Source: Thermodesulfovibrionia bacterium (lineage in GTDB: Bacteria > Nitrospirota > Thermodesulfovibrionia > JACRGW01). Taken from it: DNA of 64,000 nucleotides. This document shows positions 1 through 64,000 of this stretch, piece after piece; the first letter of the stretch is position 1; each line of letters starts with the position of its first letter. The position numbers and the translations under genes were made by a program. The notes under the pieces are model-generated. The model made no database searches. It saw only the letters and a list, made by a program, of their open reading frames with translations, and was not told the origin of the DNA. The stretch lies in assembly GCA_919902995.1 (NCBI GenBank), contig CAKKSD010000032.1:20336-84335 (forward strand), read 5' to 3'.

Positions 1-643
1 TCTTCAATCCAACAGCGATCGCCTTTATAAGAAGACTGTCATGAGCATTTATGAAATTTCTCGAGAAATCAAAGTCTGTATGATATTCAGGCATGAAATA
101 TCTTGCATAGGGCCACTGGACAACAAATAGAATATTTCCATCTATTCCCTTCCTTTTCAACTCCGATAACTCTAAAATATGGCGGCTACCACGTTCTGTA
201 ACAGCATCAGGAAACATAGCAAGGGTATCTCCAAAGAGCGTGCAGGTCTTTACTTCAAGTACCAACTGTTTTCTACCTCTGCTCAGTAGAAAATCATACC
301 TGCTCTTTCCAAAACTCACTTCTCTCCTAATTAAATCAACATCCTCAAATCCAGGGATCCTCTTCTCTTTTATCAGTCCTTCAACAAGTGAATTTGTTAG
401 ATGGGTATGGAGGAGTATGGGGATACCGTCCCTTTCGGTTGCTATCACTGTGTAAGAGAGCTTATCTTTCGATGGATTCTTTAAAAGATATAATTCACTG
501 CCTGGAAGAAGAAATTCCCAGAGTCTTCCTGGATTGGGAAGATAGGCTTTTACAGTTTTACCTCTCAGAAAACATTCTACAGTAAATCTGTTCGGTCTGC
601 CCCTGAAGATTGCCTTTTCGAGGTTACCTTTAATCAGATGCAT
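1..643 (-). CDS. sfsA: Sugar fermentation stimulation protein SfsA (5' end of gene complete, C-terminus runs off window)
   Basis: Reverse-complement translation starts with ATG (complement of 641-643): MHLIKGNLEKAIFRGRPNRFTVE... Typical SfsA N-terminus; ~214 aa are visible. Not in the ORF track because it is open at the window edge. Confidence 0.7.
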   Translation of the reverse strand, partial: MHLIKGNLEKAIFRGRPNRFTVECFLRGKTVKAYLPNPGRLWEFLLPGSELYLLKNPSKDKLSYTVIATERDGIPILLHTHLTNSLVEGLIKEKRIPGFEDVDLIRREVSFGKSRYDFLLSRGRKQLVLEVKTCTLFGDTLAMFPDAVTERGSRHILELSELKRKGIDGNILFVVQWPYARYFMPEYHTDFDFSRNFINAHDSLLIKAIAVGLK

Positions 644-710
644 AATGGATTATACCCGAAAATAGACCCTTCACAAAATGTTAGCTAAAACCTATAATAA
701 AAGCGAAAAA

Positions 711-820
711 CGAGATTGCTTCGCTTCGCTCGCAATGACAAATACGAGGGAATTCATTGTGACACTTTATTAAGCGTCATTGCGAGGAGTCCCGATGAAT
801 CGGGACAACGAAGCAATCTA
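711..820. repeat. Composite palindromic repeat (family B: gagattgcttcg..cgcaatgaca / gtcattgcgag..cgaagcaatct) with an inner gtcccgat..atcgggac hairpin
   Basis: Nested inverted repeats read directly. Related copies at 4491-4575 (inverted arrangement), 30438-30508, 63123-63200 and a stem-swapped variant at 55625-55680. Confidence 0.7.
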
Positions 821-828
821 AATAGATT

Positions 829-1344
829 ATGCTAATCTCAAAAGAATATTTAGAGATAGTGAACAGGAACGGTAAAGTAATTGGTATTCGTCCAAGGGCT
901 GAAATACATGGAAATCCTGCGCTGATTCATAGGGTAGTCCATGTTCTTGTATTCAATGGTATAGGGGAACTCCTTCTCCAGAAACGTTCCATGAACAAGG
1001 ATGTAGCTCCCGGGAAATGGGATACCTCTGTTGGAGGTCATGTTAATCCCGGTGAGGAACTCCTTGAGGCGGTAAATCGTGAGATGAAGGAGGAGCTGGG
1101 AATAACAATATGTGAACCAGAGTTTCTCTATACATACATCCATTCAAATCCCTATGAGAGCGAGATCGTCCATACTTATTCTTGTATCTATGATAAAGAG
1201 GTATCTTTTAACAGGGATGAGATCGATGAGGTGAAGTTCTGGCGCCTTGAGGAGATAGAAGAGAATATCGGAAAGGGAATCTTTGGTGACAACTTTGAGG
1301 ATGAAATAGGGTATTATATAAGGACAGCGAGAAAGGGGAAGTGA
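829..1344 (+). CDS. NUDIX hydrolase
   Basis: Nudix box GGHVNPGEELLEAVNREMKEELGI (GX5EX7REUXEEXGU), 171 aa. Confidence 0.7.
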   Translation: MLISKEYLEIVNRNGKVIGIRPRAEIHGNPALIHRVVHVLVFNGIGELLLQKRSMNKDVAPGKWDTSVGGHVNPGEELLEAVNREMKEELGITICEPEFLYTYIHSNPYESEIVHTYSCIYDKEVSFNRDEIDEVKFWRLEEIEENIGKGIFGDNFEDEIGYYIRTARKGK

Positions 1345-1347
1345 ATA

Positions 1348-1689
1348 ATGAAGATAGATTATTATTCCTTCGGAAGAATTACTATCGATGGTAAAGATTA
1401 CTCCTCTGATGTAATAATCTATCCTGACAGAGTGGATTCATCCTGGTGGAGAAAAGAGGGACACAGGCTCGATATAGAGGATCTCAAAGATATTCTTGAG
1501 TCAAAATCAGAGGTCTTGATTGTTGGGACTGGAGCCTACGGAACGATGGTCGTCCCCGGAGAGACAGAGGAATTTCTGAAGAGAAAAGGAATCAAACTCA
1601 TCGCCCTGATGACAAAGGATGCCACAGAAACCTTTAATAAACTCTCAGGTTCTGGCAAGGTGATAGCGGCACTACACCTGACATGTTAA
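1348..1689 (+). CDS. Mth938-like domain protein (DUF498 family)
   Basis: 113 aa, YYSFGRITIDGKDYSSDVII ... LIVGTG pattern typical of Mth938-like fold proteins. Starts 4 nt after the Nudix stop. Confidence 0.55.
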   Translation: MKIDYYSFGRITIDGKDYSSDVIIYPDRVDSSWWRKEGHRLDIEDLKDILESKSEVLIVGTGAYGTMVVPGETEEFLKRKGIKLIALMTKDATETFNKLSGSGKVIAALHLTC

Positions 1690-1713
1690 GGGTTTCTTTA
1701 TTAGATAGAAAAA

Positions 1714-1783
1714 GATGCTGAAACGAGTTCAGCATGACAGAACAAGAGTCAACTTGTCACCCTGAACTTGTTTCAGGGTCTCC
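1714..1783. repeat. Pair of REP-like hairpins (gatgctgaaacgagttcagcatgac + gtcaccctgaacttgtttcagggtctcc)
   Basis: Two stem-loops with GTCA flank. The second overlaps the 3' end of hisH and encodes its last residues. Confidence 0.7.
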
Positions 1784-2452
1784 TGCGACTAACTCTCCGA
1801 ACCCCTTAAGAATCCTCAATCCTATCTCCTGGCTCTTCTCTGGGTGGAACTGAGTAGCAAAGATATTATCTTTCCATATCATAGATGTAAAGGTTATCCC
1901 ATAATCAGTTTTAGTTGCTATTACACTTTCATCCTCGGGTGCAACATAGTACGAGTGTACGAAGTAAAAGTAGGACTGATCGGGTATACTGTCAAGTATT
2001 GGAGGCCTCTTCTTTATATCTATGCTGTTCCAGCCCATGTGCGGTACTTTAAGGATAGAAGGTTCAAGGGAAAGACCTGACGGAAGGGATGGCACAGGTT
2101 CTTTCATCTTTTCAGGGAATCTAACTACCTTCCCCTTTATGATATTGAGCCCCTTACAGACCCCGAACTCCTCGCTTTCAGTGAATAGTATCTGAAGTCC
2201 GAGGCAGATGCCGAGATAGGGTTTACCTTTCTCTATAGATTTTATAACAGAATCTATAAGAGACCCCTTTTCGAGATTCCTCATACAATCAGAGAAGGCA
2301 CCAACCCCTGGTAGGACGATTCCGTTAGCATTAAGAATCACTTTTGGGTCACTCGTCACAATTGCGTTATAACCCACCTTCTCGAAGCCCTTCTCCACAG
2401 ACCTCAGGTTCCCCATCCCGTAATCAACGATTGCTATGAATTTCTCTTTCAT
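1757..2452 (-). CDS. hisH: Imidazole glycerol phosphate synthase glutamine amidotransferase subunit HisH
   Basis: 231 aa; class I GATase signatures GICLGLQ, HMGWN, FHPEKS, with the catalytic Cys in GICLG. Confidence 0.85.
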   Translation of the reverse strand: MKEKFIAIVDYGMGNLRSVEKGFEKVGYNAIVTSDPKVILNANGIVLPGVGAFSDCMRNLEKGSLIDSVIKSIEKGKPYLGICLGLQILFTESEEFGVCKGLNIIKGKVVRFPEKMKEPVPSLPSGLSLEPSILKVPHMGWNSIDIKKRPPILDSIPDQSYFYFVHSYYVAPEDESVIATKTDYGITFTSMIWKDNIFATQFHPEKSQEIGLRILKGFGELVAGDPETSSG

Positions 2453-2462
2453 ATAACTTTAT

Positions 2463-2812
2463 TGGTGGAGGCGGCGGGAATTGAACCCGCGTCCGGAAAC
2501 CTTCAGACATAGGTCTCTACATGCTTATTCCCGATATTGATTCTCGCCTCATCAAACGCCCCGGGAAAGGCTCCTGAGTCGGCCAGTCTGTTAATTCTTA
2601 CCTCTCTGCTACAGACAAAGCAGAAAGGCCAGCCTGATTTATGACGCCTTGGTGGCTGCTCAGACAACAACCATTAGGCGCGCTGCTTTAATTAAGCAGC
2701 GAGTGCCAGTTCTTGATTGGCAGTTAAATGTTTCCCATGTGTTTTACGAGTTTCATGGAACCTCGGCATGCAACCTATAACCTCTCTGTCCCCGTCGAAT
2801 CCTATCGCCCCC
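2463..2812 (-). ncRNA. ssrA: tmRNA (SsrA), tag peptide reading frame ANQELALAA-stop
   Basis: Minus strand 5' GGGGGCGATAGGATTCGACGGGG ... and 3' end GCGGGTTCAATTCCCGCCGCCTCCACCA (tRNA-Ala-like acceptor, CCA encoded). Internal ORF GCC AAT CAA GAA CTG GCA CTC GCT GCT TAA. Adjacent to smpB. Confidence 0.85.
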
Positions 2813-2829
2813 CTTTCTTTACTTATGTC

Positions 2830-2936
2830 ATACTGAACCCTGAGAGTGTCATGCCGAACTTGTTTCGGCATCTTATAATGAATACTTCTTCAAGACCCTG
2901 TCTACGACTCATAGAGAAACGAGTTCAGTGTGACAC
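2830..2936. repeat. REP-like composite element (gtcatgccgaacttgtttcggcatc ... ccctgtctacgactcatagagaaacgagttcagtgtgacac)
   Basis: Same family as 1714-1783, 28935-29006 and 63628-63699. Confidence 0.7.
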
Positions 2937-2952
2937 TTATAAGTCACGGATA

Positions 2953-3435
2953 TTACCTAACCATTTCTTTCAGTGCCTTTTCTGATTCCCTTCTAAGATC
3001 TTTTTCCTTAATAGCCTCCCTTTTATCAAATAGCTTCTTCCCCCTCGCCATGGCGATCTCTACTTTTGCCCTTCCCTTGGACAGGTATATCTTTAATGGG
3101 ATAAGGGTGAAACCCCTCTGTGTAACCTTTCCTGTTAGCTTCCTGATTTCTTCTTTATGCAAGAGGAGTTTCCTCGTCCTTAAAGGTTCATGGTTATAGA
3201 TATTCCCATGGCTGTAAGGACTAATATGACAGCCAATGAGAAATGGCTCTCCGTCCTTGATAATCGCATAACTATCCTTCAGGTTTGCCTTCCCCTCCCT
3301 CAGGGATTTTATCTCTGTCCCCTTAAGTTCGATTCCTGCCTCCAGGCTCTCCTCTATATGGTAGTCGTGGTAAGCCTTTTTGTTTGAACAGAGTACCCTT
3401 TCTTCTACTTTTTCTTTCATATTAAATGATACCAA
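2953..3435 (-). CDS. smpB: SsrA-binding protein SmpB
   Basis: 160 aa with [11 protein letters not shown] ... [14 protein letters not shown] ... GCHISPY. Canonical SmpB, next to tmRNA. The true start may be the internal MKEKVEE (around 3420). Confidence 0.85.
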
Positions 3436-3437
3436 AA

Positions 3438-4466
3438 TTATTGGGGTTTTACAATAACCTTCCCATCTTCTCCCTCCTGCCTTTCAATTTCAATATTTAT
3501 AGAGAGGAATTTTTTAATAAGCCAGATATTCGTGATGAGGTGCTGTGTTATCCTTGAGGTGGTGAAGGAAGACTCCCCTTTTGCCAAAGAAAGATAAGGA
3601 ACTATCTGATCGGCGAGTCTGGGGTCAAGGGCATTTTCTGAACGATGGAAGGCAAGGAACTCCTCACAGGCCTCCTTTGCAACATCTTCTGCTCTCTTTC
3701 TCCTTTCTCCGAGTGAAGAAAAGCCTGCGGTTAAATTCTCATACTCAGCATTTATAAAGAAAAATGTCCCTCTCCCTATCGAAGGGGCATCTATTAACTC
3801 TATCTCAGCATAAAGATTGCTCTCCTTCAGAATCCTCAAACCCTCTGCCTTCTGCCTTTCTGCTATTGATAAAGGAAGATTAGAAACAGCAGAGATTCCT
3901 CTTACCCTGACAAGTTTACCTCTCTCTCTAATGTCTAAAGTAGAAATCCCTTTTACAGGGTCTATCTCTGCCCCTGCTCTCCCTCCTCCCTTTGGGTACC
4001 AACCATATTTATCTATCCATAACCTTATCTTTAATCCAATCCTTTCAAGGATCGGAATAAATATAGTATCAAGATAATGGAATGGTGGGCTCCAGGGTAC
4101 ATGTGTCCCGCCGATAATCTCAATCCTCGATTTCTCAGCAGTAAGGCTTAGAGGCAACATAATAGCCTGCAGCACAAGGGATGTTGAACCGGCAGTTCCT
4201 ATATCAAAGAAATAATCTCCTCCTCTAACCTCTTTAGGGGAAAATATCAGATTCAAAGAGCCGATCCTATCCCCTTCAACTTGGGCATCAGATATCTCCT
4301 TGACTGCCTTTACAGAGGTAAGATGCTGGGGCTGGAGTCCGGGAACTTTTCTTCCCTTTCTGATATTGAATATTTCTATGGGTCTCCTGAGAAGACATGA
4401 CAGAGAAAGGGCGGTCCTCAGAATCTGCCCTCCTCCTTCACCGTAACTTCCGTCAATCCTGAGCAT
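3438..4466 (-). CDS. rtcA: RNA 3'-terminal phosphate cyclase RtcA
   Basis: 342 aa; N-terminus [23 protein letters not shown] is the RtcA signature. Confidence 0.85.
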
Positions 4467-4490
4467 AGCTATATTTTACCCTAATCCAGT

Positions 4491-4575
4491 CGAGATTGCT
4501 TCGTCATCCCGATATTTCGGGACTCCTCGCAATGACATTTTTTGCGTCATTGCGAGCCGAAGGCGAAGCAATCTT
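4491..4575. repeat. Family B palindromic repeat (cgagattgcttcg-tcatcccgatatttcgggactcc-tcgcaatgaca...gtcattgcgag..cgaagcaatct)
   Basis: Inverted-orientation counterpart of 711-820. Confidence 0.7.
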
Positions 4576-4633
4576 GTCTTTTATCGATTGATTTAGGAAT
4601 AAATGATTTATGTCATAGCCTTTCTGATGAAAT

Positions 4634-5089
4634 ATGTTATTATTCAAAATAAAAAGAGGAGGATCCATGGACAAAACATCAGTATGGTTCATAAAGGCTG
4701 GTATGATATATTTCCTGGTAAGTTCTATCGTAGGTGTGAGCATGGCAATCTGGCCAGAAGTCATAACATATTATAAGGCTGTTCATGCCCATCTTAACCT
4801 TCTCGGCTGGATGTCAATGATGATCTTTGGTATAGGTTATCATATACTTCCTAGGTTCAGCGGTAGACCCTTACACAGCCCTTCTATAGCGAGAACCCAG
4901 TTCTGGCTTGCAAATATCGGGCTAATTGGCATGTCATTCTCCTGGGCACTCATATACCACGGCAGGGCTACAGGTTATACGAGGATACTGCTAACTATCT
5001 TTGGTCTTATAGAGGTTACAGTTGTATTACTTTTCATCTATAATATGTGGAAGACGATCAAGGTGGTAGAACCAATGAAGACCGCCTGA
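4634..5089 (+). CDS. Hypothetical integral membrane protein (4 predicted TM, conserved His pairs)
   Basis: Hydrophobic 151 aa ORF, HAHLNLLGW...GYHILPRF. The start may be the internal MDKTSVW (4667). Family not recognised. Confidence 0.4.
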   Translation: MLLFKIKRGGSMDKTSVWFIKAGMIYFLVSSIVGVSMAIWPEVITYYKAVHAHLNLLGWMSMMIFGIGYHILPRFSGRPLHSPSIARTQFWLANIGLIGMSFSWALIYHGRATGYTRILLTIFGLIEVTVVLLFIYNMWKTIKVVEPMKTA

Positions 5090-5091
5090 TT

Positions 5092-5838
5092 CTACTTATT
5101 ATTAAGTCCGTATATCTCATTCATCTCTTCTGAATAGTTTCCGTTTCTGTCATAGATATAGAGCGGTTTCTCGACCTTCAGTCCTCCGCGTACCCCTTTT
5201 ACCCCCTCTACAAGGACCATCTTCGCCTCTACCCCTTCTTTAGAATGGATGAACCTCAGCCTTTTTGGTTCAAGCTGACATTTTTTCATCCTTGCGAAAA
5301 GCTCTTCCAGTCTGACAGGGTGATAGATAAGATCAAAACGTCCTTTATCCTTAAGGAGTAATCCACTAATTTCCAGAATATCATCAATGGTTACTTTTAT
5401 CTCATGCCTCGCTATTGCCTTTTCTTCTTCAGGACTGATGAGGCCGGTTCTTGCCCTCCTAAAAGGTGGATTTGATACGATTAGGTCAAAACATTTCTCT
5501 TTAAATACTTCCTTCAATTTTTTAATATCCTCTGTAATTACATCTACTCTTCCTTTGAGCTTATTCAGAATCACATTTTTTATGGCTAATCGCGCAAGGC
5601 CTTCCTGCAGTTCGATGGCATAAACCTTTGCCTCAGGATACCTTTTCGCAAGGAGTATCGAGATAATCCCGGAGCCTGCACCAAAATCGGATATATTCGT
5701 GCAGTGAGGAATCTGAACAAAGGAAAACAGGAGAAGGGCATCAACAGAGAAACGGTAGCCCGTCTTTTTCTGGATAATCTTTATATCCCTTATGCTGTCG
5801 AGTGTCTCTGTCTTATCTGAGATTTGCTCGTTTATCAT
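5092..5838 (-). CDS. tRNA (adenine-N6)-methyltransferase, TrmN6/YfiC-like class I SAM MTase
   Basis: 248 aa; DFGAGSGIISILLA (motif I) and NPPF (N6-adenine/N5-glutamine MTase motif IV). Confidence 0.65.
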   Translation of the reverse strand: MINEQISDKTETLDSIRDIKIIQKKTGYRFSVDALLLFSFVQIPHCTNISDFGAGSGIISILLAKRYPEAKVYAIELQEGLARLAIKNVILNKLKGRVDVITEDIKKLKEVFKEKCFDLIVSNPPFRRARTGLISPEEEKAIARHEIKVTIDDILEISGLLLKDKGRFDLIYHPVRLEELFARMKKCQLEPKRLRFIHSKEGVEAKMVLVEGVKGVRGGLKVEKPLYIYDRNGNYSEEMNEIYGLNNK

Positions 5839-5974
5839 AAATTCAATTTTTTAAAAATTATTTTAAATCTATCATTACTATTGGCAAAATACAAGATTAG
5901 ACATTTTCAATCAGTTTGGGAAGGAACTACCCTGCCCCGCAGGGTATCCTAATACAACTACAGAAACAAATATT

Positions 5975-6148
5975 GTCATTCCGGACATACATGCCCTCAG
6001 AGCCATTAATCGAGGGATGCGGAATCTAGGTATTCAGCTTATACGTCATGCCCGAAGTTTTTAATCGGGCATCCAGTTCTTTGATCTTCTGGTTCCCCGT
6101 TTTCGCGGGGACGACGTCTGGATTCCCGATTAAGAACTGCGGGAATGA
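5975..6148. repeat. Cluster of three REP-like hairpins (gtcattccgga..gatgcggaatct; gtcatgcccga..tcgggcatccag; ctggattcccg..gcgggaatgat)
   Basis: Family A: GTCAT + 7-nt stem + spacer + complementary stem + ATCCAG. Stems differ between copies but stay complementary. Confidence 0.7.
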
Positions 6149-6375
6149 TATCTCAGTTGAAACCCTATGGCAAAACCACAAGGAATTATCAAGTTAAATA
6201 GATAAAATTGGTTAATTATTTATTGCCATAATTAATAAATCTAATATTATAATTTTAGTTGACATTAATTATGGATATGTGATACTAATAAATTACAGAA
6301 AGGAGGTGGAAATTTTAAATTTTAATGAATTAAGTCATAGACTATATATGTCTTAAGAAAGGATGGTGGTTTTTT

Positions 6376-7266
6376 ATGAAGCGGTTGAGATTATTCCTGA
6401 TCTTACTTTTTATTTCATTTCCATTAGTAGCTTCAGGTGCAGAAAAGGCAAAGACCGTTGATGAACTTGCAAAGATGTACGATGTAAGCTCCTGCAAAAG
6501 GTGTCACAAGAAGCAATTTGCTGAATGGGAAAAGTCCATACATGCCAAGTCCCTTATAGGTACCGGCCGTACCCTTGGAGGGTTTAAGGGATTCATTACT
6601 GGCGGTCTTATGGGAGCTTTCACAAAGTCAGGTGTAAAAGATGTGAAGGATATAAAGATGGATCACTTTGCGATGTGTTTTAAGTGCCATCTACCCCAGG
6701 CGCTAACAAGCGGTACTGATGAACTCGCCAGACAACTCGCAAAGGCCTTTGTCGATGCTGACAGGGAGACACTCGGAAAGTTGAATATCAACTGTAATGT
6801 CTGTCATACCACTAAGGCCCTCATTCATAAATGGCAGGACGGCGAACCTGAAAAGAATGTCACATATGGACCTGCTTTAGAAGGTGACCATGACGACAAG
6901 ATGACACCTAAAATGAAAAAGAGTGTCGTTATGAAAGAGTCTGTTTTCTGCGGACAGTGCCACGGTACAGGGCCTAACCTTGAATTCCCTCAGCCATCGC
7001 AATGTGGAACGATCTATGGAAGCTATCTCCATGCCTATATCCCTGCAGGTGGTACAAAGACCTGTCAGGACTGCCACATGAAAGGTGGCGACAAGGGACA
7101 TCTCATGCCTGCATATCGTGACCCTGATATGCGGAAATGGGGAATGAATGTAGAAGTCGAGACACTCGGTTATAAGTTCCTTCCAAAGGCAGGGGATCTG
7201 GTTCCAACAGCTGTGGTTACAGTAAAAATGACCAATAAGGCTGGTCATAGAATCCCTGATGGGTGA
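6376..7266 (+). CDS. Periplasmic multiheme cytochrome c (5 CXXCH), signal peptide
   Basis: CKRCH, CFKCH, CNVCH, CGQCH, CQDCH; N-terminal hydrophobic leader; strong upstream RBS aggaggtgg/aggatggtgg. Confidence 0.8.
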   Translation: MKRLRLFLILLFISFPLVASGAEKAKTVDELAKMYDVSSCKRCHKKQFAEWEKSIHAKSLIGTGRTLGGFKGFITGGLMGAFTKSGVKDVKDIKMDHFAMCFKCHLPQALTSGTDELARQLAKAFVDADRETLGKLNINCNVCHTTKALIHKWQDGEPEKNVTYGPALEGDHDDKMTPKMKKSVVMKESVFCGQCHGTGPNLEFPQPSQCGTIYGSYLHAYIPAGGTKTCQDCHMKGGDKGHLMPAYRDPDMRKWGMNVEVETLGYKFLPKAGDLVPTAVVTVKMTNKAGHRIPDG

Positions 7267-7293
7267 CCATCCGCACAGAGGCTGGTCCTGGAA

Positions 7294-7644
7294 GTGACCG
7301 CTAAAACAAAGGATGGTAAAGAGATATTCAGGGACTCAAAGATCTATATGCCACAAGCAACTAACAGTCGTGGTGATGCCATGGTCTATGGTGCCCATTT
7401 CAAGATGGGATATAGTCGTGATACAAGCCTGCAACCACTTAAGACGAAGGTAGAGACCTTTGAGATCAAGTTCCCCTATGAAGATGTAGAAAAAGAAAAA
7501 GGTAAACCCAAGGTCAGGGAAATAAAGGCTAAAGAAATGGATGTGACTGTAGAACTACGTTATCAACTTGACCCTGCTCCAGGTGAACCTGATAAAGACA
7601 GCTTCAGTTACTATAAAGATACCAAAAAGGTAACAATTCAGTAG
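7294..7644 (+). CDS. Downstream ORF in the same frame as the cytochrome, separated only by one TGA (possible C-terminal portion via readthrough, or a separate small protein)
   Basis: 6376 and 7294 are in the same frame. A single TGA at 7264-7266 in context UGAC. No convincing RBS ahead of ATG 7294. A terminator follows at 7663-7698. Confidence 0.35.
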   Translation: MTAKTKDGKEIFRDSKIYMPQATNSRGDAMVYGAHFKMGYSRDTSLQPLKTKVETFEIKFPYEDVEKEKGKPKVREIKAKEMDVTVELRYQLDPAPGEPDKDSFSYYKDTKKVTIQ

Positions 7645-7662
7645 AAATTAATCCTCAGAAAA

Positions 7663-7698
7663 AGCCCACCCCCAGCTTACCGGGGTGGGTTTTTTTAT
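7663..7698 (+). terminator. Rho-independent terminator
   Basis: gcccacccc-agcttacc-ggggtgggt followed by ttttttt. Confidence 0.7.
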
Positions 7699-7811
7699 TC
7701 CCTACCCAATATATATCTTGACAAATAGACAGAGGCAAATATAATGGAGCATTATCAACTTATGTTGACTGTTGGATCTGTATTTCAAAATCCTTTTCAG
7801 ACGGAGATATA

Positions 7812-7952
7812 ATGAATTTCATAGATAATCTGAAGATTAAAAACAAGCTTATCCTTATGCTTGTCTTTCCAATCGCAGGTCTAATTTATTTCTCACTCGG
7901 TGGTATATGGGATAAATCCAAATTAACGAGCGAGATGGTAAGCTTTATGTAG
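7812..7952 (+). other. Short ORF resembling an MCP/sensor N-terminal signal-anchor (46 aa), possible gene remnant
   Basis: MNFIDNLKIKNKLILMLVFPIAGLIYFSLGGIW..., good RBS ggaga 4 nt upstream, truncated after 46 codons. The adjacent frame continues YVDLIRTAKEKNAEM... until the 8017 start. Confidence 0.3.
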
Positions 7953-8016
7953 ACCTCATCAGAACAGCCAAAGAGAAGAATGCAGAGATGGTAACAGACT
8001 CGTTAGGAGACAATAT

Positions 8017-10170
8017 ATGATAAGAGGTCTATTCTCAAAAAGTTTGAGTCTTAAGGTTGCAATCACGGTAATAGCTGTTCTGACTGTGCTGGGCGGTGGT
8101 TCGTTTGTCTATATATACAATAAGATACAGAACCAGCTTATAGATGCCCAGAAAAGGGAGGCATTGACGCTCGCTTCTACCCTGAACAGTAGCCTTTCCG
8201 CCATGATGTTAAAGGGCGGAGGACTGAACCCTGAGGAGATACAGGTCATCTTTATAGCGTTATTAGAGAGAAAGGAGGTAAAAAATGCTGTTGTATACGG
8301 CCACAACGGCCGACGGGTATTTACAAATCATGAATCAGAGAGAAATACCATTATAAACAGAGATAAAGAGGAAGAATGTCTTGTCTGCCACAGGCTTTCG
8401 CCTGACAAGATGCCGCTTACGCAGTTTATAGATCTCCCAGGCAAGGGGAGAATTCTGCGCGCAGTGGCTCCGATAGTCAAGAAAGAGGCATGTCTCCAGT
8501 GTCATTTCACCGGTTCAAACATGGGTTTTGTTCTGCCCAATGAAAAATATCGCGGCATGGTGCTCGTTGACATGGAAACAAAAGAGATGGAATCCCAGAT
8601 GTTTGCAATCCTTGTGGCGGGAATAGCGACATATCTTGCCATAATATTAGCCGTATATTTTGTTTTGAGGAGGCTTGTAACACGACCTCTAAATGATATT
8701 GTAAATTCTGTTACTAAGATAGCTACCGGTGACCTGACTGCAGACATTAAGATTAGTTCAAAGGACGAGGTTGGTACCTTGGCTGTTGCCTTTAAGGAAA
8801 TGGCATCAAACTTAAGCGAAATACTTAAAAAAACAAAAACATTATTTACAAATGTAGATTCAGCAGTAAAGAAGATTGTAGATGGGGCAACCAGCATAAG
8901 GAGGGGTTCTGAAGACCAGGCAACCGCCATGACTGATGTCTCATTTTCTGTGGAAGGGCTTCATAAGATGGCACTCGACATTGCTAATGGTATGGAGCAG
9001 TCTTTGAAGCTATCTGAAAAGACATCGTCTTCTATCCTTGAGATGGCTCTATCTATTGAAGAGGTAGATGGAAATGTGGCTGAAATTACTTTCGCTGTTG
9101 AGGATACATCAACCTCTATAGAAGAGATCGCAAGCTCCCTCAAAGAAGTTGCTATTGGGACAGATAATATATCCAAAGGCGCAGACGAAATAGCCTCATC
9201 GCTTATCCAGATAGATACATCCGCAATGGAGATAGAGAGACATTCAGGTGAGGGAGCAGGACTTTCGAATGAAGTTGCGAGGGAAGGTGAGATGGGTCTA
9301 AAGGCTGTAGGACGTACCCATGCAGGGATGGAAACAATAAAGGGAGAAGTCAAAAAACTTGCAACGGTTATAGAAGAACTCGGTCAGAGGTCAAAGGAAA
9401 TTGGAAAGATCTTGAATGTAATTGATGATGTAGCAGTAGAAACCAACCTACTCGCATTGAATGCCACAATCCTCGCCGCCCAGGCAGGAGAACATGGTAA
9501 GGGTTTTGGTGTTGTAGCACATGAGATAAGGGAACTATCGGAGAGAACCTCTGCTTCAACAAAGGAGATTACTGGTATAATATCGGGTATTCAGAGCCAG
9601 ATAGGAAAGGCAGTGGTATCGGTTGAGGAAACGATTGCAAAGGTTACAGAGGGAGAAAAACTCTCTATAGACACAATCGGGATACTTGAAGGGATAACGG
9701 GAAGATTCAAGACATTCCAGGATATGAGTCTTAAGATTTCAAGGGCAACACAAGAACAAACAAGGGGGAGTAAGGAAGTAACACAGAACATGGAAGACAT
9801 TACTGCCACCATTCACCAGATTGCAAGGGCAACGCAGGAACAGTCACAGGGAAGTACCCAGATAGTAAATTCTTTAGAAAATATGAAAGAACTTATATCG
9901 CATCTTAAAAAGTTAACTTCTGAACAGGCAGAAGGCAGCAAGGTGATAGCATCTAATACGGAAAAGATGATGAGGTTTATCCAGGATATAAATGTTCTCT
10001 CTTCTGACCAGGAAAAGGAAAGCCAGAGGATATCTGCTGCTGTGATGGAAACCACGACTATCGCAGGTGCAGGAATGGAGAATACGAGTTACTTAGAAGA
10101 GATAGTTAATGTTCTGAAAAAGGAGGTCGAGACATTAAAAGAGGGGTTGGAACAGTTTAGATTGGAATAA
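8017..10170 (+). CDS. Methyl-accepting chemotaxis protein with periplasmic di-haem (2x CXXCH) sensor domain, HAMP and long MCP signalling domain
   Basis: TM1 LKVAITVIAVLTVLGGGSFVYIY, periplasmic CLVCHR and CLQCHF, TM2, HAMP, MCP signature LLALNATILAAQAGEHGKGFGVVAHEIRELSERT. Confidence 0.85.
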   Translation: MIRGLFSKSLSLKVAITVIAVLTVLGGGSFVYIYNKIQNQLIDAQKREALTLASTLNSSLSAMMLKGGGLNPEEIQVIFIALLERKEVKNAVVYGHNGRRVFTNHESERNTIINRDKEEECLVCHRLSPDKMPLTQFIDLPGKGRILRAVAPIVKKEACLQCHFTGSNMGFVLPNEKYRGMVLVDMETKEMESQMFAILVAGIATYLAIILAVYFVLRRLVTRPLNDIVNSVTKIATGDLTADIKISSKDEVGTLAVAFKEMASNLSEILKKTKTLFTNVDSAVKKIVDGATSIRRGSEDQATAMTDVSFSVEGLHKMALDIANGMEQSLKLSEKTSSSILEMALSIEEVDGNVAEITFAVEDTSTSIEEIASSLKEVAIGTDNISKGADEIASSLIQIDTSAMEIERHSGEGAGLSNEVAREGEMGLKAVGRTHAGMETIKGEVKKLATVIEELGQRSKEIGKILNVIDDVAVETNLLALNATILAAQAGEHGKGFGVVAHEIRELSERTSASTKEITGIISGIQSQIGKAVVSVEETIAKVTEGEKLSIDTIGILEGITGRFKTFQDMSLKISRATQEQTRGSKEVTQNMEDITATIHQIARATQEQSQGSTQIVNSLENMKELISHLKKLTSEQAEGSKVIASNTEKMMRFIQDINVLSSDQEKESQRISAAVMETTTIAGAGMENTSYLEEIVNVLKKEVETLKEGLEQFRLE

Positions 10171-10236
10171 CTACTTAATTTATAAAGGGCTAATGCCTTC
10201 AGTAAACCGTAAAAAGAGGAGAAGGAGGATACTGAG

Positions 10237-10674
10237 ATGAATGAGTTAAACAGGAATTATCTTAACGATCTGAAAAACGATCATAAGATGGTTATAAAAC
10301 TCTTAGATGATATTAAAGGTTCTACTCAGACAAAGGATATCCAGGGAATTACATCCTTTATGGAACAGCTTAAAAATGGGCTCCTTGCACATTTGAAAAA
10401 AGAAGATGATAAGATATATGCAGACCTACTTAATGTTGCTAAAGAAAGGAATATTGAACTGGTAACAATAACAATAAATACATTCTCTACCGCAATGAAG
10501 GGAATAGCAGCAAGGGTTCTTAAGTTCTTCGATAAATATCCTAATAAAGACGAGATCGCAAGGCATGCAGCAGAGTTTTATAAGGATTTTCAGGAGGTCT
10601 ATGAAGATCTCCACAAGAGGGTTGATCGGGAAGAAAAGGTTTTATATCCGATGTATGAGAAGTATTGCTGCTGA
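10237..10674 (+). CDS. Hemerythrin-like (HHE cation-binding) domain protein
   Basis: 145 aa with spaced His/Glu pairs (DHKMV, AHLKKEDD, RHAAEF, HKRVDREEKVLYP). Family call from pattern only. Confidence 0.5.
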   Translation: MNELNRNYLNDLKNDHKMVIKLLDDIKGSTQTKDIQGITSFMEQLKNGLLAHLKKEDDKIYADLLNVAKERNIELVTITINTFSTAMKGIAARVLKFFDKYPNKDEIARHAAEFYKDFQEVYEDLHKRVDREEKVLYPMYEKYCC

Positions 10675-10831
10675 GATATCTTCCTGAAACCACCATTTGT
10701 ATTGAATATTTTTTGAGGAGTGATAGATACCTTTCTTTGTCTTCGTCATTTAAAAAGACTTTTTCTCTGTTGTTGCCTCTTTGAACGACAAAACTGTGCG
10801 GTGGCTATTAGCCATCCGCACGAGTGATTTG

Positions 10832-11056
10832 TTAGGCACTTTTCCGAATCAATTTATTATCAAGGTCAAGTTCGTAGGAGAGGATTGTTTTAATGTTCAT
10901 CTTCTTAGAAGCATTGAGTATTTCTATGCCAACTATTTTATCTTCAGATGTCGTATCTAAATTAACACCTTCAGATAACTCAACAACTCCATCAGGTTTC
11001 TGGTTTCCTAATTTGATATAGATTGCGTCAATATTGGCGTCATAATGCACTCTCAT
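10832..11056 (-). CDS. DUF2283 family protein (putative antitoxin-like partner)
   Basis: 74 aa, YDANIDAIYIKL motif. Overlaps upstream DUF4258 gene by 4 nt. Confidence 0.55.
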   Translation of the reverse strand: MRVHYDANIDAIYIKLGNQKPDGVVELSEGVNLDTTSEDKIVGIEILNASKKMNIKTILSYELDLDNKLIRKSA

Positions 11057-11280
11057 TTTTTCCTCCCTTTCTTCAAAGGATAGTTTGTTATTACCGTTAC
11101 TGTATCCCCTTTGACGGAGACAACAATTTTCAATGGATATTGAAATCCCGTAATATTTCTTACGATCTCATGTTCGCCCTGGTGTAAATTCATGGTTTTT
11201 AAAATGTCTGTTATTATTGTTTCGGAAATCTCAAAAAGTTTTGCCCGCCTTTTAGCATGGCGGGAGAATTTTATCTCCAT
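11053..11280 (-). CDS. DUF4258 family protein (putative toxin-like partner)
   Basis: 75 aa, MEIKFSRHAKRRAKLFEISE N-terminus typical of DUF4258. Paired with DUF2283. Confidence 0.55.
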   Translation of the reverse strand: MEIKFSRHAKRRAKLFEISETIITDILKTMNLHQGEHEIVRNITGFQYPLKIVVSVKGDTVTVITNYPLKKGRKK

Positions 11281-11620
11281 CAGATATTACCCTTCTAAAT
11301 TATAGCTTTTTTAACAAAAAAGAGGTAATTTTATCGCTACTGCATCCCGGCAGCTCTACGTTTACATAATTGCTAACATTATATATCATGCAATTGAATA
11401 GTTTTGTACAAGTCTATTACTAAAATTGGCCTTAGTCAAGAAAAATTGCTTGAAAATAGCTAAGAATGCTGTATAGAATTAAATATTTTAATATTAGACA
11501 TAAGTTATATAATAATAACAATGATTATCTGTACTCATATTGCTTCAAAAAATATTCTGGGAGTGCGAAGCCCACTGGATCAGACAGGATAAAGAAACTC
11601 TTGCAAGAATAAGTTAAGTT

Positions 11621-12340
11621 ATGAAAAAAATATTCCTATTCTTTATCTTTCTCTCTGTGTTAAGCTTTATCTATCTCCTCTCCTCCCCCAATATCTCCAG
11701 ACTCAAGAAGGAAAACCCCAAGAAGACATCCTTTATGGAATACAGGGAAAGGGTGTCGAAAAAGAAGGGGAGGAGTTATAAGATAACTCAGATATGGGTT
11801 CCCCTTAACATCGTTCCATCACATCTTATTAAGGCGGTCCTTATCGCAGAGGACGATAAGTTCTGGAGCCATGAGGGCTTTGACTTTGAGGCAATTAAGA
11901 AGGCTATAGAGAAGGATATCAAGAAAGGGAAGTTTGCCTTTGGAGGAAGCACAATAACACAACAGCTCGCCAGGAACCTCTACCTCACACCTGAAAAAGC
12001 ACTCCTCAGAAAGATCAAAGAGGCCATAATTACATGGCGTATTGAAAGGGTCATCACTAAAAAGAGGATCCTTGAACTTTATCTCAATGTTGTCGAATGG
12101 GGAGACGGGATATTCGGAATTGAAGCAGCATCAAGGTATTACTATAACAAACCCTCTTCTGAGTTGAACCCGGAAGAATCGGCAAGATTGGTAGCGGTAT
12201 TACCAAATCCGAAGAGATATTCACCAACAGGTGAATCGAAATATATTGAGATGAGGGCAAGACTGATCCTTGACATTATGAAAATGAGAGGGATCATACC
12301 GCCAGAATATGAGGAGATTATACCCCTATTCAATTTTTAA
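11621..12340 (+). CDS. mtgA: Monofunctional biosynthetic peptidoglycan transglycosylase MtgA
   Basis: Signal anchor, then glycosyltransferase family 51 motifs EDDKFWSHEGFD, GGSTITQQLARNLYL, RKIKEAIITWRIE. Confidence 0.85.
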   Translation: MKKIFLFFIFLSVLSFIYLLSSPNISRLKKENPKKTSFMEYRERVSKKKGRSYKITQIWVPLNIVPSHLIKAVLIAEDDKFWSHEGFDFEAIKKAIEKDIKKGKFAFGGSTITQQLARNLYLTPEKALLRKIKEAIITWRIERVITKKRILELYLNVVEWGDGIFGIEAASRYYYNKPSSELNPEESARLVAVLPNPKRYSPTGESKYIEMRARLILDIMKMRGIIPPEYEEIIPLFNF

Positions 12341-12361
12341 AGTTGCAATTGTGAAAGAAGG

Positions 12362-13057
12362 ATGTATAATTTAGATACCTCTATGGAAGAAGACCATATC
12401 GAAATAGATTCTGTTCTGGTCGATTCGAGAATCTTTGAAACCCCTTACACATGTGATGTTAAGGGTTATAGATGTAATTCCACTTGCTGTTATAGGGGAT
12501 GTATCATCAGACCCTCTGAGGTTAAGAGGATAGAAAAACACATTTCTGGTATCCTTTCCTATCTGAGCCCCGAAAATAGAGAGGCGATAAAGGACAATGG
12601 TTCTTTTGTTGCCAGATGCCCTATCCAGTGTCCCGATGGTTGTGATATCCATCCAGAAGAGGCAACCTCAGCCAGGAGGTTTTTTAAGGAAGATCTTGAT
12701 TTCAGATGTACACTTCTCTTCAACGATCTATGTGTTTTTATTTACACAAATCATGAAGGCCTGAAATACTGCGCCATCCACTCTTATGCACTGGCTAACA
12801 GGATAAAAGTCGAGGATATCAAGAAGATAGATTGCATCCAGTACCCACTGATGGTATATAGAAGTAATGGGAAAAAGGTACTTACTATTCAGGAAGTCCC
12901 ATATCTATCTCATATACCCTGTATGAATGACAGAAAGGGTGAACCAATGTATAAGGGACTCCAGTCTGCAGTCGAAATTCTACTCGGCAAGGAATTCAAT
13001 CAAAAACTTCAAGCCTATGGCAGGCGATATATTCGTAAAACTAAAAAACAAAAATGA
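12362..13057 (+). CDS. Cysteine-rich protein, YkgJ/UPF0153-like putative Fe-S or zinc-chelating domain
   Basis: CNSTCCYRGC, CPIQCPDGC, C..LC..IY...C pattern. Family call tentative. Confidence 0.4.
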   Translation: MYNLDTSMEEDHIEIDSVLVDSRIFETPYTCDVKGYRCNSTCCYRGCIIRPSEVKRIEKHISGILSYLSPENREAIKDNGSFVARCPIQCPDGCDIHPEEATSARRFFKEDLDFRCTLLFNDLCVFIYTNHEGLKYCAIHSYALANRIKVEDIKKIDCIQYPLMVYRSNGKKVLTIQEVPYLSHIPCMNDRKGEPMYKGLQSAVEILLGKEFNQKLQAYGRRYIRKTKKQK

Positions 13058-13122
13058 GCTGGCAAGTCTTCACCCTCCGAGTAAAGTGAAGGCTATCACC
13101 CGGAATAGTCGAAGTAAAATAA

Positions 13123-14052
13123 ATGAAAATAATTAAGGATATTGAAGGCATAAAGGAAATATTCCAGTACCCTATCCTGACTATTGGAAATTTTGATGGT
13201 TTCCATTTAGGTCATAAGGCTATCTTCAAGGAGATGGTGAGTCATGCCAAGGAGATTGGCGGAACTACTATCGCCTTTACCTTTGAGCCTCATCCCTTAA
13301 AGGTACTCTCGCCGGAAAAACAATTGAGACTCCTCAGCACATTTGAAGAAAAAGTGAGACTGATCGAAGCCGAGGGAATCGATATCCTTCTATGCCCTGC
13401 CTTTACAAAAGACTTTGCCGATCAACATCCGAAGGATTTTGTAAAGAATATTCTTTATAGAAAGCTCAGAGTTTATGAGGTATTCGTGGGGTACGACTAT
13501 GCCTTTGGAAAAGGAAGGAGAGGTACTGTCGAATCCCTTAAAGAAATGGCAAAAGAGTTTGATTTTAAGGTCGTAGTTATTAAACCCGTAAAAATAGGAA
13601 AAGAGGTGGTAAGCAGCTCTAAGATCAGAGACCTTCTTTCTGAAGGTAAGGTGAAGGAGGCATCTCTTTTTTTGGGGAGGCCTTTTTCTTTAGAAGGTAC
13701 AGTTATAAGAGGTGAAGGCAGAGGTGCTACTCTCCTCGGTTTTCCTACCGCCAATATAAACATAAATAATCCTGAACTCCTTATTCCAAAGGAAGGCATA
13801 TATGCCGTTAACGTTATTTTTAATAGTAATACCTTCAAAGGGGCAGCAAATATTGGCTATAAACCTACCTTTGGAAATGGTAATCCTAGCCTTGAAGTCC
13901 ATATCCTGAATTTCAGTGGTGACCTTCTCGGAAAGTACCTGAGGATTAACTTTATTGAGAGACTCAGAGATGAGACAACCTTTCCAAATCCTGAAGCTCT
14001 ATCCGAACAGATTAAAAGGGATGTCGAATCTGTAAGAAATGTTTTTCGATAA
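13123..14052 (+). CDS. ribF: Bifunctional riboflavin kinase / FMN adenylyltransferase RibF
   Basis: 309 aa; GNFDGFHLGHKAIF (nucleotidyltransferase) and C-terminal riboflavin kinase GRPFSLEGTVIRGEGRG...GFPTANI. Confidence 0.9.
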   Translation: MKIIKDIEGIKEIFQYPILTIGNFDGFHLGHKAIFKEMVSHAKEIGGTTIAFTFEPHPLKVLSPEKQLRLLSTFEEKVRLIEAEGIDILLCPAFTKDFADQHPKDFVKNILYRKLRVYEVFVGYDYAFGKGRRGTVESLKEMAKEFDFKVVVIKPVKIGKEVVSSSKIRDLLSEGKVKEASLFLGRPFSLEGTVIRGEGRGATLLGFPTANININNPELLIPKEGIYAVNVIFNSNTFKGAANIGYKPTFGNGNPSLEVHILNFSGDLLGKYLRINFIERLRDETTFPNPEALSEQIKRDVESVRNVFR

Positions 14053-14062
14053 AGGAGTTAAG

Positions 14063-14359
14063 ATGAAGAAGTTATTTGCTATATCTTTATTTTTGGGGTT
14101 TATAGTCTATCCGTATTTATCTGAACCTTCAGACACATTTGATAACCATTTTGATAAAGGTTTGACTTATTACCAAAAGAGGAATTTTAAGATGGCCATA
14201 AAGGAGTTTGATGAAGCCCTCAAGATTGACCCCAATGTAGCTAAGGTTTACTACTATATGGGTTATGCAAAATATAAGAAAAAAGACTTCAAGGGTGCTA
14301 TTAAGGATTTTAACAAGGTCTATAGCCTTGATCAAAATTATTCCCCATTCCTAAAGTAG
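14063..14359 (+). CDS. TPR-repeat lipoprotein/secreted protein
   Basis: Signal peptide MKKLFAISLFLGFIV, then two TPR units (AIKEFDEALKIDPNVAKVYYYMGYA..). RBS aaaggag ahead of ATG 14063. Confidence 0.6.
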   Translation: MKKLFAISLFLGFIVYPYLSEPSDTFDNHFDKGLTYYQKRNFKMAIKEFDEALKIDPNVAKVYYYMGYAKYKKKDFKGAIKDFNKVYSLDQNYSPFLK

Positions 14360-14387
14360 GAAGGATGGGGGAAACTACATTTTTTTC

Positions 14388-14474
14388 TGGTGCCGAAGGG
14401 GGGAGTCGAACCCCCACAGGGTTACCCCCACTAGACCCTGAACCTAGCGTGTCTACCAATTCCACCACTTCGGC
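14388..14474 (-). tRNA. tRNA-Leu (anticodon CAG), long variable arm
   Basis: Reverse complement GCCGAAGTGGTGGAATTGGTAGACACGCTAGGTTCAGGGTCTAGTGGGGGTAACCCTGTGGGGGTTCGACTCCCCCCTTCGGCACCA. Anticodon loop UUCAGGG; CCA encoded. Confidence 0.85.
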
Positions 14475-14555
14475 TTTATTGAATCTTATCCTCTTATCCT
14501 CCTAAAGTCAATCTCATCATTACAATTTACCTCTTATTATCCCGGATTTCTCTTA

Positions 14556-14650
14556 CAAAGCGAAAAATCGCAAAACCCTAGGTAGGGGAGGCTTTAGCCT
14601 CCCCTAAAAAAGATTTTATTTTTAAATGGGCGACTAAAGTCGCCCCTACC
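14556..14650. repeat. Nested perfect palindromes (taggggaggc-ttta-gcctccccta; gggcgact-aa-agtcgccc; outer ggtagggg/cccctacc)
   Basis: 10-bp and 8-bp perfect stems enclosed by an 8-bp outer complement, on the 5' side of tRNA-Leu (minus strand). Confidence 0.5.
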
Positions 14651-14760
14651 CATTTAAGTACAATAGCATTAGAGAGAAGTTTAGATGACAGATAAGAGGG
14701 AAATTCAACTCCGAAAGGCATCCCAAATCTCCTTGACAAATATGGGTTATTGGGATACTT

Positions 14761-14880
14761 TAGGGTTTGGGATTCGAGGCTTTAGACGATACATGATCCA
14801 TGATGCCAGATGCATTATTCTGTATCCTCTATCCTGAATCGTGTATCCTGTATAACCTGACTATTTGCCTCCCTTGAATT
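14761..14880. repeat. TGTATCC / CATGATGC short-repeat cluster upstream of the mgtE-like gene
   Basis: gatacatgatccatgatgccagatgcatt ... tgtatcctctatcctgaatcgtgtatcctgtat. Related clusters at 39342-39420 and 40918-41045. Confidence 0.55.
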
Positions 14881-14904
14881 CCTGTATTTTCATAGGAGTT
14901 GAAA

Positions 14905-16158
14905 ATGACTTTCATTGGAGAAATCTTTGTAGGTGAAGTCCTTAATAAACCTGTACTCGATCCATCGGGAGAGGAAATAGGAAGGGTAAAGGACCTTTTA
15001 GTCTCAATCGGTGAACCTTTTCCTCAGGTAACTTCCCTTATAATTAAAAGAAAGAAAAGGGAACTCATCGTTCCCTGGGACAGTATAAACATCTTCAACA
15101 GAAAGGTAATCTCTTCTAGGATCTTCAAAGAGGAACTAAAAGAATACTTAACCTCTGAAATAGATATACTTATAGGTAGAGACATTCTTGATAAACAGAT
15201 TGTAGATATCAACGGTGTTAAGGTAGTAAGGGTAAATGATATTAGACTCGGGGAGTTCGATGAAAAGCCATGTCTGGTAGCGGTGGATATAGGAATGAGA
15301 GGGATTCTCAGGCGTCTTGGGTTAGAAAGAAGGGGAGAAGGAATTGGAATGGCGATTGGATACCCTTTGAAACATAACCTCATAGGCTGGAATTATATTC
15401 AACCTATAGAGCCGAGACTCACCCGTCTTACCCTTACAATTCCAAGAAAATCTGTGGCTACACTCCACCCTGCAGATATAGCCCACATAATAAGCCAGGT
15501 ATCAATGAAAGATAGGGCAGTCCTCTTTGATTCCCTTGACCTCGACACAGCAGCAGAGGCACTGCCTGAACTTGAACCTGATGTTCAGACCTCAATTATA
15601 AATCAGATGGGTAAAGAACAGGCATCTGATCTCCTTGAGCAGATGTCCCCTGATGAGGCGGCAGATATCATCGGTGACCTTTCTCCGGAGAAGGCAAAAG
15701 AGATCCTTGAACTTATGGAAGAGGAAGATGCTGAAAATGTTCAGGAGTTACTAAGCCACGATGAGGACACTGCAGGAGGCTTAATGACTACAGAATATAT
15801 CGCTTATCATTCTGGCCTATCTGTAGGTGATACTATTGAAAGATTCAAAAGGGATGCATCAGATATCGATACTGTTTATTACATCTATATACTGGATGAA
15901 GAGGAAAGGCTAATAGGGGTTATCTCCCTGAGAGATCTTCTTCTATCTAATACCGATAGTCTTCTCTCAGAGGTCATGACAAGGAAGGTTAAGACTATAA
16001 CCCCTGAGACAGACCAAAAACAGGTGGCAAAGATTATATCCAAGTATAATCTTGTGTCGCTCCCTGTCGTAGATGAGCATAACAGACTCCTGGGAGTAGT
16101 AACCATTGATGATGTGATAAATATCTTTATGCCTAAAAGGAAAAAACCGAGGGTGTGA
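14905..16158 (+). CDS. MgtE-type cytosolic regulatory protein: PRC-barrel + MgtE N-domain + CBS pair, no transmembrane pore
   Basis: MgtE_N acidic helix bundle (DEAADIIGDLSPEKAKEILELMEEEDAENVQELL), two CBS motifs, ends MPKRKKPRV with no TM helices. RBS aggag ahead of ATG 14905 (ORF-track start 14899 is TTG). Confidence 0.75.
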   Translation: MTFIGEIFVGEVLNKPVLDPSGEEIGRVKDLLVSIGEPFPQVTSLIIKRKKRELIVPWDSINIFNRKVISSRIFKEELKEYLTSEIDILIGRDILDKQIVDINGVKVVRVNDIRLGEFDEKPCLVAVDIGMRGILRRLGLERRGEGIGMAIGYPLKHNLIGWNYIQPIEPRLTRLTLTIPRKSVATLHPADIAHIISQVSMKDRAVLFDSLDLDTAAEALPELEPDVQTSIINQMGKEQASDLLEQMSPDEAADIIGDLSPEKAKEILELMEEEDAENVQELLSHDEDTAGGLMTTEYIAYHSGLSVGDTIERFKRDASDIDTVYYIYILDEEERLIGVISLRDLLLSNTDSLLSEVMTRKVKTITPETDQKQVAKIISKYNLVSLPVVDEHNRLLGVVTIDDVINIFMPKRKKPRV

Positions 16159-16159
16159 G

Positions 16160-17386
16160 ATGTTTGAAAGAAGAAGAATATTACTCTTCCTTGCGGTGAT
16201 CGGCCCCGGAATCATTACAGCAAATGTTGATAATGATGCCGGTGGTATTGCAACCTATTCAGTTGCAGGGGCAAGGTTCGGATACAGCCTCCTCTGGGTA
16301 TTGATCCCTACGACGATCGCACTTATCGTTATCCAGGAGATGGTGGCAAGGATGGGGGTTGTAACAGGCAAAGGTCTGTCAGAACTTATAAGGGAGGAGT
16401 ACGGGGTTAAGTCTGCCTTCTTTATAATGCTTGCCCTTCTTGTTGCAAACTTCGGAACTACGATAGCAGAATTTGCCGGATGGGCCGCAAGCATGGAGGT
16501 TTTTGGAATGACAAGGTATATAACAGTCCCTTTCATGGCCCTGTCCATATGGTTCCTCGTAATAAAGGGCAGTTTCAGAATTGTCGAAAGGGTACTCCTT
16601 GTAGCATGTCTTCTTTACATGGGTTATATCATATCGGGATTCCTTTCGAGACCTGACTGGTTAAAGGTAGCAACACATACATTTATACCAACATTCAAAT
16701 GGGACAGGGATTTTATAATGCTGACAATAGCGATCATTGGCACAACCATAACTCCCTGGATGCAGTTCTATCTCCAGTCGTCTATAGCTGAGAAGGGTAT
16801 AAAGAAGGAGCAATATAAGACTTCGAGGCTCGATGTTATTATAGGGTGTTCGATGACTGATATTATAGCCTTTTTTATTATAGTTACCTGTGCCACAACT
16901 CTTTTTCCCTTAGGTATAAGGATAAACGATGCCTCCGAAGCAGCAATCGCACTGAAGCCACTGGCAGGAGAGTATGCCTCCACCCTTTTTGCTATAAGTC
17001 TTGCTAATGCATCAGTTCTCGGAGCAATAATAGTCCCATTAGCCACAGCCTATTATATCTGTGAGGCAATGGGATGGGAGGCAGGTGTGAACAAGACCTT
17101 TAAAGAGGCACCGCAGTTCATGGGGATCTATACCGCCCTGATACTCATTTCTGCATTGATAATTCTGATACCAAAGGCGCCACTTGTCCTTCTTATGGTT
17201 TTATCTTCTGTCCTCAATGGTATTATTCTTCCCTTTATACTTATTTTTGCGGTTCTCCTCGTAAACAACAGGAACATTATGGGAGAGTATGTAAACTCGA
17301 AGGAATATAACTATATTGCATGGGGGACAGTGGTGGTTATGATAAGTTTGACCATAGCACTGTTTATTACAATGTTCTATCGTTAG
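16160..17386 (+). CDS. NRAMP/SLC11-family permease with non-canonical metal site (candidate NRAMP-related Mg2+ transporter)
   Basis: GPGIITANVDNDAGGIATYSVAGARFGY aligns to the NRAMP TM1 motif with DPGN replaced by DAGG; TM6 MPH replaced by TPW. ATG is 1 nt after the upstream stop. Confidence 0.8.
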   Translation: MFERRRILLFLAVIGPGIITANVDNDAGGIATYSVAGARFGYSLLWVLIPTTIALIVIQEMVARMGVVTGKGLSELIREEYGVKSAFFIMLALLVANFGTTIAEFAGWAASMEVFGMTRYITVPFMALSIWFLVIKGSFRIVERVLLVACLLYMGYIISGFLSRPDWLKVATHTFIPTFKWDRDFIMLTIAIIGTTITPWMQFYLQSSIAEKGIKKEQYKTSRLDVIIGCSMTDIIAFFIIVTCATTLFPLGIRINDASEAAIALKPLAGEYASTLFAISLANASVLGAIIVPLATAYYICEAMGWEAGVNKTFKEAPQFMGIYTALILISALIILIPKAPLVLLMVLSSVLNGIILPFILIFAVLLVNNRNIMGEYVNSKEYNYIAWGTVVVMISLTIALFITMFYR

Positions 17387-17404
17387 CTATAAGGAGGTGA
17401 GAAA

Positions 17405-18028
17405 TTGTTAAAAAGTATATTCGCTAAGAAACAGGATTTCTTCGGACTCTTTGAAAGTGCATCAAAAAACCTCCATGAAGGTGCCAGACTCCTAAAGGAG
17501 TTGATGGAGGACTATACAAACGCTGAGGAGAAGACAAAGAGGATCTTCAATGTAGAGAATGAAGGTGATCTGATCACCCATGAGACGATTAAGCGGTTAA
17601 ACAAAACCTTCATAACCCCCATAGACAGGGAGGATATCCATGCCCTTATATGTAGACTCGATGATATTCTCGATCTTATCGATGGAACAGCTGATAGGAT
17701 GCTTGTCTTCAAGGTAAAGGAACCAACAACTGAGGCCGTAACCATGTCAAGGATTATATTTACTACTACAGAGGCTATTTCGAAGGCCCTATCCTATCTG
17801 AAAGAGAAGAATTATAGCTATATCAATGAATACTGCATAAAAATTAATCAACTCGAGAATGAAGAAGATAGGGTATACAGAGATGCGTTAGGAAATCTTT
17901 TCGACGCGGAGAAAGATCCTATGATAGTAATAAAATGGAGGGAAATCTATAAGAATATGGAAGATGCTATGGATAAGTGTGAGGATGTAGCTAATATACT
18001 TGAAGGTATAGTGCTGAAGCATGCCTGA
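17405..18028 (+). CDS. DUF47 (PhoU-like, Pit accessory) protein
   Basis: 207 aa helical protein. TTG start with ggagg RBS. Overlaps PiT start by 8 nt, the classic DUF47-PiT arrangement. Confidence 0.7.
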   Translation: MLKSIFAKKQDFFGLFESASKNLHEGARLLKELMEDYTNAEEKTKRIFNVENEGDLITHETIKRLNKTFITPIDREDIHALICRLDDILDLIDGTADRMLVFKVKEPTTEAVTMSRIIFTTTEAISKALSYLKEKNYSYINEYCIKINQLENEEDRVYRDALGNLFDAEKDPMIVIKWREIYKNMEDAMDKCEDVANILEGIVLKHA

Positions 18029-19028
18029 ATTGATCATTATAATCATCATTGTCTTTCTGGCCTTAGCCTTCGATGTAAGTAATGGATGGAATGACTCAGC
18101 TAACGCCATAGCAACAGTCGTCTCAACCAGAGTTCTCAGCCCAGTAGTTGCTGTAGTTATGGCAGCTGTAATGAATATCCTCGGTGCATTTTTTACAACA
18201 GCCGTTGCAAAGACCATAGGAACAGGAATTGTTGACCCCTCTGCAGTAATCCAGCCTGTAGTTGCAGCAGCCCTTCTTTCCGGATTTATCTGGAATGGTC
18301 TCATGACACTTTTGGGAATGCCTGTTAGCGCTTCTCATGCCCTCATCGGAAGTCTAATCGGTGCGGCTGTGGCCTATGGAGGAATTAATATCCTGAATCT
18401 AAAGGGACTCACAAAAATATTTTCTTCCCTGCTTCTATCGCCTCTTTTCGGTTTCATAATAGGAATCCTCTTTATGCTCCTGATCCTTAAGTTCTTCGGA
18501 AATTTTTCTTCAGGATTTGTGAATAAACATTTCGGCAGGCTTCAGATACTTTCATCAAGCTTTATGGCTTTCAGTCATGGCAGTAACGATGCCCAGAAGG
18601 TAATGGGAATAATCACCCTTGCCCTTGTTAGCGGTGGATTCATAAAGAGTGTTGATGTTCCTTTCTGGGTTATGCTGATATGCGCTGTTGCTATGGGTTT
18701 AGGTACAGCCTTAGGTGGATGGAAGGTTATAAAGACACTCGGTATGGGAATGCTTAAGCTCCAGCCAATCCATGGCTTTGCTGCTGAGACTTCTGCTACA
18801 TTGATCATTCTGACCTCAAGCCATTTTGGCTTTCCTGTTAGCACAACCCATGTGATCTCTACGTCTATTATGGGGGTTGGTGCAACAAAGAGGCTCAGTG
18901 CTGTGAGATGGGGAATAGCAGGGAAAATAGTGCTGGCATGGATATTTACTCTTCCCTTATGTAGTATAATGGCATGGCTGATCTGTAAAGGATTTCTACT
19001 TATAAAGTCCCAGGGGCTTTTATTCTAA
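18021..19028 (+). CDS. Inorganic phosphate transporter, PiT/PHO4 family
   Basis: NGWNDSANAIATVVSTR and HGSNDAQKVMG signature pair of the PHO4 family. Confidence 0.85.
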   Translation: MPELIIIIIIVFLALAFDVSNGWNDSANAIATVVSTRVLSPVVAVVMAAVMNILGAFFTTAVAKTIGTGIVDPSAVIQPVVAAALLSGFIWNGLMTLLGMPVSASHALIGSLIGAAVAYGGINILNLKGLTKIFSSLLLSPLFGFIIGILFMLLILKFFGNFSSGFVNKHFGRLQILSSSFMAFSHGSNDAQKVMGIITLALVSGGFIKSVDVPFWVMLICAVAMGLGTALGGWKVIKTLGMGMLKLQPIHGFAAETSATLIILTSSHFGFPVSTTHVISTSIMGVGATKRLSAVRWGIAGKIVLAWIFTLPLCSIMAWLICKGFLLIKSQGLLF

Positions 19029-19061
19029 TCTACCGCACACAGAGTGCGTTTACATTATTGA

Positions 19062-19916
19062 TTACGTCTTAACCACAAGGACAGGGCATGGTGAGTGTCC
19101 GATAACCTTCTCGGTAACACTCCCCATGAGGAGTCTTTTCAGTCCTGTCCTTCCATGAGAACCCATTACAATTGTATTTATATCCTGTTTCCTTGCGAGA
19201 TCTGTTATTGCCAGATAGGACTCACCTTCTCTAACAAAGGTCTCTGTTTTTACTCTTGCGGACTCTGCCTGTTTTTTTACATCCTCCACATAACCCTTTG
19301 CTTTCTTTATCATGTCATCCACAATTTGCGGGGCCTCCCCATAAAACTCGGCAGGGACATCCACAACAGATATTGCCTTCAGTTCTCCTCCGTATGATTC
19401 AGCAAAGTCTATCGCCCTTTTTGTAGCAGTCATACTGTATTTTGAGCCATCAGTGGCAAGGAGAATCGTTTCCCAGGACACAGTTGTATCTCTCGGAACA
19501 ACGAGGATATCTATAGGGCTATAACCTATAACCCTTGCAGTAACACTCCCTACAAGCATCCTCTCAAGGCGACGGAGTCCTCTTCTTCCCATTACAATGA
19601 GATCACAGTTTTCTGACTCCGCAAGATCGATAATCCTCTCGTATGGTTCACCCTCTTCGTAGACAGTCTTTATTAATGCCTTTTCCCTTTCAGCCATCTC
19701 CCGTGCCTTTAAAAGGGCATCCTCGCAGGGCTTCCTCATGGATGCCATAATATCTCCTACGGCAACTGAATCCAGATCACCAGTATAATGAGGCACAACA
19801 GAGACAACAGTTATCCAGCTTTTTTCATTTATTGCAAATTTGAATGACTCCTTTAATGCATGCATGCTCGATTCAGAGCCATCAACAGCAACAAGTAACT
19901 TCTTATATCTTCCCAT
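19062..19916 (-). CDS. Universal stress protein, tandem UspA domains
   Basis: Two USP units (LLVAVDGSESS ... VMGRRG; ILLATDGSKYS ... VMGSHGRTG). Confidence 0.8.
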   Translation of the reverse strand: MGRYKKLLVAVDGSESSMHALKESFKFAINEKSWITVVSVVPHYTGDLDSVAVGDIMASMRKPCEDALLKAREMAEREKALIKTVYEEGEPYERIIDLAESENCDLIVMGRRGLRRLERMLVGSVTARVIGYSPIDILVVPRDTTVSWETILLATDGSKYSMTATKRAIDFAESYGGELKAISVVDVPAEFYGEAPQIVDDMIKKAKGYVEDVKKQAESARVKTETFVREGESYLAITDLARKQDINTIVMGSHGRTGLKRLLMGSVTEKVIGHSPCPVLVVKT

Positions 19917-20991
19917 GTCCGATAGCTTCTTTTGTGGCTATCTTTTCTGTTTTAATTCCCTTCCACATCGCCTTAAGAACTATGAAGGCGCCCAGAAACA
20001 ATGCTAATACCATTATAGCAAAACTTGTGTTTTTCAACAACTTCACAGTTGCCTCGCTTAAAGGCTGGAGGATGCCAAGTTGTGAAAGATAAACAGGAAC
20101 CATCAAGCCACGGCTGAAAAGAACTGTAATCATTATTACACCCATGACTACCTTTATCATGTAGGGTTTCACATAGGTTGTACCAATCGCTCCCAACTGA
20201 ATGCCGAATAGTGAGCCACCAAGGATAATCATTGCAAGGCGGATATCAACAAGGCCACTCAGGGCATATTTAAATGACCCTCCGAGTCCCATAACAAAGG
20301 CGATTACAAGTTCTGTTGCAGATGCCATCAGACTTGGAGCGCCGAGGACATATATCATTGAAGGGACACCTATAAAACCACCGACTGCAATGGTAGCAGC
20401 AAGCATACCTGTGGCAAAGCCGAGGGGGATCGTGAAGAGTACTGAGACCTTTGCGTTAAGGCTTTTAAAATATACCATTGTCCCTGGAATATTAATAGAT
20501 TGTACCCATTTAGCCAGTTTAGTAGCCTTCTCCTCTTCATGGGTATTCCCGGATTTATATGTTTTCAATGCATCAAGCAACACAAAGCTGCCTACGATAC
20601 CAAGCACAACGACGAACGCCACACTAACATAGAGGTTTGAGCCTGCATCACCAAAAGACCTTTTTATGCTTTCCTGAATGTGGATTCCGTACAGTACTCC
20701 TGCCTCTGCTGAAATACCGAGGATAAGACCCAACTTCACATCCACCTGACCATATCTGGCACGCTTAATCGCACCTACAAGTGCCTTCGGAAATTTATGG
20801 CACATATTGCTTGCAACCGCCACAAGCCCGGGCACACCCAAACTCATCATAGCCGGTGTGAGAACGAATGCACCACCAGAACCTATAAATCCGCTTACAA
20901 GACCTCCTATAAATCCGACTACAAAGAGGTAGGCGATATTCATCCAATCGAGATTGATGAAATTAGCCGTTTCGCTTAAGAAACCATCCAT
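19903..20991 (-). CDS. TauE/SafE (DUF81) family anion exporter, long form
   Basis: Two 4-TM halves with GxGGA/GxGGS motifs (GFIGSGGAFVLTP; GGFIGVPSM) and a hydrophilic central loop. Confidence 0.7.
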   Translation of the reverse strand: MDGFLSETANFINLDWMNIAYLFVVGFIGGLVSGFIGSGGAFVLTPAMMSLGVPGLVAVASNMCHKFPKALVGAIKRARYGQVDVKLGLILGISAEAGVLYGIHIQESIKRSFGDAGSNLYVSVAFVVVLGIVGSFVLLDALKTYKSGNTHEEEKATKLAKWVQSINIPGTMVYFKSLNAKVSVLFTIPLGFATGMLAATIAVGGFIGVPSMIYVLGAPSLMASATELVIAFVMGLGGSFKYALSGLVDIRLAMIILGGSLFGIQLGAIGTTYVKPYMIKVVMGVIMITVLFSRGLMVPVYLSQLGILQPLSEATVKLLKNTSFAIMVLALFLGAFIVLKAMWKGIKTEKIATKEAIGHGKI

Positions 20992-20992
20992 T

Positions 20993-21241
20993 TTACTTTA
21001 CCTCCTTTTTCTTTTTTGCTTTAATACCCAGAAGGGTCCAGAAGTTGCCTGTAAACGATCCGTGAACGACGGAAAACATGAATGCCGTGATTATTGGCAG
21101 TAAGGCATACAAGCTACCTTTCCCGAAATAACTATTAATGATATCCTGGTTCATTAATAGAATTGCATAAAGCATAACCGAAATAATCCCGAGGATCATC
21201 GTCTTACCAAGGGGTTTCTTTTTCCAGTAACTACCTGCCAT
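20993..21241 (-). CDS. Small 2-TM membrane protein (DUF1634-like), start at internal ATG
   Basis: MAGSYWKKKPLGKTMILGIISVMLYAILLMN...; ATG 2 nt after the upstream gene's stop. Paired with TauE as in the second locus. Confidence 0.4.
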   Translation of the reverse strand: MAGSYWKKKPLGKTMILGIISVMLYAILLMNQDIINSYFGKGSLYALLPIITAFMFSVVHGSFTGNFWTLLGIKAKKKKEVK

Positions 21242-21243
21242 AA

Positions 21244-21714
21244 TTAATTGCCTCCTTCCATCACTACTACCAATGGACATTTCAATCCTTCCCATGCCTT
21301 TGGGGGTATTGTATTGTCTTTCTTGCAGTCGATATTCAGGGTATCTGATGATTCAATAACCACAAACCGAATATCACTCCTTTTCTCTGCGTGGCTGATA
21401 ATCGCCTCTTTAATACTTCCACTCACCTGAATTACTTCATAGGCAATGTTTTCCTTCTTGAGTTCATCCTGAAATCGATCCGTCAGAAAAACCATCTCGC
21501 TGCCATTACCTACATATATAATCTCAAGCCCTGCACCTATACGCTTGCAGATATTCATGGCATATGTGAATGATTTTCTGTCAGATTCTCTTCCTGTAAG
21601 TGCAAGTAATACCGTCTGTCTCCCTTTAACCATTTCCCTTGCAGTCTCAAACTCACCCTCTTCTGCAAAGGCAGCAGCTGCAAAGATATTCTCAAACTTC
21701 TTCATAATCTTCAT
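21244..21714 (-). CDS. USP-like alpha/beta protein (degenerate nucleotide-binding motif)
   Basis: 156 aa, VLLALTGRESD ... VVIESSD pattern reminiscent of the UspA fold. Confidence 0.4.
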   Translation of the reverse strand: MKIMKKFENIFAAAAFAEEGEFETAREMVKGRQTVLLALTGRESDRKSFTYAMNICKRIGAGLEIIYVGNGSEMVFLTDRFQDELKKENIAYEVIQVSGSIKEAIISHAEKRSDIRFVVIESSDTLNIDCKKDNTIPPKAWEGLKCPLVVVMEGGN

Positions 21715-21925
21715 ATCCTGTTCCTCCTTTCAATTAATTCCTATAAATCTAAATAACAATATTCATGCCATAAAACAGAGCACTGTAACTTATTAATATA
21801 TCGTAGAAATATTATTATGGTTGGAAATCAGGATTATCTTTAGACGTTTCAATCTGTAATAGTAAAATCTTTAAGTTCTTTTAAGCCCTCTTAAAGACAG
21901 GGATTTGCTCGGGTGTTGCATCTAA

Positions 21926-21942
21926 AGGGTCCTATGTTGCAT
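21926..21942 (+). promoter_or_regulatory. Candidate sigma-54 (-24/-12) promoter
   Basis: aGGgtcctatgtTGCat: GG and GC spaced as in the TGGCACG-N4-TTGCA consensus, about 30 nt upstream of the histidine kinase ATG. Confidence 0.25.
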
Positions 21943-21971
21943 TTTTCAATAAATTCGATTATTATAGATTT

Positions 21972-23384
21972 ATGAATATATTTCATAGAAGCCTCAGGCA
22001 GAAGGTTATACTCGGATATATTATAGGGTTTGTCCTGATGGCAGGAGTAGTTCTGGTTAACTGGAACAATCTCGGTAACATAAGGGACATAGTCCTATCT
22101 GGTGAAAAGGTCTCTGACCTCTTTGATGCAACCCTTGAGATCAGAAGATACGAGAAGAATTATTTCCTTTATGGCAAGAGCGAAGACCACGATGAACTGC
22201 TGACCTATGTAGAAAAGACAGAAAAACTTCTTGAGGAGAATAATAAGGAATTAGGTCTGTTCTCCGGACCCGCGGTAATATCTGAATTAAAAAAGAACAT
22301 AAAGGAATACAGGGAATTACTGGGTACCATTCGTGACCTCAGGGAAGGGGAGAACAGGAATATCTGGAAGGAGAGACTGAGGAATAAGGGCAGGGAGATT
22401 GTTACTACCACAGAGGATATGTCAAGAACCGAAAAGAGAATCATTCAGGAAACACTTCTCACTTCGAGGAACATCCTTATAGCATCGATTATATTTCTTG
22501 TATCAGCAGGGTTTATTGTCGGTGCTATATTTTTCAGGATGTTTATCAGGCCGTTGAGGCTTCTGGAGGGACAGATGAAGAGTATTGCCAATGGGGAATT
22601 CTCATTCATACCTGTTGTATCCCGCGACAGAGAGCTGATGTCTCTTAGTAAAGCCTTCAATACAATGCTTGTTGAACTTGAGCTGAGACAGATGCACCTT
22701 GTCCAGACAGAGAAACTTGCTTCCCTCGGCACACTCCTTTTTGGAGTAGCACACGAACTCAATAACCCCCTTTCAAACATCTCTACCTCCTGCCAGATAC
22801 TTAAAGAGGAGATAGATGAGGCAGACATTGGATATAAGAAAGAACTCTTATCCCAGATAGAGAGTGAGACAGACAGGGCAAAGGATATCCTGCGTTCCCT
22901 CCTTGATTACTCAAGGAGCGGTGAGAAAGAGACAATCAATCTGAAAAAGATGGTTGCTGAGTCTATCCGATTCATTGGAGGGGATGCACCGGCAAAGGTA
23001 GGAATCGATCTGAATATCCCTGAAGATCTAAGCCTCTTTGCAGACAAGCAAAAGCTTCAACAGGTCTTTCTGAACCTTATAAAGAATGCTATGGAGGCCA
23101 TAGAAGGAGAGGGAAAGATTTCTATTTCAGCAAGGAAGGTTAAAGACACTATTGAAATAAAGGTTAGTGATACCGGAAAAGGCATGGAGCCAGAGATGCC
23201 TTCAAAGATATTTGATCCATTCTTCACTACAAAAATAGCAAAAAAAGGTTATGGATTGGGTCTCTTTGTTGTCCATAACATAATAGGCGAACATGGAGGA
23301 ACCATTGATGTAGAAAGCAGTCTTGGTCATGGGACAACATTTCTTATTAAACTACCGGTAAAGGAACTTAAAGATGAAAAATAA
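21972..23384 (+). CDS. Sensor histidine kinase (2 TM, HisKA, HATPase_c)
   Basis: H-box VAHELNNPLSNI; N/G boxes LIKNAMEA, DTGKGM, GYGLGL. Confidence 0.85.
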   Translation: MNIFHRSLRQKVILGYIIGFVLMAGVVLVNWNNLGNIRDIVLSGEKVSDLFDATLEIRRYEKNYFLYGKSEDHDELLTYVEKTEKLLEENNKELGLFSGPAVISELKKNIKEYRELLGTIRDLREGENRNIWKERLRNKGREIVTTTEDMSRTEKRIIQETLLTSRNILIASIIFLVSAGFIVGAIFFRMFIRPLRLLEGQMKSIANGEFSFIPVVSRDRELMSLSKAFNTMLVELELRQMHLVQTEKLASLGTLLFGVAHELNNPLSNISTSCQILKEEIDEADIGYKKELLSQIESETDRAKDILRSLLDYSRSGEKETINLKKMVAESIRFIGGDAPAKVGIDLNIPEDLSLFADKQKLQQVFLNLIKNAMEAIEGEGKISISARKVKDTIEIKVSDTGKGMEPEMPSKIFDPFFTTKIAKKGYGLGLFVVHNIIGEHGGTIDVESSLGHGTTFLIKLPVKELKDEK

Positions 23385-24732
23385 AGGAAGGCTTCTTATA
23401 GTCGAAGATGAAAAGGTTGCCCTCAAGAACCTTGACCATGTAATGGAGAAAGAGGGATATAGAGTAGTAGGAACAACGAGCGGCCCTAACGCCCTGAAGA
23501 TCCTTCAGGAGCAGGAGTTCGATGTAGTCCTCACCGATCTCAAGATGGAGAAAGTAGATGGCCTCGAGGTCCTTGAGAAATGCAAGTCACTCTATCCGGA
23601 TACAGAGGTTATTATGATTACTGCTTATGCATCCATTCCTTCAGCGGTAGATACGATGAAAAAGGGAGCCTATGATTATATAGCAAAGCCTTTCAAACTC
23701 GATGTTGTTAGGAAGGTTGTGCGAGAGGCAGTAGAAAAGGTAAGACTTAAAAAGGAAAATGTACAACTCAGGGAGCAGATAGAGAAGTACCAGGGAAAGG
23801 TCAAAATCATCACTCAGGATACAATTGTGCAGGGCATTCTTGATACAGCAAGGCAGATAGCGCCTACAGACTGTAATATTGTGCTGACAGGAGAGAGCGG
23901 TACAGGTAAAGAACTCTTTGCCAGATATATGCATTTTATGAGCAAGAGGGCAGATGGGCCTTTCTTTGCAATAAACTGCGGTGCCTTTACAGAGGAACTC
24001 CTTTCGAATGAGCTCTTCGGACATGAAAAGGGTGCATTCACAGGTGCTGCAACTATGAAGAAGGGATTGGTTGAAATGGCATCAGGCGGCACACTTTTCC
24101 TCGACGAAATAACAGAGATGCCTTCCTCAATGCAGGTAAAACTCTTACGGGTAATTCAGGAAAAGGAGGTATTAAGGGTTGGAGGCACAGAGCCTGTGAA
24201 GGTAGATGTTAGGTTCATAGCAGCAACAAATAGGGGTATCCAGGATGCGATAAAGGATGGCCATTTCAGGCAGGACCTGTATTTCAGGCTGAATGTTGTC
24301 TCACTCCATATCCCTCCACTTTCAGAAAGAAGGGATGATATACCATTACTCAGTTATTATTTTCTGAAAAAATACACAACACTTATGAAGAAGGATATCA
24401 CAGAGATTTCGCAGGATGTTATCTCTATACTTATGAATTATGACTTCCCGGGAAATGTGAGAGAGCTTGAAAATATCATAGAAAGGGGTGTAGCCCTTTC
24501 AAACGGGAATACAATTGAGGTGGCCCATCTTCCCCAGGACCTGAAGGAGTTGAGTATAAGGACATTCAGGAAAAAGGAGGGTAAAATTCCATCTCTTGAA
24601 GAGCAGGAGGAGGCATATATCAAGTGGGTATTAAAAGAAGTAGGAGGTAATAAGACACTTGCGGCACAGGTCCTCGGGATTGACAGGGTGTCTTTATGGA
24701 GGAAGTTAAAAAGGTATGGACTGGAAGAATAA
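23374..24732 (+). CDS. Sigma-54-dependent response regulator (NtrC family: REC + AAA+ + Fis HTH)
   Basis: REC D-box, Walker A GESGTGKE, GAFTGA sigma-54 contact motif, C-terminal HTH TLAAQVLGIDRVSLWRKLKRYG. Confidence 0.9.
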   Translation: MKNKGRLLIVEDEKVALKNLDHVMEKEGYRVVGTTSGPNALKILQEQEFDVVLTDLKMEKVDGLEVLEKCKSLYPDTEVIMITAYASIPSAVDTMKKGAYDYIAKPFKLDVVRKVVREAVEKVRLKKENVQLREQIEKYQGKVKIITQDTIVQGILDTARQIAPTDCNIVLTGESGTGKELFARYMHFMSKRADGPFFAINCGAFTEELLSNELFGHEKGAFTGAATMKKGLVEMASGGTLFLDEITEMPSSMQVKLLRVIQEKEVLRVGGTEPVKVDVRFIAATNRGIQDAIKDGHFRQDLYFRLNVVSLHIPPLSERRDDIPLLSYYFLKKYTTLMKKDITEISQDVISILMNYDFPGNVRELENIIERGVALSNGNTIEVAHLPQDLKELSIRTFRKKEGKIPSLEEQEEAYIKWVLKEVGGNKTLAAQVLGIDRVSLWRKLKRYGLEE

Positions 24733-24816
24733 AAAGTTTAGCAGAATCAGAGCCTGAAGTATGCTACAATTAACACCATGAAAAAGATTGATCAAGAGAT
24801 TGATTCAACTTCTTTA

Positions 24817-25572
24817 TTACTCTATCTTCAACATTATCCATCCACCCTCAGAGAAGTTCTTCCTGCCACCCCTGTCATTTTTTTCACCATCCCAGATAGC
24901 GATAGCCAGAGGCACTGTCTTCCCAGATGTAAGGACCGTATCTGATTTGTCACCGGAATTGAGAGGCTTAAGTATTACCACCTTCCAGTGGGCGTAGTCC
25001 CAGAAGCCTTTACCTTTAGAGTTCTGTCTCTCCTGGCTTGTAAGTGTACCAAAGCCTTCCGCATTAAGTTCCTCTACTGAAAGGGTTACAATGGGGTTAG
25101 AGAGTAAGTTACCTACAGAAAGACCTGGCATATAGCCCATCGTAATATCCTTTTCCCATGAAGCCCTCCACTGGATAATATGCACAGGACTTCCTTTCTG
25201 TCCCATCATGAAGGTAGGCTCTTCATCTGCATTCACAGGAAACTGCAAGGCACTGGCATCAGAGAATCTATCAGGCATATTGACCGTGTCATTCCTTGTT
25301 GGATCATACCATTCAATCCTGAAGGCGATATCTTTACCGTTATGGAGAGACCCTATCTTTATTGAAGGAACGGTTGACTCTGTAATACCTGGTTTTACAA
25401 TATTCTGAGGTGCCATAGGAACGGCAATTCCTTCTGCTGTGTTCCATCTGCTGTCCATTGGGTCGAGAGGAAGGTTACCTTTGACAGCCTTAGAGATGAC
25501 AATTGTTTCCGCGAAAGAATAAGATATAAAACTTATCGTCAAAATCAAGACAATCAGAAACAGTCTTTTCAT
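24817..25572 (-). CDS. Secreted ethylbenzene-dehydrogenase-like (EB_dh/DOMON-type) haem-binding domain protein
   Basis: Signal peptide MKRLFLIVLILTISFISYSFA with strong RBS (aaggagag). The long beta-rich domain resembles the EB_dh family; family call is from recall. Confidence 0.5.
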   Translation of the reverse strand: MKRLFLIVLILTISFISYSFAETIVISKAVKGNLPLDPMDSRWNTAEGIAVPMAPQNIVKPGITESTVPSIKIGSLHNGKDIAFRIEWYDPTRNDTVNMPDRFSDASALQFPVNADEEPTFMMGQKGSPVHIIQWRASWEKDITMGYMPGLSVGNLLSNPIVTLSVEELNAEGFGTLTSQERQNSKGKGFWDYAHWKVVILKPLNSGDKSDTVLTSGKTVPLAIAIWDGEKNDRGGRKNFSEGGWIMLKIE

Positions 25573-25709
25573 GGTTCTCTCCTTATTCTTATCCATCCTG
25601 AGGATATCTACTGTCAATATTTAAAATTGCAAAACTATACACAAGATATTTTTCTTGAATAATTATTAAAATATTTATAAAATAAAGCCCTCTAACGAAA
25701 GGAAATACC

Positions 25710-25961
25710 ATGGATAAAGTATCGACGATAACTTTTTACACCCTGATATTTATAGGCATGCTTGCTGTCCTGTTCGTTGCGGGTAGATATGTCCGGAAGA
25801 TCCCTCCTGCAATGGTAAAGAAGTTAAACAGAATAAGTTTTGCTGTCGCATTAATCAGCGGTGTCTTTGCTGCCGCAACGCAAAAACCAATATTTACATT
25901 TATATTGGTTGCATCTATTGTATCTTTCTTTATCTTCTTCAATTACAAAGAGGATTCCTGA
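25710..25961 (+). CDS. Small hypothetical 3-TM membrane protein
   Basis: 83 aa, hydrophobic, RBS gaaagga ahead of ATG. Confidence 0.35.
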   Translation: MDKVSTITFYTLIFIGMLAVLFVAGRYVRKIPPAMVKKLNRISFAVALISGVFAAATQKPIFTFILVASIVSFFIFFNYKEDS

Positions 25962-26085
25962 TCAATGCCCTCCTGTCTTAAGTATCCCTGAAGCTGTAAA
26001 AACCAGAACCAGAATTTCAAGTATTGCCAGGAAAACATACGAAGTATCGAATTCCTTACTCCCATAAATGGAGACTCCCCAGCTC

Positions 26086-27231
26086 TTACCATTTCAGTTT
26101 TCTTATTACAATAGGAGTTATTATCGTGGTCATTAGAGACATCAGCACTATCGAGACATAGATATCCTGTCTGATGATCTTAGAGGTCAAACCTATCAAT
26201 GCAACTATCATAGCGACCTCACCCCTTGGAGACATCCCAAATCCTATAATGAGTGACTCTGTCTTATTATAACCAACTATTTTCGATGTAACTCCACATC
26301 CTACAACCTTTGTTAATATAGCAACAATAAGCAATACTGCAAAGAAGGGCAATATATCAATTGTCAACTCTCTGAGATTTGCGAGTATCCCCAAACTTAT
26401 GAAGAATATCGCCCCAAAGATTACATGGAGGTATTCTGCGCCCTCTTTTAAATCCTTGCTGTTTTTAAACTTTACCCCCTCTAATACTGCACCTGATAAG
26501 AAAGCGCCAACAATCGCCGATAGACCGATTACCTCAGCAATAGAGGCATACAAGAAACAGAACATTATCGACATGATAAACAAAAAATCAGGGAAATTTT
26601 TTGCAAATCTTTTTTCATCCACTTTCAGGAATAACTTCTTTAAATGTGGCGCTGCAAAGATCCCTGCAATTAAGAAGACCGTTGCCTTTATAGCTATCGT
26701 CAGGATTTCCACAACCTCTATATCCCCTGTTGTTGATTGAATAGTGACTGATAGTGCCAGTAATCCGAGGACATCGTCAATAACTGCTGCGCCGATTATT
26801 GCCTTTGCTGCAGGGGTGTTTAGCTTTTTCATCTCTTCCAGGACCTTTGCGGTAATGGCAATACTCGTTGCTGTCAGGGCGACCCCAATGAGCATCGATT
26901 CTTTAAAGCCGTAGCCAAAAAGATACCCTAAAAAATAACCAGCTATCCATGGAAGAATAATTCCGATCAGTCCTATCAACATATATTTCATCCGATAGAT
27001 ATCTCTGATCCTGAACTCCAGTCCTATGGAGAATAAGAGCATTATTGCCCCGAGATGGGCAAGCATCTTGATAGCAACGCTATACTCTATTACATGAAAA
27101 AGGCTTGGACCTATTGCTATCCCGACAATTATCACGCCCACAACTGCTGACTGGTTAATCCTCGAAGATAGCAGATAACCTGCGAGTGCAAAGAGCAAGA
27201 CTAAACTTATCTGTAGTTCAATAGTGGCCAT
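26086..27231 (-). CDS. Cation:proton antiporter (CPA2/NhaP-Kef-like Na+/H+ exchanger family)
   Basis: 381 aa, about 11 TM, N-terminus typical of the Na_H_Exchanger family. Confidence 0.75.
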   Translation of the reverse strand: MATIELQISLVLLFALAGYLLSSRINQSAVVGVIIVGIAIGPSLFHVIEYSVAIKMLAHLGAIMLLFSIGLEFRIRDIYRMKYMLIGLIGIILPWIAGYFLGYLFGYGFKESMLIGVALTATSIAITAKVLEEMKKLNTPAAKAIIGAAVIDDVLGLLALSVTIQSTTGDIEVVEILTIAIKATVFLIAGIFAAPHLKKLFLKVDEKRFAKNFPDFLFIMSIMFCFLYASIAEVIGLSAIVGAFLSGAVLEGVKFKNSKDLKEGAEYLHVIFGAIFFISLGILANLRELTIDILPFFAVLLIVAILTKVVGCGVTSKIVGYNKTESLIIGFGMSPRGEVAMIVALIGLTSKIIRQDIYVSIVLMSLMTTIITPIVIRKLKW

Positions 27232-27339
27232 CTGTTATATAATTTTGAAAGATATATTATAAACCATCTTACTCAAAGAACAATCACTGCCTGTTCCACA
27301 ACTTTTACTCGATAAAATTTTGAAAATGCCTGTGCCATC

Positions 27340-27759
27340 TTAGTGGCCTCCTGCCTTGAGTATCCCACTTGCTGCAAGGAGAAGGACTGCCACCTCAATT
27401 ATCGCTATCACCAGATAGGGCATATCCTTTTTTCTTAGGAGAATAGGTAATATAACGAGATAACAAATTATGGTTAACCCTGCAAGTATCGTTATGCCGA
27501 CATAGTTCAGATAGTCGCCTTTCCCGATCAAAGTTGCCCATCCCCATCCACTCGGTGCATTAAGGGTGTGGAGATAGTCCTTCACCTTCAGACCCCAGTA
27601 CTTTGGAAGTTCCTCTATAGGGACAAAGCTCTGGAATATCCCTGATACATAAACTATAAATGTTACGACGAGTATTAAAAGACCGATCCACATTCCGATG
27701 TTTAAGATATTTGCGTATGCCATCTGTTCCTCTGAGGCCTTTGTTCTATCGTCTGTCAT
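27340..27759 (-). CDS. DUF1634 family membrane protein
   Basis: 139 aa, 3-4 TM, encoded immediately downstream of TauE. Confidence 0.5.
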   Translation of the reverse strand: MTDDRTKASEEQMAYANILNIGMWIGLLILVVTFIVYVSGIFQSFVPIEELPKYWGLKVKDYLHTLNAPSGWGWATLIGKGDYLNYVGITILAGLTIICYLVILPILLRKKDMPYLVIAIIEVAVLLLAASGILKAGGH

Positions 27760-27804
27760 TTTCTCCCCTCTTTATTAATTAACTCAAATATAAACATTTG
27801 AATA

Positions 27805-27925
27805 TCATTCCTGCGAAAACAGAAATCCAAAAGCCATCCCCGCGAAAGCGGGGAACCATATAAAGGAACTGGGTTCCCGTTTTCACGGGAAACCCTGGAT
27901 TCCGCATCAAGTGCGGAATGACAGC
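27805..27925. repeat. REP-like hairpin cluster (ccccgcgaaagcgggg; gttcccgttttcacgggaaac; ctggattccgcatcaagtgcggaatgac)
   Basis: Family A members in inverted orientation. Confidence 0.7.
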
Positions 27926-27932
27926 AAAATCC

Positions 27933-28913
27933 TTATTCCCATACCCCAAGACCCTTAAGCAGGGCCCTTATCCCAGCAAAGAGTAAAAGTCCTATGACAA
28001 TCCATTTAATCGATTTTGGCTTTGCCTTTGCAAGTATCCTAACACCAACAATTGAACCGAGCATTATACCAATGATGGATGGGACAACAATCATTGGCAA
28101 TACTGCACCTTCGTTTAGATAAACCCAGGCAGCAGTTGTGTCTGTAATAGAAAGGAGAAACTTACTTGTGGCAACAGAGATCTTTAGTGGGGCCCCCATA
28201 AGGAGGTTTAAGACAGGGAGATTTGCCCACCCTGCACCGAGCCCGAACATGCCTGCCATTATGCCGATAGCTATAAATAGAACCAGCCCCTGTGGTGTCC
28301 TATGGATTCTCCATTCGATATCTTTTCCGAGGGATTCTTCCCTGTAAATTCCCATTATTCCCAGGCTCTGAGATAGGGTATCAGGTTTTGGGACGTTTGG
28401 GAAGGCAGATTTCTTTGCCGAGGCCATGATCACTACAATAAATATAATCGTTGCACCGAGAAGTGTCTGGATTATATGGGTTGGCATAGCAAGTCCGATC
28501 ATCGCACCTACTATTGCCGCAGATGATGCAATAAGTGCAACAGGTAGGGCAAGACGGAGACTTGCGAGGTTTCTCTTGAGAAGCCCCGGACCCGCTGCGA
28601 GGGCACCGGAAAGTGCGACAAGAAGACCGGCACCTCTCACAAAGTCGAGATGAAAAGGGAAAAAACCACCCACAATCGGGACAAACAAGACACCTCCGCC
28701 CACACCCCCTAAAACTGCAAGGATACCGAGAATAAATGTGACAACAAATAAGGAAAGAGGCCAGACCCACCAGGGTGGGTTTGAACCTGAAGCTACTCCT
28801 CTGACAATATCCTGACCTTCAGAGGCGAATACGGAGGGATTTAAGAATATAAACAATAGAGATAGAGAAGAAATAATCAATAGAACATTAAAAAAACTTT
28901 TTGAATTAATCAA
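27933..28913 (-). CDS. TauE/SafE (DUF81) family anion exporter
   Basis: 326 aa, repeated G-rich TM motifs (VLGGVGGGVLFVP; GMFGLGAGW). Confidence 0.75.
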   Translation of the reverse strand: MINSKSFFNVLLIISSLSLLFIFLNPSVFASEGQDIVRGVASGSNPPWWVWPLSLFVVTFILGILAVLGGVGGGVLFVPIVGGFFPFHLDFVRGAGLLVALSGALAAGPGLLKRNLASLRLALPVALIASSAAIVGAMIGLAMPTHIIQTLLGATIIFIVVIMASAKKSAFPNVPKPDTLSQSLGIMGIYREESLGKDIEWRIHRTPQGLVLFIAIGIMAGMFGLGAGWANLPVLNLLMGAPLKISVATSKFLLSITDTTAAWVYLNEGAVLPMIVVPSIIGIMLGSIVGVRILAKAKPKSIKWIVIGLLLFAGIRALLKGLGVWE

Positions 28914-28934
28914 TCTCTCCTCCTCAAATGACTG

Positions 28935-29006
28935 TCATGCTGAACTTGTTTCAGCATCCCCTATAGACCCTGTCTACGACTCGTAGAGAAACGAGTTCAG
29001 GGTGAC
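28935..29006. repeat. REP-like composite (gtcatgctgaacttgtttcagcatcc + ccctgtctacgactcgtagagaaacgagttcagggtgacat)
   Basis: Same family as 1714-1783, 2830-2936 and 63628-63699. Confidence 0.7.
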
Positions 29007-29179
29007 ATTTTCTTCTCACTTGTGGCATTTGTATATATGTGTTTCATTTAGCAATGAAGTATTTCTTTAGTGAAACGGTGTATATATTACTCTATAGAAA
29101 TATCAGGGTCAAGGAAAAGGGGATTTTATTTTTTTTATAAGGATATAAGGGGATAGTTAATTATAAAAGATTTCAGCAC

Positions 29180-29554
29180 TTATTGTTTCAGATGCTGACT
29201 CACAATCTGTAAAAGTTCCTGTATCAGAATCGGCTTCGTTAAATAGGCGCTTGCCCCGAGCGATAATGCCCTTTTTCTATCCTCTTCAGCCCCTTCTGTT
29301 GTAATCATTATTATAGGGACATCCTTTTTGGCTGGATCTGCCCTTACGAGGCTAACAAACTTAAGACCATCCATAACAGGCATATTTATATCAACAAAAA
29401 GCATGTCAAAATTCTGACCTACCATCTTTTTCAGTGCATCAACACCATCAGTAGCCTCCACTACCTTTGCCTTCTGGATCCTTTTAAGGGCAAAGGTGAT
29501 CAGTTGCCTCATCGTCGGTGAATCTTCAACTATAAGAAAGTTTATATCTGACAT
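29180..29554 (-). CDS. cheY: CheY-like single-domain response regulator
   Basis: 124 aa receiver, phospho-acceptor D in FDMLFVDINMP, K in YLTKP. Confidence 0.85.
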   Translation of the reverse strand: MSDINFLIVEDSPTMRQLITFALKRIQKAKVVEATDGVDALKKMVGQNFDMLFVDINMPVMDGLKFVSLVRADPAKKDVPIIMITTEGAEEDRKRALSLGASAYLTKPILIQELLQIVSQHLKQ

Positions 29555-29585
29555 CTCTAATCCCCCTTCAAAATATGGTGCCTTC

Positions 29586-30410
29586 TCATAGAGGTTTCTC
29601 GTTTAGAAGGTCAATGAAAGTCTGGATTGTTGTCAGTTTTCCTTCGGATTGCGTATAGAGCTTCGAAGAAAATATTGCCGTTGCTGTATGGCCGACTAAA
29701 AGATTGAAGAGTTCATAGTCAACATTTATAAAGCCCTTTTTCTGTATAAGGAGTGAATAGATTGCTATTACTCCTATTACTTTTTCTTTGATCTTAAGGG
29801 GTATGCAGACTACTGGTTTAGAGAGGTCTTTTGAGGTGCGTCCTGGAACAAGTTCTTCAAAGTAACTTTCTCCTGTTATTACTACCTCTCCTATAATCCC
29901 TTCTCCAGACTTTACTTTAGGGATATCTTCCTTATTAAGTCCCTCAGAGGCGATCACTTTTAGCTCTTCTGTCGTTTCATCCACAATCATAATAGCAAAT
30001 CTTTCAGCCCCGATGAGATTTGATACTATCTCGATAACAGTTCTTAATACCTCATTAAAATCGAGTGTGGAGTGGAGCTGGTAGCTTGCCACATACAGGT
30101 TAGCAAGATTATTATTCTCCTCTTCTACATCCAGATATTTAGCAGCAAAGTCTTTATTCTCTGCCTCCACCTGTCTATACCTCTCTTGAATCTCTTTCTT
30201 CTCTTTCTCTAAGATACGACTACGCTCCTCAAGGAATTTTACCCTGTTCTTACCCCTTTCCTTCAGTTCTTCCTCAAGCTCAACCAATTTAAACCTTAAC
30301 CTCTCATTCTCTTTAAGAAGTTCCTGTGTAAATTCCTCACCTTTTCTGAATATCTGAAGGAACTCCTCAGACTTTTTCTGAATTTTGCCTTCTTCTTTTC
30401 TGAGTCCCAA
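29586..30410 (-). CDS. Coiled-coil + GAF domain protein
   Basis: N-terminal about 100 aa heptad-rich (LKENERLRFKLVELEEELKE..), C-terminal GAF-like fold (FAIMIVDETTEELKVIASEG ... VCIPLKIKEKVIGVIAIYS). Confidence 0.55.
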   Translation of the reverse strand: MGLRKEEGKIQKKSEEFLQIFRKGEEFTQELLKENERLRFKLVELEEELKERGKNRVKFLEERSRILEKEKKEIQERYRQVEAENKDFAAKYLDVEEENNNLANLYVASYQLHSTLDFNEVLRTVIEIVSNLIGAERFAIMIVDETTEELKVIASEGLNKEDIPKVKSGEGIIGEVVITGESYFEELVPGRTSKDLSKPVVCIPLKIKEKVIGVIAIYSLLIQKKGFINVDYELFNLLVGHTATAIFSSKLYTQSEGKLTTIQTFIDLLNEKPL

Positions 30411-30437
30411 GTTATACCTCCCCTTTTAGTACCAAAT

Positions 30438-30508
30438 AGAGATTGCTTTGGCTCCGCCTCGCAATGACAGATAGGGAGCGTCATTCCGAGCGAAGCGAGG
30501 AATCTCGT
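30438..30508. repeat. Family B palindromic repeat (diverged copy)
   Basis: gagattgctttggctccgcctcgcaatgaca ... gtcattccgagcgaagcgaggaatctc. Confidence 0.6.
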
Positions 30509-30511
30509 TAT

Positions 30512-31576
30512 TTATTTCTCCTCCGTCATACACCTCTTGATAATTTCCTCAGGTATTTCCTTCAACGGGAGTATCTTATCAGCAGCCCCTGCAGTTATAA
30601 CCTCCTGTGGCATCCCAAATACAACAGAGGTTTCCTCAGACTCTACAATGGTCTGACCCTTATGCTCTTTTATCGCCTTCATACCATCCTTCCCATCGTT
30701 TCCCATTCCTGTAAGAATAACACCAAGTACCTTTCTTCCATAAACTGCTGCGGAAGACTTCATCATCAGATCTACCGAAGGGACATACTTATCAGTATTA
30801 CTTTTCCTTCTTAGTATTGTCTTAATATTTTCTCCCTTCTTTTCCAGGACCATATGATAACCTCCAGGTGCTATAAGAATCTTCCCCCTTTCAACAGTAT
30901 CTTCATCCTCGGCCTCTTTTACATAGAGGGGAGATATGGTATCAAGTCTTTCAGCAAAATGTTTTGTGAATCCTTCAGGCATATGCTGGGATATAACGAT
31001 CCCTGCAGGAAGGTTTTTCGGGAGTCTCAAAAGGATTGCCTGAATTGCAGGAGGTCCACCTGTTGATGCACCGATCGCAATAAGTTCAACTCCCTTTGGC
31101 TCAGGAAATACCTCTTCAACCTCTCTATACTTACTGCTATCACTCGTAAGGAGATCAAGATTAGCCTTCATCTTAGACATTTCAAGATGTGCGACTGCGC
31201 CAATCTTCTCTATAAGTTCATCTTTGATCTTCTGCAGTTCAGGTGATGCCCTGGCTGTCGGCTTTAAAATAAAATCTACTGCACCAAGCTCAAATGCCTT
31301 AAGGAAACTCCTGTCATCCGCGTAGAAGCTTACTACTATGACAGGTAGAGGGGATTCTTTCATTACCCATCTAAGGAAAGCGAAGCCATCCATAACCGGC
31401 ATCGCTAAATCGAGTGTCACTACATCAGGCTTGAATTTTATCACCCTTGACATCGCCTCCTTACCGTTAGAAGCGGTGCCGATTACATCGATAAAGGATG
31501 TCTGCTGAAGCATCCTTGTTATTGTCTGGCGGCTATACGGAGAGTCATCTACAACAAGAACCCTTATCTTCTCCAT
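30512..31576 (-). CDS. cheB: Protein-glutamate methylesterase/glutaminase CheB (REC + methylesterase)
   Basis: N-terminal receiver plus C-terminal CheB catalytic domain (GASTGGP ... HMPEGFT ... DGKDG). Confidence 0.9.
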   Translation of the reverse strand: MEKIRVLVVDDSPYSRQTITRMLQQTSFIDVIGTASNGKEAMSRVIKFKPDVVTLDLAMPVMDGFAFLRWVMKESPLPVIVVSFYADDRSFLKAFELGAVDFILKPTARASPELQKIKDELIEKIGAVAHLEMSKMKANLDLLTSDSSKYREVEEVFPEPKGVELIAIGASTGGPPAIQAILLRLPKNLPAGIVISQHMPEGFTKHFAERLDTISPLYVKEAEDEDTVERGKILIAPGGYHMVLEKKGENIKTILRRKSNTDKYVPSVDLMMKSSAAVYGRKVLGVILTGMGNDGKDGMKAIKEHKGQTIVESEETSVVFGMPQEVITAGAADKILPLKEIPEEIIKRCMTEEK

Positions 31577-32448
31577 CCCATCTCTCCTGTTAATACCGAT
31601 CTGGTGGGTTTCTGGTAAACAAGGTCATTCTTGAAATGCCTCAGCATGAAGTCTGTAGAAATATTCATTAAAGACTCGGAGTGACCTAAAAGGAGATAAC
31701 CCTCTTCTGTGAGTCTATCATAAAAATTATTGATTACCTTCTTCTTCGTGTCCCTGTCAAAATATATAATTACATTCCTGCAGAATATCACATCCATCTT
31801 ACCAACAAATCTTACCTTGAACGGATCTACGAGATTCAGAAGACTGAAGTTCACCAAACTCCTTACAGGATCCACAATTCTGTAATTCCCTTCTCCCTCG
31901 TCTGTGAAATACTTTCTGATATAATGATCATCTATACTTCTGAAGGCGTTCTTTCTGTAAATTCCTCTCCTTGCTGCATGAAGAACCCTCTGGTTTATAT
32001 CACTCCCCAGTATCTCTATCTCCCATTCAGGCATGAGATTTTTCTCAAGGATCAATATCGCAATTGTATAAGGCTCTTCACCTGTAGAACAACCTGCTGA
32101 CCATATCCTGAGTCTTTTTCTATCCTTCTTCCTCTCACCGATTTCAGGGATGATCTCATCGCTTAATGCCTTAAGCTGAGAGAACTCTCTAAAGAAGTAG
32201 GTCTCATTTACTGTCAGAATTTCTATTACCGATGTCAGCTCTTCATCTCTTCTTTTATCATACATCAAAAAATGGTAATAATCCTCAAAGTTATTTAAGA
32301 GATAATTCTCTACCCTCCTCGATAGTCTCTTCTCTAGGAGGAATTTGGATCCATCGTCGAAATATATTCCACAATAATTCCTTATAAAATCACGGATGAG
32401 CCTGAATGTATCATCAGACATCTTGAACGGCTCCTCTATCCCTATCAT
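31564..32448 (-). CDS. cheR: Chemotaxis protein methyltransferase CheR
   Basis: 294 aa; CheR N-terminal helical domain and SAM MTase domain (RIWSAGCSTGEEPY). Confidence 0.9.
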   Translation of the reverse strand: MIGIEEPFKMSDDTFRLIRDFIRNYCGIYFDDGSKFLLEKRLSRRVENYLLNNFEDYYHFLMYDKRRDEELTSVIEILTVNETYFFREFSQLKALSDEIIPEIGERKKDRKRLRIWSAGCSTGEEPYTIAILILEKNLMPEWEIEILGSDINQRVLHAARRGIYRKNAFRSIDDHYIRKYFTDEGEGNYRIVDPVRSLVNFSLLNLVDPFKVRFVGKMDVIFCRNVIIYFDRDTKKKVINNFYDRLTEEGYLLLGHSESLMNISTDFMLRHFKNDLVYQKPTRSVLTGEMGWRR

Positions 32449-34445
32449 TTCTTTCCTTTAAGTATATCATCCGCTGTCTTTCTGACCACTTCGTCTTCAT
32501 CTGTCTCAGCTACTTTAACGATATATTCTTTAACCTCCTTCTCAGAAAATCTCCCCAATATTTCCAATGCTGCCTTCCTTACACCCCAGTCTCTATCCGA
32601 AAGAAGAGGGAGAAGCTCCTTTAAGATTTCAATAGCCTGAACCTGATTAAAGGCCAGTTTAGAAAGTGTTCTGATGGTGATCTTTTTTAGTTCAGGGTCT
32701 TTTTCTCTAAGTAGTCTTAAGAGGTACGGAAGTGCTGACATATCTCTTATCTCTCCCAATGCCTCGATTACAGAGATCCTTACCATGTGGTCTTTATCAT
32801 CAAGGAGTTCGATAAGCGGAAGGACGGCATCTGGATTCTTAAGTTTTCCAATACCTCTTGCAACTGATGCTCTTACCCTGCTATTTTCATCTTTAAGAAG
32901 TATGATAAGGGAATCAATCCCCTTTTTATAACCAATTTCTCCGATGGCAATGGCCGATGCCATTTTTACCCGTGGTTTCTCATCGGTCAAGGCTGAAATT
33001 AAAAATCTTCCTGCCTCATCTCCCCCAATCATACCGAGTGCCTTAACAGCCGCCTCCCTTACTTCAGGTGATTCATCTTTGATAACAAAGCCAAGGGCTG
33101 AGACCGCCTTCTTCGCCCTTATCCTGCCTAAGATCAGGGCTATATTCTTTCTAAGATTTGATACCTTTGAAGAAAGCATAGGAAGGAGTTGTTCTACCTC
33201 AGCCCCTATCTCGACTATGGCAGTTACGGCAGATTCCTGGACATCATCGTATTCATCATTAAGGAAATCCATGAGTGGGGTTATAGCCCTTCTATCCTTT
33301 ATCTTCCCTAAGGCTATCATTGAGTTTCCCCGTACATGCCCGTCTTCATCAGATAGGGATTTTATCAGTGCCTCAACAGCATTACTATCACCTATCTCTC
33401 CTAAGAGATGGGATATACATCTCCTGATAATATTATCTGGGCTATCTAAGAAAGGGATAAGGGCATGGATAACACCACCCCTTCCGAGAATTAAGAGTGC
33501 CTCCATTATATCTTCTTGAAGTTCGTCTTCCTGGAGAAGATTTACAAGTGGCTCAACAGCCCTTTCATCCCCCACCCATCCTAAAAGCCTTACGGATGCT
33601 AATTTTATCTGAGCCTTCTCTCTTTTGAGTGACTGGAGCAGATAGTCTGATATCTCTCTATCAATATTTTCCTTTATAATTGTGATGACCTCATTATCCC
33701 GAGGGTTTTTCTTAGAAATATCTAAAATAACCTGCATTGCGATTTCTCTGATTGACCTCGAAGGATCCTTCAAGAATTTTATAACCGGAGCCAGTGCCCT
33801 TTTATCCCCAAGGGCACCAAGACCTTTTAAGGCTGCCTCTCTCAGTGGTTTCTCTTTAAGGGCATCAAGAAGTGGCTCGAGAACCCTTGAATCTCCAATA
33901 TTACCGATTGCAATAGCAGCAGGATAGCTAAGCCAGAGTTCCTTCTTTTTAAATATCTTCAAAAGGGGCTCTATTGCCTTCTCATCTCTCATCCTACCGA
34001 TATGTTCTATTGCAGAGAATCTGACATTATCATCCCTATCTGTTAATGCCTTAATAAAGAGAGGAGTAGCCATACTATCTCCAACTTCTCCAAGTATATC
34101 GACGATGAATTTTCTGACATCTTGATGAGCGTCCTCAAAACTGTTTATAAGAAATGGAACTCCCTCTTTACCTATCCCTATGAGTGCCTCAATAGCAGAA
34201 TTTCTCACCCCCGGGTTATCCTGAATACTAAGAGCTGAGATAAGGGCATCTATCACCCTTTTACCACCGATCTTGAGGAATGATTCAACAGAGGTCTTCC
34301 TGACACGCCAATCAGCATCTCCCAAGGTCTTAAGGAGGTGAGGGATAGATTCCTCACCATAATCAGCAAGCCCCAGGGAAGCTAATCTTCTTGTTTCCAC
34401 ATTTTCATCATCAAGGTTTTTTATCAGATCGGCGAAACTATCCAA
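32445..34445 (-). CDS. HEAT/PBS-lyase repeat protein (about 20 repeats)
   Basis: 666 aa of tandem about 31-aa units (VRxxAxxALGxIGDxxAVxxLxxLLxD). Embedded in the che operon. Confidence 0.75.
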   Translation of the reverse strand: MDSFADLIKNLDDENVETRRLASLGLADYGEESIPHLLKTLGDADWRVRKTSVESFLKIGGKRVIDALISALSIQDNPGVRNSAIEALIGIGKEGVPFLINSFEDAHQDVRKFIVDILGEVGDSMATPLFIKALTDRDDNVRFSAIEHIGRMRDEKAIEPLLKIFKKKELWLSYPAAIAIGNIGDSRVLEPLLDALKEKPLREAALKGLGALGDKRALAPVIKFLKDPSRSIREIAMQVILDISKKNPRDNEVITIIKENIDREISDYLLQSLKREKAQIKLASVRLLGWVGDERAVEPLVNLLQEDELQEDIMEALLILGRGGVIHALIPFLDSPDNIIRRCISHLLGEIGDSNAVEALIKSLSDEDGHVRGNSMIALGKIKDRRAITPLMDFLNDEYDDVQESAVTAIVEIGAEVEQLLPMLSSKVSNLRKNIALILGRIRAKKAVSALGFVIKDESPEVREAAVKALGMIGGDEAGRFLISALTDEKPRVKMASAIAIGEIGYKKGIDSLIILLKDENSRVRASVARGIGKLKNPDAVLPLIELLDDKDHMVRISVIEALGEIRDMSALPYLLRLLREKDPELKKITIRTLSKLAFNQVQAIEILKELLPLLSDRDWGVRKAALEILGRFSEKEVKEYIVKVAETDEDEVVRKTADDILKGKK

Positions 34446-34469
34446 GATTTTTTCTCCTAAATACTCTCT

Positions 34470-34610
34470 GTCATTCCTGCGGAAGCAGGAATCCAGAGAA
34501 ACAAAAAACTGGATTCCGCATCAAGTGTCGAAGACCCGACCCATAGGGCGGAATGACAGAAATAAGGTAACCCTGTAGCAAGCTACAGGGAATTATCAAG
34601 TTGATTAAAT
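34470..34610. repeat. REP-like cluster (gtcattcctgcggaagcaggaatccag; ctggattccgcatcaag..ggcggaatgac; ccctgtagcaagctacaggg + ggaattatcaagtt)
   Basis: Family A members plus a tail motif shared with 6150-6200. Confidence 0.7.
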
Positions 34611-34624
34611 CCGTGAAATCAATC

Positions 34625-35098
34625 TTATGCCTTTTCAGTATCTTCTATTGATTCAAGAACAAGCATCTCTTCGGTAGAGAGGATCTTATCGAGATTCAGT
34701 ATTATTATTAACTTTTCCCCTACCTTTCCAACACCTTCGAGATATTCGGTTTTTATTCCCTTAACGATAGTTGGGGGAGACACTATATCTTCCCTTGAGA
34801 GACAGCGTACATCACTTATTCCATCCACCTGAAGTCCAACTATCTCTTCCCCTACCCGGATTAATAATATCCGTTCATTCCCATGTCTGTCAGTAGGTTC
34901 AATACCGAATCTTTTTCTGAGATCTACTATAGGGATAACCTTTCCTCTCAGGTTTAACACCCCCTCTATAAAATCCGGACTCATAGGAAGTCTTGTTACC
35001 TTTTGTGGTCTAAGAATCTCAACCACTCTCATTATATCTATCGCATATTCCTCTTCACCTACGGAAAAAATAGCTAATCTGGTTTCTTGATCTTCCAT
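34625..35098 (-). CDS. cheW: Chemotaxis coupling protein CheW
   Basis: 157 aa single CheW domain. Confidence 0.9.
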   Translation of the reverse strand: MEDQETRLAIFSVGEEEYAIDIMRVVEILRPQKVTRLPMSPDFIEGVLNLRGKVIPIVDLRKRFGIEPTDRHGNERILLIRVGEEIVGLQVDGISDVRCLSREDIVSPPTIVKGIKTEYLEGVGKVGEKLIIILNLDKILSTEEMLVLESIEDTEKA

Positions 35099-35115
35099 AT
35101 AAATCAGTCCTTGAG

Positions 35116-36810
35116 TTATTTTACCTTAAATACCTCAACTACTCTTTTCAGGTCTTCAGCATCCTTCCTGATGCCATTCATAGCAAGATCTATCTCTGAG
35201 GCTATATCCATTCCTTCCACAGCCACGGTCTTAACCTCGTCGATAGACCGAAGGATGGATTCAGTCCCGATTCTCTGTTCTTCTGTTGCCTTTGATATTA
35301 GCCGTGTCTTCTCCACAGTACTTTCAACAACTGAGCCTATCTGCCTGCTCCCACTTGACTGGTCTTCCATAGCCTTTTTCACATGTTTAGATATACTATC
35401 TACAACCTCCATTGCCTTCACAATCTGGTCTGTCCCGTTCCTGAGTTCACGGATTGCATTCGCAATATTAACTATCATATCTTTTACTCTTTCAACAGAT
35501 TCAGTCACCTGTTTCACACCCCGCGCCTGTTCAACAGCTGCCCCTTCTATGCCCTTTGCTGCAACCTGGGACTGTTGTGAAGAATGGATGATCGTCCTTA
35601 AGGCATCACCTACTGCGTAAACCAGTTTATTACCATCATCTACCCTTATAAGACCTTCCTTCATTATATCCACAGTATCCTGTGTCTCCTGCTGGATCGT
35701 AACTATCAGATCGGATATCTCCTTTGTAGAAGCAGAAGTCTTCTCTGCAAGTTCCCTGATCTCTTCTGCCACAACAGAAAAACTTTTACCGTGTTCCCCT
35801 GCCTGGGCAGCCAAGATTGCTGCGTTTAATGCCAGGAGGTTTGTCCTGGAGGTTACTGCATCAATAACAGCAACGATCTTATTTATCTCCAATGATCTCT
35901 CTTTCAGGCGGTTTACAGAATCCCCTGCTTTTTTAACGGAATCTCTAACCCTGTCCGTACCATCTATAGCATCAACAATAGAGAGCATTCCGAACTCCGA
36001 TGCATCAATAAGAACCTTCTCTGCAAGCCTTGCGGATTCCTTTGTGTTATCTACTACGGTTCCTATAGCGGCATTAATCTCTAATGTGGCTGCCCCTGTC
36101 TCTGATATAGTCTCTTCCAGGAACTCTGCACTTCTTGCAAGTTCTCTGGCAGAAGCCACCATCTCCTCTATGGAAGCCAATGTTTCAGAGATTGTATCTG
36201 AAAGTCTGAAGGTATTTTCGGCAACCTCTTCTATCGAGGAACCTATCTCAAGTACAGAAGATGAAGTTTCATCTGCAGATGTAGAAAGTGTAGATACAGA
36301 GTTTGCAATTTCCCTGATAGAAAAATTTAACTCCTCTACTGAGGAAGCGGTCTTCTCAACAGCCTCAACCTGGCTCCTTGCACCTTCCGCCATTCTCTTA
36401 GAGTTAAGTCCTATTTGTCCAGATGCAATTGAAACATTAACAGCAGATGTCTTGACCTTTCTTACTAACTCACCGAAATTTTCGATTATTCTGTTTATCG
36501 CCCTCTCTATATATGTAAACTCATCACCCGAATTAATCTTTATCATAGTTGTAAGGTCTCCCTCAGAAACCTTCTTGGTAGCCTCAACCACTTTTCCCAA
36601 TGGTTTTATCACTGCCTTCCTCAACAGAACCTGAAGTGCCACTGCCAAGAAGATCACACCTGCAAAAGCTATAAGTATAAGTTGTGGTATATTCTTCTTC
36701 AGTTCCAATGCTAAGACTATAAGGAAGCCCATCTCGATACATAGGATTGCAACTGTTAGAAAGAATAATTTTCCTGCTAATTTTCCTTTAAAGCTTCCAG
36801 GTTCCGCCAT
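35116..36810 (-). CDS. Methyl-accepting chemotaxis protein (2 TM, no periplasmic sensor, HAMP + MCP signalling)
   Basis: MCP signature NLLALNAAILAAQAGEHGKSFSVVAEEIRELAEKT. Confidence 0.85.
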   Translation of the reverse strand: MAEPGSFKGKLAGKLFFLTVAILCIEMGFLIVLALELKKNIPQLILIAFAGVIFLAVALQVLLRKAVIKPLGKVVEATKKVSEGDLTTMIKINSGDEFTYIERAINRIIENFGELVRKVKTSAVNVSIASGQIGLNSKRMAEGARSQVEAVEKTASSVEELNFSIREIANSVSTLSTSADETSSSVLEIGSSIEEVAENTFRLSDTISETLASIEEMVASARELARSAEFLEETISETGAATLEINAAIGTVVDNTKESARLAEKVLIDASEFGMLSIVDAIDGTDRVRDSVKKAGDSVNRLKERSLEINKIVAVIDAVTSRTNLLALNAAILAAQAGEHGKSFSVVAEEIRELAEKTSASTKEISDLIVTIQQETQDTVDIMKEGLIRVDDGNKLVYAVGDALRTIIHSSQQSQVAAKGIEGAAVEQARGVKQVTESVERVKDMIVNIANAIRELRNGTDQIVKAMEVVDSISKHVKKAMEDQSSGSRQIGSVVESTVEKTRLISKATEEQRIGTESILRSIDEVKTVAVEGMDIASEIDLAMNGIRKDAEDLKRVVEVFKVK

Positions 36811-36851
36811 CGCAACTTTCCTCCAATCGGTTCTCCTAAAAAACCGTTAAT

Positions 36852-39341
36852 CTACTTTCCAATCTTCTGCATAATCCTTCCTATTTCACTATAATCATCG
36901 TCGTGTGCTTCGACGAATCCTGTCTGTTTCGGATTTAGGGTTTTCAGAACCTGCCTTGTCTCTTCCTTTTGATTGTTGATGTCGAGAAGGGTCTTTTTAA
37001 GTTTTTCCTCTACTTTTGGGTCAATGTCTTTAGCTACACATATATTAAATCCCGGGATATCTGTAGATACCTTGATAATCTTCAGCCCCTGAGGGATGAA
37101 CTTATAGGCAATAGATTCGAGCATTCCGCCAGCATCAAACTCCCCCTTTAGAACGGACTGGGCAACATTATCATGATGTCCCAGGTATCTATAAGACCTA
37201 AGGTCTTTAAGATCTATTCCAACCTCGAGAAGCATATTTCTTGGGATGATATGGCTTGTTGTCGATTTTGGATCACCAAAAGCAAAGGTCCTACCCCTTA
37301 TATCTTCAACCCTATTAACTTTGCTTCCGTCTTTTGTTACTATTACAGAATTGGTGAAAGGTTTTCCATCAAGGACTTCTTTAACAATGGGCCTAACCCC
37401 ATATCTCTGGCTTGCCTCGATATAGGTAGTGGGTGTCATATAACAGATCTGGGTAACACCTTTGCCTAAATCCTCAATAGTTCCTTCAAAATCGAGGGCC
37501 AGCTTAAGACTTACCTTCATACCAAGGGCTATCGATAGATATTCAGTCAAGGGGGCAAATTTCCTGAACATCTCTGCCGGGGACTCTAAGGGTATAACAC
37601 CCATCCTTAAACCCTTTTCTCGGATATAAACCTCGCTTATCCTAAATCTCCCAGTTTCTGCCTTAAGGAGGTCTGTAGCCTTTGTAAGGGTAAATATCCT
37701 CTGGTTTATCTCGAAGGCGATATCCACAGTTTTCTTTGGTAGCTCCTTTGCCCCTTCTATTGAATTCACTATCAAATCACTTCCAATCTTCTGCTCCTGT
37801 ATGGAATTTGACATGTCCTGAATCTTTTCCGTAACAATCTCAACAGCCTGGGTTATCTGCTTACTTGCCTTAGATTGCTCAGAAGTAGCAGATCTGACCT
37901 TCTCTGTAATATCCCTCATCTTCTCAGCCGCAAGGACTATCTGTTCAACCCCTTTTGTCTGTTCAGAGATAGCGTTAGAAATATGAACTATCATATCCCT
38001 TATCCTGTCCATCGCCCCAACGACCTGCTTTATGCCCTTGGCCTGTTCTATAGTCGCCTTCTCTATCGAAGATGCCATCTCAGAAGAAATCTTCGCACTT
38101 TCCAGTATCTGTTTTAAGGCATCTCCAGCCTCCTTGCTAAGCCTGACCCCTTCTTCCACCTTACTGAGTCCCTCTCCCATCGCCTCTACCGCACCTTTAG
38201 CCTCTCCCTGAACAGAGGCAATGAGGTCTCCTATCTCTTTTGTAGAAGCCGCTGTCTTTTCAGCCAACTCTTTAATCTCCTCCGCTACTACTGAGAAACC
38301 CTTGCCATGTTCCTTTGCCTGGGCAGCCAGGATAGCAGCATTAAGGGCAAGGAGGGATGTCTGGTCAGTAACCTCATCTATAACATTAATGACCTTCCCT
38401 ATCTCTTCGCTTCTGCTGCCAAGCCTGTTTATCAATTCCGCGGTCCTCTCCACCTTCTCTTTTATCCCTTTCATTCCCTCTATTGTCTTTTCTATAGAGG
38501 CCATTCCGAGCTGTGAGGCATCTTCCTTAACCTTATCGGCAAGCCTCGCACTCTCTCTATAGGCGATTTCAACCTCTTTTATAGTAGCGTTAATCTCCTC
38601 AACAGCAGAAGATGTCTCTTCTGACGCCTTAGAAAGGACCTCTGCACTTTGAGCCACTTCCTTTACTGAGGCATTCATCTCATCTATAGAAGAGGCTGTT
38701 CCCTCTACAGAAGTGGATAGTGTAACGGTTGAATTTGCCACTTCATCCACCGACGACATCATTTCGAGTATAGAAGATGAGGTCTGTACAGCCGAAATAG
38801 ACAACTCATCTATAGAAGAAGCAATCCCCTTGATTTCTGCATTCAATTCTTCAACCGATCCAGTAATTGTCTCAATAGAACCAAGCTGTATCTGGGCAAA
38901 TTCTATTAACCTCTTTGAATCATCGGATACCTGAGAACCCACCCTTTCTACTTCTTTTGATACATCATTTATTCCACCGATCATGCTCTCCATATGGAAT
39001 ATAGATTTATTTATTGTATTAGCCAGATCACCTATTTCATCTCTTGATACAATCCCAGAAATCGGAGTGAGATTTCCCTCAGAGACTTTCTTCATAGAAT
39101 CTACCAGTCTTTCAATGGGGTCAATGACCATCCTTCTCAAAAGAACCTGAAGGATTATCGCAAAGAAGATAGCTATAGTTGATGCCAATAGGAAAAGCTG
39201 GACTATATCCCTCTTTAATTCTAATGTCAGGATAACAAGGAATACCATCTCGAGGCCCAGGATTGCGACCACCAGACTGAGGATTTTTATTCTTAGTTTT
39301 CCCTTAAAGATATTAAGTAGACTCATAATCAATTGATACAT
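36852..39341 (-). CDS. Methyl-accepting chemotaxis protein fused to a C-terminal PhnD/SsuA-like (phosphonate-type) substrate-binding domain
   Basis: 2 TM + HAMP + MCP signalling domain (LLALNAAILAAQAKEHGKGFSVVAEEIKELAEKT), then about 290 aa beginning GLRMGVIPLESP.. with hallmarks of the PhnD-like periplasmic-binding fold. Confidence 0.8.
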   Translation of the reverse strand: MYQLIMSLLNIFKGKLRIKILSLVVAILGLEMVFLVILTLELKRDIVQLFLLASTIAIFFAIILQVLLRRMVIDPIERLVDSMKKVSEGNLTPISGIVSRDEIGDLANTINKSIFHMESMIGGINDVSKEVERVGSQVSDDSKRLIEFAQIQLGSIETITGSVEELNAEIKGIASSIDELSISAVQTSSSILEMMSSVDEVANSTVTLSTSVEGTASSIDEMNASVKEVAQSAEVLSKASEETSSAVEEINATIKEVEIAYRESARLADKVKEDASQLGMASIEKTIEGMKGIKEKVERTAELINRLGSRSEEIGKVINVIDEVTDQTSLLALNAAILAAQAKEHGKGFSVVAEEIKELAEKTAASTKEIGDLIASVQGEAKGAVEAMGEGLSKVEEGVRLSKEAGDALKQILESAKISSEMASSIEKATIEQAKGIKQVVGAMDRIRDMIVHISNAISEQTKGVEQIVLAAEKMRDITEKVRSATSEQSKASKQITQAVEIVTEKIQDMSNSIQEQKIGSDLIVNSIEGAKELPKKTVDIAFEINQRIFTLTKATDLLKAETGRFRISEVYIREKGLRMGVIPLESPAEMFRKFAPLTEYLSIALGMKVSLKLALDFEGTIEDLGKGVTQICYMTPTTYIEASQRYGVRPIVKEVLDGKPFTNSVIVTKDGSKVNRVEDIRGRTFAFGDPKSTTSHIIPRNMLLEVGIDLKDLRSYRYLGHHDNVAQSVLKGEFDAGGMLESIAYKFIPQGLKIIKVSTDIPGFNICVAKDIDPKVEEKLKKTLLDINNQKEETRQVLKTLNPKQTGFVEAHDDDYSEIGRIMQKIGK

Positions 39342-39420
39342 GATCCATGATACATGATGTCTGAAAGTTTCGTGTATCTTGTATCATGCATCTTGTATCC
39401 CTTTCCTTATATCTTCATGA
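39342..39420. repeat. TGTATC/CATGAT short-repeat cluster upstream of the MCP-PhnD gene
   Basis: gatacatgatccatgatacatgatg ... gtgtatcttgtatcatgcatcttgtatccc. Confidence 0.55.
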
Positions 39421-40090
39421 CCTCTTCGATATTAAGGAGGCCAATGAATCTATCATCCACCAGGCTTATCCCTTCGAGAAAGTCTGCCTCTATACCTGTG
39501 ATAATAGTAGGAGTAGAATCTATAGACTCCCTAAGGAGTTTAATGACTCCAAGAACCTCATCAACCACAGCACCTATAGTCTCGTTCCTTATTGAGAATA
39601 TAAGAATTCTTCTCTTTTTATCCTGCTGAATTCCTTCCAGACCCAATCTTTCCTTGAGATCAAAGACAGGGATGATCTCCCCCCTTAAGGATGTTACACC
39701 CTTTAGATAGGAAGGTGTTCTCGGAACAGGTGTTATCTCGAGAGGTTTGAGTATTTCCCTTACATAATCTATCTTCACACCGTAAATCTCATCCCCAAGC
39801 CTGAAGGATATTACCTCAACTATTGACTCTTCTTCGCTGTATGGTAAAGAAGGAATCTCCTGAATCTCTTCCCTCACCTCTTTGGTTAACTCAACCTCGC
39901 CTGATTGTAAAAGTATCACTGTCTCTCCCTTTTCAATTGATATTGCCTCTTCTGTCCTCTTCCCTTCTGCTTGAAGATTTGATTCAGCATCCTCAGTCTT
40001 TCCCCGAACCTCTTTCTGTGTTAAGTCCTGGGGTTTTTCTTCCTTCGCCTTCTCCTGCTGTGCCTTTTTCCTAATATTCACAAGATCCAT
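39407..40090 (-). CDS. CheW-domain protein with about 80-aa charged N-terminal extension
   Basis: C-terminal 150 aa is a CheW fold. N-terminal region is K/E-rich and low complexity. Confidence 0.75.
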   Translation of the reverse strand: MDLVNIRKKAQQEKAKEEKPQDLTQKEVRGKTEDAESNLQAEGKRTEEAISIEKGETVILLQSGEVELTKEVREEIQEIPSLPYSEEESIVEVISFRLGDEIYGVKIDYVREILKPLEITPVPRTPSYLKGVTSLRGEIIPVFDLKERLGLEGIQQDKKRRILIFSIRNETIGAVVDEVLGVIKLLRESIDSTPTIITGIEADFLEGISLVDDRFIGLLNIEEVMKI

Positions 40091-40104
40091 CTAATTCTCC
40101 TTGT

Positions 40105-40917
40105 TCATCCTTTTAGGGCAAAGCCTAACTCCCCTGCAACATCCTCTATTATATCTTCCTCTATCAGACTCACACCTCTTCCAAAACCTTCGAGGAGTGC
40201 ATATGTACAGAGATTATTAATCTTCCTCGGTATTCCTCCTGAATGTCTGTGGACAGATCTGATGGCACTTTCCGTGAAGGTCCTTTCCTCCCTTCCTGCT
40301 ATAGATATTCTATGATTTATATAGGCATAAACCTCTTCTTCTGTGAGTCCTTCAAGGTGATAGAGCAGACCTATCCTCTGTCTCAGAGATTGATATGACT
40401 TCCCCTCAAGTCTTTTCCTTAAATCCGGTTGTCCTATAAGGACTATTGAGAGAAGGTTTGTATCATCGAGCTGGAAATTTGTAAGCAGCCTGATCTCTTC
40501 AAAGGTATCTTTACTTGGTATCAGCTGTGCCTCATCGATGATAATAATAGGTACATTACCCTCTGTATAAAGATTATAGAGAGAATTATAGATAACTTCC
40601 AGGATATTATTTCTGGATCTCGAAGGGCGGTCAATGCCAAATCCGCTTGCAAGGGTCTTTAACAGGTTAACCGGACTCAGACGGGGATTAATAATTAAGA
40701 CAATCTTATGGGAACTATTGAGGGAGTCTATGAGCGCCCTCGAAAGTGTGGTTTTCCCGGAGCCAATCTCTCCTGTGAGCAGAATAAACTCTTTCTCCTC
40801 AACTCCATACTGTAATCTCGCAAGTGCCTCGGCATGACCTTTACTCATATAGAGGAATCTCGGATCAGGGGTCTTACTGAATGGTTTCATCTTAAATCCA
40901 TAATATTCTTCGTACAT
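40105..40917 (-). CDS. ExeA/GspA-like AAA+ ATPase (AAA_22), no peptidoglycan-binding domain
   Basis: Walker A GEIGSGKTT, Walker B IIIIDEAQ, N-terminal YGFKMKPFSKTPDPRFLY typical of the ExeA family. Confidence 0.7.
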   Translation of the reverse strand: MYEEYYGFKMKPFSKTPDPRFLYMSKGHAEALARLQYGVEEKEFILLTGEIGSGKTTLSRALIDSLNSSHKIVLIINPRLSPVNLLKTLASGFGIDRPSRSRNNILEVIYNSLYNLYTEGNVPIIIIDEAQLIPSKDTFEEIRLLTNFQLDDTNLLSIVLIGQPDLRKRLEGKSYQSLRQRIGLLYHLEGLTEEEVYAYINHRISIAGREERTFTESAIRSVHRHSGGIPRKINNLCTYALLEGFGRGVSLIEEDIIEDVAGELGFALKG

Positions 40918-41045
40918 ATCAAAATCCTAGTTCAAAAATGATTCAAGATGCATGATGCCTGATGCACGTATCGTACTTCTGTCATTCTGTATCAGGCATC
41001 TTTTATCGGGCATCCTGCATCCTGTATCGTGCATCTTATTTTAAA
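40918..41045. repeat. CATGATGC / TGTATC repeat cluster with inverted repeat atgcctgat..atcaggcat between cheA and the exeA-like gene
   Basis: gatgcatgatgcctgatgcacg ... ctgtatcaggcatc ... gcatcctgcatcctgtatcgtgcatct. Confidence 0.55.
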
Positions 41046-43070
41046 TCATCTCCTTCTCACCATTGCCTCATCAATAAGGGCCTCTACATCTAAAACGAGT
41101 ATAACCTTATACTTTCCCATTTCTGTTGCCCCTGAAATCCCGGGGACACCCTTGAGGCTTTCTCCAAGAGATTTTATTACAATCTCCTGCTGTCCTATAA
41201 AATCACTCACCACTAAGCCGATCCTTCTCTCTCCAAAACCTACTACTACAATATTAATATTCTCTGTATCCTCACCAGGAGGCAGATTGAATGTCCTATC
41301 CAGTCTCATAAGAGGTAGCATCTCTCCCCTCAGTTCCAAGACCTCCCTCTTCTCTATGCTCTGCACCTTCTGGAAAGGAATCATCAGGTTTTCAGATACC
41401 GAGTTAATAGGGATCGCAAATATCTCCTTTGAAACCTTTACAATAAGTGCTTTAATGATCGCTAAGGTGATAGGAATTGTAATTGTGAAGGTAGTCCCCT
41501 TGCCAAACTCTGTGTCAATTTCAATGAAGCCACTAAGATCAGAGACCCTTGTCTTCACCACATCCAACCCCACACCACGTCCCGACATCTCTGTCACGTC
41601 TCTTTTAGTCGTAAAACCAGGGAGAAAGAGAAGTTCCAGTATTTCTCTCTTATTCAATACGGCATCCCTCTCGACGAGATCTCTCTCCATAGCCTTTTTA
41701 ATGACTGTGTCCGTGTCAATGCCTGCTCCGTCGTCTTCGATAGTTATGGCAACATGATTACCTCTTGGAAAGGCGCTGAGCCGTACAGTACCCCTCTCTT
41801 TTTTACCTGATCTTCTCCTGATATCAGGGGTTTCGATACCATGATCGATAGCATTTCTTATAATATGCATAAGCGGATCGGCTGTCTCCTCTGCCAGGAA
41901 TTTATCCAGTTCTGTCTCTTCGCCATAAAATTCCAGATCCACTTCTTTTTCTATACCTTGGCTGTAACGTCTCACAACCTGAGAAAGTCTTGAGAAGATC
42001 TGTCCTACAGGTATCATTCTCACCTCCATAATCTCATTCTGTAATGCGGTGAGTCTCTTACCTAATGACTGTGACACCCTTTGAAGGTCCATAGAAAGGA
42101 TGCTGTAGCCCTGAAGTTGTTTTAGTTCCTTACTTATTCTTCCAACGGCGGCCCTCGTGAGAACAAGTTCACCTACTGTATTCATAAGCCTATCTAACCT
42201 TTCAATATCTACCCTTACCGTCTTGCTCGTACTTTTTAATGATATATCTGAGGTAGAAGGAGTTCTGACCCTTGGTTCGTCTGATCTCTCCGAAGTTTGT
42301 ATGTCTTCAACATTTCCTACCCCTTTTTTCCTGCCAACCTCTTCAACAACAACCTTTCCCTTTCCTACTCTTTGGCTTATCACTTCAAGGTCTTCACTGC
42401 TACCTATGAGAAGGGTAAACTGGATTCCTTCCTGAGGAGATACCCCTGATGAAGGCAAGGTTGTAATAACCTCTCCTATGGTCTTCACTTTGTTATTCAG
42501 ACCTTCCAGATCTGTATCGAAACTCTGCAGATCAAAACTTGCCTTCAGAAGAAAGATATTTCTGCCTTCTTTAATATTGGTCTTCAGGCGGTACTCTTCA
42601 TATTCGGTGAGGACCTTAAGGATTGCCTGGTCGATATCAAGGGTATCTATGATAGAAATCTCAGAACTTTTTGACTTATCTCTAATAAATAGATCGATGT
42701 CGGAAAGTATGCCTTCAATATCAGTTACCTCTTCTCCCTTTTCTGCATCTCCAAGAAGTTTCCTCAATATGCCTAATCCTCCTATAATAAGATTGAGGAC
42801 ATCACGGTTAAGGTCTATCTTACCGAGACGGAGAGTATCAAGAAGGGATTCAAGACGGTGACTCAACTCGGACATTCTATTTAGGCTAAATATACCTGAT
42901 AGACCTTTTAGGGAATGGACTCCCCTAAAGATGGCATTCAGGGTATCAGGATTAAATTTCTCTTGGTAGGTTTCTTCTAATTCTTCAATATTATTGTTGA
43001 TTTCTGTCAGGAGATCTTCTGCCTCACCTAAAAACTCCTTCCTTGATCTCTCACCACCTATATCTGGCAT
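41046..43070 (-). CDS. cheA: Chemotaxis histidine kinase CheA
   Basis: Hpt (HSLKGLSG), dimerisation, HATPase_c (DDGAGID; GRGVGLDVV) and C-terminal CheW-like domain. Confidence 0.9.
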   Translation of the reverse strand: MPDIGGERSRKEFLGEAEDLLTEINNNIEELEETYQEKFNPDTLNAIFRGVHSLKGLSGIFSLNRMSELSHRLESLLDTLRLGKIDLNRDVLNLIIGGLGILRKLLGDAEKGEEVTDIEGILSDIDLFIRDKSKSSEISIIDTLDIDQAILKVLTEYEEYRLKTNIKEGRNIFLLKASFDLQSFDTDLEGLNNKVKTIGEVITTLPSSGVSPQEGIQFTLLIGSSEDLEVISQRVGKGKVVVEEVGRKKGVGNVEDIQTSERSDEPRVRTPSTSDISLKSTSKTVRVDIERLDRLMNTVGELVLTRAAVGRISKELKQLQGYSILSMDLQRVSQSLGKRLTALQNEIMEVRMIPVGQIFSRLSQVVRRYSQGIEKEVDLEFYGEETELDKFLAEETADPLMHIIRNAIDHGIETPDIRRRSGKKERGTVRLSAFPRGNHVAITIEDDGAGIDTDTVIKKAMERDLVERDAVLNKREILELLFLPGFTTKRDVTEMSGRGVGLDVVKTRVSDLSGFIEIDTEFGKGTTFTITIPITLAIIKALIVKVSKEIFAIPINSVSENLMIPFQKVQSIEKREVLELRGEMLPLMRLDRTFNLPPGEDTENINIVVVGFGERRIGLVVSDFIGQQEIVIKSLGESLKGVPGISGATEMGKYKVILVLDVEALIDEAMVRRR

Positions 43071-43120
43071 ATACCGAATTTATCATATAACCTCTGGAAT
43101 ATCAATTGAAAAACATTTTT

Positions 43121-43561
43121 CTATCTGCTATCAATTATAAATGTAACTGGCCCATCATTGTACATCTTCACTAACATCTTAGACCCGAACTCACCTGTTT
43201 TCACCTTAATGCCCTTATCTCTTAAGACAGTCACAAAACTTTCATAGAGTTTCCTTGCTTCATCTGGATGGGATGCATCATCGAAACCAGGCCTTCTCCC
43301 CTTTCTGGTATTCCCAAGAAGGGTGAACTCAGAAATTACAAGTAAATCCCCTTCCTTATCCAGTAGGGAAAGATTAAGTTTCCCCTCCTCATCCTCAAAT
43401 ATCCTTAGATTGCATATCTTTTCTGCAAGGTACTCTATATCACTTAAGCTGTCTCCCTTAGCAACTCCGAGAAGGACAACCAGTCCATTCCCAATTCTCC
43501 CTACCTCCTCTTTATTTATCTCTACCGATGCCTCCCTCACCCTCTGGATTACCACTCTCAA
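43121..43561 (-). CDS. dtd: D-aminoacyl-tRNA deacylase
   Basis: MRVVIQRV ... SEFTLLG ... GRRPGF, 146 aa. Confidence 0.9.
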   Translation of the reverse strand: MRVVIQRVREASVEINKEEVGRIGNGLVVLLGVAKGDSLSDIEYLAEKICNLRIFEDEEGKLNLSLLDKEGDLLVISEFTLLGNTRKGRRPGFDDASHPDEARKLYESFVTVLRDKGIKVKTGEFGSKMLVKMYNDGPVTFIIDSR

Positions 43562-43613
43562 ATTTAAATACCTCCTGAAAGTTAAATCTTATCCTCTAGT
43601 ACTTTTTCGAAAA

Positions 43614-43779
43614 TTATATCCTAACCTTTGATGAAAGCCTATTGATTGTACATTCAATCACTTTTACAACTTTTCTCTTTGTATTATGGCAAGGATGTCC
43701 CTTTACTTCTTTCTTGAAATCCTTAAAAGGCTTTGTTATTATACTATCTAAAGTATCTTTTATCGGTTCTTCGATCATA
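43614..43779 (-). CDS. Unannotated small ORF (54 aa), hypothetical
   Basis: MIEEPIKDTLDSIITKPFKDFKKEVKGHPCHNTKRKVVKVIECTINRLSSKVRI. Below the ORF-track cutoff; no recognisable family. Confidence 0.2.
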
Positions 43780-43809
43780 AATTAAACTTTAGAGGGGGGA
43801 TATATTTGG

Positions 43810-44253
43810 TTGGAAGAGCATGTCAATAAAGTATCCGTTAAGGCTAATCTCCTGAACAGGTTTATAGCTAGATTTATTGATTTCCTCATTGCAGGAGCTC
43901 TTCTTAAACTCCTTCCCCCAATAGGTTTCTTGGCAGGTATCACCTATCTCTTGATAGGTGACGGTCTATTTGATGGAAGGAGTCTTGGTAAAAAATTAAT
44001 AGGTTTAAGGGTCATCGTTACCAATAAGGATGTGGGATGCAGTTTCAGGGAATCCATTATAAGAAACTTACCATTCGGCATTGGTTATATCCTGTTTGGT
44101 ATCCCCTGGATAGGGTGGATTTTCGCATTGATAATCTGCACCTTTGAAGGGCTCCTGGTCATTGGTAGTGAAAATGGTGCAAGGATAGGAGATGAGTTGG
44201 CAAAAACTCAGGTTATTGATGACCGAAAAAATAATAATCAGATTACATTTTAA
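43810..44253 (+). CDS. RDD family membrane protein
   Basis: RFIARFIDFLI ... GRSLGKKLIGLRV (R..D..D pattern), 3 TM. TTG start with GA-rich RBS. Confidence 0.55.
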   Translation: MEEHVNKVSVKANLLNRFIARFIDFLIAGALLKLLPPIGFLAGITYLLIGDGLFDGRSLGKKLIGLRVIVTNKDVGCSFRESIIRNLPFGIGYILFGIPWIGWIFALIICTFEGLLVIGSENGARIGDELAKTQVIDDRKNNNQITF

Positions 44254-44260
44254 ATTGACC

Positions 44261-44305
44261 ATTTCAAATTTAATATTTGCAATGCTAAATGCTAATTTTA
44301 AAACG
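44261..44305. repeat. AT-rich palindromic repeat (aatatttgcaatgctaaatgctaatttta), family D
   Basis: Inverse-orientation copy of the motifs at 55282-55337, 57260-57306, 57421-57470 and 57838-57870. Confidence 0.6.
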
Positions 44306-44331
44306 ATTACTTAGTATATAGAAGGAGATAA

Positions 44332-45363
<1,032 letters not shown>

Positions 45364-45375
45364 AACTGATATGCG

Positions 45376-46188
45376 ATGTATCGCTACCTTGTTGAACATA
45401 AAAGGTTACTTGTCCTTTTCCTTATCATTTTCCTCGCATTTTTATGGATGACCCACCAGATTAAACAGGGAGATAAGCTTGGCGTGAAAAGACTCTCTGA
45501 CAACCTTCTTTCCCCTCCCCAGAAAGTAATCACAGTCCTTGCTAACAGGGTAAGGGGATTCTTAGATCATTATCTCTTCCTTGTTGGTAAGGCAAAAGAG
45601 AATAAGAGTTTAATTGAAGAGATAGAGAAGTTAAAGACAGAAGTGGGAAGATATCAGGATGTCTTGGAAGAGAATAAAAGACTTAAAACCCTCCTTTCAT
45701 TAAAGGAGTCTCAATCAACCTATATTGCTACAGTAAGGGTGATAGGAAGGGATCCAGGTAACTGGTTTAGAACTATCGTTGTAGATAAAGGTGAGAAGGA
45801 TGGACTTAAAAAGGATATGACCGCTATTTCTCATTCTGGTATTGTGGGAAGGATATACAAGGTCATGCCAGGGACAGCAAAGATTCTTCTTATCACCGAT
45901 CACGGAAGTTCTCTGGCTGCAAGGGTACTGAGAACAAGGGATGAAGGAATTCTGGAAGGGACAGTGGGAGGTTTCTGCCGTCTTAAGTATATCCGCCAGT
46001 CAAGCGAAATTAAGGTTGGCGATGTTTTGTTGAGTTCAGGTCTTGATGGGGTTTTTCCTAAGGGACTCATTATAGGAACAGTCTCTAAAGTTGAGAGGAA
46101 AAAGTCCGGTTTTTTCCAGGAGATAGATGTAACCCCTAACACTGATATTACAAAACTTGAGGAAGTAATTATAGTAGGGCAGAAATGA
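45376..46188 (+). CDS. mreC: Rod shape-determining protein MreC
   Basis: TM + coiled coil + beta domains; position between mreB and mreD. Confidence 0.85.
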   Translation: MYRYLVEHKRLLVLFLIIFLAFLWMTHQIKQGDKLGVKRLSDNLLSPPQKVITVLANRVRGFLDHYLFLVGKAKENKSLIEEIEKLKTEVGRYQDVLEENKRLKTLLSLKESQSTYIATVRVIGRDPGNWFRTIVVDKGEKDGLKKDMTAISHSGIVGRIYKVMPGTAKILLITDHGSSLAARVLRTRDEGILEGTVGGFCRLKYIRQSSEIKVGDVLLSSGLDGVFPKGLIIGTVSKVERKKSGFFQEIDVTPNTDITKLEEVIIVGQK

Positions 46189-46685
46189 AGGTTATTGCCT
46201 TCTTACTTTTCATCTTCCTTCTTGTCGCCCTTCAGGGGACACTTCTTGAGAACATTAGCCTTAAGGGTATTAAACCAGATCTCCTCTTTATCCTCTCCTA
46301 TGGTATAGGACTCTATAAGGGTGAGATGAATGGTCTGTTTTGGGGAGGATTTATCGGTCTTATGATGGATAGCTCTACAGGTATACTGTTAGGACCTAAT
46401 CTTACAAGTAAGGCTACAGTCGGTTTTCTTTCAGGATACTTTAAAAGAAAGGTATTCAGGATGACAGTAACTGTGAGTCTAATTTTTCTCTTTATCCTCT
46501 CAATTCTTGACGGGATTATGAACTTTATTTCTATCAATATATTTATCGGGACCACTCCTTTCTTTAAGTCATTCTTATCTATTATTCTTCCTCAGGCACT
46601 TTATAATACACTTTTTGGTGTTATAATATGGGCATTGTTTGAAAGGTTTAAAATAAGAGATGTTAGAGAACCTGCAAGAGAATAA
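46185..46685 (+). CDS. mreD: Rod shape-determining protein MreD
   Basis: 166 aa polytopic membrane protein overlapping mreC stop; operon context. Confidence 0.7.
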   Translation: MKVIAFLLFIFLLVALQGTLLENISLKGIKPDLLFILSYGIGLYKGEMNGLFWGGFIGLMMDSSTGILLGPNLTSKATVGFLSGYFKRKVFRMTVTVSLIFLFILSILDGIMNFISINIFIGTTPFFKSFLSIILPQALYNTLFGVIIWALFERFKIRDVREPARE

Positions 46686-48507
46686 AAACAGTGACATACA
46701 GAAAAGACTCCCCTATTTTGGCTATGCCATATTGATTCTGATAGCCCTGATTGTCTTGAGGATCTGGTATTACCAGGTCTTAAAGGGAAATTACTACAGA
46801 GAGCTTTCTGAGAATAACCGTTTGAGGATAATAAAAATTTTACCACCGCGGGGTATCATCTATGACCGTGAAGGTATTCCTCTTGTAGAAAATATTCCGA
46901 GTTTTGATATATCCCTCGTCATTGAAGATATCTATATTGAAGATATCTATAAGGAAGGAGATACAATCAGCAGGCTTGGTAAATTCATCGGGATTCCAGA
47001 AGAAGAGATAAAGAAAAAGATTGAAGTAGCAAAGCGTAAAGAACCCTTTCAACCAGTAAAGATAAAAGAAAATGCAAGCTGGGAGGAAGTTGCAGTAATT
47101 GAGGCACGTAAAGTTGATATGCCAGGTGTCTTTGTCGAAGTGGAAGTCACAAGAAACTACCTTTATGGAGACCTTGGGGCTCATCTTATAGGTCATCTCG
47201 GCAGGATTACACCTGAACAGGTTGAACTGGAGGAATATCTCAATTTCCCGAGAGGCAGCCTCATCGGACAATGGGGCATTGAGAAGAGTTTCGATAATGC
47301 CTTAAGGGGAATTCCAGGAGAAAGGATAATCGAGGTTGATGCACTTGGTCGTGAGGTAAAGGTCCTTGCAGAAAAGGAATCTATCCCAGGGGATGACATA
47401 TACCTCACATTAGACCTTAATACCCAGAAGACTGCAGAAAACGCCCTGGGAAAAGAGGCAGGGGCTATAGTAGCCATAGATCCTAATAATGGTGGGATCC
47501 TTGCCTTCAGTTCACGCCCCTCACTTGATCCAAATATGTTTTCTAAAGGCACACAAAGGCAATACTGGACAGATATGATGAACAATCCGATCCACCCCCT
47601 TATGAACAGGGTGACTCAAAGCCAGGTACCTCCGGGATCCACTTTCAAGATAGTGATGGCAGCAGCCGGTCTTGAGACAGGAAAGATTACTCCATCCACA
47701 GAGGTGAACTGCCAGGGTTCTATCCGTTTCGGAAACAGAGATTTTAGATGCTGGAAGGCAGGAGGTCACGGCAGGGTATCCCTGCACAGGGCTATAGTTG
47801 AATCCTGTGATGTATATTTCTATGAACTGGGGAAGAAATTGGGGATAGATGTTATATCCAAGTATGCAGAGACATTCGGCTTAGGAAAGATTACAGGGAT
47901 TCCTTTACCTTCTGAAAAGACCGGCCTTGTCCCTTCGACTGAATGGAAGAACAGGGCGCTGGGGAAGCCATGGTTCCCCGGTGAGACCCTTTCAGTTTCT
48001 ATAGGACAGGGTTATCTCCTCGTCACACCTCTCCAGATGGCTCAGGTAGCTGCCTCTGTAGCTAATGATGGGATTATCTATAAACCTCAGGTAGTAAAGA
48101 GGATAAATGGAAAAAACGGTTATATAGATCTTCTTCCTGAAGGCACTAAAATTCAGATCAATAACGGGACTATGAAATTCCTGAGAGATGCAATGGCAGG
48201 TGTGGTTGAAGAGCCAGGAGGAACAGGACATCGGGCGAGATCAACTATAGCAAGGATTGGTGGAAAGACAGGTACATCCCAGATAATCGGTATGAAAGAA
48301 AGGGTAAAATCGGAAAATATTCCCAAAAGGTTCAGGGACCATGCATGGTTTGTTGCCTTTGCCCCCGCAGAGAATGCCAGAATAGCCGTTGCTTCCTTCG
48401 TGGAACATGGAGGTCATGGGGGGGTATCATCTGCCCCATTGGCAAAGCGTGTGATAGAGGAATATATTAAAAACAATAACAAGTCACAGGTGGCAAGCAA
48501 CAAGTAA
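46660..48507 (+). CDS. mrdA: Penicillin-binding protein 2 (peptidoglycan D,D-transpeptidase)
   Basis: STFK (SxxK), SCD (SxN-like), KTGT motifs; PBP dimerisation domain. Confidence 0.9.
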   Translation: MLENLQENKNSDIQKRLPYFGYAILILIALIVLRIWYYQVLKGNYYRELSENNRLRIIKILPPRGIIYDREGIPLVENIPSFDISLVIEDIYIEDIYKEGDTISRLGKFIGIPEEEIKKKIEVAKRKEPFQPVKIKENASWEEVAVIEARKVDMPGVFVEVEVTRNYLYGDLGAHLIGHLGRITPEQVELEEYLNFPRGSLIGQWGIEKSFDNALRGIPGERIIEVDALGREVKVLAEKESIPGDDIYLTLDLNTQKTAENALGKEAGAIVAIDPNNGGILAFSSRPSLDPNMFSKGTQRQYWTDMMNNPIHPLMNRVTQSQVPPGSTFKIVMAAAGLETGKITPSTEVNCQGSIRFGNRDFRCWKAGGHGRVSLHRAIVESCDVYFYELGKKLGIDVISKYAETFGLGKITGIPLPSEKTGLVPSTEWKNRALGKPWFPGETLSVSIGQGYLLVTPLQMAQVAASVANDGIIYKPQVVKRINGKNGYIDLLPEGTKIQINNGTMKFLRDAMAGVVEEPGGTGHRARSTIARIGGKTGTSQIIGMKERVKSENIPKRFRDHAWFVAFAPAENARIAVASFVEHGGHGGVSSAPLAKRVIEEYIKNNNKSQVASNK

Positions 48508-48562
48508 CAGTAGGTTTTGACTTATAACTTGCAAACTTGTAACTTTTAACTTGTAATTTATT

Positions 48563-49693
48563 ATGATAGATCGTCGGTTAATACAGAACTTTGATTGGAT
48601 CCTTTTTCTTGTGACCTGTATCCTCGCTTTCATCGGCGTTCTCACAATCTACAGCTCCACAAAGACACTCCCATTTAAAGATGGGGCTCTATCCGCATTA
48701 CCTTACTATATAAAACAGATGATATGGGTAGGAATCGGACTAGTCTCCGTGTTCGTTATCCTTTTCATAGATTACAGGAAATTAGGGAAGTATTCCTATG
48801 TCGTCTACGGTTTTTCTCTCATTTTACTGATATTGGTACTATTCATAGGAAAGAGTGGTATGGGTGCACAGAGGTGGTTTTCTCTTGGCCCCATATCATT
48901 TCAACCATCTGAGTTAACCAAACTTTTTTTAATAATATCTCTGGCATGGTTTCTTTCAGAAGAACGGATTACCCCAATGAGGCTAAGGGATCTGTTTCAA
49001 CCCGTATTCTTCTTCCTCTTCCTTCCCCTTTTGCTGGTTTTAAAACAACCTGATTTAGGGACAGCAATGATGATCTTCTTTATCTTTACCTCTATGGTTC
49101 TCATGGCAGGCGTCAGGTGGAAATCGCTTCTCATCATCATACTGCCAGCAGTTCTAACTTCACCTCTCTGGGTAAAACTTTTCTGGAACTCCCTTAAAGC
49201 TTACCAGAAGGCAAGGATCCTCGTTTTCCTCAAGCCCGATGTAGACCCCCTCGGTGTTGGTTACCATATAGCTCAGTCTAAGATCGCTATCGGATCGGGC
49301 AAGATTATCGGAAAGGGTTACCTCTCAGGGACACAGGGACAACTAAGATTCCTCCCTGAAAGACATACAGATTTTATCTTCTCTACATTTGCTGAAGAAT
49401 GGGGATTTCTGGGATCTCTGGTACTGATAGCAATCTACTTTTTCCTTATCTTCTGGGGTATAGGGATTGCAAAAAAGGCTAAAGACCGTTTTGGTGCACT
49501 TATAGCGATCGGGGTTGTCTCTATGATTGCCACCTATCTTATTGTGAATGTAGGGATGACGTTAGGACTTATGCCAGTTGTAGGACTCCCCCTTCCTTTC
49601 CTTAGCTATGGCGGGACATCCATTGTAACTGTGTTTATGGCAATAGGGATACTGATGAATGTTAAGATGCGGAGATTTATGCTCTTTTACTGA
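48563..49693 (+). CDS. rodA: Peptidoglycan glycosyltransferase RodA (SEDS family)
   Basis: 376 aa FtsW/RodA/SpoVE family, downstream of mrdA. Confidence 0.9.
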   Translation: MIDRRLIQNFDWILFLVTCILAFIGVLTIYSSTKTLPFKDGALSALPYYIKQMIWVGIGLVSVFVILFIDYRKLGKYSYVVYGFSLILLILVLFIGKSGMGAQRWFSLGPISFQPSELTKLFLIISLAWFLSEERITPMRLRDLFQPVFFFLFLPLLLVLKQPDLGTAMMIFFIFTSMVLMAGVRWKSLLIIILPAVLTSPLWVKLFWNSLKAYQKARILVFLKPDVDPLGVGYHIAQSKIAIGSGKIIGKGYLSGTQGQLRFLPERHTDFIFSTFAEEWGFLGSLVLIAIYFFLIFWGIGIAKKAKDRFGALIAIGVVSMIATYLIVNVGMTLGLMPVVGLPLPFLSYGGTSIVTVFMAIGILMNVKMRRFMLFY

Positions 49694-49831
49694 AAAGACT
49701 TTGTGGTTAACTTAAGTATGGTTCTGTTATTGAAAATGAGTTTTTGTGATGCCTTTAAAGTAGCAAACAGCAACATCCAATAAAACAAGGATTGAAACTT
49801 AGACCGTATACCCACTTGCAAACCCTTCCTT

Positions 49832-52486
49832 TTGATGTTATTCTCTCGATATGAATTTCTGGATTTAATGTTCGGATTTAAGGAGAAACCACTGTTGGAA
49901 GACTTTTTGCCTCTTGTTCAGAGGCCATCGAGATATATAGGTAACGAGATAAATTCTGTTCATAAGGATTCTGACAGGGTTAGGGTATCAGTAGCCCTTG
50001 CCTTTCCGGATACCTACGAGATAGGCATGTCACACCTGGGGTTAAAGATCCTCTATAAGATCCTAAATGACATGTCTGATGTATCTGCTGAGAGGGTCTA
50101 TGCCCCGTGGATAGACTATGAAAAGATATTAAGGGCAAAGGGACTTCCATTAAGGAGCCTTGAATCCTCAAAACCATTAAATAACTTCGATATAATCGGA
50201 TTCACCCTTCAGTATGAACTGAGTTATACAAATATCCTGAATATCCTTGACCTCTCCAATATTCCCTTACGATCAGAGGAAAGACATGGGAAATATCCTT
50301 TGATCATAGCAGGAGGCCCCTGTGCCTTTAATCCAGAGCCTCTTGCAGACTTTATTGACGCCTTCCTGATAGGAGATGGAGAAGAGGCGATAGTAGAGAT
50401 TATGAATATATACAAAGGATGGAAATCAGATCGAGTTACAAAGGACGAACTCCTTGAAAGACTTTCAGGGATCGAAGGTCTTTATGTCCCATCCCTTTAT
50501 GAGATAAATTATCTGCCTGATGGAAGGATCAAAGATATAAAGGGGCCTAAAGTAAAAAAGAGGTTCCTATCCGAACTCGAGGGAGCCCCTTTCCCGGATA
50601 GACCTGTCTTACCATATCTGAAAACAGTCCATGACAGGGTAACAATCGAGATAGCAAGAGGCTGTACAAGGGGATGCAGGTTCTGCCAGGCAGGTATTAT
50701 ATACAGACCCTGGAGGGAGAGGAGCCCTGAGAGGGCAATGTACTTAGCAGATAAATCTCTAAGGAACACAGGTTATGAAGAGGTATCCCTCACTTCTTTA
50801 AGTTCAGGTGATTACAGCTCACTTCTTCCCCTTATGAAAAATATTACCTCGCGGTTTGAATCAAAAAGGGTATCCATATCCCTGCCTTCGCTCAGAATAG
50901 GGACGTTAACAGATGAGATGATCCGTGAGATTAAGAAAATACGGAAGACAGGCTTTACGATCGCCCCTGAGGCAGGTACTGAGAGGCTGAGGAGAATTAT
51001 AAATAAAGAGATGAACGAAGGAGAATTCGAAAAGACAGTGAGATGGGTCTTTGATGAAGGCTGGGATACCCTGAAGTTTTATTTTATGATAGGTCTTCCA
51101 ACAGAGAATAAAGATGACCTCAGCGGCATTATAGATATGGCAAAAATGGTTCTCAGAATTGGGAGAGAGAGGTGCCGGAAGTCACCGAATATAAATCTCG
51201 GCATCTCTACCTTTGTTCCAAAGGCACATACACCCTTCCAGTGGATGGGACAGATCCCGCTCAATGAAATAAGAGAGAAAATGTATTATCTAAAGGGACA
51301 TTTAAAAAGGGGGAAGTTTAATCTAAAGGGTCAGGGTCCTGAGATGAGCCTCCTTGAGGCGGTCTTTGCAAGGGGTGATAGAAAACTGGGTAATCTTATT
51401 GAAAAAGCCTTCAGGCTCGGTTGCCGTTTTGATGGATGGACAGAATGTTTTGATTATAACAGGTGGAATAATGCCTTTGAAGAATCCGGAATAGACCCTC
51501 GCTTTTATGCTAATCGTGATATCGAACTTCAAGATACCCTGCCATGGGATTTCATAGAAACAGGTGTTAAAAAGGAGTTTCTGGAAAGAGAGTATAAGAA
51601 GGCATTCCTCGAGAAGGGATCAAAGGACTGCCGTTATGGGCCTTGCCTTAGTTGTGGACTACCCTGCGAGAAAGTTAAGAGTTCGAAGGGTCTGGGGTCA
51701 GGTCTTGAATCTTGCATTAGAGATAGGTTTAATGTCAAGGTGCCAAGTATTCTAATGCAAGATTCAAGACCTGACCCCATTTCTCGACTAACTCTTAACG
51801 CCTCACGATTCACGATCCCTATCAGGGTAAGGATGATGTTTTCTAAGACTGGTCCCATGATGTTTCTGTCGCATCTCGAACTCATGACCGCTATTCAGAG
51901 GGCAGTAACGAGGGCGGAGATACCTGTTGCCTTCTCTCTTGGGTTCAATCCCCATCCAAAGATTTCCTTTGGACCTGCCCTTCCTGTAGGTATTGAGGGA
52001 TTTAGAGAATATTTTGATATAGATCTAAATTCTCCTGTAAATATCGAAGGGGCCGTAGAAACACTTAACAGGGTTCTGCCGCAGGGTCTTCAAATACATA
52101 ATGCAAAGGCTATCTACCAGAAGTCAAAGTCACTATCAAGCATTGTGAAACGGTATATCTACTCATTAGAGGTATCGAAGAGTGAGATAGAACTCCTTAA
52201 GAAGAACTTAATAAAAGAGCGAATACCTTTCGAGAGAAAAACTGGGAAAGGATTAAAGCAGGTAGACCTTAGACCGATGATATTAGATCTGAATTTTTCA
52301 GATGGAAAAGAGGCAATCATCACCCTCCAGGACACTGAAGAATACTCAGTAAAACCCCTTGAGGTCTTAGAGGTTTTACTTAAAAGAGATCCCCTTATGT
52401 CAAAGATCAGAAGGATCGCTCTATTTGGGATGAGTAATGGTGGATGGGTTGAACCCATGGAGATAATAAATAAAGTTTCAAAGTAG
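49832..52486 (+). CDS. Fused B12-binding-type radical SAM protein (TIGR03960-like) + DUF2344 (TIGR03936-like) domain
   Basis: CxxxCxxC (ARGCTRGCRFCQAG). C-terminal IRVRMMFSKTGPMMFLSHLELMTAIQRA...GFNPHPKISFGPAL matches the radical-SAM-linked DUF2344 pattern. The ORF-track start is upstream of the likely true start. Confidence 0.8.
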   Translation: MMLFSRYEFLDLMFGFKEKPLLEDFLPLVQRPSRYIGNEINSVHKDSDRVRVSVALAFPDTYEIGMSHLGLKILYKILNDMSDVSAERVYAPWIDYEKILRAKGLPLRSLESSKPLNNFDIIGFTLQYELSYTNILNILDLSNIPLRSEERHGKYPLIIAGGPCAFNPEPLADFIDAFLIGDGEEAIVEIMNIYKGWKSDRVTKDELLERLSGIEGLYVPSLYEINYLPDGRIKDIKGPKVKKRFLSELEGAPFPDRPVLPYLKTVHDRVTIEIARGCTRGCRFCQAGIIYRPWRERSPERAMYLADKSLRNTGYEEVSLTSLSSGDYSSLLPLMKNITSRFESKRVSISLPSLRIGTLTDEMIREIKKIRKTGFTIAPEAGTERLRRIINKEMNEGEFEKTVRWVFDEGWDTLKFYFMIGLPTENKDDLSGIIDMAKMVLRIGRERCRKSPNINLGISTFVPKAHTPFQWMGQIPLNEIREKMYYLKGHLKRGKFNLKGQGPEMSLLEAVFARGDRKLGNLIEKAFRLGCRFDGWTECFDYNRWNNAFEESGIDPRFYANRDIELQDTLPWDFIETGVKKEFLEREYKKAFLEKGSKDCRYGPCLSCGLPCEKVKSSKGLGSGLESCIRDRFNVKVPSILMQDSRPDPISRLTLNASRFTIPIRVRMMFSKTGPMMFLSHLELMTAIQRAVTRAEIPVAFSLGFNPHPKISFGPALPVGIEGFREYFDIDLNSPVNIEGAVETLNRVLPQGLQIHNAKAIYQKSKSLSSIVKRYIYSLEVSKSEIELLKKNLIKERIPFERKTGKGLKQVDLRPMILDLNFSDGKEAIITLQDTEEYSVKPLEVLEVLLKRDPLMSKIRRIALFGMSNGGWVEPMEIINKVSK
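51694..51778. repeat. 28-bp perfect inverted repeat inside the radical SAM/DUF2344 linker coding region
   Basis: ggggtcaggtcttgaatcttgcattaga (51694-51721) and its exact reverse complement (51751-51778), 29-nt spacer. Reading frame stays open. Confidence 0.9.
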
Positions 52487-52563
52487 CAAAGTGTCAAAGG
52501 GTCAGGTTATTAAACTTTGTTACTCTGGCACTATGACTCTCTGACACCCTACTTTATTTTCCG

Positions 52564-54063
52564 ATGAATAACGAGATCATCATAAATGTTTCAAGGGAAG
52601 AGATAAGGGTTGCCCTTCTCGAAAACGGGCAAGTTGTAGAACTCTATATAGACAGAAAGAAGGAAGAAGGTATCGTCGGTAATATCTATAAGGGAAGGGT
52701 TGCAAAGGTACTTCCAGGGATGCAGGCATCCTTCATAGATATCGGTCTTGAAAAGGCGGCCTTTCTATACGCAACGGATGTCTCTAACACAATGGAGGAA
52801 TATGTCCGTTTTATGGATGAAGATATAGAATTTACCGACGGAAAAAGAAAAAGGACTGCTACACCTATCGAGGACCTCCTCCAGGAAGGTCAGGAAATCT
52901 TCGTTCAGGTCTCAAAAGAACCAATAGGGATGAAAGGTGCAAGGGTTACATCCTATTTAACACTTCCTGGAAGATATTTAGTTTTTATGCCCAGCGTAGA
53001 TCATATAGGCGTATCGAGGAGAATAAAGGACGAAGATGAAAGGAAAAGGCTCAGAGAAATCATCAATAAACTGAAGAGACCAGGGTCAGGTTATATTGTC
53101 AGAACGGTAAGTGAAGGGAAGCCAGAAGAGGAATTTTCAAGCGATATGAAATTTCTCGAGATTCTCTGGCAAAATATTGAAAAAAAGAAGGAAAGGCAAT
53201 CCGCACCCTGTCTTATACATAGCGACCTCGACATTATCTTCAGGGTTGTCCGTGACCTCTTCACTTCTGAGATAAAGCGGCTGGTAATTGATTCTCAGGA
53301 AGAATACCTGAAGGTCAAGGATTTTGTAGAGACATACCTCCCATCCCTAAGCGACAGGACAGAGCTCTATGATAAAGAAGAGCCAATCTTCGACCTCTAC
53401 GGTATAGAGATAGAAATCGAGAAAGCACTTAAAAGGAAGATCTGGCTTAAATCAGGAGGTTATATTGTTATCGATGAGGTAGAGGCACTGACCGCTATAG
53501 ATGTAAACACAGGGAGATATGTTGGAAAGAAGAGCCTCGAGGAGACGATTCTTAAAACAAATCTCGAGGCTGCTAAAGAGATAGCCTATCAACTCAGGTT
53601 AAGAAATATCGGGGGAATAATAATAGTAGATTTTATTGATATGGAAAAGGAAGAAAACAGGAAAAGGGTCTATACCACCTTTCAGGAAGCCCTTGCAGAG
53701 GACAAGGCCAGAATTAATATATTCCAGATATCGCCACTCGGTTTAATAGAGATGACAAGAAAACGGGTCAGGAGAAGCCTGAGCAGGTGTCTCTGTTATC
53801 CCTGTCCTTACTGTGAAGGGGATAGCTATATAAAATCACCCCTTACCATCTGTTATGAAATCTTCAATGAGATTCGAAGAAATTACAATACGAGCCTTGA
53901 GAAGAAAGTGATTGTCGTCGCTCATTCTGCTGTAGCTGATCTCCTTTACGATGAAGAAAGACAGGAGATGGAGACCCTCGAAAAGGAAATCCAGAAAAAG
54001 ATTATCATCAGGGCTGATCCAAATCTCCATCAGGAACAGTATGAGATAAGATTTAGTTCTTGA
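52564..54063 (+). CDS. rng: Ribonuclease G (RNase E/G family)
   Basis: S1 domain N-terminus (GNIYKGRVAKVLPGMQASFIDIG), DNase I-like and Zn-link CxxC..CxxC motifs. Confidence 0.85.
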   Translation: MNNEIIINVSREEIRVALLENGQVVELYIDRKKEEGIVGNIYKGRVAKVLPGMQASFIDIGLEKAAFLYATDVSNTMEEYVRFMDEDIEFTDGKRKRTATPIEDLLQEGQEIFVQVSKEPIGMKGARVTSYLTLPGRYLVFMPSVDHIGVSRRIKDEDERKRLREIINKLKRPGSGYIVRTVSEGKPEEEFSSDMKFLEILWQNIEKKKERQSAPCLIHSDLDIIFRVVRDLFTSEIKRLVIDSQEEYLKVKDFVETYLPSLSDRTELYDKEEPIFDLYGIEIEIEKALKRKIWLKSGGYIVIDEVEALTAIDVNTGRYVGKKSLEETILKTNLEAAKEIAYQLRLRNIGGIIIVDFIDMEKEENRKRVYTTFQEALAEDKARINIFQISPLGLIEMTRKRVRRSLSRCLCYPCPYCEGDSYIKSPLTICYEIFNEIRRNYNTSLEKKVIVVAHSAVADLLYDEERQEMETLEKEIQKKIIIRADPNLHQEQYEIRFSS

Positions 54064-54119
54064 CAGAAATAACCAATAATTATTATGATTACACAGATTT
54101 TTTAAGATTACATAATTAT

Positions 54120-54160
54120 GATTACACAGATTAATAAAGTATCTGTGTAATCTGTTTTTA
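54120..54160 (+). terminator. Rho-independent terminator of rng
   Basis: 12-bp stem gattacacagat / atctgtgtaatc, 9-nt loop, followed by tgttttta. Confidence 0.55.
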
Positions 54161-54182
54161 AATCTGCGTAATCATTTTAAAT

Positions 54183-54944
54183 ATGAGAATTCCTCTCATA
54201 GCAGGCAACTGGAAGATGAATATGACGATTGCCGATGCGAGGAAGACAGTCAATTCGTTGCTTCCTTTGGTTTCCGGTAATGAGGTAGAAGTAGTCCTTG
54301 TCCCACCCTTTACTGCCCTTTATGCAGTCCATGATATTATCCGTGGAACAAAGGTAAAGCTCGGGGCTCAGGACGTCTTCTGGGAAGAGAGCGGGGCTTA
54401 TACAGGGGAGATATCCCCTCCTATGCTTGTTGATGCTGGCTGTAGTTACGTCATAGTAGGCCATTCAGAAAGGAGAGGGTATTTCGGAGAGACAAATATC
54501 TCAGTAAACAGAAAGGTCGCTGCCTCCTTAAAAAATAATTTATGTCCGATCCTCTGTATCGGAGAGACCCTTCAGGAGAAAGAAGAGGGAAAGACACTTG
54601 ATATCCTTGAGAACGGACTTCTCGAAGGTTTAAAGGATTTAAAAGCTGATCAGCTCAGGGAAATAGTTATAGCATACGAACCCATATGGGCTATAGGTAC
54701 AGGAAAGACAGCAACTCCTGAACAGGCTAATGAATCCCATCTCTTTATAAGGGGATGGATGAAAAATAGTTTTGACAGGGAGACCTCCGAATTAATCAGG
54801 ATTATATATGGAGGGAGTGTTACCTCTGAGAATATAGATAGGCTTATGGCACAACCAGAAATAGATGGTGCCCTCATTGGCGGGGCTAGCCTGAAGGCAG
54901 ATAGCTTTGTAAAGATTGTTAATTACCGTATAAGAAAGGAGTGA
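54183..54944 (+). CDS. tpiA: Triosephosphate isomerase
   Basis: IAGNWKMN, AYEPIWAIGTGKTAT, GGS motifs. Confidence 0.95.
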   Translation: MRIPLIAGNWKMNMTIADARKTVNSLLPLVSGNEVEVVLVPPFTALYAVHDIIRGTKVKLGAQDVFWEESGAYTGEISPPMLVDAGCSYVIVGHSERRGYFGETNISVNRKVAASLKNNLCPILCIGETLQEKEEGKTLDILENGLLEGLKDLKADQLREIVIAYEPIWAIGTGKTATPEQANESHLFIRGWMKNSFDRETSELIRIIYGGSVTSENIDRLMAQPEIDGALIGGASLKADSFVKIVNYRIRKE

Positions 54945-54948
54945 ATCA

Positions 54949-55281
54949 ATGACCACTTTTTTAACTATCCTACATATCTTCGTAAGCATTATCCTGGTAG
55001 GTGTTGTTCTGCTACAGTCAGGGAAAGGTGCATCTATTGGTGCAGCCTTTGGAGGTGGTTCAAGTCAGACTCTCTTCGGAAGCCGTGGGGCTGCTAGCTT
55101 CCTGAGCAAGATTACGACCGTATCCGCCATAATATTTATGTTAACATCCCTCAGCCTTGCTGTAATATCGGCAAAAAAGAGTGGGTCCATAGTTCTCGAG
55201 GACAAGAAGCCCACACAGGAAATACCTGTGGAGAAGGTTCCACCTGCAACTGGTCCTATACAGGTGCCAGCAAAAAAGTAA
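54949..55281 (+). CDS. secG: Preprotein translocase subunit SecG
   Basis: LLQSGKGASIGAAFGGGSSQTLFGSRGAASFL; 110 aa with two TM. Confidence 0.85.
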   Translation: MTTFLTILHIFVSIILVGVVLLQSGKGASIGAAFGGGSSQTLFGSRGAASFLSKITTVSAIIFMLTSLSLAVISAKKSGSIVLEDKKPTQEIPVEKVPPATGPIQVPAKK

Positions 55282-55337
55282 TTCATTTTAAAATTAGCAT
55301 TGCAAATTAAAATGTTAATTGCTAATTTTACAATCTG
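55282..55337. repeat. AT-rich repeat family D (ttcattttaaaattagcattgcaaatt..ttaattgctaattttacaa)
   Basis: Near-identical to 57421-57450 and 57841-57870. Confidence 0.6.
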
Positions 55338-55624
55338 ATATGGCTGGACCTAGTCTTAAAGGCAAAAGCATCCTGGTTATTGTGCTGGATATAGCTGATG
55401 GTTTTTTCTTCCTCAACCCAATAATACTTAAGGGCTTTGATGAAGAAGGACTTAAAGATCTCTATCATAATATCATTAAGGTCCAGTCCGGAATAAGGGG
55501 AGAAAAATTCCCGAATAATAATCCTGATGCAATAAGAAAGAGAAATATTAAATTACAGAGGCTGCATAATTCTTTATTTATCCTTAAGAATTTTGCAAGG
55601 GAAAGGAGGATTTTCCTATACTAA
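55319..55624 (+). CDS. Hypothetical protein (weak call)
   Basis: 101 aa ORF with no recognisable motifs. It starts inside the AT-rich repeat. Confidence 0.2.
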
Positions 55625-55680
55625 CCCTTCGCCACATGTCACCCTGAGCGAAGCGAAGGGTCTCGTATGGCAGGAGAATT
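55625..55680. repeat. REP-like hairpin variant (cccttcgccacat-gtcaccctgagcgaagcgaagggtctc) flanked by about 30-nt direct repeats
   Basis: Stem-swapped relative of gtcattgcgagcgaagcgaagcaatctc. Duplicated flanks gcaagggaaaggaggattttcctatacta / gcaaaggaaaggagggtttcattatccta. Confidence 0.6.
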
Positions 55681-55709
55681 CGCAAAGGAAAGGAGGGTTT
55701 CATTATCCT

Positions 55710-57257
55710 ATGGGAAAGATCAGAAGGGCACTCATAAGCGTTTCGAATAAAAAGGGAGTAATCGATTTCGCAAAGGAATTGAGTTCATTGGGTGTTGAGA
55801 TACTTTCAACCGGAGGGACAGCAAAATCACTCAAGGAATCAGGTATGTCTGTTAGAGATGTGAGTGATTATACAGGATTTCCGGAGATGCTCGAGGGAAG
55901 ACTTAAGACCCTTCACCCGAAGATACATGGTGGCATCCTTGCGAGGAGGAAAAATCCGAGGGATATGGATGAGATAAAGATGCATGAAATAGAACCGATA
56001 GATATGGTTGTCGTCAACCTCTATCCATTCGAGGAAACTATCTCGAAACCGGATGTTACATTCTCCGAGGCGATAGAGAATATAGATATTGGCGGGCCTA
56101 CAATGCTCCGCTCTGCCTCAAAGAATTTCGAGGACGTCGTAGTTGTCGTAGACCCCGATGACTACCCTAAGATTATTGAAGAGATGAAGAACTCAGACGG
56201 TGACCTGAGTTACAAGATAAGGCTCGAACTCGCAAAAAAGGTATTCAGACATACATCGAGATATGACACAATAATTGCAGACTATCTTGCAGTGGTAACA
56301 AAGGAAGAAAAACAATTGCCAGAGACATTAACAATGACCTTCAAAAGGGTCTCTCCCCTGAGATATGGTGAAAATCCTCATCAGGTAGCTGCATATTATA
56401 AAGAGAACTCCCCTGGCATATCACTCTCAGATGTAAAAATACTTCAGGGAAAAGAGATGTCCTTTAATAACTACCTTGATACCCATTCAGCCCTTATGCT
56501 TGTCCTTGAATTTGAAGATACTGCCTGTGCGATTATCAAACACAATAACCCCTGCGGTGTTGCTCTCGGTAAGACTATACGCGAGGCCTATACAAAGGCT
56601 GCAAAGACAGACCCAGTATCTGCCTTTGGAGGTGTTATCGCCTTTAACAGAGAGGTTGACGGAGGAGCAGCAGAGGAGATAACAAAACTTTTTGTTGAAG
56701 TTATAATCGCACCACGCTTTTCGAAAGATGCCCTTGATATATTCTCCAAGAAGCAGAACATAAGACTCCTCGAGATGCCTGATATGAAAAAACAGCTCGA
56801 TGGCTGGGATATAAAGAGGGTTGCCGGCGGTCTGCTCCTTCAGGACTGGGACACTAAGAAGGTCGCTATAAGAGGACTTGAGGCAGTAACAAAAAGAAAT
56901 CCTACAGAGGAAGAACTTCAAGGTCTATCATTTGCATGGAAGGTATGCAAGCATGTTAAATCGAATGCAATAGTATATGCATTCAAAGACAGGACTGCAG
57001 GTATAGGTATCGGGCAGACAAGCAGGGTCTATTCTGCAAGGACTGGTGCAGTAAATGCCCTTGAGCCATTAAAGGGTTCTGTTGTTGCATCTGACGGATT
57101 CTTCCCTTTCAGGGATGGGATAGATGAACTCCATAAGGTCGGCGTTACAGCGATCGTACAGCCAGGTGGTGCAATGCACGATAAAGAGGTCATCGCTGCT
57201 GCTGATGAACACAATATGGCGATGATAATAACAGGCGTCAGGCACTTCAGACACTAA
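55710..57257 (+). CDS. purH: Bifunctional AICAR transformylase / IMP cyclohydrolase PurH
   Basis: [17 protein letters not shown] ... MGS-like N-domain and AICARFT C-domain. True ATG at 55710 with RBS aaggaaaggaggg; the ORF-track start at 55593 reads through the repeat. Confidence 0.9.
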
Positions 57258-57259
57258 CA

Positions 57260-57306
57260 CCATTTTAAATTTATCATTTAGCATTGCAAATTTTAAATTT
57301 AACCTG
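57260..57306. repeat. AT-rich repeat family D copy
   Basis: cattttaaatttatcatttagcattgcaaattttaaattt. Confidence 0.6.
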
Positions 57307-57420
57307 AATCCTGAGTTAAATAGCCGAGGCATCTTGGCATGGTCACGACCCGTAGAGATGTCAGGTCTACGACTCATTGAGCAGGGTGCCTGTCCTATTT
57401 TCTTACAATTTCAGAACAAC

Positions 57421-57470
57421 TCATTTTAAAATTAGCATTTAGCATTGCAAATTTTGAATTTGAAATGTAA
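57421..57470. repeat. AT-rich repeat family D copy immediately upstream of the four-helix-bundle gene
   Basis: tcattttaaaattagcatttagcattgcaaattttgaatttgaaatg. Confidence 0.6.
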
Positions 57471-57472
57471 AT

Positions 57473-57838
57473 ATGGAAATTAACAAAAGAGATGAATTAG
57501 TAGAGCGTTTGCTTAATTTCACAGTAAGAATTATTAAACTGTTTAATGCATTACCGAAAACAGATGTTGGGAAACACCTTAAAGGACAACTCCTAAGATC
57601 AGGAACTTCGCCTGGAGCTAATTATGAAGAGGCCTGTGGGGCTGAATCGAGGGCAGATTTTATTCATAAATTGGGAATTGTGCTCAAGGAACTTAAGGAA
57701 TCTCGTTACTGGCTGCGTGTTATCAGCTATTCTGATATGTTGACCCCTAAACAGATAGATTCGCTTATTTACGAATGTGAGGAATTGTGCGCCATTATCG
57801 CTAAAAGTATTCTTACAGCAAGGAAAAATAAATTATAA
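57473..57838 (+). CDS. Four-helix-bundle protein (23S rRNA intervening-sequence protein / Avd-like family)
   Basis: 121 aa, helical; GANYEEACGAESRADFIHKLGIVLKELKESRYWL matches the family pattern. Confidence 0.7.
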   Translation: MEINKRDELVERLLNFTVRIIKLFNALPKTDVGKHLKGQLLRSGTSPGANYEEACGAESRADFIHKLGIVLKELKESRYWLRVISYSDMLTPKQIDSLIYECEELCAIIAKSILTARKNKL

Positions 57839-57870
57839 ATGCTAATTGCTAATTTTACAATTTAAAATGA
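57838..57870. repeat. AT-rich repeat family D copy immediately downstream of the four-helix-bundle gene
   Basis: aatgctaattgctaattttacaatttaaaatg. Confidence 0.6.
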
Positions 57871-57877
57871 TAACATC

Positions 57878-59164
57878 ATGAAAGTCTTGGTCATCGGAAA
57901 CGGCGGTCGTGAGCATGCCCTATGCTGGAAGATAAGACAGAGCCAGAAGGTTCGTAAGATCTTCTGTGCACCTGGAAATGCAGGGATTTCAAGGATTGCA
58001 GAATGTATTAATATCAAGGCGGATAGCCTTGAAGACCTTATTGAGTTCGCAAGATATGAGAGTATCGACCTCACAGTTGTAGGACCTGAGGCGCCATTAA
58101 CATCAGGTATCGTTGACCTCTTTCAGAAAGAGGGCCTCAAGGTATTCGGTCCTGCCCAGTCTGCTGCAGAACTTGAAGGGAGCAAGGCCTTTGCAAAGAA
58201 CCTGATGCGAAAATATGGTATCCCTACAGCTGAATATAAGACCTTTTCTTCATTCCTCGAGGCAGAGAATTATATAAGACTTAAAGGTGCCCCTATTGTT
58301 GTTAAGGCAGATGGACTTGCAGCAGGCAAGGGGGTGATAATTGCTGAAACAGTCCAGGATGCTATAGATGCAGTAAGGATGATGATGAAAGATAAGATCT
58401 TCGGATCAGCAGGGAAGAAAGTAGTAATCGAGGAGTGCCTTAAAGGAGAGGAGGCATCATTCCTCGCATTCACAGACGGAGAGACCGTAATCCCTATGGC
58501 ATCTGCCCAGGATCATAAAAGAATTTTCGATGGTGATAAAGGTCCTAATACTGGAGGCATGGGTGCTTACTCCCCTGCACCTGTTGTTACAGAAGACCTG
58601 GAAAGAAAGATCATGGATAGGGTTATGATCCCCACAGTAAGGGCTATGAAGGCAGATGGAAGGAAATATAAGGGCGTCCTTTATGCAGGACTTATGATAG
58701 ATAAGGGTGAGCCGAAGGTCCTTGAGTTTAATGTCAGATTCGGAGACCCTGAGACCCAACCTATCCTTATGAGACTCGATAACGATATAATAGATATCTT
58801 CAATGCCGTTATTGAAGGGGAACTTAGAGGGAAGGAATTAAGATGGAAGAAGGATGCCTCTGTATGCGTCGTTCTCGCATCTGATGGGTATCCGGGATCT
58901 TACAGAAAGGGCGAGGTTATCACAGGTCTTGAAGAGGCGGAGGCAATGGATGGTGTTGTAGTCTTCCATGCAGGTACAACTCTGGAAAACGGAAATATTT
59001 TAACAGACGGCGGAAGGGTACTCGGAGTTACCGGTCTTGACAAGGATATTAAGTCTGCTATCGCTAAGGCCTATAGCGCAGTCAATAAGATCCACTTCAA
59101 CGGGATGCAGTATAGAAGGGATATAGGGTTAAGGGCGATTGAAAGATCAAGTTCTAAGTATTAA
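57878..59164 (+). CDS. purD: Phosphoribosylamine--glycine ligase PurD
   Basis: MKVLVIGNGGREHAL, ATP-grasp domain, 428 aa. Confidence 0.95.
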   Translation: MKVLVIGNGGREHALCWKIRQSQKVRKIFCAPGNAGISRIAECINIKADSLEDLIEFARYESIDLTVVGPEAPLTSGIVDLFQKEGLKVFGPAQSAAELEGSKAFAKNLMRKYGIPTAEYKTFSSFLEAENYIRLKGAPIVVKADGLAAGKGVIIAETVQDAIDAVRMMMKDKIFGSAGKKVVIEECLKGEEASFLAFTDGETVIPMASAQDHKRIFDGDKGPNTGGMGAYSPAPVVTEDLERKIMDRVMIPTVRAMKADGRKYKGVLYAGLMIDKGEPKVLEFNVRFGDPETQPILMRLDNDIIDIFNAVIEGELRGKELRWKKDASVCVVLASDGYPGSYRKGEVITGLEEAEAMDGVVVFHAGTTLENGNILTDGGRVLGVTGLDKDIKSAIAKAYSAVNKIHFNGMQYRRDIGLRAIERSSSKY

Positions 59165-59230
59165 GTCCTATACTCAGAATAATAACATTAAAGCCTTTTG
59201 TGAATAAATAAATTTGTTTAGGAATTAATC

Positions 59231-59848
59231 TTGAAGATATTAAAAACCGAAGATGATACAGATGAAGTCTTATTACAGGCAGTAAAGGTCCTTAAGTCTG
59301 GCGGGATCATCGCCTATCCTACAGAGACCTTCTATGCACTCGGCGTGAACGCGATGGATGAAGGAGCATTGAAAAGACTTTATAAACTAAAAGGCAGGCC
59401 TTTTAAAAAACCCCTACCTGTAATCGTAGGGGATATAAAGGGATTAAAGAGGCTGATTAAAAAACTTCCCCCTCATGCACAGAGACTTATAAAGAAATTC
59501 TGGCCTGGACCACTTACGATAATATTTGAGGCTTCATTTGATATCCCTGAGCTTCTTACAGCAAAGACAGGAAAGATCGCTATCAGGATTCCTCGAGAAG
59601 AGATAGCCCTTAGATTGGCTAAGAAGGCAGGGTTCCCTGTAACATCCACAAGTGCAAACCCCACAGGAAAACGACCTGCAATCGAACCCGAAAAGGTGAT
59701 ACACTATTTTAGTGAAAAAATAGATCTCCTGTTTGATGGAGGCAGAACTCCTGGAGGCAAACCTTCAACAATAGTGGATGTAACAGGTAATATAAGGATC
59801 ATTAGAAAAGGAGTTATCCCTTCACGGGCCATCCTTGACTTAGATTAA
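59231..59848 (+). CDS. tsaC: L-threonylcarbamoyladenylate synthase (YrdC/TsaC family)
   Basis: GGIIAYPTETFYALG, KGRPFKKPLPV, FWPGPLT, TSANPTG. Confidence 0.8.
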   Translation: MKILKTEDDTDEVLLQAVKVLKSGGIIAYPTETFYALGVNAMDEGALKRLYKLKGRPFKKPLPVIVGDIKGLKRLIKKLPPHAQRLIKKFWPGPLTIIFEASFDIPELLTAKTGKIAIRIPREEIALRLAKKAGFPVTSTSANPTGKRPAIEPEKVIHYFSEKIDLLFDGGRTPGGKPSTIVDVTGNIRIIRKGVIPSRAILDLD

Positions 59849-59876
59849 AGATTTATGTTATTAGATTAGTCTTATT

Positions 59877-61439
59877 TTGGACAAAAATGTGAAAGAAGAT
59901 ATACTCACAAAGGGAACAAATGCTATCTGGAAGTTTTTCTCATCCGTCACCCTCACGGTCATAATCCTTATACTTTTTGTTTTGGTATCGATCCCAGGAA
60001 CAATCATAGAGCAGGGTTCAACAGAGAAGAATTTGCAGTTATTGATAAAGGTAGTAGGTGAGGAATTTGCACCAAAGGCACTGAAAATCATAATAAGTCT
60101 CGGATTCCTCGATGCATACCATTCATGGTGGTTTATTATTCTTCTGCTCCTTCTTACATTTAATCTTACAATATGCACAATTGACAGGTTTCCAACAACA
60201 TGGAAGATAGTAAAGACCCCGATGGGTCCCCTTGATGATTCTTTTCTAATTAATATGCCTATAAGAGCGGAGATAAAGGTTAAGGGTAATCTGGAAAAAG
60301 CAAAAGAACTGGTATCGAAGGCTCTAAAGGGTCACGGATATAATCTCTCTGAAAAGAGAATCGATAAGACACTCCACCTTTATTCCCAGAAGGGAAAGCA
60401 TAGCAGGCTCGGTGTCTATGTAGTACATACAAGCATTATACTTGTTCTGACCGGTGCAGTTATAGGTGCGCTTTTTGGATTCAAGGGGTTTTTGAACCTT
60501 CCTGAAGGAGAAGCTTATTCTGCTGTTATCATGAAAACAGGATTACTGACACAGGACGAAGAGAATGAAAGAGATCGCCTGTTAAACACGATAGAGTCTG
60601 TATCTGGTGATATTGTAAAGACATCACAGGTTTTAGGTATCGAGCCAGCAACCCTTCAATCCAAACTTAAGAGATATGGAATCAGACCACTTGGATTCAG
60701 TATACGATGTGATGACTTTGAGGTAGATTTCTATGGAAATTCTGATATGCCAAAGGAATACAAAAGCTGGCTTACTGTGATGAAGGATGGGAAAGAGGTG
60801 CTAAGGAAATCTATAGAGGTTAACAATCCTTTGACTTACAAAGGAATCACCTTCTACCAGTCAAGCTATGGGCTCATGCCGAATCTCAGGAATGCAAAAT
60901 TTGTTCTTAACATAAAATCAAACTCAGGTGTTTCTGAGACGAAATATTTTAACTTCGGGGATAAATTTGCTATCCCGGGGACAGGCATTGAAGGTATTAT
61001 CAGTGACTTTAGCCCTGCCCTGAGTATAGACGAAAACGGCAGGGTCTTTACATATGCAGAGACGATGAATAACCCGGCAGTTTTGATTGAATTTAAAGAA
61101 AAAGGAAAGTATAAGTATTCAGGCTGGATCCTTAAGAGATATCCTACTACATGGCAGCTTCCTGAGGGGCATACTGTCGAGTTCAAAGACCTCTGGGGTG
61201 CCCAGTATACAGGACTACAGGTAGGAAAAGACCCTGGATTATGGCTTGTATATATAGGTTTTGCCCTTATGAGTGTTGGATTTATATTCACCTTTTTCAG
61301 GTCACATAAAAAAATATGGGCGAGGTTGAAGGAAGAAAGGGGAGAGGTTATTATAACACTGGCAGCTACTGTGAATAAAAACAGGATCGCTTTCGAGAGG
61401 GAGTTTGAAAGGAGAGTAAAATCAATAAAGGGGGGTTGA
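59877..61439 (+). CDS. ccsB: Cytochrome c biogenesis protein ResB/CcsB (system II)
   Basis: 520 aa, N-terminal TM then large periplasmic domain and C-terminal TM; upstream of ccsA. Start codon uncertain (TTG 59877 or GTG 59889). Confidence 0.75.
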   Translation: MDKNVKEDILTKGTNAIWKFFSSVTLTVIILILFVLVSIPGTIIEQGSTEKNLQLLIKVVGEEFAPKALKIIISLGFLDAYHSWWFIILLLLLTFNLTICTIDRFPTTWKIVKTPMGPLDDSFLINMPIRAEIKVKGNLEKAKELVSKALKGHGYNLSEKRIDKTLHLYSQKGKHSRLGVYVVHTSIILVLTGAVIGALFGFKGFLNLPEGEAYSAVIMKTGLLTQDEENERDRLLNTIESVSGDIVKTSQVLGIEPATLQSKLKRYGIRPLGFSIRCDDFEVDFYGNSDMPKEYKSWLTVMKDGKEVLRKSIEVNNPLTYKGITFYQSSYGLMPNLRNAKFVLNIKSNSGVSETKYFNFGDKFAIPGTGIEGIISDFSPALSIDENGRVFTYAETMNNPAVLIEFKEKGKYKYSGWILKRYPTTWQLPEGHTVEFKDLWGAQYTGLQVGKDPGLWLVYIGFALMSVGFIFTFFRSHKKIWARLKEERGEVIITLAATVNKNRIAFEREFERRVKSIKGG

Positions 61440-61458
61440 GATTTACTAAGGAGGGATT

Positions 61459-62565
61459 ATGACAAGTTCTATCTTTTTCAGTCTATCTGAGCTTGCTTAT
61501 ATGATGGCTATGGTAGCCTATATAACCTATCTGGTTTTAAAGCGGAAAGGAATAGGTATCGCTGCCACTGGAATAACGATTTTTGGTTTCTCTGCACAGA
61601 CCCTTGCAATAATACAGAGATGGATAGATTCATATTCAATAAAGATAGTCTATGAGGTAGACCTCTTTTCCAAGCTCCTCCATAGTGCCCCTTTCTCTAA
61701 TCTCTATGAGTCCCTGATACTGTTCGTCTGGACTATGATCCTCTTTTATCTAATAATTGAATTCAGATATAAAAACCGTTCCTTTGGTGCCTTTGTTACA
61801 CCCATAGCAGGTCTCGCCTTGCTTTTCACAAACCTCACAGGCATGTCGAAGGAAATCCAGCCTCTGATGCCTGCACTCCAGAGTAACTGGCTTATAGCCC
61901 ATGTGATCCTGAGCTTTATAGCATACGGTACCTTTGCATTATCCTTCTCTACCGCAATCATGTATCTTATCATTACCACTGAGAAAAGAGATGAGGGCTT
62001 TTATATATTCTGGACATTATCTGTTGGGTTATTCCTGATAGTCCTTATCGCAATGGCTTTAGATTTCATGACCTTCAGGATTGCCTTCAGTACTCCAGAG
62101 TCGTTTATAAAAAGCTACCTATTCAGGGCTACATTCCTGAATCAATCAAAAGGGATCGCTGCCTTTAGCTATATAGTAGCCTCCGGCATCCTTTTCGTCC
62201 TATGGAGGTTTGGATACCTTATTAAAAAGGAACTCCTTTCCTTCTCTATCTCAACAGAAGTCCTCGACGATATAACATATAAGAGTATATCTATAGGTTT
62301 CCCGATCTTCGGCCTTGGAGGGATTATATTCGGTGGTGTATGGGCATCCCAGGCATGGGGAACCTACTGGAGCTGGGACCCTAAGGAGACATGGTCTCTT
62401 ATCACATGGCTTGTCTATGCCATCTATCTCCATGCAAGGTTTATGAAGGGATGGAGGGGTAAGAAGGTTGTTGTCCTCGCAGCTATAGGATTCTTCACGG
62501 TAATCTTCACATATCTTGGTGTTAATCTCCTTCTATCAGGACTCCACGCCTACGGGGAACTGTAA
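61459..62565 (+). CDS. ccsA: Cytochrome c-type biogenesis protein CcsA/ResC (haem exporter, WWD domain)
   Basis: W-rich motif WGTYWSWDPKETWSLITWLVYAIYLHAR. Confidence 0.85.
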   Translation: MTSSIFFSLSELAYMMAMVAYITYLVLKRKGIGIAATGITIFGFSAQTLAIIQRWIDSYSIKIVYEVDLFSKLLHSAPFSNLYESLILFVWTMILFYLIIEFRYKNRSFGAFVTPIAGLALLFTNLTGMSKEIQPLMPALQSNWLIAHVILSFIAYGTFALSFSTAIMYLIITTEKRDEGFYIFWTLSVGLFLIVLIAMALDFMTFRIAFSTPESFIKSYLFRATFLNQSKGIAAFSYIVASGILFVLWRFGYLIKKELLSFSISTEVLDDITYKSISIGFPIFGLGGIIFGGVWASQAWGTYWSWDPKETWSLITWLVYAIYLHARFMKGWRGKKVVVLAAIGFFTVIFTYLGVNLLLSGLHAYGEL

Positions 62566-62566
62566 G

Positions 62567-62610
62567 GCGTCAATTATATATTGAACGCCTTTCAGATCTA
62601 TTTTCTATCT
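62567..62610 (+). terminator. Candidate rho-independent terminator after ccsA
   Basis: aggcgtcaat-tatat-attgaacgcct (9-bp stem with one bulge), followed by ttcagatctatttt. Confidence 0.35.
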
Positions 62611-62636
62611 TTACAAATAACAAAAGGGATGATATA

Positions 62637-63101
62637 TTGAAAATTAGAATAAGGTATATCCTCCTCGGAGGGTTACTTTTAGCTTTATCGTTCTTTCTCA
62701 TCAAATTTGTCTTCGTCTCAGAGGAAAAGAAGATTTCCAGAGTAATAGAGGCCGGAGAGAAGGCCCTGGAGGCAAAAGACCTCGACGGATGCATGAAGAG
62801 GCTCTCATATAATTACTCTGACGAATATGGTCTGAGTTACCTGCAGGTAAAAAAGTTCCTTGAGAGGTTCTTCCATGAATTTCAGAAAATTGATATCGAA
62901 AAGGAAATCCTGAATATTGAAGTAAAGGAGAAGGATGCCAGGGTCTCTATGAATCTGATTATTGTAGTTACCCTGCAGGAACAGACAGGTTATTTTTTAG
63001 GGACTCATGCGAAGCCCGAACTTATAAAAATAGATCTCGAAAAGGTAAGAACAAATTGGCTTGTCAAAAAGGTCGAATGGCCAAAAAAGGTTTTTTATTA
63101 A
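62637..63101 (+). CDS. Hypothetical membrane-anchored protein
   Basis: N-terminal TM, then soluble 120-aa domain with no recognisable motifs. Confidence 0.4.
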   Translation: MKIRIRYILLGGLLLALSFFLIKFVFVSEEKKISRVIEAGEKALEAKDLDGCMKRLSYNYSDEYGLSYLQVKKFLERFFHEFQKIDIEKEILNIEVKEKDARVSMNLIIVVTLQEQTGYFLGTHAKPELIKIDLEKVRTNWLVKKVEWPKKVFY

Positions 63102-63122
63102 CACAATCCTTTACCCAATCTG

Positions 63123-63200
63123 TCATTGCGAGCACCCGAAGGGTGCGTGGCAATCCCTTAAAGAATGAGATTGCTTCGGATTCGCCTCGCAATGTCAACT
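63123..63200. repeat. Family B palindromic repeat variant
   Basis: gtcattgcgagcacccgaagggtgcgtggcaatc ... gagattgcttcggattcgcctcgcaatgtcaac. Confidence 0.6.
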
Positions 63201-63242
63201 TTCTATCGGCATTTATGGTCATAGTGAGGGGGGTGATTTATC

Positions 63243-63551
63243 ATGTTAGTCGAATTCAGTATTGTTCCGGTAGGAACAGGAAGCAGTAGCATAGGGGACC
63301 ATCTTGTAGATATTCTTAATATAGTTGATAAGAGCGGCCTTCCTTATAAGGCGAACCCTATGGGTACGGTTATCGAGGGGAGTTGGGATTCTGTTTTTGG
63401 TCTAATAAAAAGGTGTCATACAAAGATAATGAAGGATGCCAATAGGGCGGTCACAACTATTACGATAGATGACAGAAAAGGAAAACCTAACAGGATTAAT
63501 AAGAAAGTTGAGTCTATCGAGAGAAGGCTCGGAAGGACTCTTAAGAAATAA
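63243..63551 (+). CDS. MTH1187/YkoF family (thiamine-binding-like, DUF77) protein
   Basis: MLVEFSIVPVGTGSSSIGDHL ... NPMGTVIEG pattern typical of the MTH1187 family. Confidence 0.65.
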   Translation: MLVEFSIVPVGTGSSSIGDHLVDILNIVDKSGLPYKANPMGTVIEGSWDSVFGLIKRCHTKIMKDANRAVTTITIDDRKGKPNRINKKVESIERRLGRTLKK

Positions 63552-63565
63552 TAACCAATCATTTC

Positions 63566-63760
63566 GTCATTCCGCACTTGCCTGCCCTTGAAGTTATTAA
63601 TTGGGGGATGCGGAATCCAGATGTTTTGTCACCCTGAACTTGATTCTCTATGAGTCGTAGACAGGGTCTCATGAGATGCCGAAACAAGTTCGGCATGACA
63701 GAAAAACTGGTTTCCTGCTGGAGTTTATCCCGTACTTGTTACGGGGCAGGAATGACATGG
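63566..63760. repeat. Cluster of three REP-like elements (gtcattccgcacttg..ggatgcggaatccag; gtcaccctgaac..gttcggcatgac; ctggtttcctgc..ggggcaggaatgacat)
   Basis: Families A and C are adjacent, as at 5975-6148 and 34470-34610. Confidence 0.7.
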
Positions 63761-63800
63761 CGATTTGACTTTTTATTAAATATCAGAACGGGAGGAAACA

Positions 63801-64000
63801 ATGGCTAAAGGCAAGATTACACTCAGTGTTATTAAGGCAGACGTAGGAGGTTATGTCGGACATTCGAGTATGCACCCGAGACTTATCGAGCAGGCAGATG
63901 AAAAGCTTTCAGGTTCGAAGGAGAAAGGTTTACTTATAGATTTTCATGTAACCCGGTGCGGCGATGACCTTGAACTCATAATGACCCATACGCATGGTGT
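63801..64000 (+). CDS. fbp: Fructose-1,6-bisphosphate aldolase/phosphatase (class V, archaeal type), N-terminal part
   Basis: MAKGKITLSVIKADVGGYVGHSSMHP matches the bifunctional FBP aldolase/phosphatase N-terminus. RBS ggagg. Runs off the window. Confidence 0.8.
   Translation, partial: MAKGKITLSVIKADVGGYVGHSSMHPRLIEQADEKLSGSKEKGLLIDFHVTRCGDDLELIMTHTHG

Follow-up and report, generated by a model that had tools for sequence, protein, structure and literature searches.

Intergenic hairpin repeats of a groundwater Nitrospirota bacterium resemble CGTC-tagged REPs that bracket GIY-YIG nuclease genes in other genomes

The 64-kb stretch of Thermodesulfovibrionia DNA analysed here (hereafter the window) contains short hairpins whose stems differ from copy to copy between nearly constant flanking nucleotides. 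The region at positions 5975-6148 raises the question of which repeat class they belong to, and what makes them spread. An initial annotation had described a superfamily of at least 20 REP/BIME-like intergenic hairpins and had linked them to a RAYT/IS200-type transposase or to a structured RNA module. By combining hand curation with a covariance model (CM), we counted 26 full units plus 3 partial ones, distributed over 12 clusters, and the lower bound of 20 copies was thus correct. The clusters are all confined to the ORF-free ~11% of the window, and the GTC and C flanking the hairpins are near-invariant, in agreement with intergenic, REP-like hairpins with fixed unpaired flanks.

Two architectures were distinguished. 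Class I units consist of a Y-GTC tag, an 8-bp stem opening with A(T), a loop, the complementary arm and an invariant C. The register proposed initially, GTCA followed by a 7-nt stem, is shifted by one position: the A of GTCA is the first base of the stem, and therefore the stem has 8 bp and the tag is YGTC. Class II units have a 5-bp outer stem opening with A(T), a GAG/GAA internal loop and an inner mini-hairpin. They correspond to the copies grouped around the gagcgaagcgaa core in the initial annotation. As for the copies with a 'long spacer', they are short units with nested inserts of 16-32 nt.

Perfect 8-bp hairpins directly after GTC are strongly over-represented in the window (16 observed versus 2.15 expected, with a maximum of 6 in 40 Markov shuffles). 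The full signature, GTC-A...T-C with at most one mismatch, was found 12 times versus 2.86 expected (maximum of 8 in 100 dinucleotide shuffles), and 11 of these 12 matches are true copies. A looser definition (GTCA, a stem of at least 6 bp and a loop of up to 70 nt) gave 39 matches versus 21 expected; it was too noisy and was dropped in favour of the 8-bp and signature scans. The hairpin density is 1.25 per 10 kb in the window versus 0.14 per 10 kb in 983 kb of control loci, which were collected from SmpB relatives and belong mostly to other phyla; only one of the 14 control hairpins carries the signature. All eight window hairpins with loops of 3-12 nt have a pyrimidine before GTC, an A at the first stem position and a C after the stem, and T occupies the second stem position in seven of the eight perfect class I units. 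Similarly, the invariant or nearly invariant columns of the alignment (A1) are those of GTC, of the A that opens the stem and of the T-C that follows it. The loops comprise 4-5 nt in eight of ten short units and 9 nt in the other two, and 26-32 nt in four other units. The tails read CCAG after ATTCC and ATGCCCGA stems, and CTC, CTT or CCC after GAA-type stems, their first base C being invariant. YGTC is present in all intact units, with degenerate tags (tATC, TGAC) on three others.

The region at 5975-6148 itself is made of three class I units and an untagged central hairpin. The first unit, ATTCCGGA/TGCGGAAT (5974-6026, plus strand), has a 32-nt loop and one mismatch. It is followed by CGTC ATGCCCGA agtttttaa TCGGGCAT C cag (6044-6073, plus strand; z -5.1). 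The GC hairpin at 6093-6112, unoriented and read from the sequence, lies within a tail-to-tail doublet closed by tATC ATTCCCGC agttcttaa TCGGGAAT C cag (6121-6150, minus strand). The latter has a degenerate tag and, in correction of the initial annotation, one mismatch in its stem.

Several other class I units have a CTYGT loop. The doublet at 1714-1780 pairs TGTC ATGCTGAA ctcgt TTCAGCAT C (1714-1739, minus strand; CM score 43.6 bits, DNA fold z -4.9) with TGTC ACCCTGAA cttgt TTCAGGGT C (1755-1780, plus strand; 44 bits), which provides the last codons and the stop of a GATase ORF (1757-2452). At the next cluster, a partial unit read from the sequence, TGTCATACTGAAC... (2826-2846, plus strand), precedes TGTC ATGCCGAA cttgt TTCGGCAT C (2847-2872, plus strand; signature scans and CM). 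The following unit, ACACTGAA...AGGGT (2894-2935, minus strand), has its 3' arm split by the 16-nt palindrome TCTATGAGTCGTAGAC, and its hairpin is lost (z +0.42). At 28933-28958 on the plus strand, TGTC ATGCTGAA cttgt TTCAGCAT C was found by both the scans and the CM, next to a ACCCTGAA unit with a 16-nt palindromic insert (28966-29007, minus strand). A degenerate remnant, a 16-mer-like palindrome adjoining CAGGGT, is present at 57357-57385 (minus strand).

Class I units occupy three more clusters. At 27803-27827 (plus strand), a degenerate unit read from the sequence, tATC ATTCCTGC gaaa ACAGAAAT C, is separated by two untagged, unoriented hairpins (TCCCCGC gaaa GCGGGGA and TTCCCG ttttca CGGGAA; 27837-27891) from TGTC ATTCCGCA cttga TGCGGAAT C cag (27898-27923, minus strand), which was detected by the scans, CM and fold. 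TGTC ATTCCTGC ggaa GCAGGAAT C cag (34469-34493, plus strand; scans and fold) is followed by ATTCCGC(C)/TGCGGAAT (34512-34558, minus strand), which is longer than the unit at 27898 by a 21-nt insert. The last cluster is composed of four units: ATTCCGCA/TGCGGAAT with a 32-nt loop (63565-63617, plus strand), equivalent to the unit at 27898 with a 27-nt insert; a ACCCTGAA unit with a 16-nt palindromic insert (63627-63668, plus strand; CM); TGTC ATGCCGAA cttgt TTCGGCAT C (63675-63700, minus strand), the best CM match at 47.3 bits; and ATTCCTGC/GCAGGAAA with a 27-nt loop (63710-63757, minus strand).

Class II units start at the left end of the window with TGTC ATTGCGAG CGAAGC GAAGCAAT C (714-740, minus strand; read from the sequence, CM match at 711-740), a partial half-unit TGTCACAATGAAT (752-764, minus strand; read from the sequence) and CGTC ATTGCGAG, inner hairpin TCCCGA/TCGGGA, GAAGCAAT C (775-818, plus strand; read from the sequence). 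The same inner hairpin occurs between ATTGCGAG and GAAGCAAT C at 4494-4537 (minus strand), in a doublet with CGTC ATTGCGAG CCGAAGGC GAAGCAAT C (4545-4573, plus strand; sequence, CM and fold). A further doublet is formed by TGTC ATTGCGAG gcggagcc AAAGCAAT C (30441-30469, minus strand; CM match and sequence) and CGTC ATTCCGAG CGAAGC GAGGAAT C (30479-30504, plus strand; sequence and CM, 18.2 bits, E 0.03). The unit TGTC ACCCTGAG CGAAGC GAAGGGT C (55637-55662, plus strand; CM match and sequence) is flanked by a direct duplication of 32 nt, within which lies the ribosome-binding site of purH. Lastly, TGTC ATTGCGAG, inner hairpin CACCC/GGGTG, GCAAT C (63121-63155, plus strand; CM) neighbours a unit with the degenerate tag TGAC, ATTGCGAG gcgaatccg AAGCAAT C (63169-63197, minus strand).

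We then looked at what is conserved in these hairpins using independent metagenome copies. The pattern GTCANNCNGAACTNGTTTCNGNNTC yielded 167 matches with at least 11 stem variants, and 156 of them are complementary at all three free stem positions (93%, versus 1.6% by chance). The covariation of the stems that had been noted in the window thus holds when more copies are aligned. The base before GTC is a pyrimidine in 90% of the metagenome copies of the same class. Double changes were found at six of the eight stem pairs, in an alignment selected for perfect stems. Folded as single-stranded DNA, class I units have z-scores of -4.2 to -5.5, and class II units fold weakly with nearest-neighbour parameters (z about -0.7).

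Alternatively, the hairpins might be selected mainly at the RNA level, acting as 3' stabilisers, attenuators or terminators of the flanking transcripts, with their repetition reflecting convergent or copied regulatory modules. E. coli REPs are known from reviews to stabilise mRNA and to terminate transcription, nine of the 12 clusters are between co-directional genes and one is between convergent genes, and CTTTTTC follows the unit at 1714-1739. However, a T-run is found on only one of the 11 strict units, unlike the GC-rich hairpins followed by T-runs at 3' ends that define intrinsic terminators, and the remaining two clusters (4494-4573 and 5974-6150) separate divergent genes, a position in which transcripts would not be expected to have their 3' ends. 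The doublets of the window are inverted, and either strand therefore carries one unit of each orientation. The conserved, unpaired GTC and C are strand-specific, and a terminator needs neither. Searches of Rfam 15 gave no match at the repeats, the only window matches being a tmRNA, one tRNA and a single CRISPR-DR7. In addition, the GCGAAGC and GCGAAAGC cores are known as exceptionally stable DNA mini-hairpin motifs (PMC13037366), and RNA is not bound by SsnA, a small GIY-YIG single-stranded DNA (ssDNA) nuclease of Neisseria that cuts the NTS repeat (PMC11893778). On these grounds we consider selection mainly at the RNA level unlikely, and the structured RNA module of the initial annotation finds no support.

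The orientation of the units could be defined on a larger scale. Among 252 perfect units, 71 doublets are tail-to-tail, 19 head-to-head and 9 head-to-tail; the head-to-head pairs reported initially are thus a minority arrangement.

Comparisons with close relatives showed that the clusters behave as unstable or mobile DNA. Every break in the alignment with a sister metagenome-assembled genome (MAG; L008, roughly 93% identical) falls at a REP cluster. The clusters differ by presence or absence, by inversion, by a nested indel of 16 nt and, in one orthologous unit, by the sequence of both arms. Thus, the cluster of the unit at 714-740, the unit at 775-818 and the partial unit at 2826-2846 are missing from the sister MAG, as is the doublet at 4494-4573, replaced by 23 unrelated nt. 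The doublet that includes the unit at 1714-1739 runs in the reverse orientation with respect to its flanks, and homology stops at 1794, near the unit at 1755-1780. The orthologue of the unit at 2847-2872 is ATGCTGAA/TTCAGCAT, both arms being changed, and that of the disrupted unit at 2894-2935 is the plain unit GTCACCCTGAACTCGTTTCAGGGTC. A region present only in the sister MAG (4280-7605) was considered as a source of the mobilising enzyme, but it carries ABC-transporter-like genes instead.

Between strains, look-ups with the genes for CheW, a thiamine-binding protein and a response regulator mostly retrieved the same strain, and only two strains (L228 and L225) provided information. In L228, a strain of 99.6% identity, we found a structural variant: an intact, long-loop ATTCCTGC/GCAGGAAT unit occupies the site of the degenerate unit 27803-27827, and both untagged hairpins of 27837-27891 are absent. 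The differences from the other strain (L225) are concentrated at the unit 63710-63757. A restructured cluster was found in a strain with a 100% identical flank (663/663 nt). Two further contigs terminate in or near the repeats, one (L229) within the unit 27898-27923 and the other (L006) 21 nt from the unit 34512-34558.

This turnover bears on the possibility that the units are relics, whose spreading enzyme was lost from the lineage and which now undergo only slippage, recombination between copies and decay, with no present function. The same proposal was made for the CGTC repeats by Di Nocera et al. (PMC3733652). It would account for the degenerate or broken units, including those with tATC and TGAC tags, the disrupted unit at 2894-2935 and the half-units, and no cognate gene is present within 77 kb. 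Nevertheless, the majority of class I units have a perfect stem with invariant flanking nucleotides, and one orthologous unit has changed on both arms with pairing kept. A structural variant within a population that is 99.6-100% identical also argues for ongoing activity rather than slow decay. Thus, we regard the relic explanation as unlikely. The turnover itself could arise from recombination between repeats alone.

The closest published relatives of the window repeats are the CGTC-tagged REPs, with families CGTC-1 to -4 (Di Nocera, De Gregorio and Rocco 2013, PMC3733652). These are defined by a CGTC or TGTC tag, an 8-9 bp stem starting with A-T, a 4-5 nt loop and a CCA tail. The window units share with them the unpaired CGTC/TGTC tag, the 8-bp stem opening with A-T and the large number of sequence subtypes per genome, and in part also the 4-5 nt loops and, in the ATTCC subfamily, a CCA-type tail. 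In both cases the repeats are mostly heterodimeric inverted doublets, intergenic and devoid of an adjacent transposase. They differ in that Nitrospirota were not among the five phyla of the 2013 survey, and that several stems, loops (CTYGT or 9 nt) and tails (CTC, CTT) of the window, its second architecture, in which a 5-bp outer stem surrounds a GAGCGAAGCGAA core, and the nested inserts of 16-32 nt in some units depart from the published description. A CGTC end is also found in Rickettsia palindromic elements and other CGTC-ended elements, which can supply coding sequence as the unit at 1755-1780 does. The Rickettsia elements are however ~100-150 bp long and often in-frame within genes, unlike the intergenic window units of 25-53 nt.

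Classical REPs and REPINs with a GTAG tag, such as the E. coli BIMEs and Pseudomonas REPINs, share a general layout with the window repeats: a 5' guide tetranucleotide, unpaired at the foot of the hairpin, inverted doublets, an intergenic location, high copy number, instability and a partner gene with repeats on both sides of it. They are moved in trans by RAYT (TnpA-REP), an HUH Y1 transposase, and this enzyme or an IS200/IS605 transposase might be encoded elsewhere in the genome. Movement of the CGTC repeats by RAYTs or other transposases was left open in 2013 (PMC3733652). However, the tag of the window repeats is YGTC and not GTAG or GTGG, and the 2013 survey found no tyrosine transposase gene flanked by CGTC units, although many of the hosts encode such enzymes (PMC3733652). 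Furthermore, the genes bracketed by units in other genomes code for GIY-YIG proteins rather than HUH enzymes. Pfam analyses of about 60 ORFs detected no Y1 transposase (PF01797) in the window, as the initial annotation had noted, and no other transposase. We also found no tblastn match to IS200 TnpA or the E. coli RAYT in ~2 Mb of repeat-rich loci, a weak negative because the query sequences were approximate. We therefore hold RAYT- or IS200-type mobilisation, as put forward in the initial annotation, to be very improbable.

A second match is provided by the Neisseria NTS/dRS3 repeats and the Ssn-related motifs (SRM), the targets of SsnA (Chenal et al. 2025, PMC11893778). They are oriented hairpins with GTC upstream and C just downstream, as in the window, where the ATTCC...GGAATCCAG units agree with the NTS consensus at 17 positions. 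Binding by SsnA depends most on the C that directly follows the palindrome, and cleavage is controlled by the three nucleotides before it (PMC11893778). As with NTS and SRM, window-type units bracket putative Ssn-family (CDD cd10448) genes elsewhere, and the clusters are rarely within genes. In contrast, the published SRM pattern, HGTCWYN(0-2)YYVSBRHN(0-5)WNVSBRGN(0-2)RNCYNB, has no match in the window (0.21 in shuffles), and the host is a free-living groundwater bacterium and not a symbiont or a pathogen. No ssn gene or other GIY-YIG gene is present in the available sequence, i.e. the 64-kb window and 13 kb of the sister MAG.

We identified the association with GIY-YIG genes among 120 metagenome loci that had been collected using the repeat alone, and in distant genomes, rather than in the organism of the window. 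In two of these loci, a GIY-YIG ORF (L123, 96 aa; L145, 114 aa) is bracketed within ~80 nt by a unit on the plus strand and a unit on the minus strand. A 100-aa GIY-YIG ORF (L192) is bracketed likewise by ATTCCTGC units, found by eye, of the stem type present at 34469 in the window, and a fourth locus (L118) has a partial GIY-YIG gene with units only downstream. The units of L123, L145 and L118 are of the CTYGT-loop class. The GIY-YIG gene of L214 likewise has units on both sides. The same unit-gene-unit arrangement was found for P0003, which had been picked by protein only. In all, the GIY-YIG genes flanked by window-type units in metagenome contigs code for proteins of 92-114 aa. The bracketing was seen for class I units only; no class II unit was found beside an ssn gene in the loci that we examined. 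The SRM pattern also misses the unit that flanks the GIY-YIG gene of L192, as checked by hand.

The protein of L123 and a homologue encoded among NTS repeats in N. gonorrhoeae share 48.9% identity (E 3e-21). The latter is a single gonococcal ORF, and the 3.3 kb around it contain eight SRM-pattern matches and 11 perfect CGTC hairpins. The spacing of the Tyr/Tyr/Glu residues in the L123 protein (8/19/66) equals that of SsnA (6/17/64). Among seven named genomes with homologues, three have the unit(+)-gene-unit(-) arrangement (Azospirillum, Aeromonas and Novosphingobium). In Photobacterium the units are confined to one side, and the N. gonorrhoeae gene lies amid NTS repeats on both sides. Searches of NCBIfam and of PDB sequences identified no specific family for the flanked proteins, UPF0213 structures matching them only at E 0.006-0.06, and viral contigs gave only four weak relatives of the GIY-YIG profile. 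Two other leads were discarded: the gene that lies between the REP doublets of L018 is DHFR-like and does not encode a nuclease, and the occurrence of one gene in several contexts (P0116) is due to an IS1595 insertion upstream and not to cassette movement.

Altogether, we consider it probable that the window repeats are members of the CGTC-tagged REP superfamily, which includes NTS/dRS3 and SRM, and that they represent Ssn-type sites. When DNA becomes single-stranded, in replication, transformation or repair, each unit would fold into an 8-bp hairpin, or for the second architecture into a 5-bp stem with a GCGAAGC-type mini-hairpin. We propose that the stems covary because only their shape matters, and that the unpaired 5' GTC and 3' C are fixed because they are read by an Ssn-family nuclease, small and with GIY-YIG as its single domain. 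This organism presumably encodes a cognate Ssn that cuts its units. The nuclease would bind the hairpin and the 3' C and nick the same strand just upstream. The units would spread and persist mostly as inverted, tail-to-tail heterodimers, and nicking and recombination at these sites would make the clusters especially prone to insertions, including nested ones, deletions and inversions. Turnover might then stem from Ssn activity rather than from plain recombination.

Since two units bracket ssn-like genes tail-to-tail in other genomes, the doublets resemble unit-ssn-unit cassettes devoid of the gene. Tail-to-tail gaps of 291-387 nt among the 252 perfect units fit the size of an ssn gene. Tentatively, and with considerable doubt, the tail-to-tail doublets might be non-autonomous derivatives of such cassettes, still inserted, excised or inverted by a GIY-YIG ssDNA nuclease. 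Ssn is a nuclease and is not known to transpose DNA. In the 2025 Ssn paper (PMC11893778), movement of REPs by Ssn has the status of a hypothesis only. If the doublets are indeed gene-less cassettes, they would reveal a second route of REP proliferation, independent of HUH enzymes, and answer the 2013 question of what moves the CGTC REPs. The classes missed by the SRM pattern (CTYGT loops and GCGAAGC core) would then mark new Ssn specificities, and the duplicated flanks of 32-40 nt and nested palindromic inserts would be insertion footprints.

The window repeats are a further example, in a groundwater Nitrospirota, of an already described repeat class, the current understanding of which is unchanged by these findings. 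They extend this widespread and poorly understood class to a phylum outside the 2013 survey and show that the published SRM pattern misses whole subfamilies that still bracket Ssn-type genes. For assembly and annotation, it matters that metagenome contigs break at the REP clusters and that ORFs can be lengthened or ended by them. The natural variants described here, i.e. presence or absence, inversion, the 16-nt nested insert and the structural variant, provide material for testing Ssn-driven REP turnover, and each new hairpin class is a candidate site for a new sequence-specific ssDNA nuclease.

The window is a housekeeping part of a bacterial chromosome, with 41.5% G+C and genes for tmRNA, smpB, mreBCD, PBP2, rodA, a chemotaxis cluster, purH, purD and cytochrome c maturation. 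The nearest genome is the MAG 'Nitrospirae bacterium NC_groundwater_1761_Pr3_B-0.1um_42_9' (SmpB 98% identical), and groundwater metagenomes from Hainich yield near-identical contigs. The initial annotation was correct in its observation of hairpin repeats: the stretch at 5975-6148 contains three of the described units and an untagged central hairpin, and units were found at every other site that it named. One of its ranges also takes in a perfect 9-bp hairpin at 34575-34600 (CCCTGTAGC/GCTACAGGG), directly downstream of cheW, which has no GTC tag and is probably the cheW terminator, not a family member.

In the window, 16 perfect 8-bp hairpins directly follow GTC, for 2.15 expected by chance (maximum 6), and the full signature GTC-A...T-C, with at most one mismatch, occurs 12 times for 2.86 expected, 11 of these matches being true copies. 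In all eight perfect hairpins with short loops, GTC is preceded by a pyrimidine, stem base 1 is A and a C follows the stem. In 983 kb of control loci of SmpB relatives, mostly from other phyla, GTC-tagged perfect short-loop hairpins were ninefold rarer than in the window, and 1 of 14 carried the signature. A covariance model trained on copies from outside the window re-found the known units and added three, at 30441-30469, 30479-30504 and 55637-55662. After curation, the window holds 26 full units and 3 partial ones, which form 12 clusters and without exception lie in the ~11% of the window outside ORFs. At 1757-1794, the GATase ORF continues into a unit, which provides its last ~12 codons and stop. 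Unit 55637-55662 lies between the two copies of a 32-nt direct duplication (55592-55623 and 55679-55710, 78% identity), which takes in the purH ribosome-binding site and could be a long target duplication from insertion.

Other repeats were also detected. A perfect 29-nt inverted repeat (51693-51779, 87 nt in total) lies in frame between two Pfam domains of a radical-SAM/DUF2344 ORF (49832-52486) and looks like an intragenic palindromic insertion; no further copy was found in the window or the fetched loci. A second, AT-rich family with core TTTAGCATTGCAAATTTT occurs at 44239-44299, 55285-55334, 57261-57300 and 57422-57461, two copies enclosing the intergenic stretch directly upstream of a 23S rRNA intervening-sequence protein gene (57473-57838). 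In the chemotaxis cluster, two intergenic regions contain inverted repeats built from GATACATGAT-like words (39335-39399 and 40940-41014) that may be operator arrays. At 49762-49798, in the interval separating rodA from the radical-SAM gene, a lone match to Rfam CRISPR-DR7 ends in GATTGAAAC; it is probably a chance or orphan repeat, since no array or cas genes were found nearby. Lastly, adjacent small DUF2283 and DUF4258 genes (10832-11280) have an arrangement typical of toxin-antitoxin pairs.

In the GTCA template initially proposed for the units, GTC is indeed a flank, but the A is the first stem base. A unit is therefore a pyrimidine-GTC tag, an 8-bp stem, a loop, the complementary arm and a C. 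Class I units have simple stems (ATGCTGAA, ATGCCGAA, ACCCTGAA, ATTCCGCA, ATTCCTGC, ATGCCCGA) with 4-, 5- or 9-nt loops, and fold as ssDNA (z -4.2 to -5.5). Four long-spacer copies belong to class I and carry 21-32 nt in the loop or arm. An identical 16-nt palindrome, TCTAYGAGTCGTAGAC, is present in the 3' arm of three copies; at 2894-2935 it destroys the hairpin, and as the orthologous unit of the sister MAG is devoid of it, it represents an indel. The copies noted for a gagcgaagcgaa core form a second architecture, class II, with a 5-bp outer stem that covaries (ATTGC/GCAAT, ATTCC/GGAAT, ACCCT/AGGGT), an internal loop of GAG...GAA and an inner hairpin that varies but is frequently GCGAAGC. 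Exceptionally stable DNA mini-hairpins have GCGNAGC and GCGNNAGC as their motifs (PMC13037366). Under standard folding parameters, class II folding is weak (z about -0.7).

We scanned metagenomes with a pattern in which the tag, loop and part of the stem were fixed and three stem pairs left free, and obtained 167 matches at 120 loci from very diverse habitats. The three free positions were all complementary in 156 of these independent copies (93%, vs 1.6% by chance), bearing out the proposed stem covariation. There were at least 11 stem variants, and the unconstrained base before GTC was a pyrimidine in 90% of copies. A formal count gave double changes at 6 of 8 pairs in an alignment pre-selected for perfect stems. 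It is unlikely that the units act mainly at the RNA level, given that a T-run follows just 1 of 11 units, divergent genes flank two of the clusters, and the unpaired bases that are conserved are strand-specific; such action could be a secondary effect.

Locus L008 of the sister MAG shares synteny with window positions 1-13645 (88-95% identity), and every alignment break falls at a REP cluster; at the GATase ORF, homology to the sister MAG stops at 1794. Clusters 714-818 and 4494-4573 and the 16-nt insert are found in the window and not in L008, while a 125-nt tail-to-tail doublet behind the tmRNA gene is specific to L008. Doublet 1714-1780 is inverted relative to its flanks, and both arms of unit 2847-2872 differ from its orthologue (ATGCCGAA/TTCGGCAT vs ATGCTGAA/TTCAGCAT). 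In a Hainich strain contig (L228), the interior of doublet 27803-27923 is restructured despite flanks 100% identical over 663 nt on one side and 99.6% on the other. In another strain contig (L225), 10 of 12 differences from the window are within or beside cluster 63565-63757. The reading of the units as relics fits the degenerate copies but agrees poorly with the flanks being invariant, with an orthologous unit changed on both arms and with a variant occurring inside a near-identical population. Two metagenome contigs have an end at, or no more than ~21 nt from, a REP unit; for a third the distance is ~64 nt. The head-to-head doublet at 4480-4590 is part of a longer imperfect palindrome (CCTAAATCAATCGA...TCGACTGGATTAGG); the matching empty site (L008 8934-8958) holds a palindrome, CCTTAAGG, which recalls reported CGTC dimers inserted in palindromes.

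SsnA of Neisseria is a single-domain GIY-YIG protein whose own gene is flanked by NTS repeats (CGTCATTCCCGCGMAVGCGGGAATCYRG, which contains dRS3); it binds and cuts NTS as ssDNA only, on one strand only, and, across bacteria, related 'SRM' hairpins flank the majority of ssn homologues (PMC11893778). Small GIY-YIG ORFs adjoin units in 4 of the 120 loci that were retrieved through the repeat only. The order is unit(+)-gene-unit(-) in L123 and L145, the gene in L192 lies between ATTCCTGC units, whose stem is that of window 34469, and L118 has a partial gene with units downstream only. The three complete proteins contain PF01541 only (Pfam), and their profile has at least 7,957 relatives, nearly all of 95-96 aa among the 120 listed. 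The top match (P0003), picked by protein alone, is bracketed by units in the same manner. The sole matching N. gonorrhoeae ORF shares 48.9% identity with the L123 protein; judged by its location among NTS repeats (8 published-SRM-pattern matches in 3.3 kb), this ORF is the SsnA orthologue. The Tyr-Tyr-Glu spacing of the L123 protein also equals that of SsnA. Other homologue hosts in PLSDB are Rhizobium, Sinorhizobium, Sphingobium, Novosphingobium and Azospirillum, overlapping with the CGTC-REP hosts of the 2013 survey (PMC3733652).

The unit(+)-gene-unit(-) order occurs at 3 of 7 named loci. Doublets among 252 perfect units are tail-to-tail in 71 cases, head-to-head in 19 and head-to-tail in 9, and the gene, where present, lies between units in tail-to-tail orientation. 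The bracketing units are class I, and no ssn gene was observed to have a class II unit next to it. On either side of the unit-ssn-unit cassette stands a copy of a ~35-nt GC-rich terminator-like hairpin (GAGGGCGAAGCC..GGCTTCGCCCTC; L123 3260-3300 and 3740-3780, L214 and L221 about 1380-1420 and 1850-1890), which suggests that the cassette inserted into, or duplicated, a palindromic target. In L145, tandem half-unit arrays of 21-nt period (GTGAAACAAGTTCAGGGTGAC) adjoin the GIY-YIG gene (150-250 and 650-800).

The REP-like interpretation of the initial annotation stands, but not its RAYT/IS200 enzyme family. Mobilization by a RAYT is unlikely: the tag is wrong for RAYT-associated REPs, the bracketed genes are GIY-YIG, and no RAYT or other transposase was found in the window or in L008. 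No GIY-YIG gene was found in either. That NTS-ssnA-NTS is a domesticated mobile element was already hypothesized in 2025 (PMC11893778); Ssn is a nuclease, and any transposition by it is hypothetical.

CGTC-tagged REPs carry CGTC or TGTC as the tag, a stem of 8-9 bp opening with A-T pairs, 4-5 nt loops and a CCA tail, form mainly inverted heterodimers and, in contrast with GTAG REPs, have no associated tyrosine transposase; the Neisseria repeats are CGTC-1, and Nitrospirota are not among the five host phyla named (PMC3733652). In a more distant Nitrospirota MAG (MFD02199.bin.2.126, L018 13410-15531), canonical NTS-like units (CGTC ATTCCCGC gaaa GCGGGAAT CCAT) and 9-nt-loop variants occur, including doublets to either side of a DHFR-like gene. 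The published SRM pattern has no match in the window, and strict SRM membership by that pattern therefore fails. The key base for SsnA binding is the C directly after the palindrome, and the three bases ahead of the palindrome govern cleavage (PMC11893778); these critical positions are the invariant positions of the window units. The window units fit the published architecture of CGTC-tagged REPs and are a further example of this described class.

Follow-up and report, generated by a model that had tools for sequence, protein, structure and literature searches.

A pentahaem cytochrome c gene split at an in-frame UGA very probably encodes the selenoprotein MccSep (ExtKL) in a Nitrospirota-like bacterium

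Results

The gene at positions 6376–7644 of the window (the whole stretch of DNA that was analyzed, 64 kb in length; the gene and its signals all lie on the forward strand) is a typical representative of MccSep/ExtKL, a published family of selenoproteins that reduce polysulfide. It is neither a pseudogene nor an error, and no new form of recoding is involved. Very probably, this is a single gene whose product is a periplasmic c-type cytochrome selenoprotein with five haems, MccSep (ExtKL), and in which a single in-frame UGA is decoded as selenocysteine (Sec). The reference enzyme, MccSep (ExtKL, GSU2937-2936) from Geobacter sulfurreducens PCA (PDB 9wt8, 9wt9 and 9wta-c; Mihara et al., Sci Adv 2026, PMC13510729), is a periplasmic pentahaem polysulfide reductase, and 637 homologues are described from mainly Desulfobacterota and Nitrospirota (Thermodesulfovibrionia), often from groundwater (PMC13510729).

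A single reading frame interrupted by one UGA

The first open reading frame, 6376–7266, begins with ATG and encodes 296 residues before it ends at TGA 7264–7266, which is followed by C. The same frame then stays open from 7267 to the TAG at 7642–7644, and the second called ORF (GTG 7294–7644, 116 residues) lies in it, 27 nt past the TGA; the preliminary description was therefore right that two ORFs share one frame with only this TGA between them. Read through the UGA, the mccsep/extKL coding sequence spans 6376–7644 as 422 codons, with codon 297 as the candidate Sec codon, and matches both NF040886 and PDB 9wt8/9wt9. The start signals were read directly from the sequence. A Shine-Dalgarno-like purine tract, AAGGATGGTGG, lies at 6359–6369 (AAGGA..GGTGG, 6–16 nt 5′ of the ATG), and no comparable ribosome-binding site is found at proper spacing upstream of GTG 7294, which sits within the 3′ arm of the hairpin described below; the claim that the second ORF lacks start signals of its own holds. 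So does the claim that a strong terminator appears only after it: the intrinsic terminator at 7658–7700 consists of a 15-bp stem (arms 7658–7672/7682–7696), a 9-nt loop and a T tract (−24 kcal/mol by RNAfold), and was missed by a consensus terminator scan because of the length of its loop. The ORF–TGA–ORF arrangement is not a chance occurrence, as 52 related loci have the same TGA, after which the frame continues for 101–137 codons (for 28 at one locus). No other credible in-frame TGA junction was found in the 64-kb window.

The joined protein is a member of the MccSep/ExtKL family

The joined protein was compared with NF040886, the NCBIfam equivalog "multiheme c-type cytochrome (seleno)protein ExtKL", and scores 492.7 bits over profile positions 27–422 of 423, against a curated cut-off of 250 bits. 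The part before the UGA covers positions 27–314 (368.2 bits) and the part after it covers positions 316–422 (99.8 bits alone, E = 1.3e-28), so that the UGA falls exactly on the one missing column, position 315. Alignment to the G. sulfurreducens MccSep structures (PDB 9wt8/9wt9) likewise runs end to end across the UGA, over residues 20–421 with E about 5e-107. The preliminary description was right to treat the two ORFs as one gene.

The pentahaem assignment made in the preliminary description is borne out by the translation, in which five CxxCH motifs are found, all of them invariant columns among the aligned homologues: CKRCH (C40–H44, 6493–6507), CFKCH (C101–H105, 6676–6690), CNVCH (C140–H144, 6793–6807), CGQCH (C192–H196, 6949–6963) and CQDCH (C230–H234, 7063–7077). 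Geobacter residues R83, H122, C239, U325 and K372 align with R65, H105, C210, the UGA at codon 297 and K343, respectively. In the Geobacter enzyme, R83 functions in anion and substrate binding, H122 is the proximal ligand of the active-site haem 2 and K372 makes a water-mediated contact to Sec (PMC13510729). Arg65 (6568–6570) and Lys343 (7402–7404) are the counterparts of R83 and K372, and Cys210 (7003–7005), an invariant column, is that of C239, which supplies the distal ligand to haem 2; the H122/C239 pair is strictly conserved in the family, and by this alignment haem 2 is predicted to be ligated by H105 and C210. Family membership is clear, the frame is single and every catalytic residue is conserved. 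The N-terminal segment MKRLRLFLILLFISFPLVASG (6376–6438), examined by eye in the translation, resembles a Sec-type signal peptide without a lipobox cysteine; a periplasmic location, as in Geobacter, is predicted.

The UGA occupies a selenocysteine/cysteine column

The orthologue alignment proposed in the preliminary description gives a consistent picture at the UGA (7264–7266, codon 297, motif AGHRIPDG-U-PS, equivalent to Geobacter U325 and to NF040886 position 315). The equivalent codon is TGA in 52 of the 57 related genomic loci and TGC or TGT in the other five, and all eight full-length homologues that were aligned carry Cys in this column. Replacement of the UGA always by Cys, never by Trp or any other residue, is the signature of Sec. 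The TGA-bearing loci span Nitrospirota, Desulfobacterota, Planctomycetota and others, and conservation restarts at the codon directly after the TGA, with P-S/T-P-N-R-L-V-L. Around 110 of the best 120 database homologues end after ...PDG, at lengths of 291–312 residues.

In G. sulfurreducens, Sec was demonstrated by ESI-MS on the peptide VEMTNHAGHSIPDGUPTPNR, along with 0.96 Se per subunit (PMC13510729); the window counterpart of this peptide is VKMTNKAGHRIPDG-U-PSAQR. Together, these comparisons strongly support UGA 7264–7266 as a Sec codon, and we infer that Sec is inserted in the window organism as well. The preliminary description had leaned away from Sec because its reader could fold no SECIS element; the Sec/Cys column, the NF040886 match across the UGA, the MccSep structure and a conserved, covarying hairpin all oppose that judgment.

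A conserved SECIS-like hairpin follows the UGA

RNAfold places a 9-bp bulged hairpin at 7280–7302 (GGC.GGUCCU-GGA-AG.GACCGCU; −7.2 kcal/mol alone), with an apical loop that starts 21–23 nt past the UGA, and closes it with a 7-bp lower helix formed by 7266–7272 (5′ arm, ACCAUCC) and 7311–7317 (3′ arm, GGAUGGU). The 4-bp GGUC/GACC stem put forward earlier as the best SECIS candidate was only the core of this structure. Criteria of the bSECISearch type, attributed to Zhang and Gladyshev (2005), reportedly call for a stem-loop in the coding sequence directly 3′ of the UGA with its apical loop roughly 16–37 nt downstream, and the hairpin at 7280–7302 has this geometry.

Because RNAalifold returned an empty consensus structure for the 51-sequence, 45-nt alignment, the named structure was tested by pair counting. 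The hairpin core is 89% paired in the 51 orthologues, compared to 21–61% in slid controls, and compensatory changes are found in four of its six pairs; the compensatory cells number 10 against 1.6 in shuffles, none of the 500 shuffles reaching 10. The same orthologues show constraint at synonymous positions: the fourfold-degenerate sites of codons +7, +8, +10 and +11 past the UGA have the four lowest entropies of the whole gene (0.16–0.64 bit versus a mean of 1.81). Sec-type loci fold with a mean energy of −9.6 kcal/mol, compared to −3.4 to −8.6 kcal/mol for the five loci of the Cys type (p = 0.0016). For the lower helix, 74.7% of cells are paired in the 31 PS/PT-type orthologues versus 24–39% in slid controls, which supports it as a likely feature of the PS/PT-type clade to which the window belongs, not of the family in general.

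Statistics on the window sequence itself are weak. The window hairpin folds with −8.2 kcal/mol versus −5.0 ± 2.0 kcal/mol in synonymous recodings, of which 6.9% fold as well, and a 91-nt fold gives z = −1.17; it is the comparative data that point to a SECIS element. Rfam searches of the whole window (gathering thresholds) and of 7200–7400 (E ≤ 10) detected no SECIS family. The matches that were returned (miRNA, snoRNA, group II intron and glmS) were dismissed as chance.

The putative element resembles the SECIS of the E. coli fdhF type in that an in-frame UGA is directly followed by a stem-loop that is itself coding sequence. The apical loop comes about 20–25 nt downstream and has G and U residues (here U26, G27, G31 and U32, invariant or nearly so), and there is a bulged U. 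It differs from it in its unrelated sequence, lacking any Rfam match, and in the position of the bulged U, which here lies on the 3′ side in the minimum free energy fold.

Alternative explanations for the interrupted frame

The preliminary description listed four options for the interrupted frame, of which the Sec codon has been upheld, whereas a pseudogene or nonsense mutation and a sequencing error have not, in view of the 52 loci and of four identical assemblies. The remaining one, SECIS-independent readthrough at UGA-C, would have the codon read at some frequency by a near-cognate Trp or Cys tRNA, so that an ordinary amino acid is incorporated and products of 296 and 422 residues both arise. 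This reading would suit the weak termination at UGA-C known from E. coli and the C that comes after the TGA in 48 of 53 Sec-type sequences; it would also suit the window, in whose 64 kb neither selA, selB or selD nor tRNA-Sec was found (tRNA search; about 50 ORFs scanned). However, it is the conserved following codon, Pro (CCN) or Leu (CUN), that fixes this C, and the replacing residue in homologues is Cys without exception. Readthrough is also at odds with a hairpin conserved at SECIS distance, under synonymous constraint, that Cys-type genes lack or have in weaker form, and with the Geobacter orthologue, in which Sec was measured directly and the U325A change abolishes activity (PMC13510729). 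No observation requires readthrough, and we consider it improbable.

Inactivation of the gene at codon 297 by an event so recent that the downstream frame survives could be proposed from the output of gene callers, which split the gene in two, and from the lack of a ribosome-binding site before the downstream ORF. Against this stand the identical TGA codon in 52 loci across phyla, the 125 intact downstream codons with their family-profile match of E = 1.3e-28, and conservation that sets in with the first codon past the TGA. A TGA conserved across phyla together with a conserved downstream domain in effect excludes a pseudogene, whose probability we regard as very small. Smaller still is that of a sequencing or assembly error at 7264–7266, which has only its prior possibility in its favor: all 1,269 nt of the gene, TGA included, agree without a single difference among four independent assemblies from different samples and assemblers (ENA Hainich H51 R1 and R3, Logan SRR22387886 and Logan ERR3858122), whose flanks differ (96.8–100% identity), and this excludes such an error for practical purposes. 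The identical 296-residue product was also read on ten contigs. Equally negligible is the arrangement that ORF callers report, in which a cytochrome gene ends at 7266 and an independent 116-residue protein starts at GTG 7294. That GTG has no ribosome-binding site and belongs to the 3′ arm of the hairpin. Orthologues conserve the nine codons between TGA and GTG (PSAQRLVLE); full-length proteins of the Cys type contain them too, and the chain in the crystal structure has this segment resolved.

Relationship to Geobacter MccSep and genomic neighborhood

The Sec-containing MccSep reading places the window protein alongside the Geobacter enzyme in detail: both have the five CxxCH motifs at aligned positions, the AGH-x-IPDG-U-P motif, the C-terminal domain after Sec, the His and Cys residues at the ligand positions of haem 2, the R83/K372 pair (R65/K343) and an N-terminal signal-like sequence. 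The two differ in sequence, with roughly 46% identity (an estimate taken from the tblastn identity of the Geobacter-derived locus L016), and in genetic context, the window gene being monocistronic, flanked by a divergent methyltransferase gene and an MCP gene, and outside any extHIJKLMNOPQS cluster. They also differ in hairpin register, which is GGUC/GACC with the loop at nt 25–32 after the U of UGA in the window, and CCGAC/GUCGG with the loop at nt 20–26 in Geobacter-type loci. The window gene belongs to the Nitrospirota/Thermodesulfovibrionia MccSep clade (represented by ENH01_02100 in PMC13510729), which includes GenBank proteins named "multiheme c-type cytochrome ExtKL [Nitrospirota bacterium]" such as P0078, and does not differ from it substantially. 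The same TGA, the PS-P/A-N/Q-R-L-V-L-D/E-V-T-A-K context and the same hairpin are shared, and the closest relatives, at 58–86% identity, are mostly Nitrospirota MAGs, many from groundwater. A more distant parallel is found in TsdA and SoxAX, which share a catalytic haem with a distal Cys ligand and S–S chemistry (comparison from PMC13510729), but which lack Sec, have another fold and haem count and work in the oxidative direction; the window protein gives no significant sequence match (SoxA, E = 0.18).

The neighbors of the window gene are a divergent tRNA/HemK-type methyltransferase, a methyl-accepting chemotaxis protein (MCP) and a hemerythrin-like protein. The Geobacter Ext neighbors (rhodanese-like ExtH, porin-like ExtI and the small ExtJ) are absent beside it; these neighbors do not define the MccSep family itself. 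Clustering of flanking ORFs across 54 orthologous loci revealed no conserved neighbor outside one four-locus group with common flanking ORFs (L016, which is Geobacter-derived, L018, L024 and L025), and tblastn of the window flanking proteins against 80 loci gave no match. The MCP chemoreceptor (8017–10170), directly downstream of mccsep, has a periplasmic domain with two CxxCH motifs. System II cytochrome c maturation genes, for haem attachment, are present in the window at 59877–62565.

Discussion

A working model for the window gene can be assembled from these features and the Geobacter precedent. UGA 7264–7266 would be decoded by Sec-tRNA(Sec) brought by SelB. A SECIS stem-loop beginning at the UGA itself, made up of the lower helix (7266–7272/7311–7317) and the hairpin (7280–7302), would recruit SelB. 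Translation would stop at TAG 7642–7644 to give a product of 422 residues, and transcription would end at the terminator at 7658–7700. By homology with the G. sulfurreducens enzyme, a homotetramer that reduces polysulfide and selenite and in which Sec and Cys are essential in vivo (PMC13510729), Sec297 would adjoin haem 2, with its predicted ligands His105 and Cys210, and act as the nucleophile on polysulfide, or selenite. The resulting Se–S(n)–S(Cys) intermediate would be reduced via the five-haem electron chain, with release of sulfide; polysulfide is the likely physiological substrate.

In Geobacter, MccSep is essential for elemental-sulfur respiration. The stand-alone gene without Ext partners, adjoining a CxxCH-bearing chemoreceptor, raises the thought that MccSep in this groundwater Nitrospirota lineage works under other physiological conditions than in Geobacter, serving sulfur disproportionation or the sensing of, or taxis toward, polysulfide or S0 instead of classical S0 respiration. 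The difference in hairpin register would, on this reading, hint at repeated remodeling of the SECIS inside a single protein family. We hold this reading to be rather unlikely.

Published work already covers the family together with its Sec codon, structure and distribution among Nitrospirota (PMC13510729, PMC13188914); no new question is opened here, and the main value of the result lies in annotation. Gene callers split the gene into a 296-residue "cytochrome" and a 116-residue hypothetical protein, and so hide the selenoenzyme; this happened in each of the four public contigs that were examined and for the majority of database homologues. With the correct call, this groundwater Nitrospirota-like organism becomes a likely user of selenium and reducer of polysulfide or S0.

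The split cytochrome gene is one MccSep/ExtKL reading frame

The gene opens at ATG 6376, which is preceded by a purine-rich AAGGATGGTGG tract, and its 296-codon frame with five CxxCH motifs ends in a TGA at 7264–7266, with C as the next base. The same frame is then open from 7267 to TAG 7642–7644; ORF callers recover this downstream part only from GTG 7294 (116 aa). The sequence matches the preliminary description in these respects, including the strong terminator said to follow the second ORF: a 15-bp stem (7658–7672/7682–7696, −24 kcal/mol) precedes a T tract, and was missed by a consensus scan solely because its loop is 9 nt. The gene is a single reading frame merely split by ORF callers.

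The upstream ORF matches the NCBIfam equivalog model NF040886 ("multiheme c-type cytochrome (seleno)protein ExtKL") at profile positions 27–314 with 368 bits, and translation of the downstream frame from the first codon past the TGA gives a match to positions 316–422 (99.8 bits, E = 1.3e-28), so that the UGA fills exactly the single profile column between them. Joined by a placeholder Cys, the two parts score 492.7 bits against the cut-off of 250. Residues 20–421 of the joined protein align (E ~5e-107) with PDB chains titled "Multiheme cytochrome c selenoprotein (MccSep)" (9wt8, 9wt9 and related entries), placing Geobacter R83, H122, C239, U325 and K372 opposite R65, H105, C210, UGA codon 297 and K343, respectively; the catalytic residues are conserved. 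The structures originate from the work of Mihara et al. (Sci Adv 2026, PMC13510729) on Geobacter sulfurreducens GSU2937-2936 (extKL), two annotated genes that yield one periplasmic pentahaem protein containing 0.96 Se per subunit. Its Sec was found by ESI-MS in the peptide VEMTNHAGHSIPDGUPTPNR, compared with VKMTNKAGHRIPDG-U-PSAQR at the junction here; the enzyme is a polysulfide (and selenite) reductase, and U325 and C239, the latter a haem-2 ligand, are each essential for S0 respiration in G. sulfurreducens (PMC13510729). The selenoprotein status of the family had been proposed before that work (PMC5877670), and a 2026 review counts it among the known prokaryotic selenoprotein families (PMC13188914).

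Conservation at the UGA position

About 110 of the best 120 protein homologues are 291–312 aa long, covering about 70% of the query; all seven of the shortened homologues that were aligned end in ...PDG, and all eight aligned full-length homologues (397–438 aa) carry Cys at the UGA column, in GHR[IFY]PDG-C-PS/T. The preliminary description had proposed aligning orthologues at this codon. Among 80 related loci taken from species-representative genomes for DNA comparison, 52 have TGA there, followed by 101–137 in-frame codons (28 in one), and five (L013, L030, L035, L051 and L053) have TGC or TGT. The TGA loci derive from MAGs with the labels Nitrospirota/Thermodesulfovibrionales, Desulfobacterota (Desulfobulbaceae, Geobacter, Caldimicrobium and Desulfomonilaceae), Brocadiaceae/Planctomycetota and others, and the closest relatives of the gene are mostly groundwater Nitrospirota MAGs. 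Nine of the loci (L060, L067, L069, L071, L072, L075 and L077–L079) are more distant multihaem cytochromes that keep AGHxxP[TS]G, with V, L, M, A, I or F in place of Sec or Cys; the Sec/Cys residue thus marks the MccSep subfamily in a broader fold family.

These comparisons, together with replicate assemblies, refute three other readings of the interruption. A separate downstream gene is ruled out because amino-acid conservation starts again with the codon directly after the UGA (P-S/T-P-N-R-L-V-L-D-V-T-A-K). The identical 296-aa product is present on ten contigs. Four of these were fetched; they stem from different samples and different assemblers and match the window at every one of the 1,269 nt of the gene, TGA included, with flanks that differ (96.8–100% identity). 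This match between independent assemblies excludes a sequencing error. The comparative and replicate data likewise refute a pseudogene. Readthrough of the UGA independent of any SECIS is very improbable: it fits poorly with Cys as the only replacement ever seen, and is made unnecessary by the comparative evidence and the hairpin for Sec.

A conserved SECIS-like hairpin follows the UGA

The best SECIS candidate had earlier been taken to be a 4-bp GGUC/GACC stem, which RNAfold extends to an upper hairpin, GGC.GGUCCU-GGA-AG.GACCGCU (7280–7302, −7.2 kcal/mol alone), on a lower helix, ACCAUCC/GGAUGGU (7266–7272/7311–7317), whose first base is the A of the UGA; the two combined reach −19.5 kcal/mol over 63 nt. 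The apical loop starts 21–23 nt after the UGA, within expectation for a bacterial SECIS. The fold statistics of the window alone are modest (z = −1.17 for the 91-nt fold, with 6.9% of synonymous recodings folding as well), and it is the comparative data, rather than these, that decide the SECIS question.

In 51 Sec-type (TGA) orthologues, a six-pair core (columns 19–24 with 33–38, numbered from the U of UGA) has standard pairs in 89% of cells, against 21–61% in slid controls. Both sides vary in four of the six pairs, and compensatory cells number 10 versus 1.6 in shuffles (0/500 shuffles reach 10); for example, GGUC/GACC becomes GAUC/GAUC, or GGUG/CACC in locus L059. The folding energy of the hairpin region averages −9.6 ± 2.3 kcal/mol in 53 Sec-type sequences and lies between −3.4 and −8.6 in the five Cys-type genes (Mann–Whitney p = 0.0016, without phylogeny correction). 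Third-position entropy was also compared across 53 conserved fourfold-degenerate codon sites of the whole gene, and the four lowest values fall at codons +7 (GUC), +8 (CUG), +10 (GUG) and +11 (ACC) after the UGA, which form the hairpin arms and loop (0.16–0.64 bit versus 1.81 bit on average elsewhere, p = 0.0019). The family match, the Sec/Cys column and this conserved, constrained hairpin overturn the earlier leaning against Sec.

The lower helix is 74.7% paired within the clade of the window, against 24–39% in controls, and is not general. Geobacter-type genes have a shifted hairpin, CCGAC-UGGUUCU-GUCGG, and Brocadia-type genes yet another register; no Rfam model matches the hairpin, and RNAalifold returned no consensus structure. 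The fifth-lowest entropy (0.81 bit versus the mean of 1.81) is at Gly codon −1 (7261–7263), which is GGC in 82% of orthologues in the alignment of 51 Sec-type loci and GGG in the window. This suggests that the sequence context 5′ of the Sec codon is under selection too.

Genomic surroundings

The gene is monocistronic, with an AT-rich region containing promoter-like sites upstream, beyond which lies a divergent methyltransferase gene (5092–5838). Downstream of the terminator is a perfect sigma-70-like promoter (7718–7745), and the next gene (8017–10170, + strand) encodes a methyl-accepting chemotaxis protein (MCP). Its predicted periplasmic domain, flanked by two hydrophobic segments, contains CxxCH twice, as CLVCH and CLQCH (about residues 121–162), and the protein may be a chemoreceptor that binds c-type haem. 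A hemerythrin-like gene follows. The cytochrome and MCP genes stand next to each other in four independent contigs of this lineage and not in orthologous loci of other lineages. No Geobacter Ext partners are present near the gene, and no conserved neighbour emerges from 54 orthologous loci, save in a four-locus group including the Geobacter-derived L016. ResB-like and CcsA-like genes of System II cytochrome c maturation stand side by side at 59877–62565 (+ strand), consistent with c-type haem attachment; this machinery would be expected to load the five haems of the selenoprotein. The window (41.5% G+C) contains no selA, selB, selD or tRNA-Sec, and no other candidate in-frame UGA.

Elsewhere, a tmRNA gene (tag ANQELALAA) adjoins smpB (2463–2812 and 2953–3435, − strand), followed by an RtcA RNA 3′-phosphate cyclase gene (3438–4466). 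An ORF at 24817–25617 (− strand) resembles the haem b gamma subunit of the type II DMSO-reductase family (TIGR03477, E = 2.4e-45, below the curated cut-off), with no alpha or beta subunit adjoining. A large chemotaxis cluster (29180–43070, − strand) encodes a CheY-like protein, a GAF protein, CheB, CheR, a 666-aa HEAT-repeat protein, CheW, two MCPs (one fused to a phosphonate-type periplasmic binding domain), a CheW-domain protein, an AAA protein and CheA. Between rodA (48563–49693) and a radical SAM gene (49832–52486), a lone 37–39-nt sequence ending ATTGAAAC (49760–49798, + strand) matches Rfam CRISPR-DR7 with 42.1 bits (gathering score 37). The window has no further copy (≤3 mismatches), and none of the scanned ORFs is a cas gene; the sequence is either an orphan repeat or a match by chance.

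Discussion

A UGA followed by C is a weak RF2 context. The C may help Sec to compete with termination, and is equally explained by the conserved next codon, Pro or Leu. On the established bacterial model of Sec decoding and the G. sulfurreducens work (PMC13510729), SelB with GTP and Sec-tRNA(Sec) would bind the hairpin with the ribosome at the UGA, leading to insertion of Sec297. Once the protein was exported and haem-loaded, the Sec297 selenolate would attack polysulfide, forming a Se–S(n)–S bridge to the haem-2 ligand Cys210 that would be reduced by electrons from the five-haem chain.

From its sequence, the gene appears to be a routine, correctly functioning member of MccSep/ExtKL. This family is already known (published, structurally solved and covered by a curated HMM), and the value of the result is mainly for annotation.

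What the first reader, a model, noticed from the sequence alone, without database searches (positions are those of the whole stretch)
14905..17386. Pore-less MgtE cytosolic Mg2+-sensor domain protein translationally coupled to an NRAMP permease with an NRMT-like binding site
The first gene has the MgtE N-domain and CBS pair, which in MgtE form the Mg2+-sensing gate, but no transmembrane segment. Its stop overlaps the start of an NRAMP-family gene by 1 nt. In that NRAMP, TM1 DPGN reads DAGG and TM6 MPH reads TPW. These are the kind of substitutions (loss of the Mn-coordinating Asn and Met) reported for NRAMP-related Mg2+ transporters. A free-standing MgtE sensor paired with an NRMT-like transporter would be a modular Mg2+ uptake system with a trans-acting gate, which I am not aware of being described.
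Basis: partly seen in the sequence, partly recalled or inferred. Interest (0 to 1): 0.72.

Follow-up and report, generated by a model that had tools for sequence, protein, structure and literature searches.

The report
Known NRMT transporter with MgtE-like partner
This is an ordinary example, from a Nitrospirota bacterium, of a gene pair first described in 2014: an NRAMP-related magnesium/manganese transporter and a soluble protein resembling the magnesium-sensing part of the MgtE channel, whose job is still unproven.

Summary
The observation mostly holds. Gene A (14905-16158) has MgtE_N and a CBS pair and no membrane segment. Gene B (16160-17386) is an NRAMP of the NRMT clade: 378 bits to EleNRMT against about 109 to MntH, with DAGG in TM1 and TTITPW in TM6.

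- **Two corrections.** The genes do not overlap; one base separates them (TGA-g-ATG).
- **Not new.** Shin et al. 2014 (PMC4072509) reported that most NrmT genes sit beside a gene for an MgtE cytoplasmic-domain homologue and proposed feedback regulation. Their one co-expression test showed no effect.
- **Census.** 62 of about 73 informative NRMT-anchored loci carry the partner, and 64 of 68 partner-anchored loci carry NRMT, across many phyla including archaea.
- **What I add.**
  - The MgtE Mg4 and Mg6 acidic residues are conserved in the partner. Mg5 and the plug-helix sites are lost.
  - The second PRC barrel is the most conserved part of the partner.
  - The same head occurs on full-length MgtE channels in Ktedonobacteria.
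  - The window's subclade replaces the TM10 Gln of EleNRMT with Ser and has no M-box riboswitch.

Function as a trans gate remains an inference. This is a new member of a known kind, of low to moderate interest.

The parts
14733..14759 (+). Promoter-like block (TTGACA 14733-14738; GATACT 14754-14759 or TACTTT 14756-14761) upstream of the sensor gene
   Evidence: A 50-nt block is almost identical in the window and in relatives L081, L083 and L084, while the flanks diverge. The simple consensus scan did not list it. It is inferred, not shown.
14766..14904 (+). Putative 5' leader of about 140 nt, pyrimidine-rich with repeated TATCCT units and a CCTCC just upstream of the AGGAG ribosome-binding site
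   Evidence: It folds at -40.3 kcal/mol, z = -3.65 against shuffles. No Rfam family matches, including M-box, even at E <= 10. Its function is unknown.
14905..16158 (+). Sensor/partner gene: 417-aa soluble protein made of tandem PRC barrels, an MgtE N domain and a CBS pair. It has no plug helix and no membrane domain.
   Evidence: Pfam and NCBIfam. PDB best hits are MgtE cytosolic domains 2YVY/2YVX at E 1e-42. AF2 model and Foldseek. No hydrophobic segment.
14920..15129 (+). PRC barrel 1 (aa 6-75)
15166..15324 (+). PRC barrel 2 plus helix (aa 88-140), with the family's most conserved motif: LDKQIVDxxGxKVVRVND ... VDxGxRGxxRRLG
15445..15768 (+). MgtE N domain (aa 181-288), carrying E218, D250 and D254, the equivalents of TtMgtE E59 (Mg7), D91 (Mg4) and D95 (Mg6)
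   Evidence: Alignment to 2YVY. Site assignments from PMC5882242. Conservation in 61 partners: D250 53/61, D254 58/61, E218 34/61.
15787..16128 (+). CBS pair (aa 295-408). D403 equals TtMgtE D247 (Mg4) and is kept. N382 and N406 equal D226 and D250 (Mg5) and are lost. R343, D344 and L383 equal the ATP-site residues R187, D188 and F227.
16149..16155 (+). GAGGGTG Shine-Dalgarno sequence for the permease, inside the last codons of the sensor gene. The sensor stop is at 16156-16158, then one spacer base, then ATG at 16160.
   Evidence: Read directly from the sequence.
16160..17386 (+). NRMT-clade SLC11/NRAMP permease, 408 aa. Site residues are D26, G29, E104, T195, T198, W200 and S350.
   Evidence: Pfam Nramp E 1e-102. 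EleNRMT 7QIA E 3.6e-112 (378 bits) against MntH about 1e-30. Site table.
17405..19028 (+). DUF47/PhoU_div gene (17405-18028) and PiT/PHO4 phosphate permease gene (18021-19028). They are probably co-transcribed here but are not part of the conserved unit.
   Evidence: Pfam. No terminator-like site between 17386 and 17405; one follows at 19034-19048. Neither gene appears near NRMT in any of 80 genome loci. The closest relatives have a Kup gene on the other strand in this position.

Best explanation
The locus is a two-gene NrmT/NRMT system of the kind Shin et al. described in 2014.

**Shown or near-certain**
- Gene B is a proton-uncoupled, NRAMP-related divalent-cation uptake carrier of the EleNRMT clade. 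Its substrate is Mg2+ and/or Mn2+.
- Gene A is a soluble homologue of the whole cytoplasmic part of a PRC-headed MgtE channel: two PRC barrels, the MgtE N domain and a CBS pair. It ends exactly where the plug helix and pore would begin.
- I put the identity of the parts at about 0.95.

**Inferred mechanism**
- The partner dimerises through its CBS pairs, as MgtE does.
- When cytoplasmic Mg2+ (or another divalent ion) is high, the ion binds the conserved acidic cluster between the N domain and the CBS domain (D250 and D403, the Mg4 site; D254, the Mg6 site).
- This clamps the partner into a compact state, which docks on the cytoplasmic face of the NRMT and slows uptake. At low Mg2+ it opens and releases the carrier.
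- The two proteins are made together from one message. The permease's ribosome-binding site lies inside the end of gene A and only one base separates the genes.
- I put this gating mechanism at about 0.4.
For: **Identity of the permease**
- 378 bits to EleNRMT against about 109 to MntH.
- TM1 Asn replaced by Gly, TM6 Ala by Thr, TM6 Met lost, TM6b His replaced by Trp, and TM3 proton-pathway Asp replaced by Thr.

**Identity of the partner**
-.
- It is colinear over 427 residues (36% identity, E 8e-96) with the cytoplasmic part of a 656-aa PRC-MgtE channel that has the PF01769 pore.

**Linkage**
- NRMT-anchored: 57 of 80 loci have the partner immediately upstream on the same strand, 5 more have it nearby, and about 11 have none.
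- Partner-anchored: 64 of 68 loci have an adjacent NRMT, 58 co-directional and 6 convergent.
- The loci span Nitrospirota, Desulfobacterota, Acidobacteriota, Omnitrophota, Planctomycetota, Firmicutes, Actinomycetota and archaea.

**Sensing**
- The Mg4 and Mg6 ligands are kept in 53-58 of 61 partners. Mutating them stops MgtE from closing (PMC5882242).
- The sites that need the plug helix (Mg2, Mg3, Mg5) are absent or lost. That fits a sensor that kept the N-CBS clamp and dropped the coupling to its own pore.

**Link to Mg2+ in the family**
- M-box riboswitches precede the operon in 4 of 11 diverse loci, as Shin et al. reported.

**Possible docking site**
- Trp306, in the conserved CEAxGWEAGV loop between TM8 and TM9 (cytoplasmic by standard NRAMP topology), is present in 46 of 62 partner-associated NRMTs and 0 of 11 partner-less ones. 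This count is not corrected for phylogeny.
Against: - No physical interaction has been shown anywhere.
- Co-expression of A. capsulatum ACP2976 with ACP2977 did not change rescue of a Mg2+-transport mutant. That transporter looked mainly Mn2+-specific.
  - The assay measured rescue at low Mg2+, where a feedback inhibitor would be expected to be idle, so this is weak evidence against gating.
- NrmT genes alone complement a Mg2+-transport mutant, and EleNRMT was characterised as a purified transporter in a paper that never mentions a partner. The partner is therefore not required for transport.
- Six loci have the genes convergent, so coupled translation is not essential.
- The PRC head also occurs on covalent MgtE channels, so it is not an NRMT-specific adaptor.
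- The window's subclade has Ser in place of the TM10 Gln that EleNRMT needs, often lacks the TM3 Glu, and has no M-box in the window or in 11 relatives. Mg2+ as its substrate rests on homology alone.
- The Mg7 ligand is only moderately conserved (34/61).
Confidence: 0.5

Rival explanations
1. The pair is a Mn2+ (or other transition-metal) uptake system rather than a Mg2+ system. The partner then senses Mn2+ or another divalent ion. Alternatively it reports energy state through adenine-nucleotide binding to its CBS pair.
For: - The A. capsulatum NrmT, which has a partner, fully rescued a Mn2+-transport mutant and only weakly rescued a Mg2+ mutant.
- EleNRMT transports Mn2+ as well as Mg2+.
- The window's subclade has a changed site (T198, S350, often N or D at position 104) and no M-box.
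- The ATP-site Arg of MgtE (R187) is kept as R343 in the window and in 40 of 61 partners.
Against: - The acidic N-CBS cluster is the same one that binds Mg2+ in MgtE.
- M-box riboswitches control partner-NRMT operons in other phyla.
- The adenine-stacking Phe227 of MgtE is Leu in 45 of 61 partners, and F227A abolishes ATP binding in MgtE.
- Thr195, which EleNRMT needs for Mg2+ transport, is invariant.
Confidence: 0.25
2. The partner is not an inhibitor. It would instead be a positive factor: a metal chaperone that takes the ion from the carrier's inner vestibule, or an assembly, stability or localisation factor that acts through its PRC-barrel head.
For: - Shin et al. offered the chaperone idea as an alternative.
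- PRC barrels in other proteins are protein-protein docking modules: reaction-centre H subunit, RimM, and the archaeal CdpB1/B2 division proteins.
- The most conserved part of the partner is PRC barrel 2, not the MgtE-like part.
Against: - NRMTs work without the partner in heterologous hosts, and EleNRMT was characterised on its own.
- Co-expression did not improve rescue.
- In MgtE the homologous domain is an inhibitory sensor.
- Free cytoplasmic Mg2+ is kept at about 0.5-2 mM, which makes a chaperone for it unlikely.
Confidence: 0.15
3. The two proteins never touch. The adjacency would reflect only shared regulation of two independent Mg2+-homeostasis functions, with the partner regulating some other target.
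For: - No interaction data exist.
- Convergent arrangements occur.
- About 15% of NRMT loci lack the partner.
Against: - Reciprocal adjacency of about 85-94% across bacterial and archaeal phyla, usually with overlapping or near-abutting stop and start codons. That is typical of subunits of one complex.
- Apart from four loci where no NRMT was seen (three of them with under 700 nt of downstream DNA), the only alternative context found for this head is covalent fusion to a transporter pore.
Confidence: 0.08
4. Gene A is a decaying remnant of a split MgtE gene, and the pairing is a chance event in this genome.
For: Databases often name such proteins 'magnesium transporter MgtE, partial'.
Against: - The reading frame is intact, and homologues of 417-420 aa are 56-99% identical across hundreds of metagenomes.
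- The same architecture is found next to NRMT across many phyla.
- Functional residues are conserved.
Confidence: 0.01

Closest known systems
NrmT plus 'MgtE-like fragment' operons (Shin et al. 2014, PLoS Genet, PMC4072509): C. acetobutylicum Ca_c0685 operon and A. capsulatum ACP2976/ACP2977
   Same: The gene pair and gene order are the same: a soluble MgtE cytoplasmic-domain homologue directly upstream of an NRAMP-related transporter. The feedback-regulation hypothesis is also the same.
   Different: - The window has no M-box riboswitch.
- The 2014 paper calls the partner a 'small protein' and never mentions the PRC-barrel half. Here the PRC half makes up 45% of a 417-aa protein and is its most conserved part.
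- The window's permease belongs to a Nitrospirota subclade with Thr at the Met position and Ser at the TM10 Gln position.
EleNRMT (Eggerthella lenta NRMT; PDB 7QIA, 7QIC, 7QJI, 7QJJ; Ramanadane et al. 2022, PMC8806188)
   Same: - 46% identity over the full length, with no gaps in the aligned core.
- Shared residues: D55/D26, G58/G29, E133/E104, T224/T195, W229/W200.
- The proton-pathway residues are lost in both.
   Different: - A227 is Thr198 in the window.
- Q379, whose mutation strongly compromises transport, is Ser350.
- The eLife paper does not discuss any partner protein.
MgtE Mg2+ channel (T. thermophilus; PDB 2YVX, 2YVY, 2ZY9, 5X9G)
   Same: - N domain and CBS pair at about 35% identity, E 1e-42, with a Foldseek top hit.
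- The Mg4, Mg6 and Mg7 ligands are present.
   Different: - No plug helix and no five-helix pore domain, so sites Mg1-Mg3 are absent.
- The Mg5 ligands are Asn.
- There are an extra 185 N-terminal residues.
- It scores below the TIGR00400 cut-off. It is not a transporter, despite database names.
PRC-MgtE full-length channels of Ktedonobacteria (for example L161 and Ktedonosporobacter rubrisoli; about 645 aa)
   Same: The tandem-PRC head, including the DKQIVD..G.(K/R)VV(R/K)VND motif, followed by the N domain and CBS pair. It is colinear with the window protein (36% identity, E 8e-96).
   Different: - They carry the plug helix and the PF01769 pore.
- They keep Asp at the Mg5 positions.
- In L161 no NRMT is nearby.
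CdpB1/CdpB2 PRC-barrel heterodimer of archaeal cell division (PDB 8QZO, 8ONW)
   Different: Only 14% identity. Here the two barrels are in one chain. There is no evidence of any role in cell division. This is a resemblance of fold only.

Membership tests
NRMT clade of SLC11/NRAMP (Nramp-related Mg2+ transporters) | Nramp (PF01566) fold, with closer similarity to characterised NRMT than to canonical MntH/DMT | tested here: met
   PF01566 E 1e-102. 7QIA EleNRMT 378.6 bits against the best MntH at 109.5 bits.
NRMT clade of SLC11/NRAMP (Nramp-related Mg2+ transporters) | TM1 D-P-G-N replaced by D-x-G-G (metal-binding Asn replaced by Gly) | tested here: met
   D26-A-G-G29. Gly in 80 of 80 loci and 57 of 72 cluster representatives. 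The definition comes from the EcoDMT N54G conversion and EleNRMT G58.
NRMT clade of SLC11/NRAMP (Nramp-related Mg2+ transporters) | TM6 Ala replaced by Thr (EleNRMT T224, needed for Mg2+ transport) | tested here: met
   T195.
NRMT clade of SLC11/NRAMP (Nramp-related Mg2+ transporters) | TM6 Met replaced by Ala (EleNRMT A227; the EcoDMT M235A conversion) | tested here: inconclusive
   The Met is lost, but the residue is Thr198, not Ala. Among unbiased cluster representatives T (27), A (23) and S (17) are all common. This is a frequent clade variant whose effect on selectivity is unknown.
NRMT clade of SLC11/NRAMP (Nramp-related Mg2+ transporters) | Conserved TM10 Gln (EleNRMT Q379), needed for transport | tested here: not met
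   Ser350. Gln is found in 67 of 80 loci. Ser or Ala occurs only in the Nitrospirota subclade L001-L013 and the window. The Q379 mutation strongly compromises EleNRMT.
NRMT clade of SLC11/NRAMP (Nramp-related Mg2+ transporters) | Loss of the proton-pathway residues of canonical Nramps (TM6b His, TM3 Asp) | tested here: met
   Dra H232 becomes W200, D131 becomes T101, and E124 becomes L94. E134 is kept as E104, as in EleNRMT.
NRMT clade of SLC11/NRAMP (Nramp-related Mg2+ transporters) | Mg2+ transport activity | not testable with these tools
   This needs proteoliposome assays or complementation of a Mg2+-transport mutant.
NrmT-associated MgtE-like ancillary protein (Shin et al. 2014) | Soluble homologue of the MgtE N-terminal cytoplasmic domain, encoded next to an NrmT gene | tested here: met
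   for homology. for adjacency. for conservation of the pairing.
NrmT-associated MgtE-like ancillary protein (Shin et al. 2014) | M-box riboswitch control of the operon (frequent in the family, not universal) | tested here: not met
   No RF00380 match in the window, even at E <= 10 across 14300-15000. None in 11 Nitrospirota loci. Present in 4 of 11 loci from other phyla.
MgtE Mg2+ channel (TIGR00400 / PF01769) | C-terminal five-helix pore domain (PF01769) and plug helix | tested here: not met
   No PF01769 hit. TIGR00400 score 189.9, below the cut-off of 232.75, covering model positions 25-251 only. No hydrophobic segment.
MgtE Mg2+ channel (TIGR00400 / PF01769) | Cytoplasmic Mg2+-site ligands: Mg4 D91/D247, Mg5 D226/D250, Mg6 D95, Mg7 E59 | tested here: inconclusive
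   Mg4 (D250, D403), Mg6 (D254) and Mg7 (E218) are present. Mg5 is N382 and N406, so it is lost. Mg2 and Mg3 lie on the missing plug helix.
PRC-barrel domain (PF05239) | PRC-barrel sequence match and fold | tested here: met

The most novel reading that the evidence does not exclude
The most novel reading has three parts.
- The partner is a detachable gate: the sensor half of a PRC-headed MgtE channel, used to control an unrelated LeuT-fold carrier in trans.
- Docking would involve the conserved second PRC barrel and the NRMT-specific cytoplasmic CEAxGWEAGV loop, where Trp306 tracks the presence of the partner.
- In the window's Thermodesulfovibrionia subclade the ion site has been rebuilt (Thr198 and Ser350, with no TM10 Gln and no M-box). 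The pair may therefore sense and import a different ion, or work over a different concentration range, than EleNRMT-type systems.

The trans-gate idea itself is from 2014. What would be new is its demonstration, the docking geometry, and the divergent subclade.
Probability: 0.2. Interest if true: 0.55.

Novelty: new member of a known kind. Interest (0 to 1): 0.28.

Why it matters
- **Open question.** How NRMT carriers are kept from overloading the cell is unknown. They are proton-uncoupled uniporters for an ion held at millimolar levels. The MgtE-like partner has been the obvious candidate regulator since 2014 and has had only one negative, and weakly informative, test.
- **If it is a trans gate.** It would show that a channel's sensor domain can be transferred as a separate subunit to an unrelated transporter family.
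- **What this window adds.** It is only another example of the pair.
- **What the comparative work adds.** It gives concrete handles for experiments: the conserved D250, D254 and D403 cluster, the invariant DKQIVD...KVVRVND barrel, the Trp306 loop, the PRC-MgtE full-length relatives, and a subclade lacking the TM10 Gln.
- **Annotation.** Proteins of this type are widely labelled 'magnesium transporter MgtE' although they have no pore.

Tried and rejected
1. **Riboswitch or known RNA leader upstream of the operon.** Nothing was found in the window at gathering thresholds or at E <= 10, and nothing in 11 Nitrospirota relatives. M-box is present only in other phyla.
2. **Natural sensor-NRMT fusions as evidence of contact.** P0167 and P0226 show CBS and Nramp in one chain. 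Their linkers are Arg/Pro-rich, out-of-frame-looking sequence in fragmentary high-GC contigs, so I treat them as frameshift or gene-calling artefacts. Long ORFs spanning both genes in L024 and L065 come from open alternative frames.
3. **A four-gene Mg/phosphate operon with the downstream DUF47 and PiT genes.** This is not conserved. None of 80 loci has these genes near NRMT, and the nearest relatives have Kup there instead.
4. **First full-length AF2 model.** The second barrel came out at low confidence (pLDDT 42-63). A more diverse N-terminal alignment resolved it.
5. **Search with the N-terminal module alone for other domain contexts.** It returned only fragments of the same family. The one different context, a full-length MgtE, came from the metagenome locus scan.
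6. **Pseudogene or remnant reading of gene A.** Rejected.
7. **Later literature.** Ramanadane 2022, Cellier 2022, a 2022 Mg-transporter review and the 2026 BfraNramp preprint were checked for follow-up on the partner. None mentions it.


Full report
**1. What is in the sequence**

The stated interval holds two same-strand genes.

Gene A:
- It starts at ATG 14905, with an AGGAG six bases upstream. A TTG at 14899 is in frame, but homologues are 417-420 aa.
- It ends with TGA at 16156-16158.
- Pfam finds a PRC barrel (residues 8-71), MgtE_N (189-290, E 8e-29) and two CBS domains (E 4e-22).
- NCBIfam's mgtE model aligns only over positions 25-251 of 450 and scores below its cut-off.
- No 19-residue window is hydrophobic enough for a membrane helix.

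Gene B:
- It starts at ATG 16160 and ends at 17386.
- It matches Pfam Nramp at E 1e-102.

The junction reads GTG-TGA-g-ATG. There is no earlier in-frame start. A GAGGGTG ribosome-binding site lies in the last codons of gene A.

**2. The permease is an NRMT**

- Against all PDB sequences the best match is EleNRMT (7QIA; E 3.6e-112, 378 bits, aligned over the full length without gaps). Canonical MntH proteins score about 109 bits.
- Ramanadane et al. 2022 define the NRMT site by three changes relative to canonical transporters: Asn to Gly in TM1, and Ala to Thr and Met to Ala in TM6. They show that T224 is needed for Mg2+ transport and that mutating Q379 strongly compromises transport.
- The window protein has D26, G29, T195 and W200, and lacks the proton-pathway residues. 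This matches EleNRMT.
- It differs at two positions. The Met position is Thr198 (Ala in EleNRMT), and the TM10 Gln is Ser350.
- Among 72 cluster representatives from an unbiased search of 1.84 billion proteins, T, A and S are all common at the Met position. Ser or Ala at the Gln position is confined to the window and loci L001-L013, a Nitrospirota/Thermodesulfovibrionia subclade that also often has Ser at position 28 and Asn or Asp at the TM3 Glu.
However, this protein is a divergent NRMT, and its substrate cannot be read off from EleNRMT.

**3. The pairing is real, widespread and already published**

- Shin et al. [quoted passage not shown]
- They proposed that it gives cytoplasmic feedback regulation or acts as a chaperone.
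- They found that co-expressing the A. capsulatum partner did not change complementation, and that this transporter looked mainly Mn2+-specific.
- Later papers on NRMT and Slc11 that I checked do not mention the partner.

I repeated the census in both directions.

Anchored on NRMT (at least 597 matching stretches in one-genome-per-species contigs; best 80 loci examined):
- 57 loci have the partner immediately upstream on the same strand.
- 3 have it on the opposite strand, and 2 have it further away.
- 3 have it cut by a contig end, and 1 has it frameshifted.
- About 11 have none, and 5 lack upstream DNA.

Anchored on the partner's N-terminal module in metagenome contigs (at least 587 hits; best 80 examined). 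Of the 68 loci with at least 300 nt of downstream DNA:
- 58 have NRMT downstream on the same strand.
- 6 have NRMT convergent, within 5-85 nt.
- 4 have none.

The loci come from Nitrospirota, Desulfobacterota, Acidobacteriota, Omnitrophota, Planctomycetota, Firmicutes, Actinomycetota, Spirochaetota, Zixibacteria and archaea.

**4. Anatomy of the partner beyond the published description**

*(a) The N-terminal 185 residues.* The 2014 paper does not mention them.
- With a diverse alignment they fold confidently (pLDDT 84.9, pTM 0.81) into two beta-barrels.
- Every partner found has this head.
- The second barrel carries the most conserved motif of the whole protein (LDKQIVDxxGxKVVRVND ... VDxGxRGxxRRLG). 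Mean identity to distant phyla is 50% there, against 27-41% for the other regions.

*(b) The MgtE-like half.* It aligns to T. thermophilus MgtE residues 22-252. Site assignments are from Maruyama et al. 2018.
- Mg4 (D91/D247) corresponds to D250 and D403, each kept in 53 of 61 partners.
- Mg6 (D95) corresponds to D254, kept in 58 of 61.
- Mg7 (E59) corresponds to E218, kept in 34 of 61.
- Mg5 (D226/D250) corresponds to N382 and N406. The first position is Asn in 40 of 61.
- Mg2 and Mg3 lie on the missing plug helix.
- In MgtE, mutating Mg4 or Mg6 prevents closure.
- At the MgtE ATP site, R187 is kept (R343) but the adenine-stacking F227 is Leu in most partners.

*(c) The same head on complete MgtE channels.*
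- L161 (Ktedonobacteraceae) encodes a 656-aa protein with PRC, MgtE_N, CBS and the PF01769 pore, and no NRMT nearby.
- At least 120 such proteins of about 645 aa exist in Ktedonobacteria.
- The window protein is colinear with the cytoplasmic part of L161 (36% identity over 427 residues, E 8e-96). It stops where the plug helix begins. L161 keeps Asp at both Mg5 positions.
- The partner is therefore best described as a PRC-headed MgtE without its plug and pore.

**5. Regulation and surroundings**

- No Rfam family, including M-box, matches the 430-nt upstream region or 11 Nitrospirota relatives.
- M-box aptamers precede the operon in 4 of 11 loci from other phyla, in agreement with Shin et al.
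- A promoter-like block (TTGACA 14733-14738) is conserved among close relatives. It would leave a structured leader of about 140 nt (z = -3.65).
- The downstream DUF47-PiT pair may be co-transcribed here, since there is no terminator until 19034. It is absent from all 80 other loci and is replaced by Kup in the nearest relatives.

**6. Mechanism**

Shown:
- the identities of the two proteins;
- their tight and reciprocal genomic linkage;
- retention of the N-CBS acidic clamp residues;
- loss of the pore-coupling elements.

Inferred:
- The partner dimerises and closes on binding cytoplasmic Mg2+.
- In that state it docks on the carrier's cytoplasmic face to limit uptake.

A lead for the docking site is Trp306, in the NRMT-specific TM8-9 loop. 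It is present in 46 of 62 partner-associated carriers and 0 of 11 partner-less ones. This count is not corrected for phylogeny, and 16 exceptions exist.

Arguments against gating:
- The only published co-expression test was negative. It measured low-Mg2+ rescue, where a feedback inhibitor should be inactive.
- NRMTs function alone.
- Some loci have the genes convergent.
- The PRC head is not NRMT-specific.

I put the gating mechanism at about 0.4 and the identity of the parts at about 0.95.

**7. Verdict**

Its central novelty claim is wrong. The locus is a new member of a known, under-studied kind of system. The still-open function of the partner gives it modest interest.

Noticed in passing
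window 16160-17386 (residues T198, S350); loci L001-L013: A Nitrospirota/Thermodesulfovibrionia NRMT subclade replaces the TM10 Gln with Ser or Ala. The equivalent Q379 mutation strongly compromises EleNRMT. The subclade always has Thr at the Met position and often lacks the TM3 Glu (Asn, Asp or Gly). This suggests a rebuilt ion site.
   Followed up: partly
L161 2484-4454 (Ktedonobacteraceae metagenome contig) and proteins P0360-P0479: Full-length MgtE channels of about 645 aa carry the same tandem PRC-barrel head as the NRMT partner, including the DKQIVD...VVxVND motif. I found no description of this architecture in the papers I read.
   Followed up: partly
NRMT residue 306 (window 17075-17077), in the CEAMGWEAGV loop: Trp306 in the cytoplasmic TM8-9 loop is present in 46 of 62 NRMTs that have a partner gene and in 0 of 11 that lack one (Fisher p 4e-6, not corrected for phylogeny).
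   Followed up: partly
L040, L048, L061, L067; L015, L019, L020: Partner-less NRMTs fall into clades. One is a 'DPGG...T..T' group, which in L061 and L067 sits directly downstream of a second NRMT paralogue. Another is the Magnetobacterium/Magnetominusculus group. In L026 (Peptococcaceae) an M-box sits directly upstream of an NRMT that has no partner.
   Followed up: no
window 14573-14660: Two GC-rich hairpins (GGTAGGGGAGGCTTTAGCCTCCCCTA and GGGCGACTAAAGTCGCCCCTACC) flank an A/T-rich spacer, between tRNA-Leu(CAG) (14388-14474, minus strand) and the operon promoter. The 116-nt region folds at -38.9 kcal/mol, z = -5.0. There are only sub-threshold Rfam hits. It may be a bidirectional terminator or a small repeat element.
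   Followed up: partly
window 14766-14904: The putative 5' leader of the operon is structured (z = -3.65) and pyrimidine-rich. It has repeated TATCCT units and a CCTCC that could pair with the AGGAG ribosome-binding site. It matches no known RNA family.
   Followed up: partly
window 17405-19028: A DUF47/PhoU_div gene and a PiT (PHO4) phosphate permease gene overlap by 8 nt and follow the NRMT gene after an 18-nt gap. The nearest relatives (79% identical partner protein) have a Kup K+ transporter on the opposite strand in this position, while the flanking Usp and TauE genes are conserved. This looks like a local gene replacement.
   Followed up: partly
window 49762-49798: A single Rfam CRISPR-DR7 match (42 bits, cut-off 37) lies between rodA and a radical-SAM gene, within an mreB-mreC-pbp2-rodA cluster. 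There is no repeat array and no cas gene nearby. It is probably a chance match or an orphan repeat.
   Followed up: partly
window 2463-2812 (minus strand): A tmRNA gene with tag peptide ANQELALAA.
   Followed up: no
window 30000-44000: A long run of strongly negative GC and AT skew suggests a block of minus-strand genes. The sign switches near 44 kb, where the plus-strand mreB cluster begins.
   Followed up: no
proteins P0010, P0041, P0048, P0091 and others: Public annotations frequently name these pore-less partner proteins 'magnesium transporter' or 'magnesium transporter MgtE'. This is a systematic over-annotation.
   Followed up: yes
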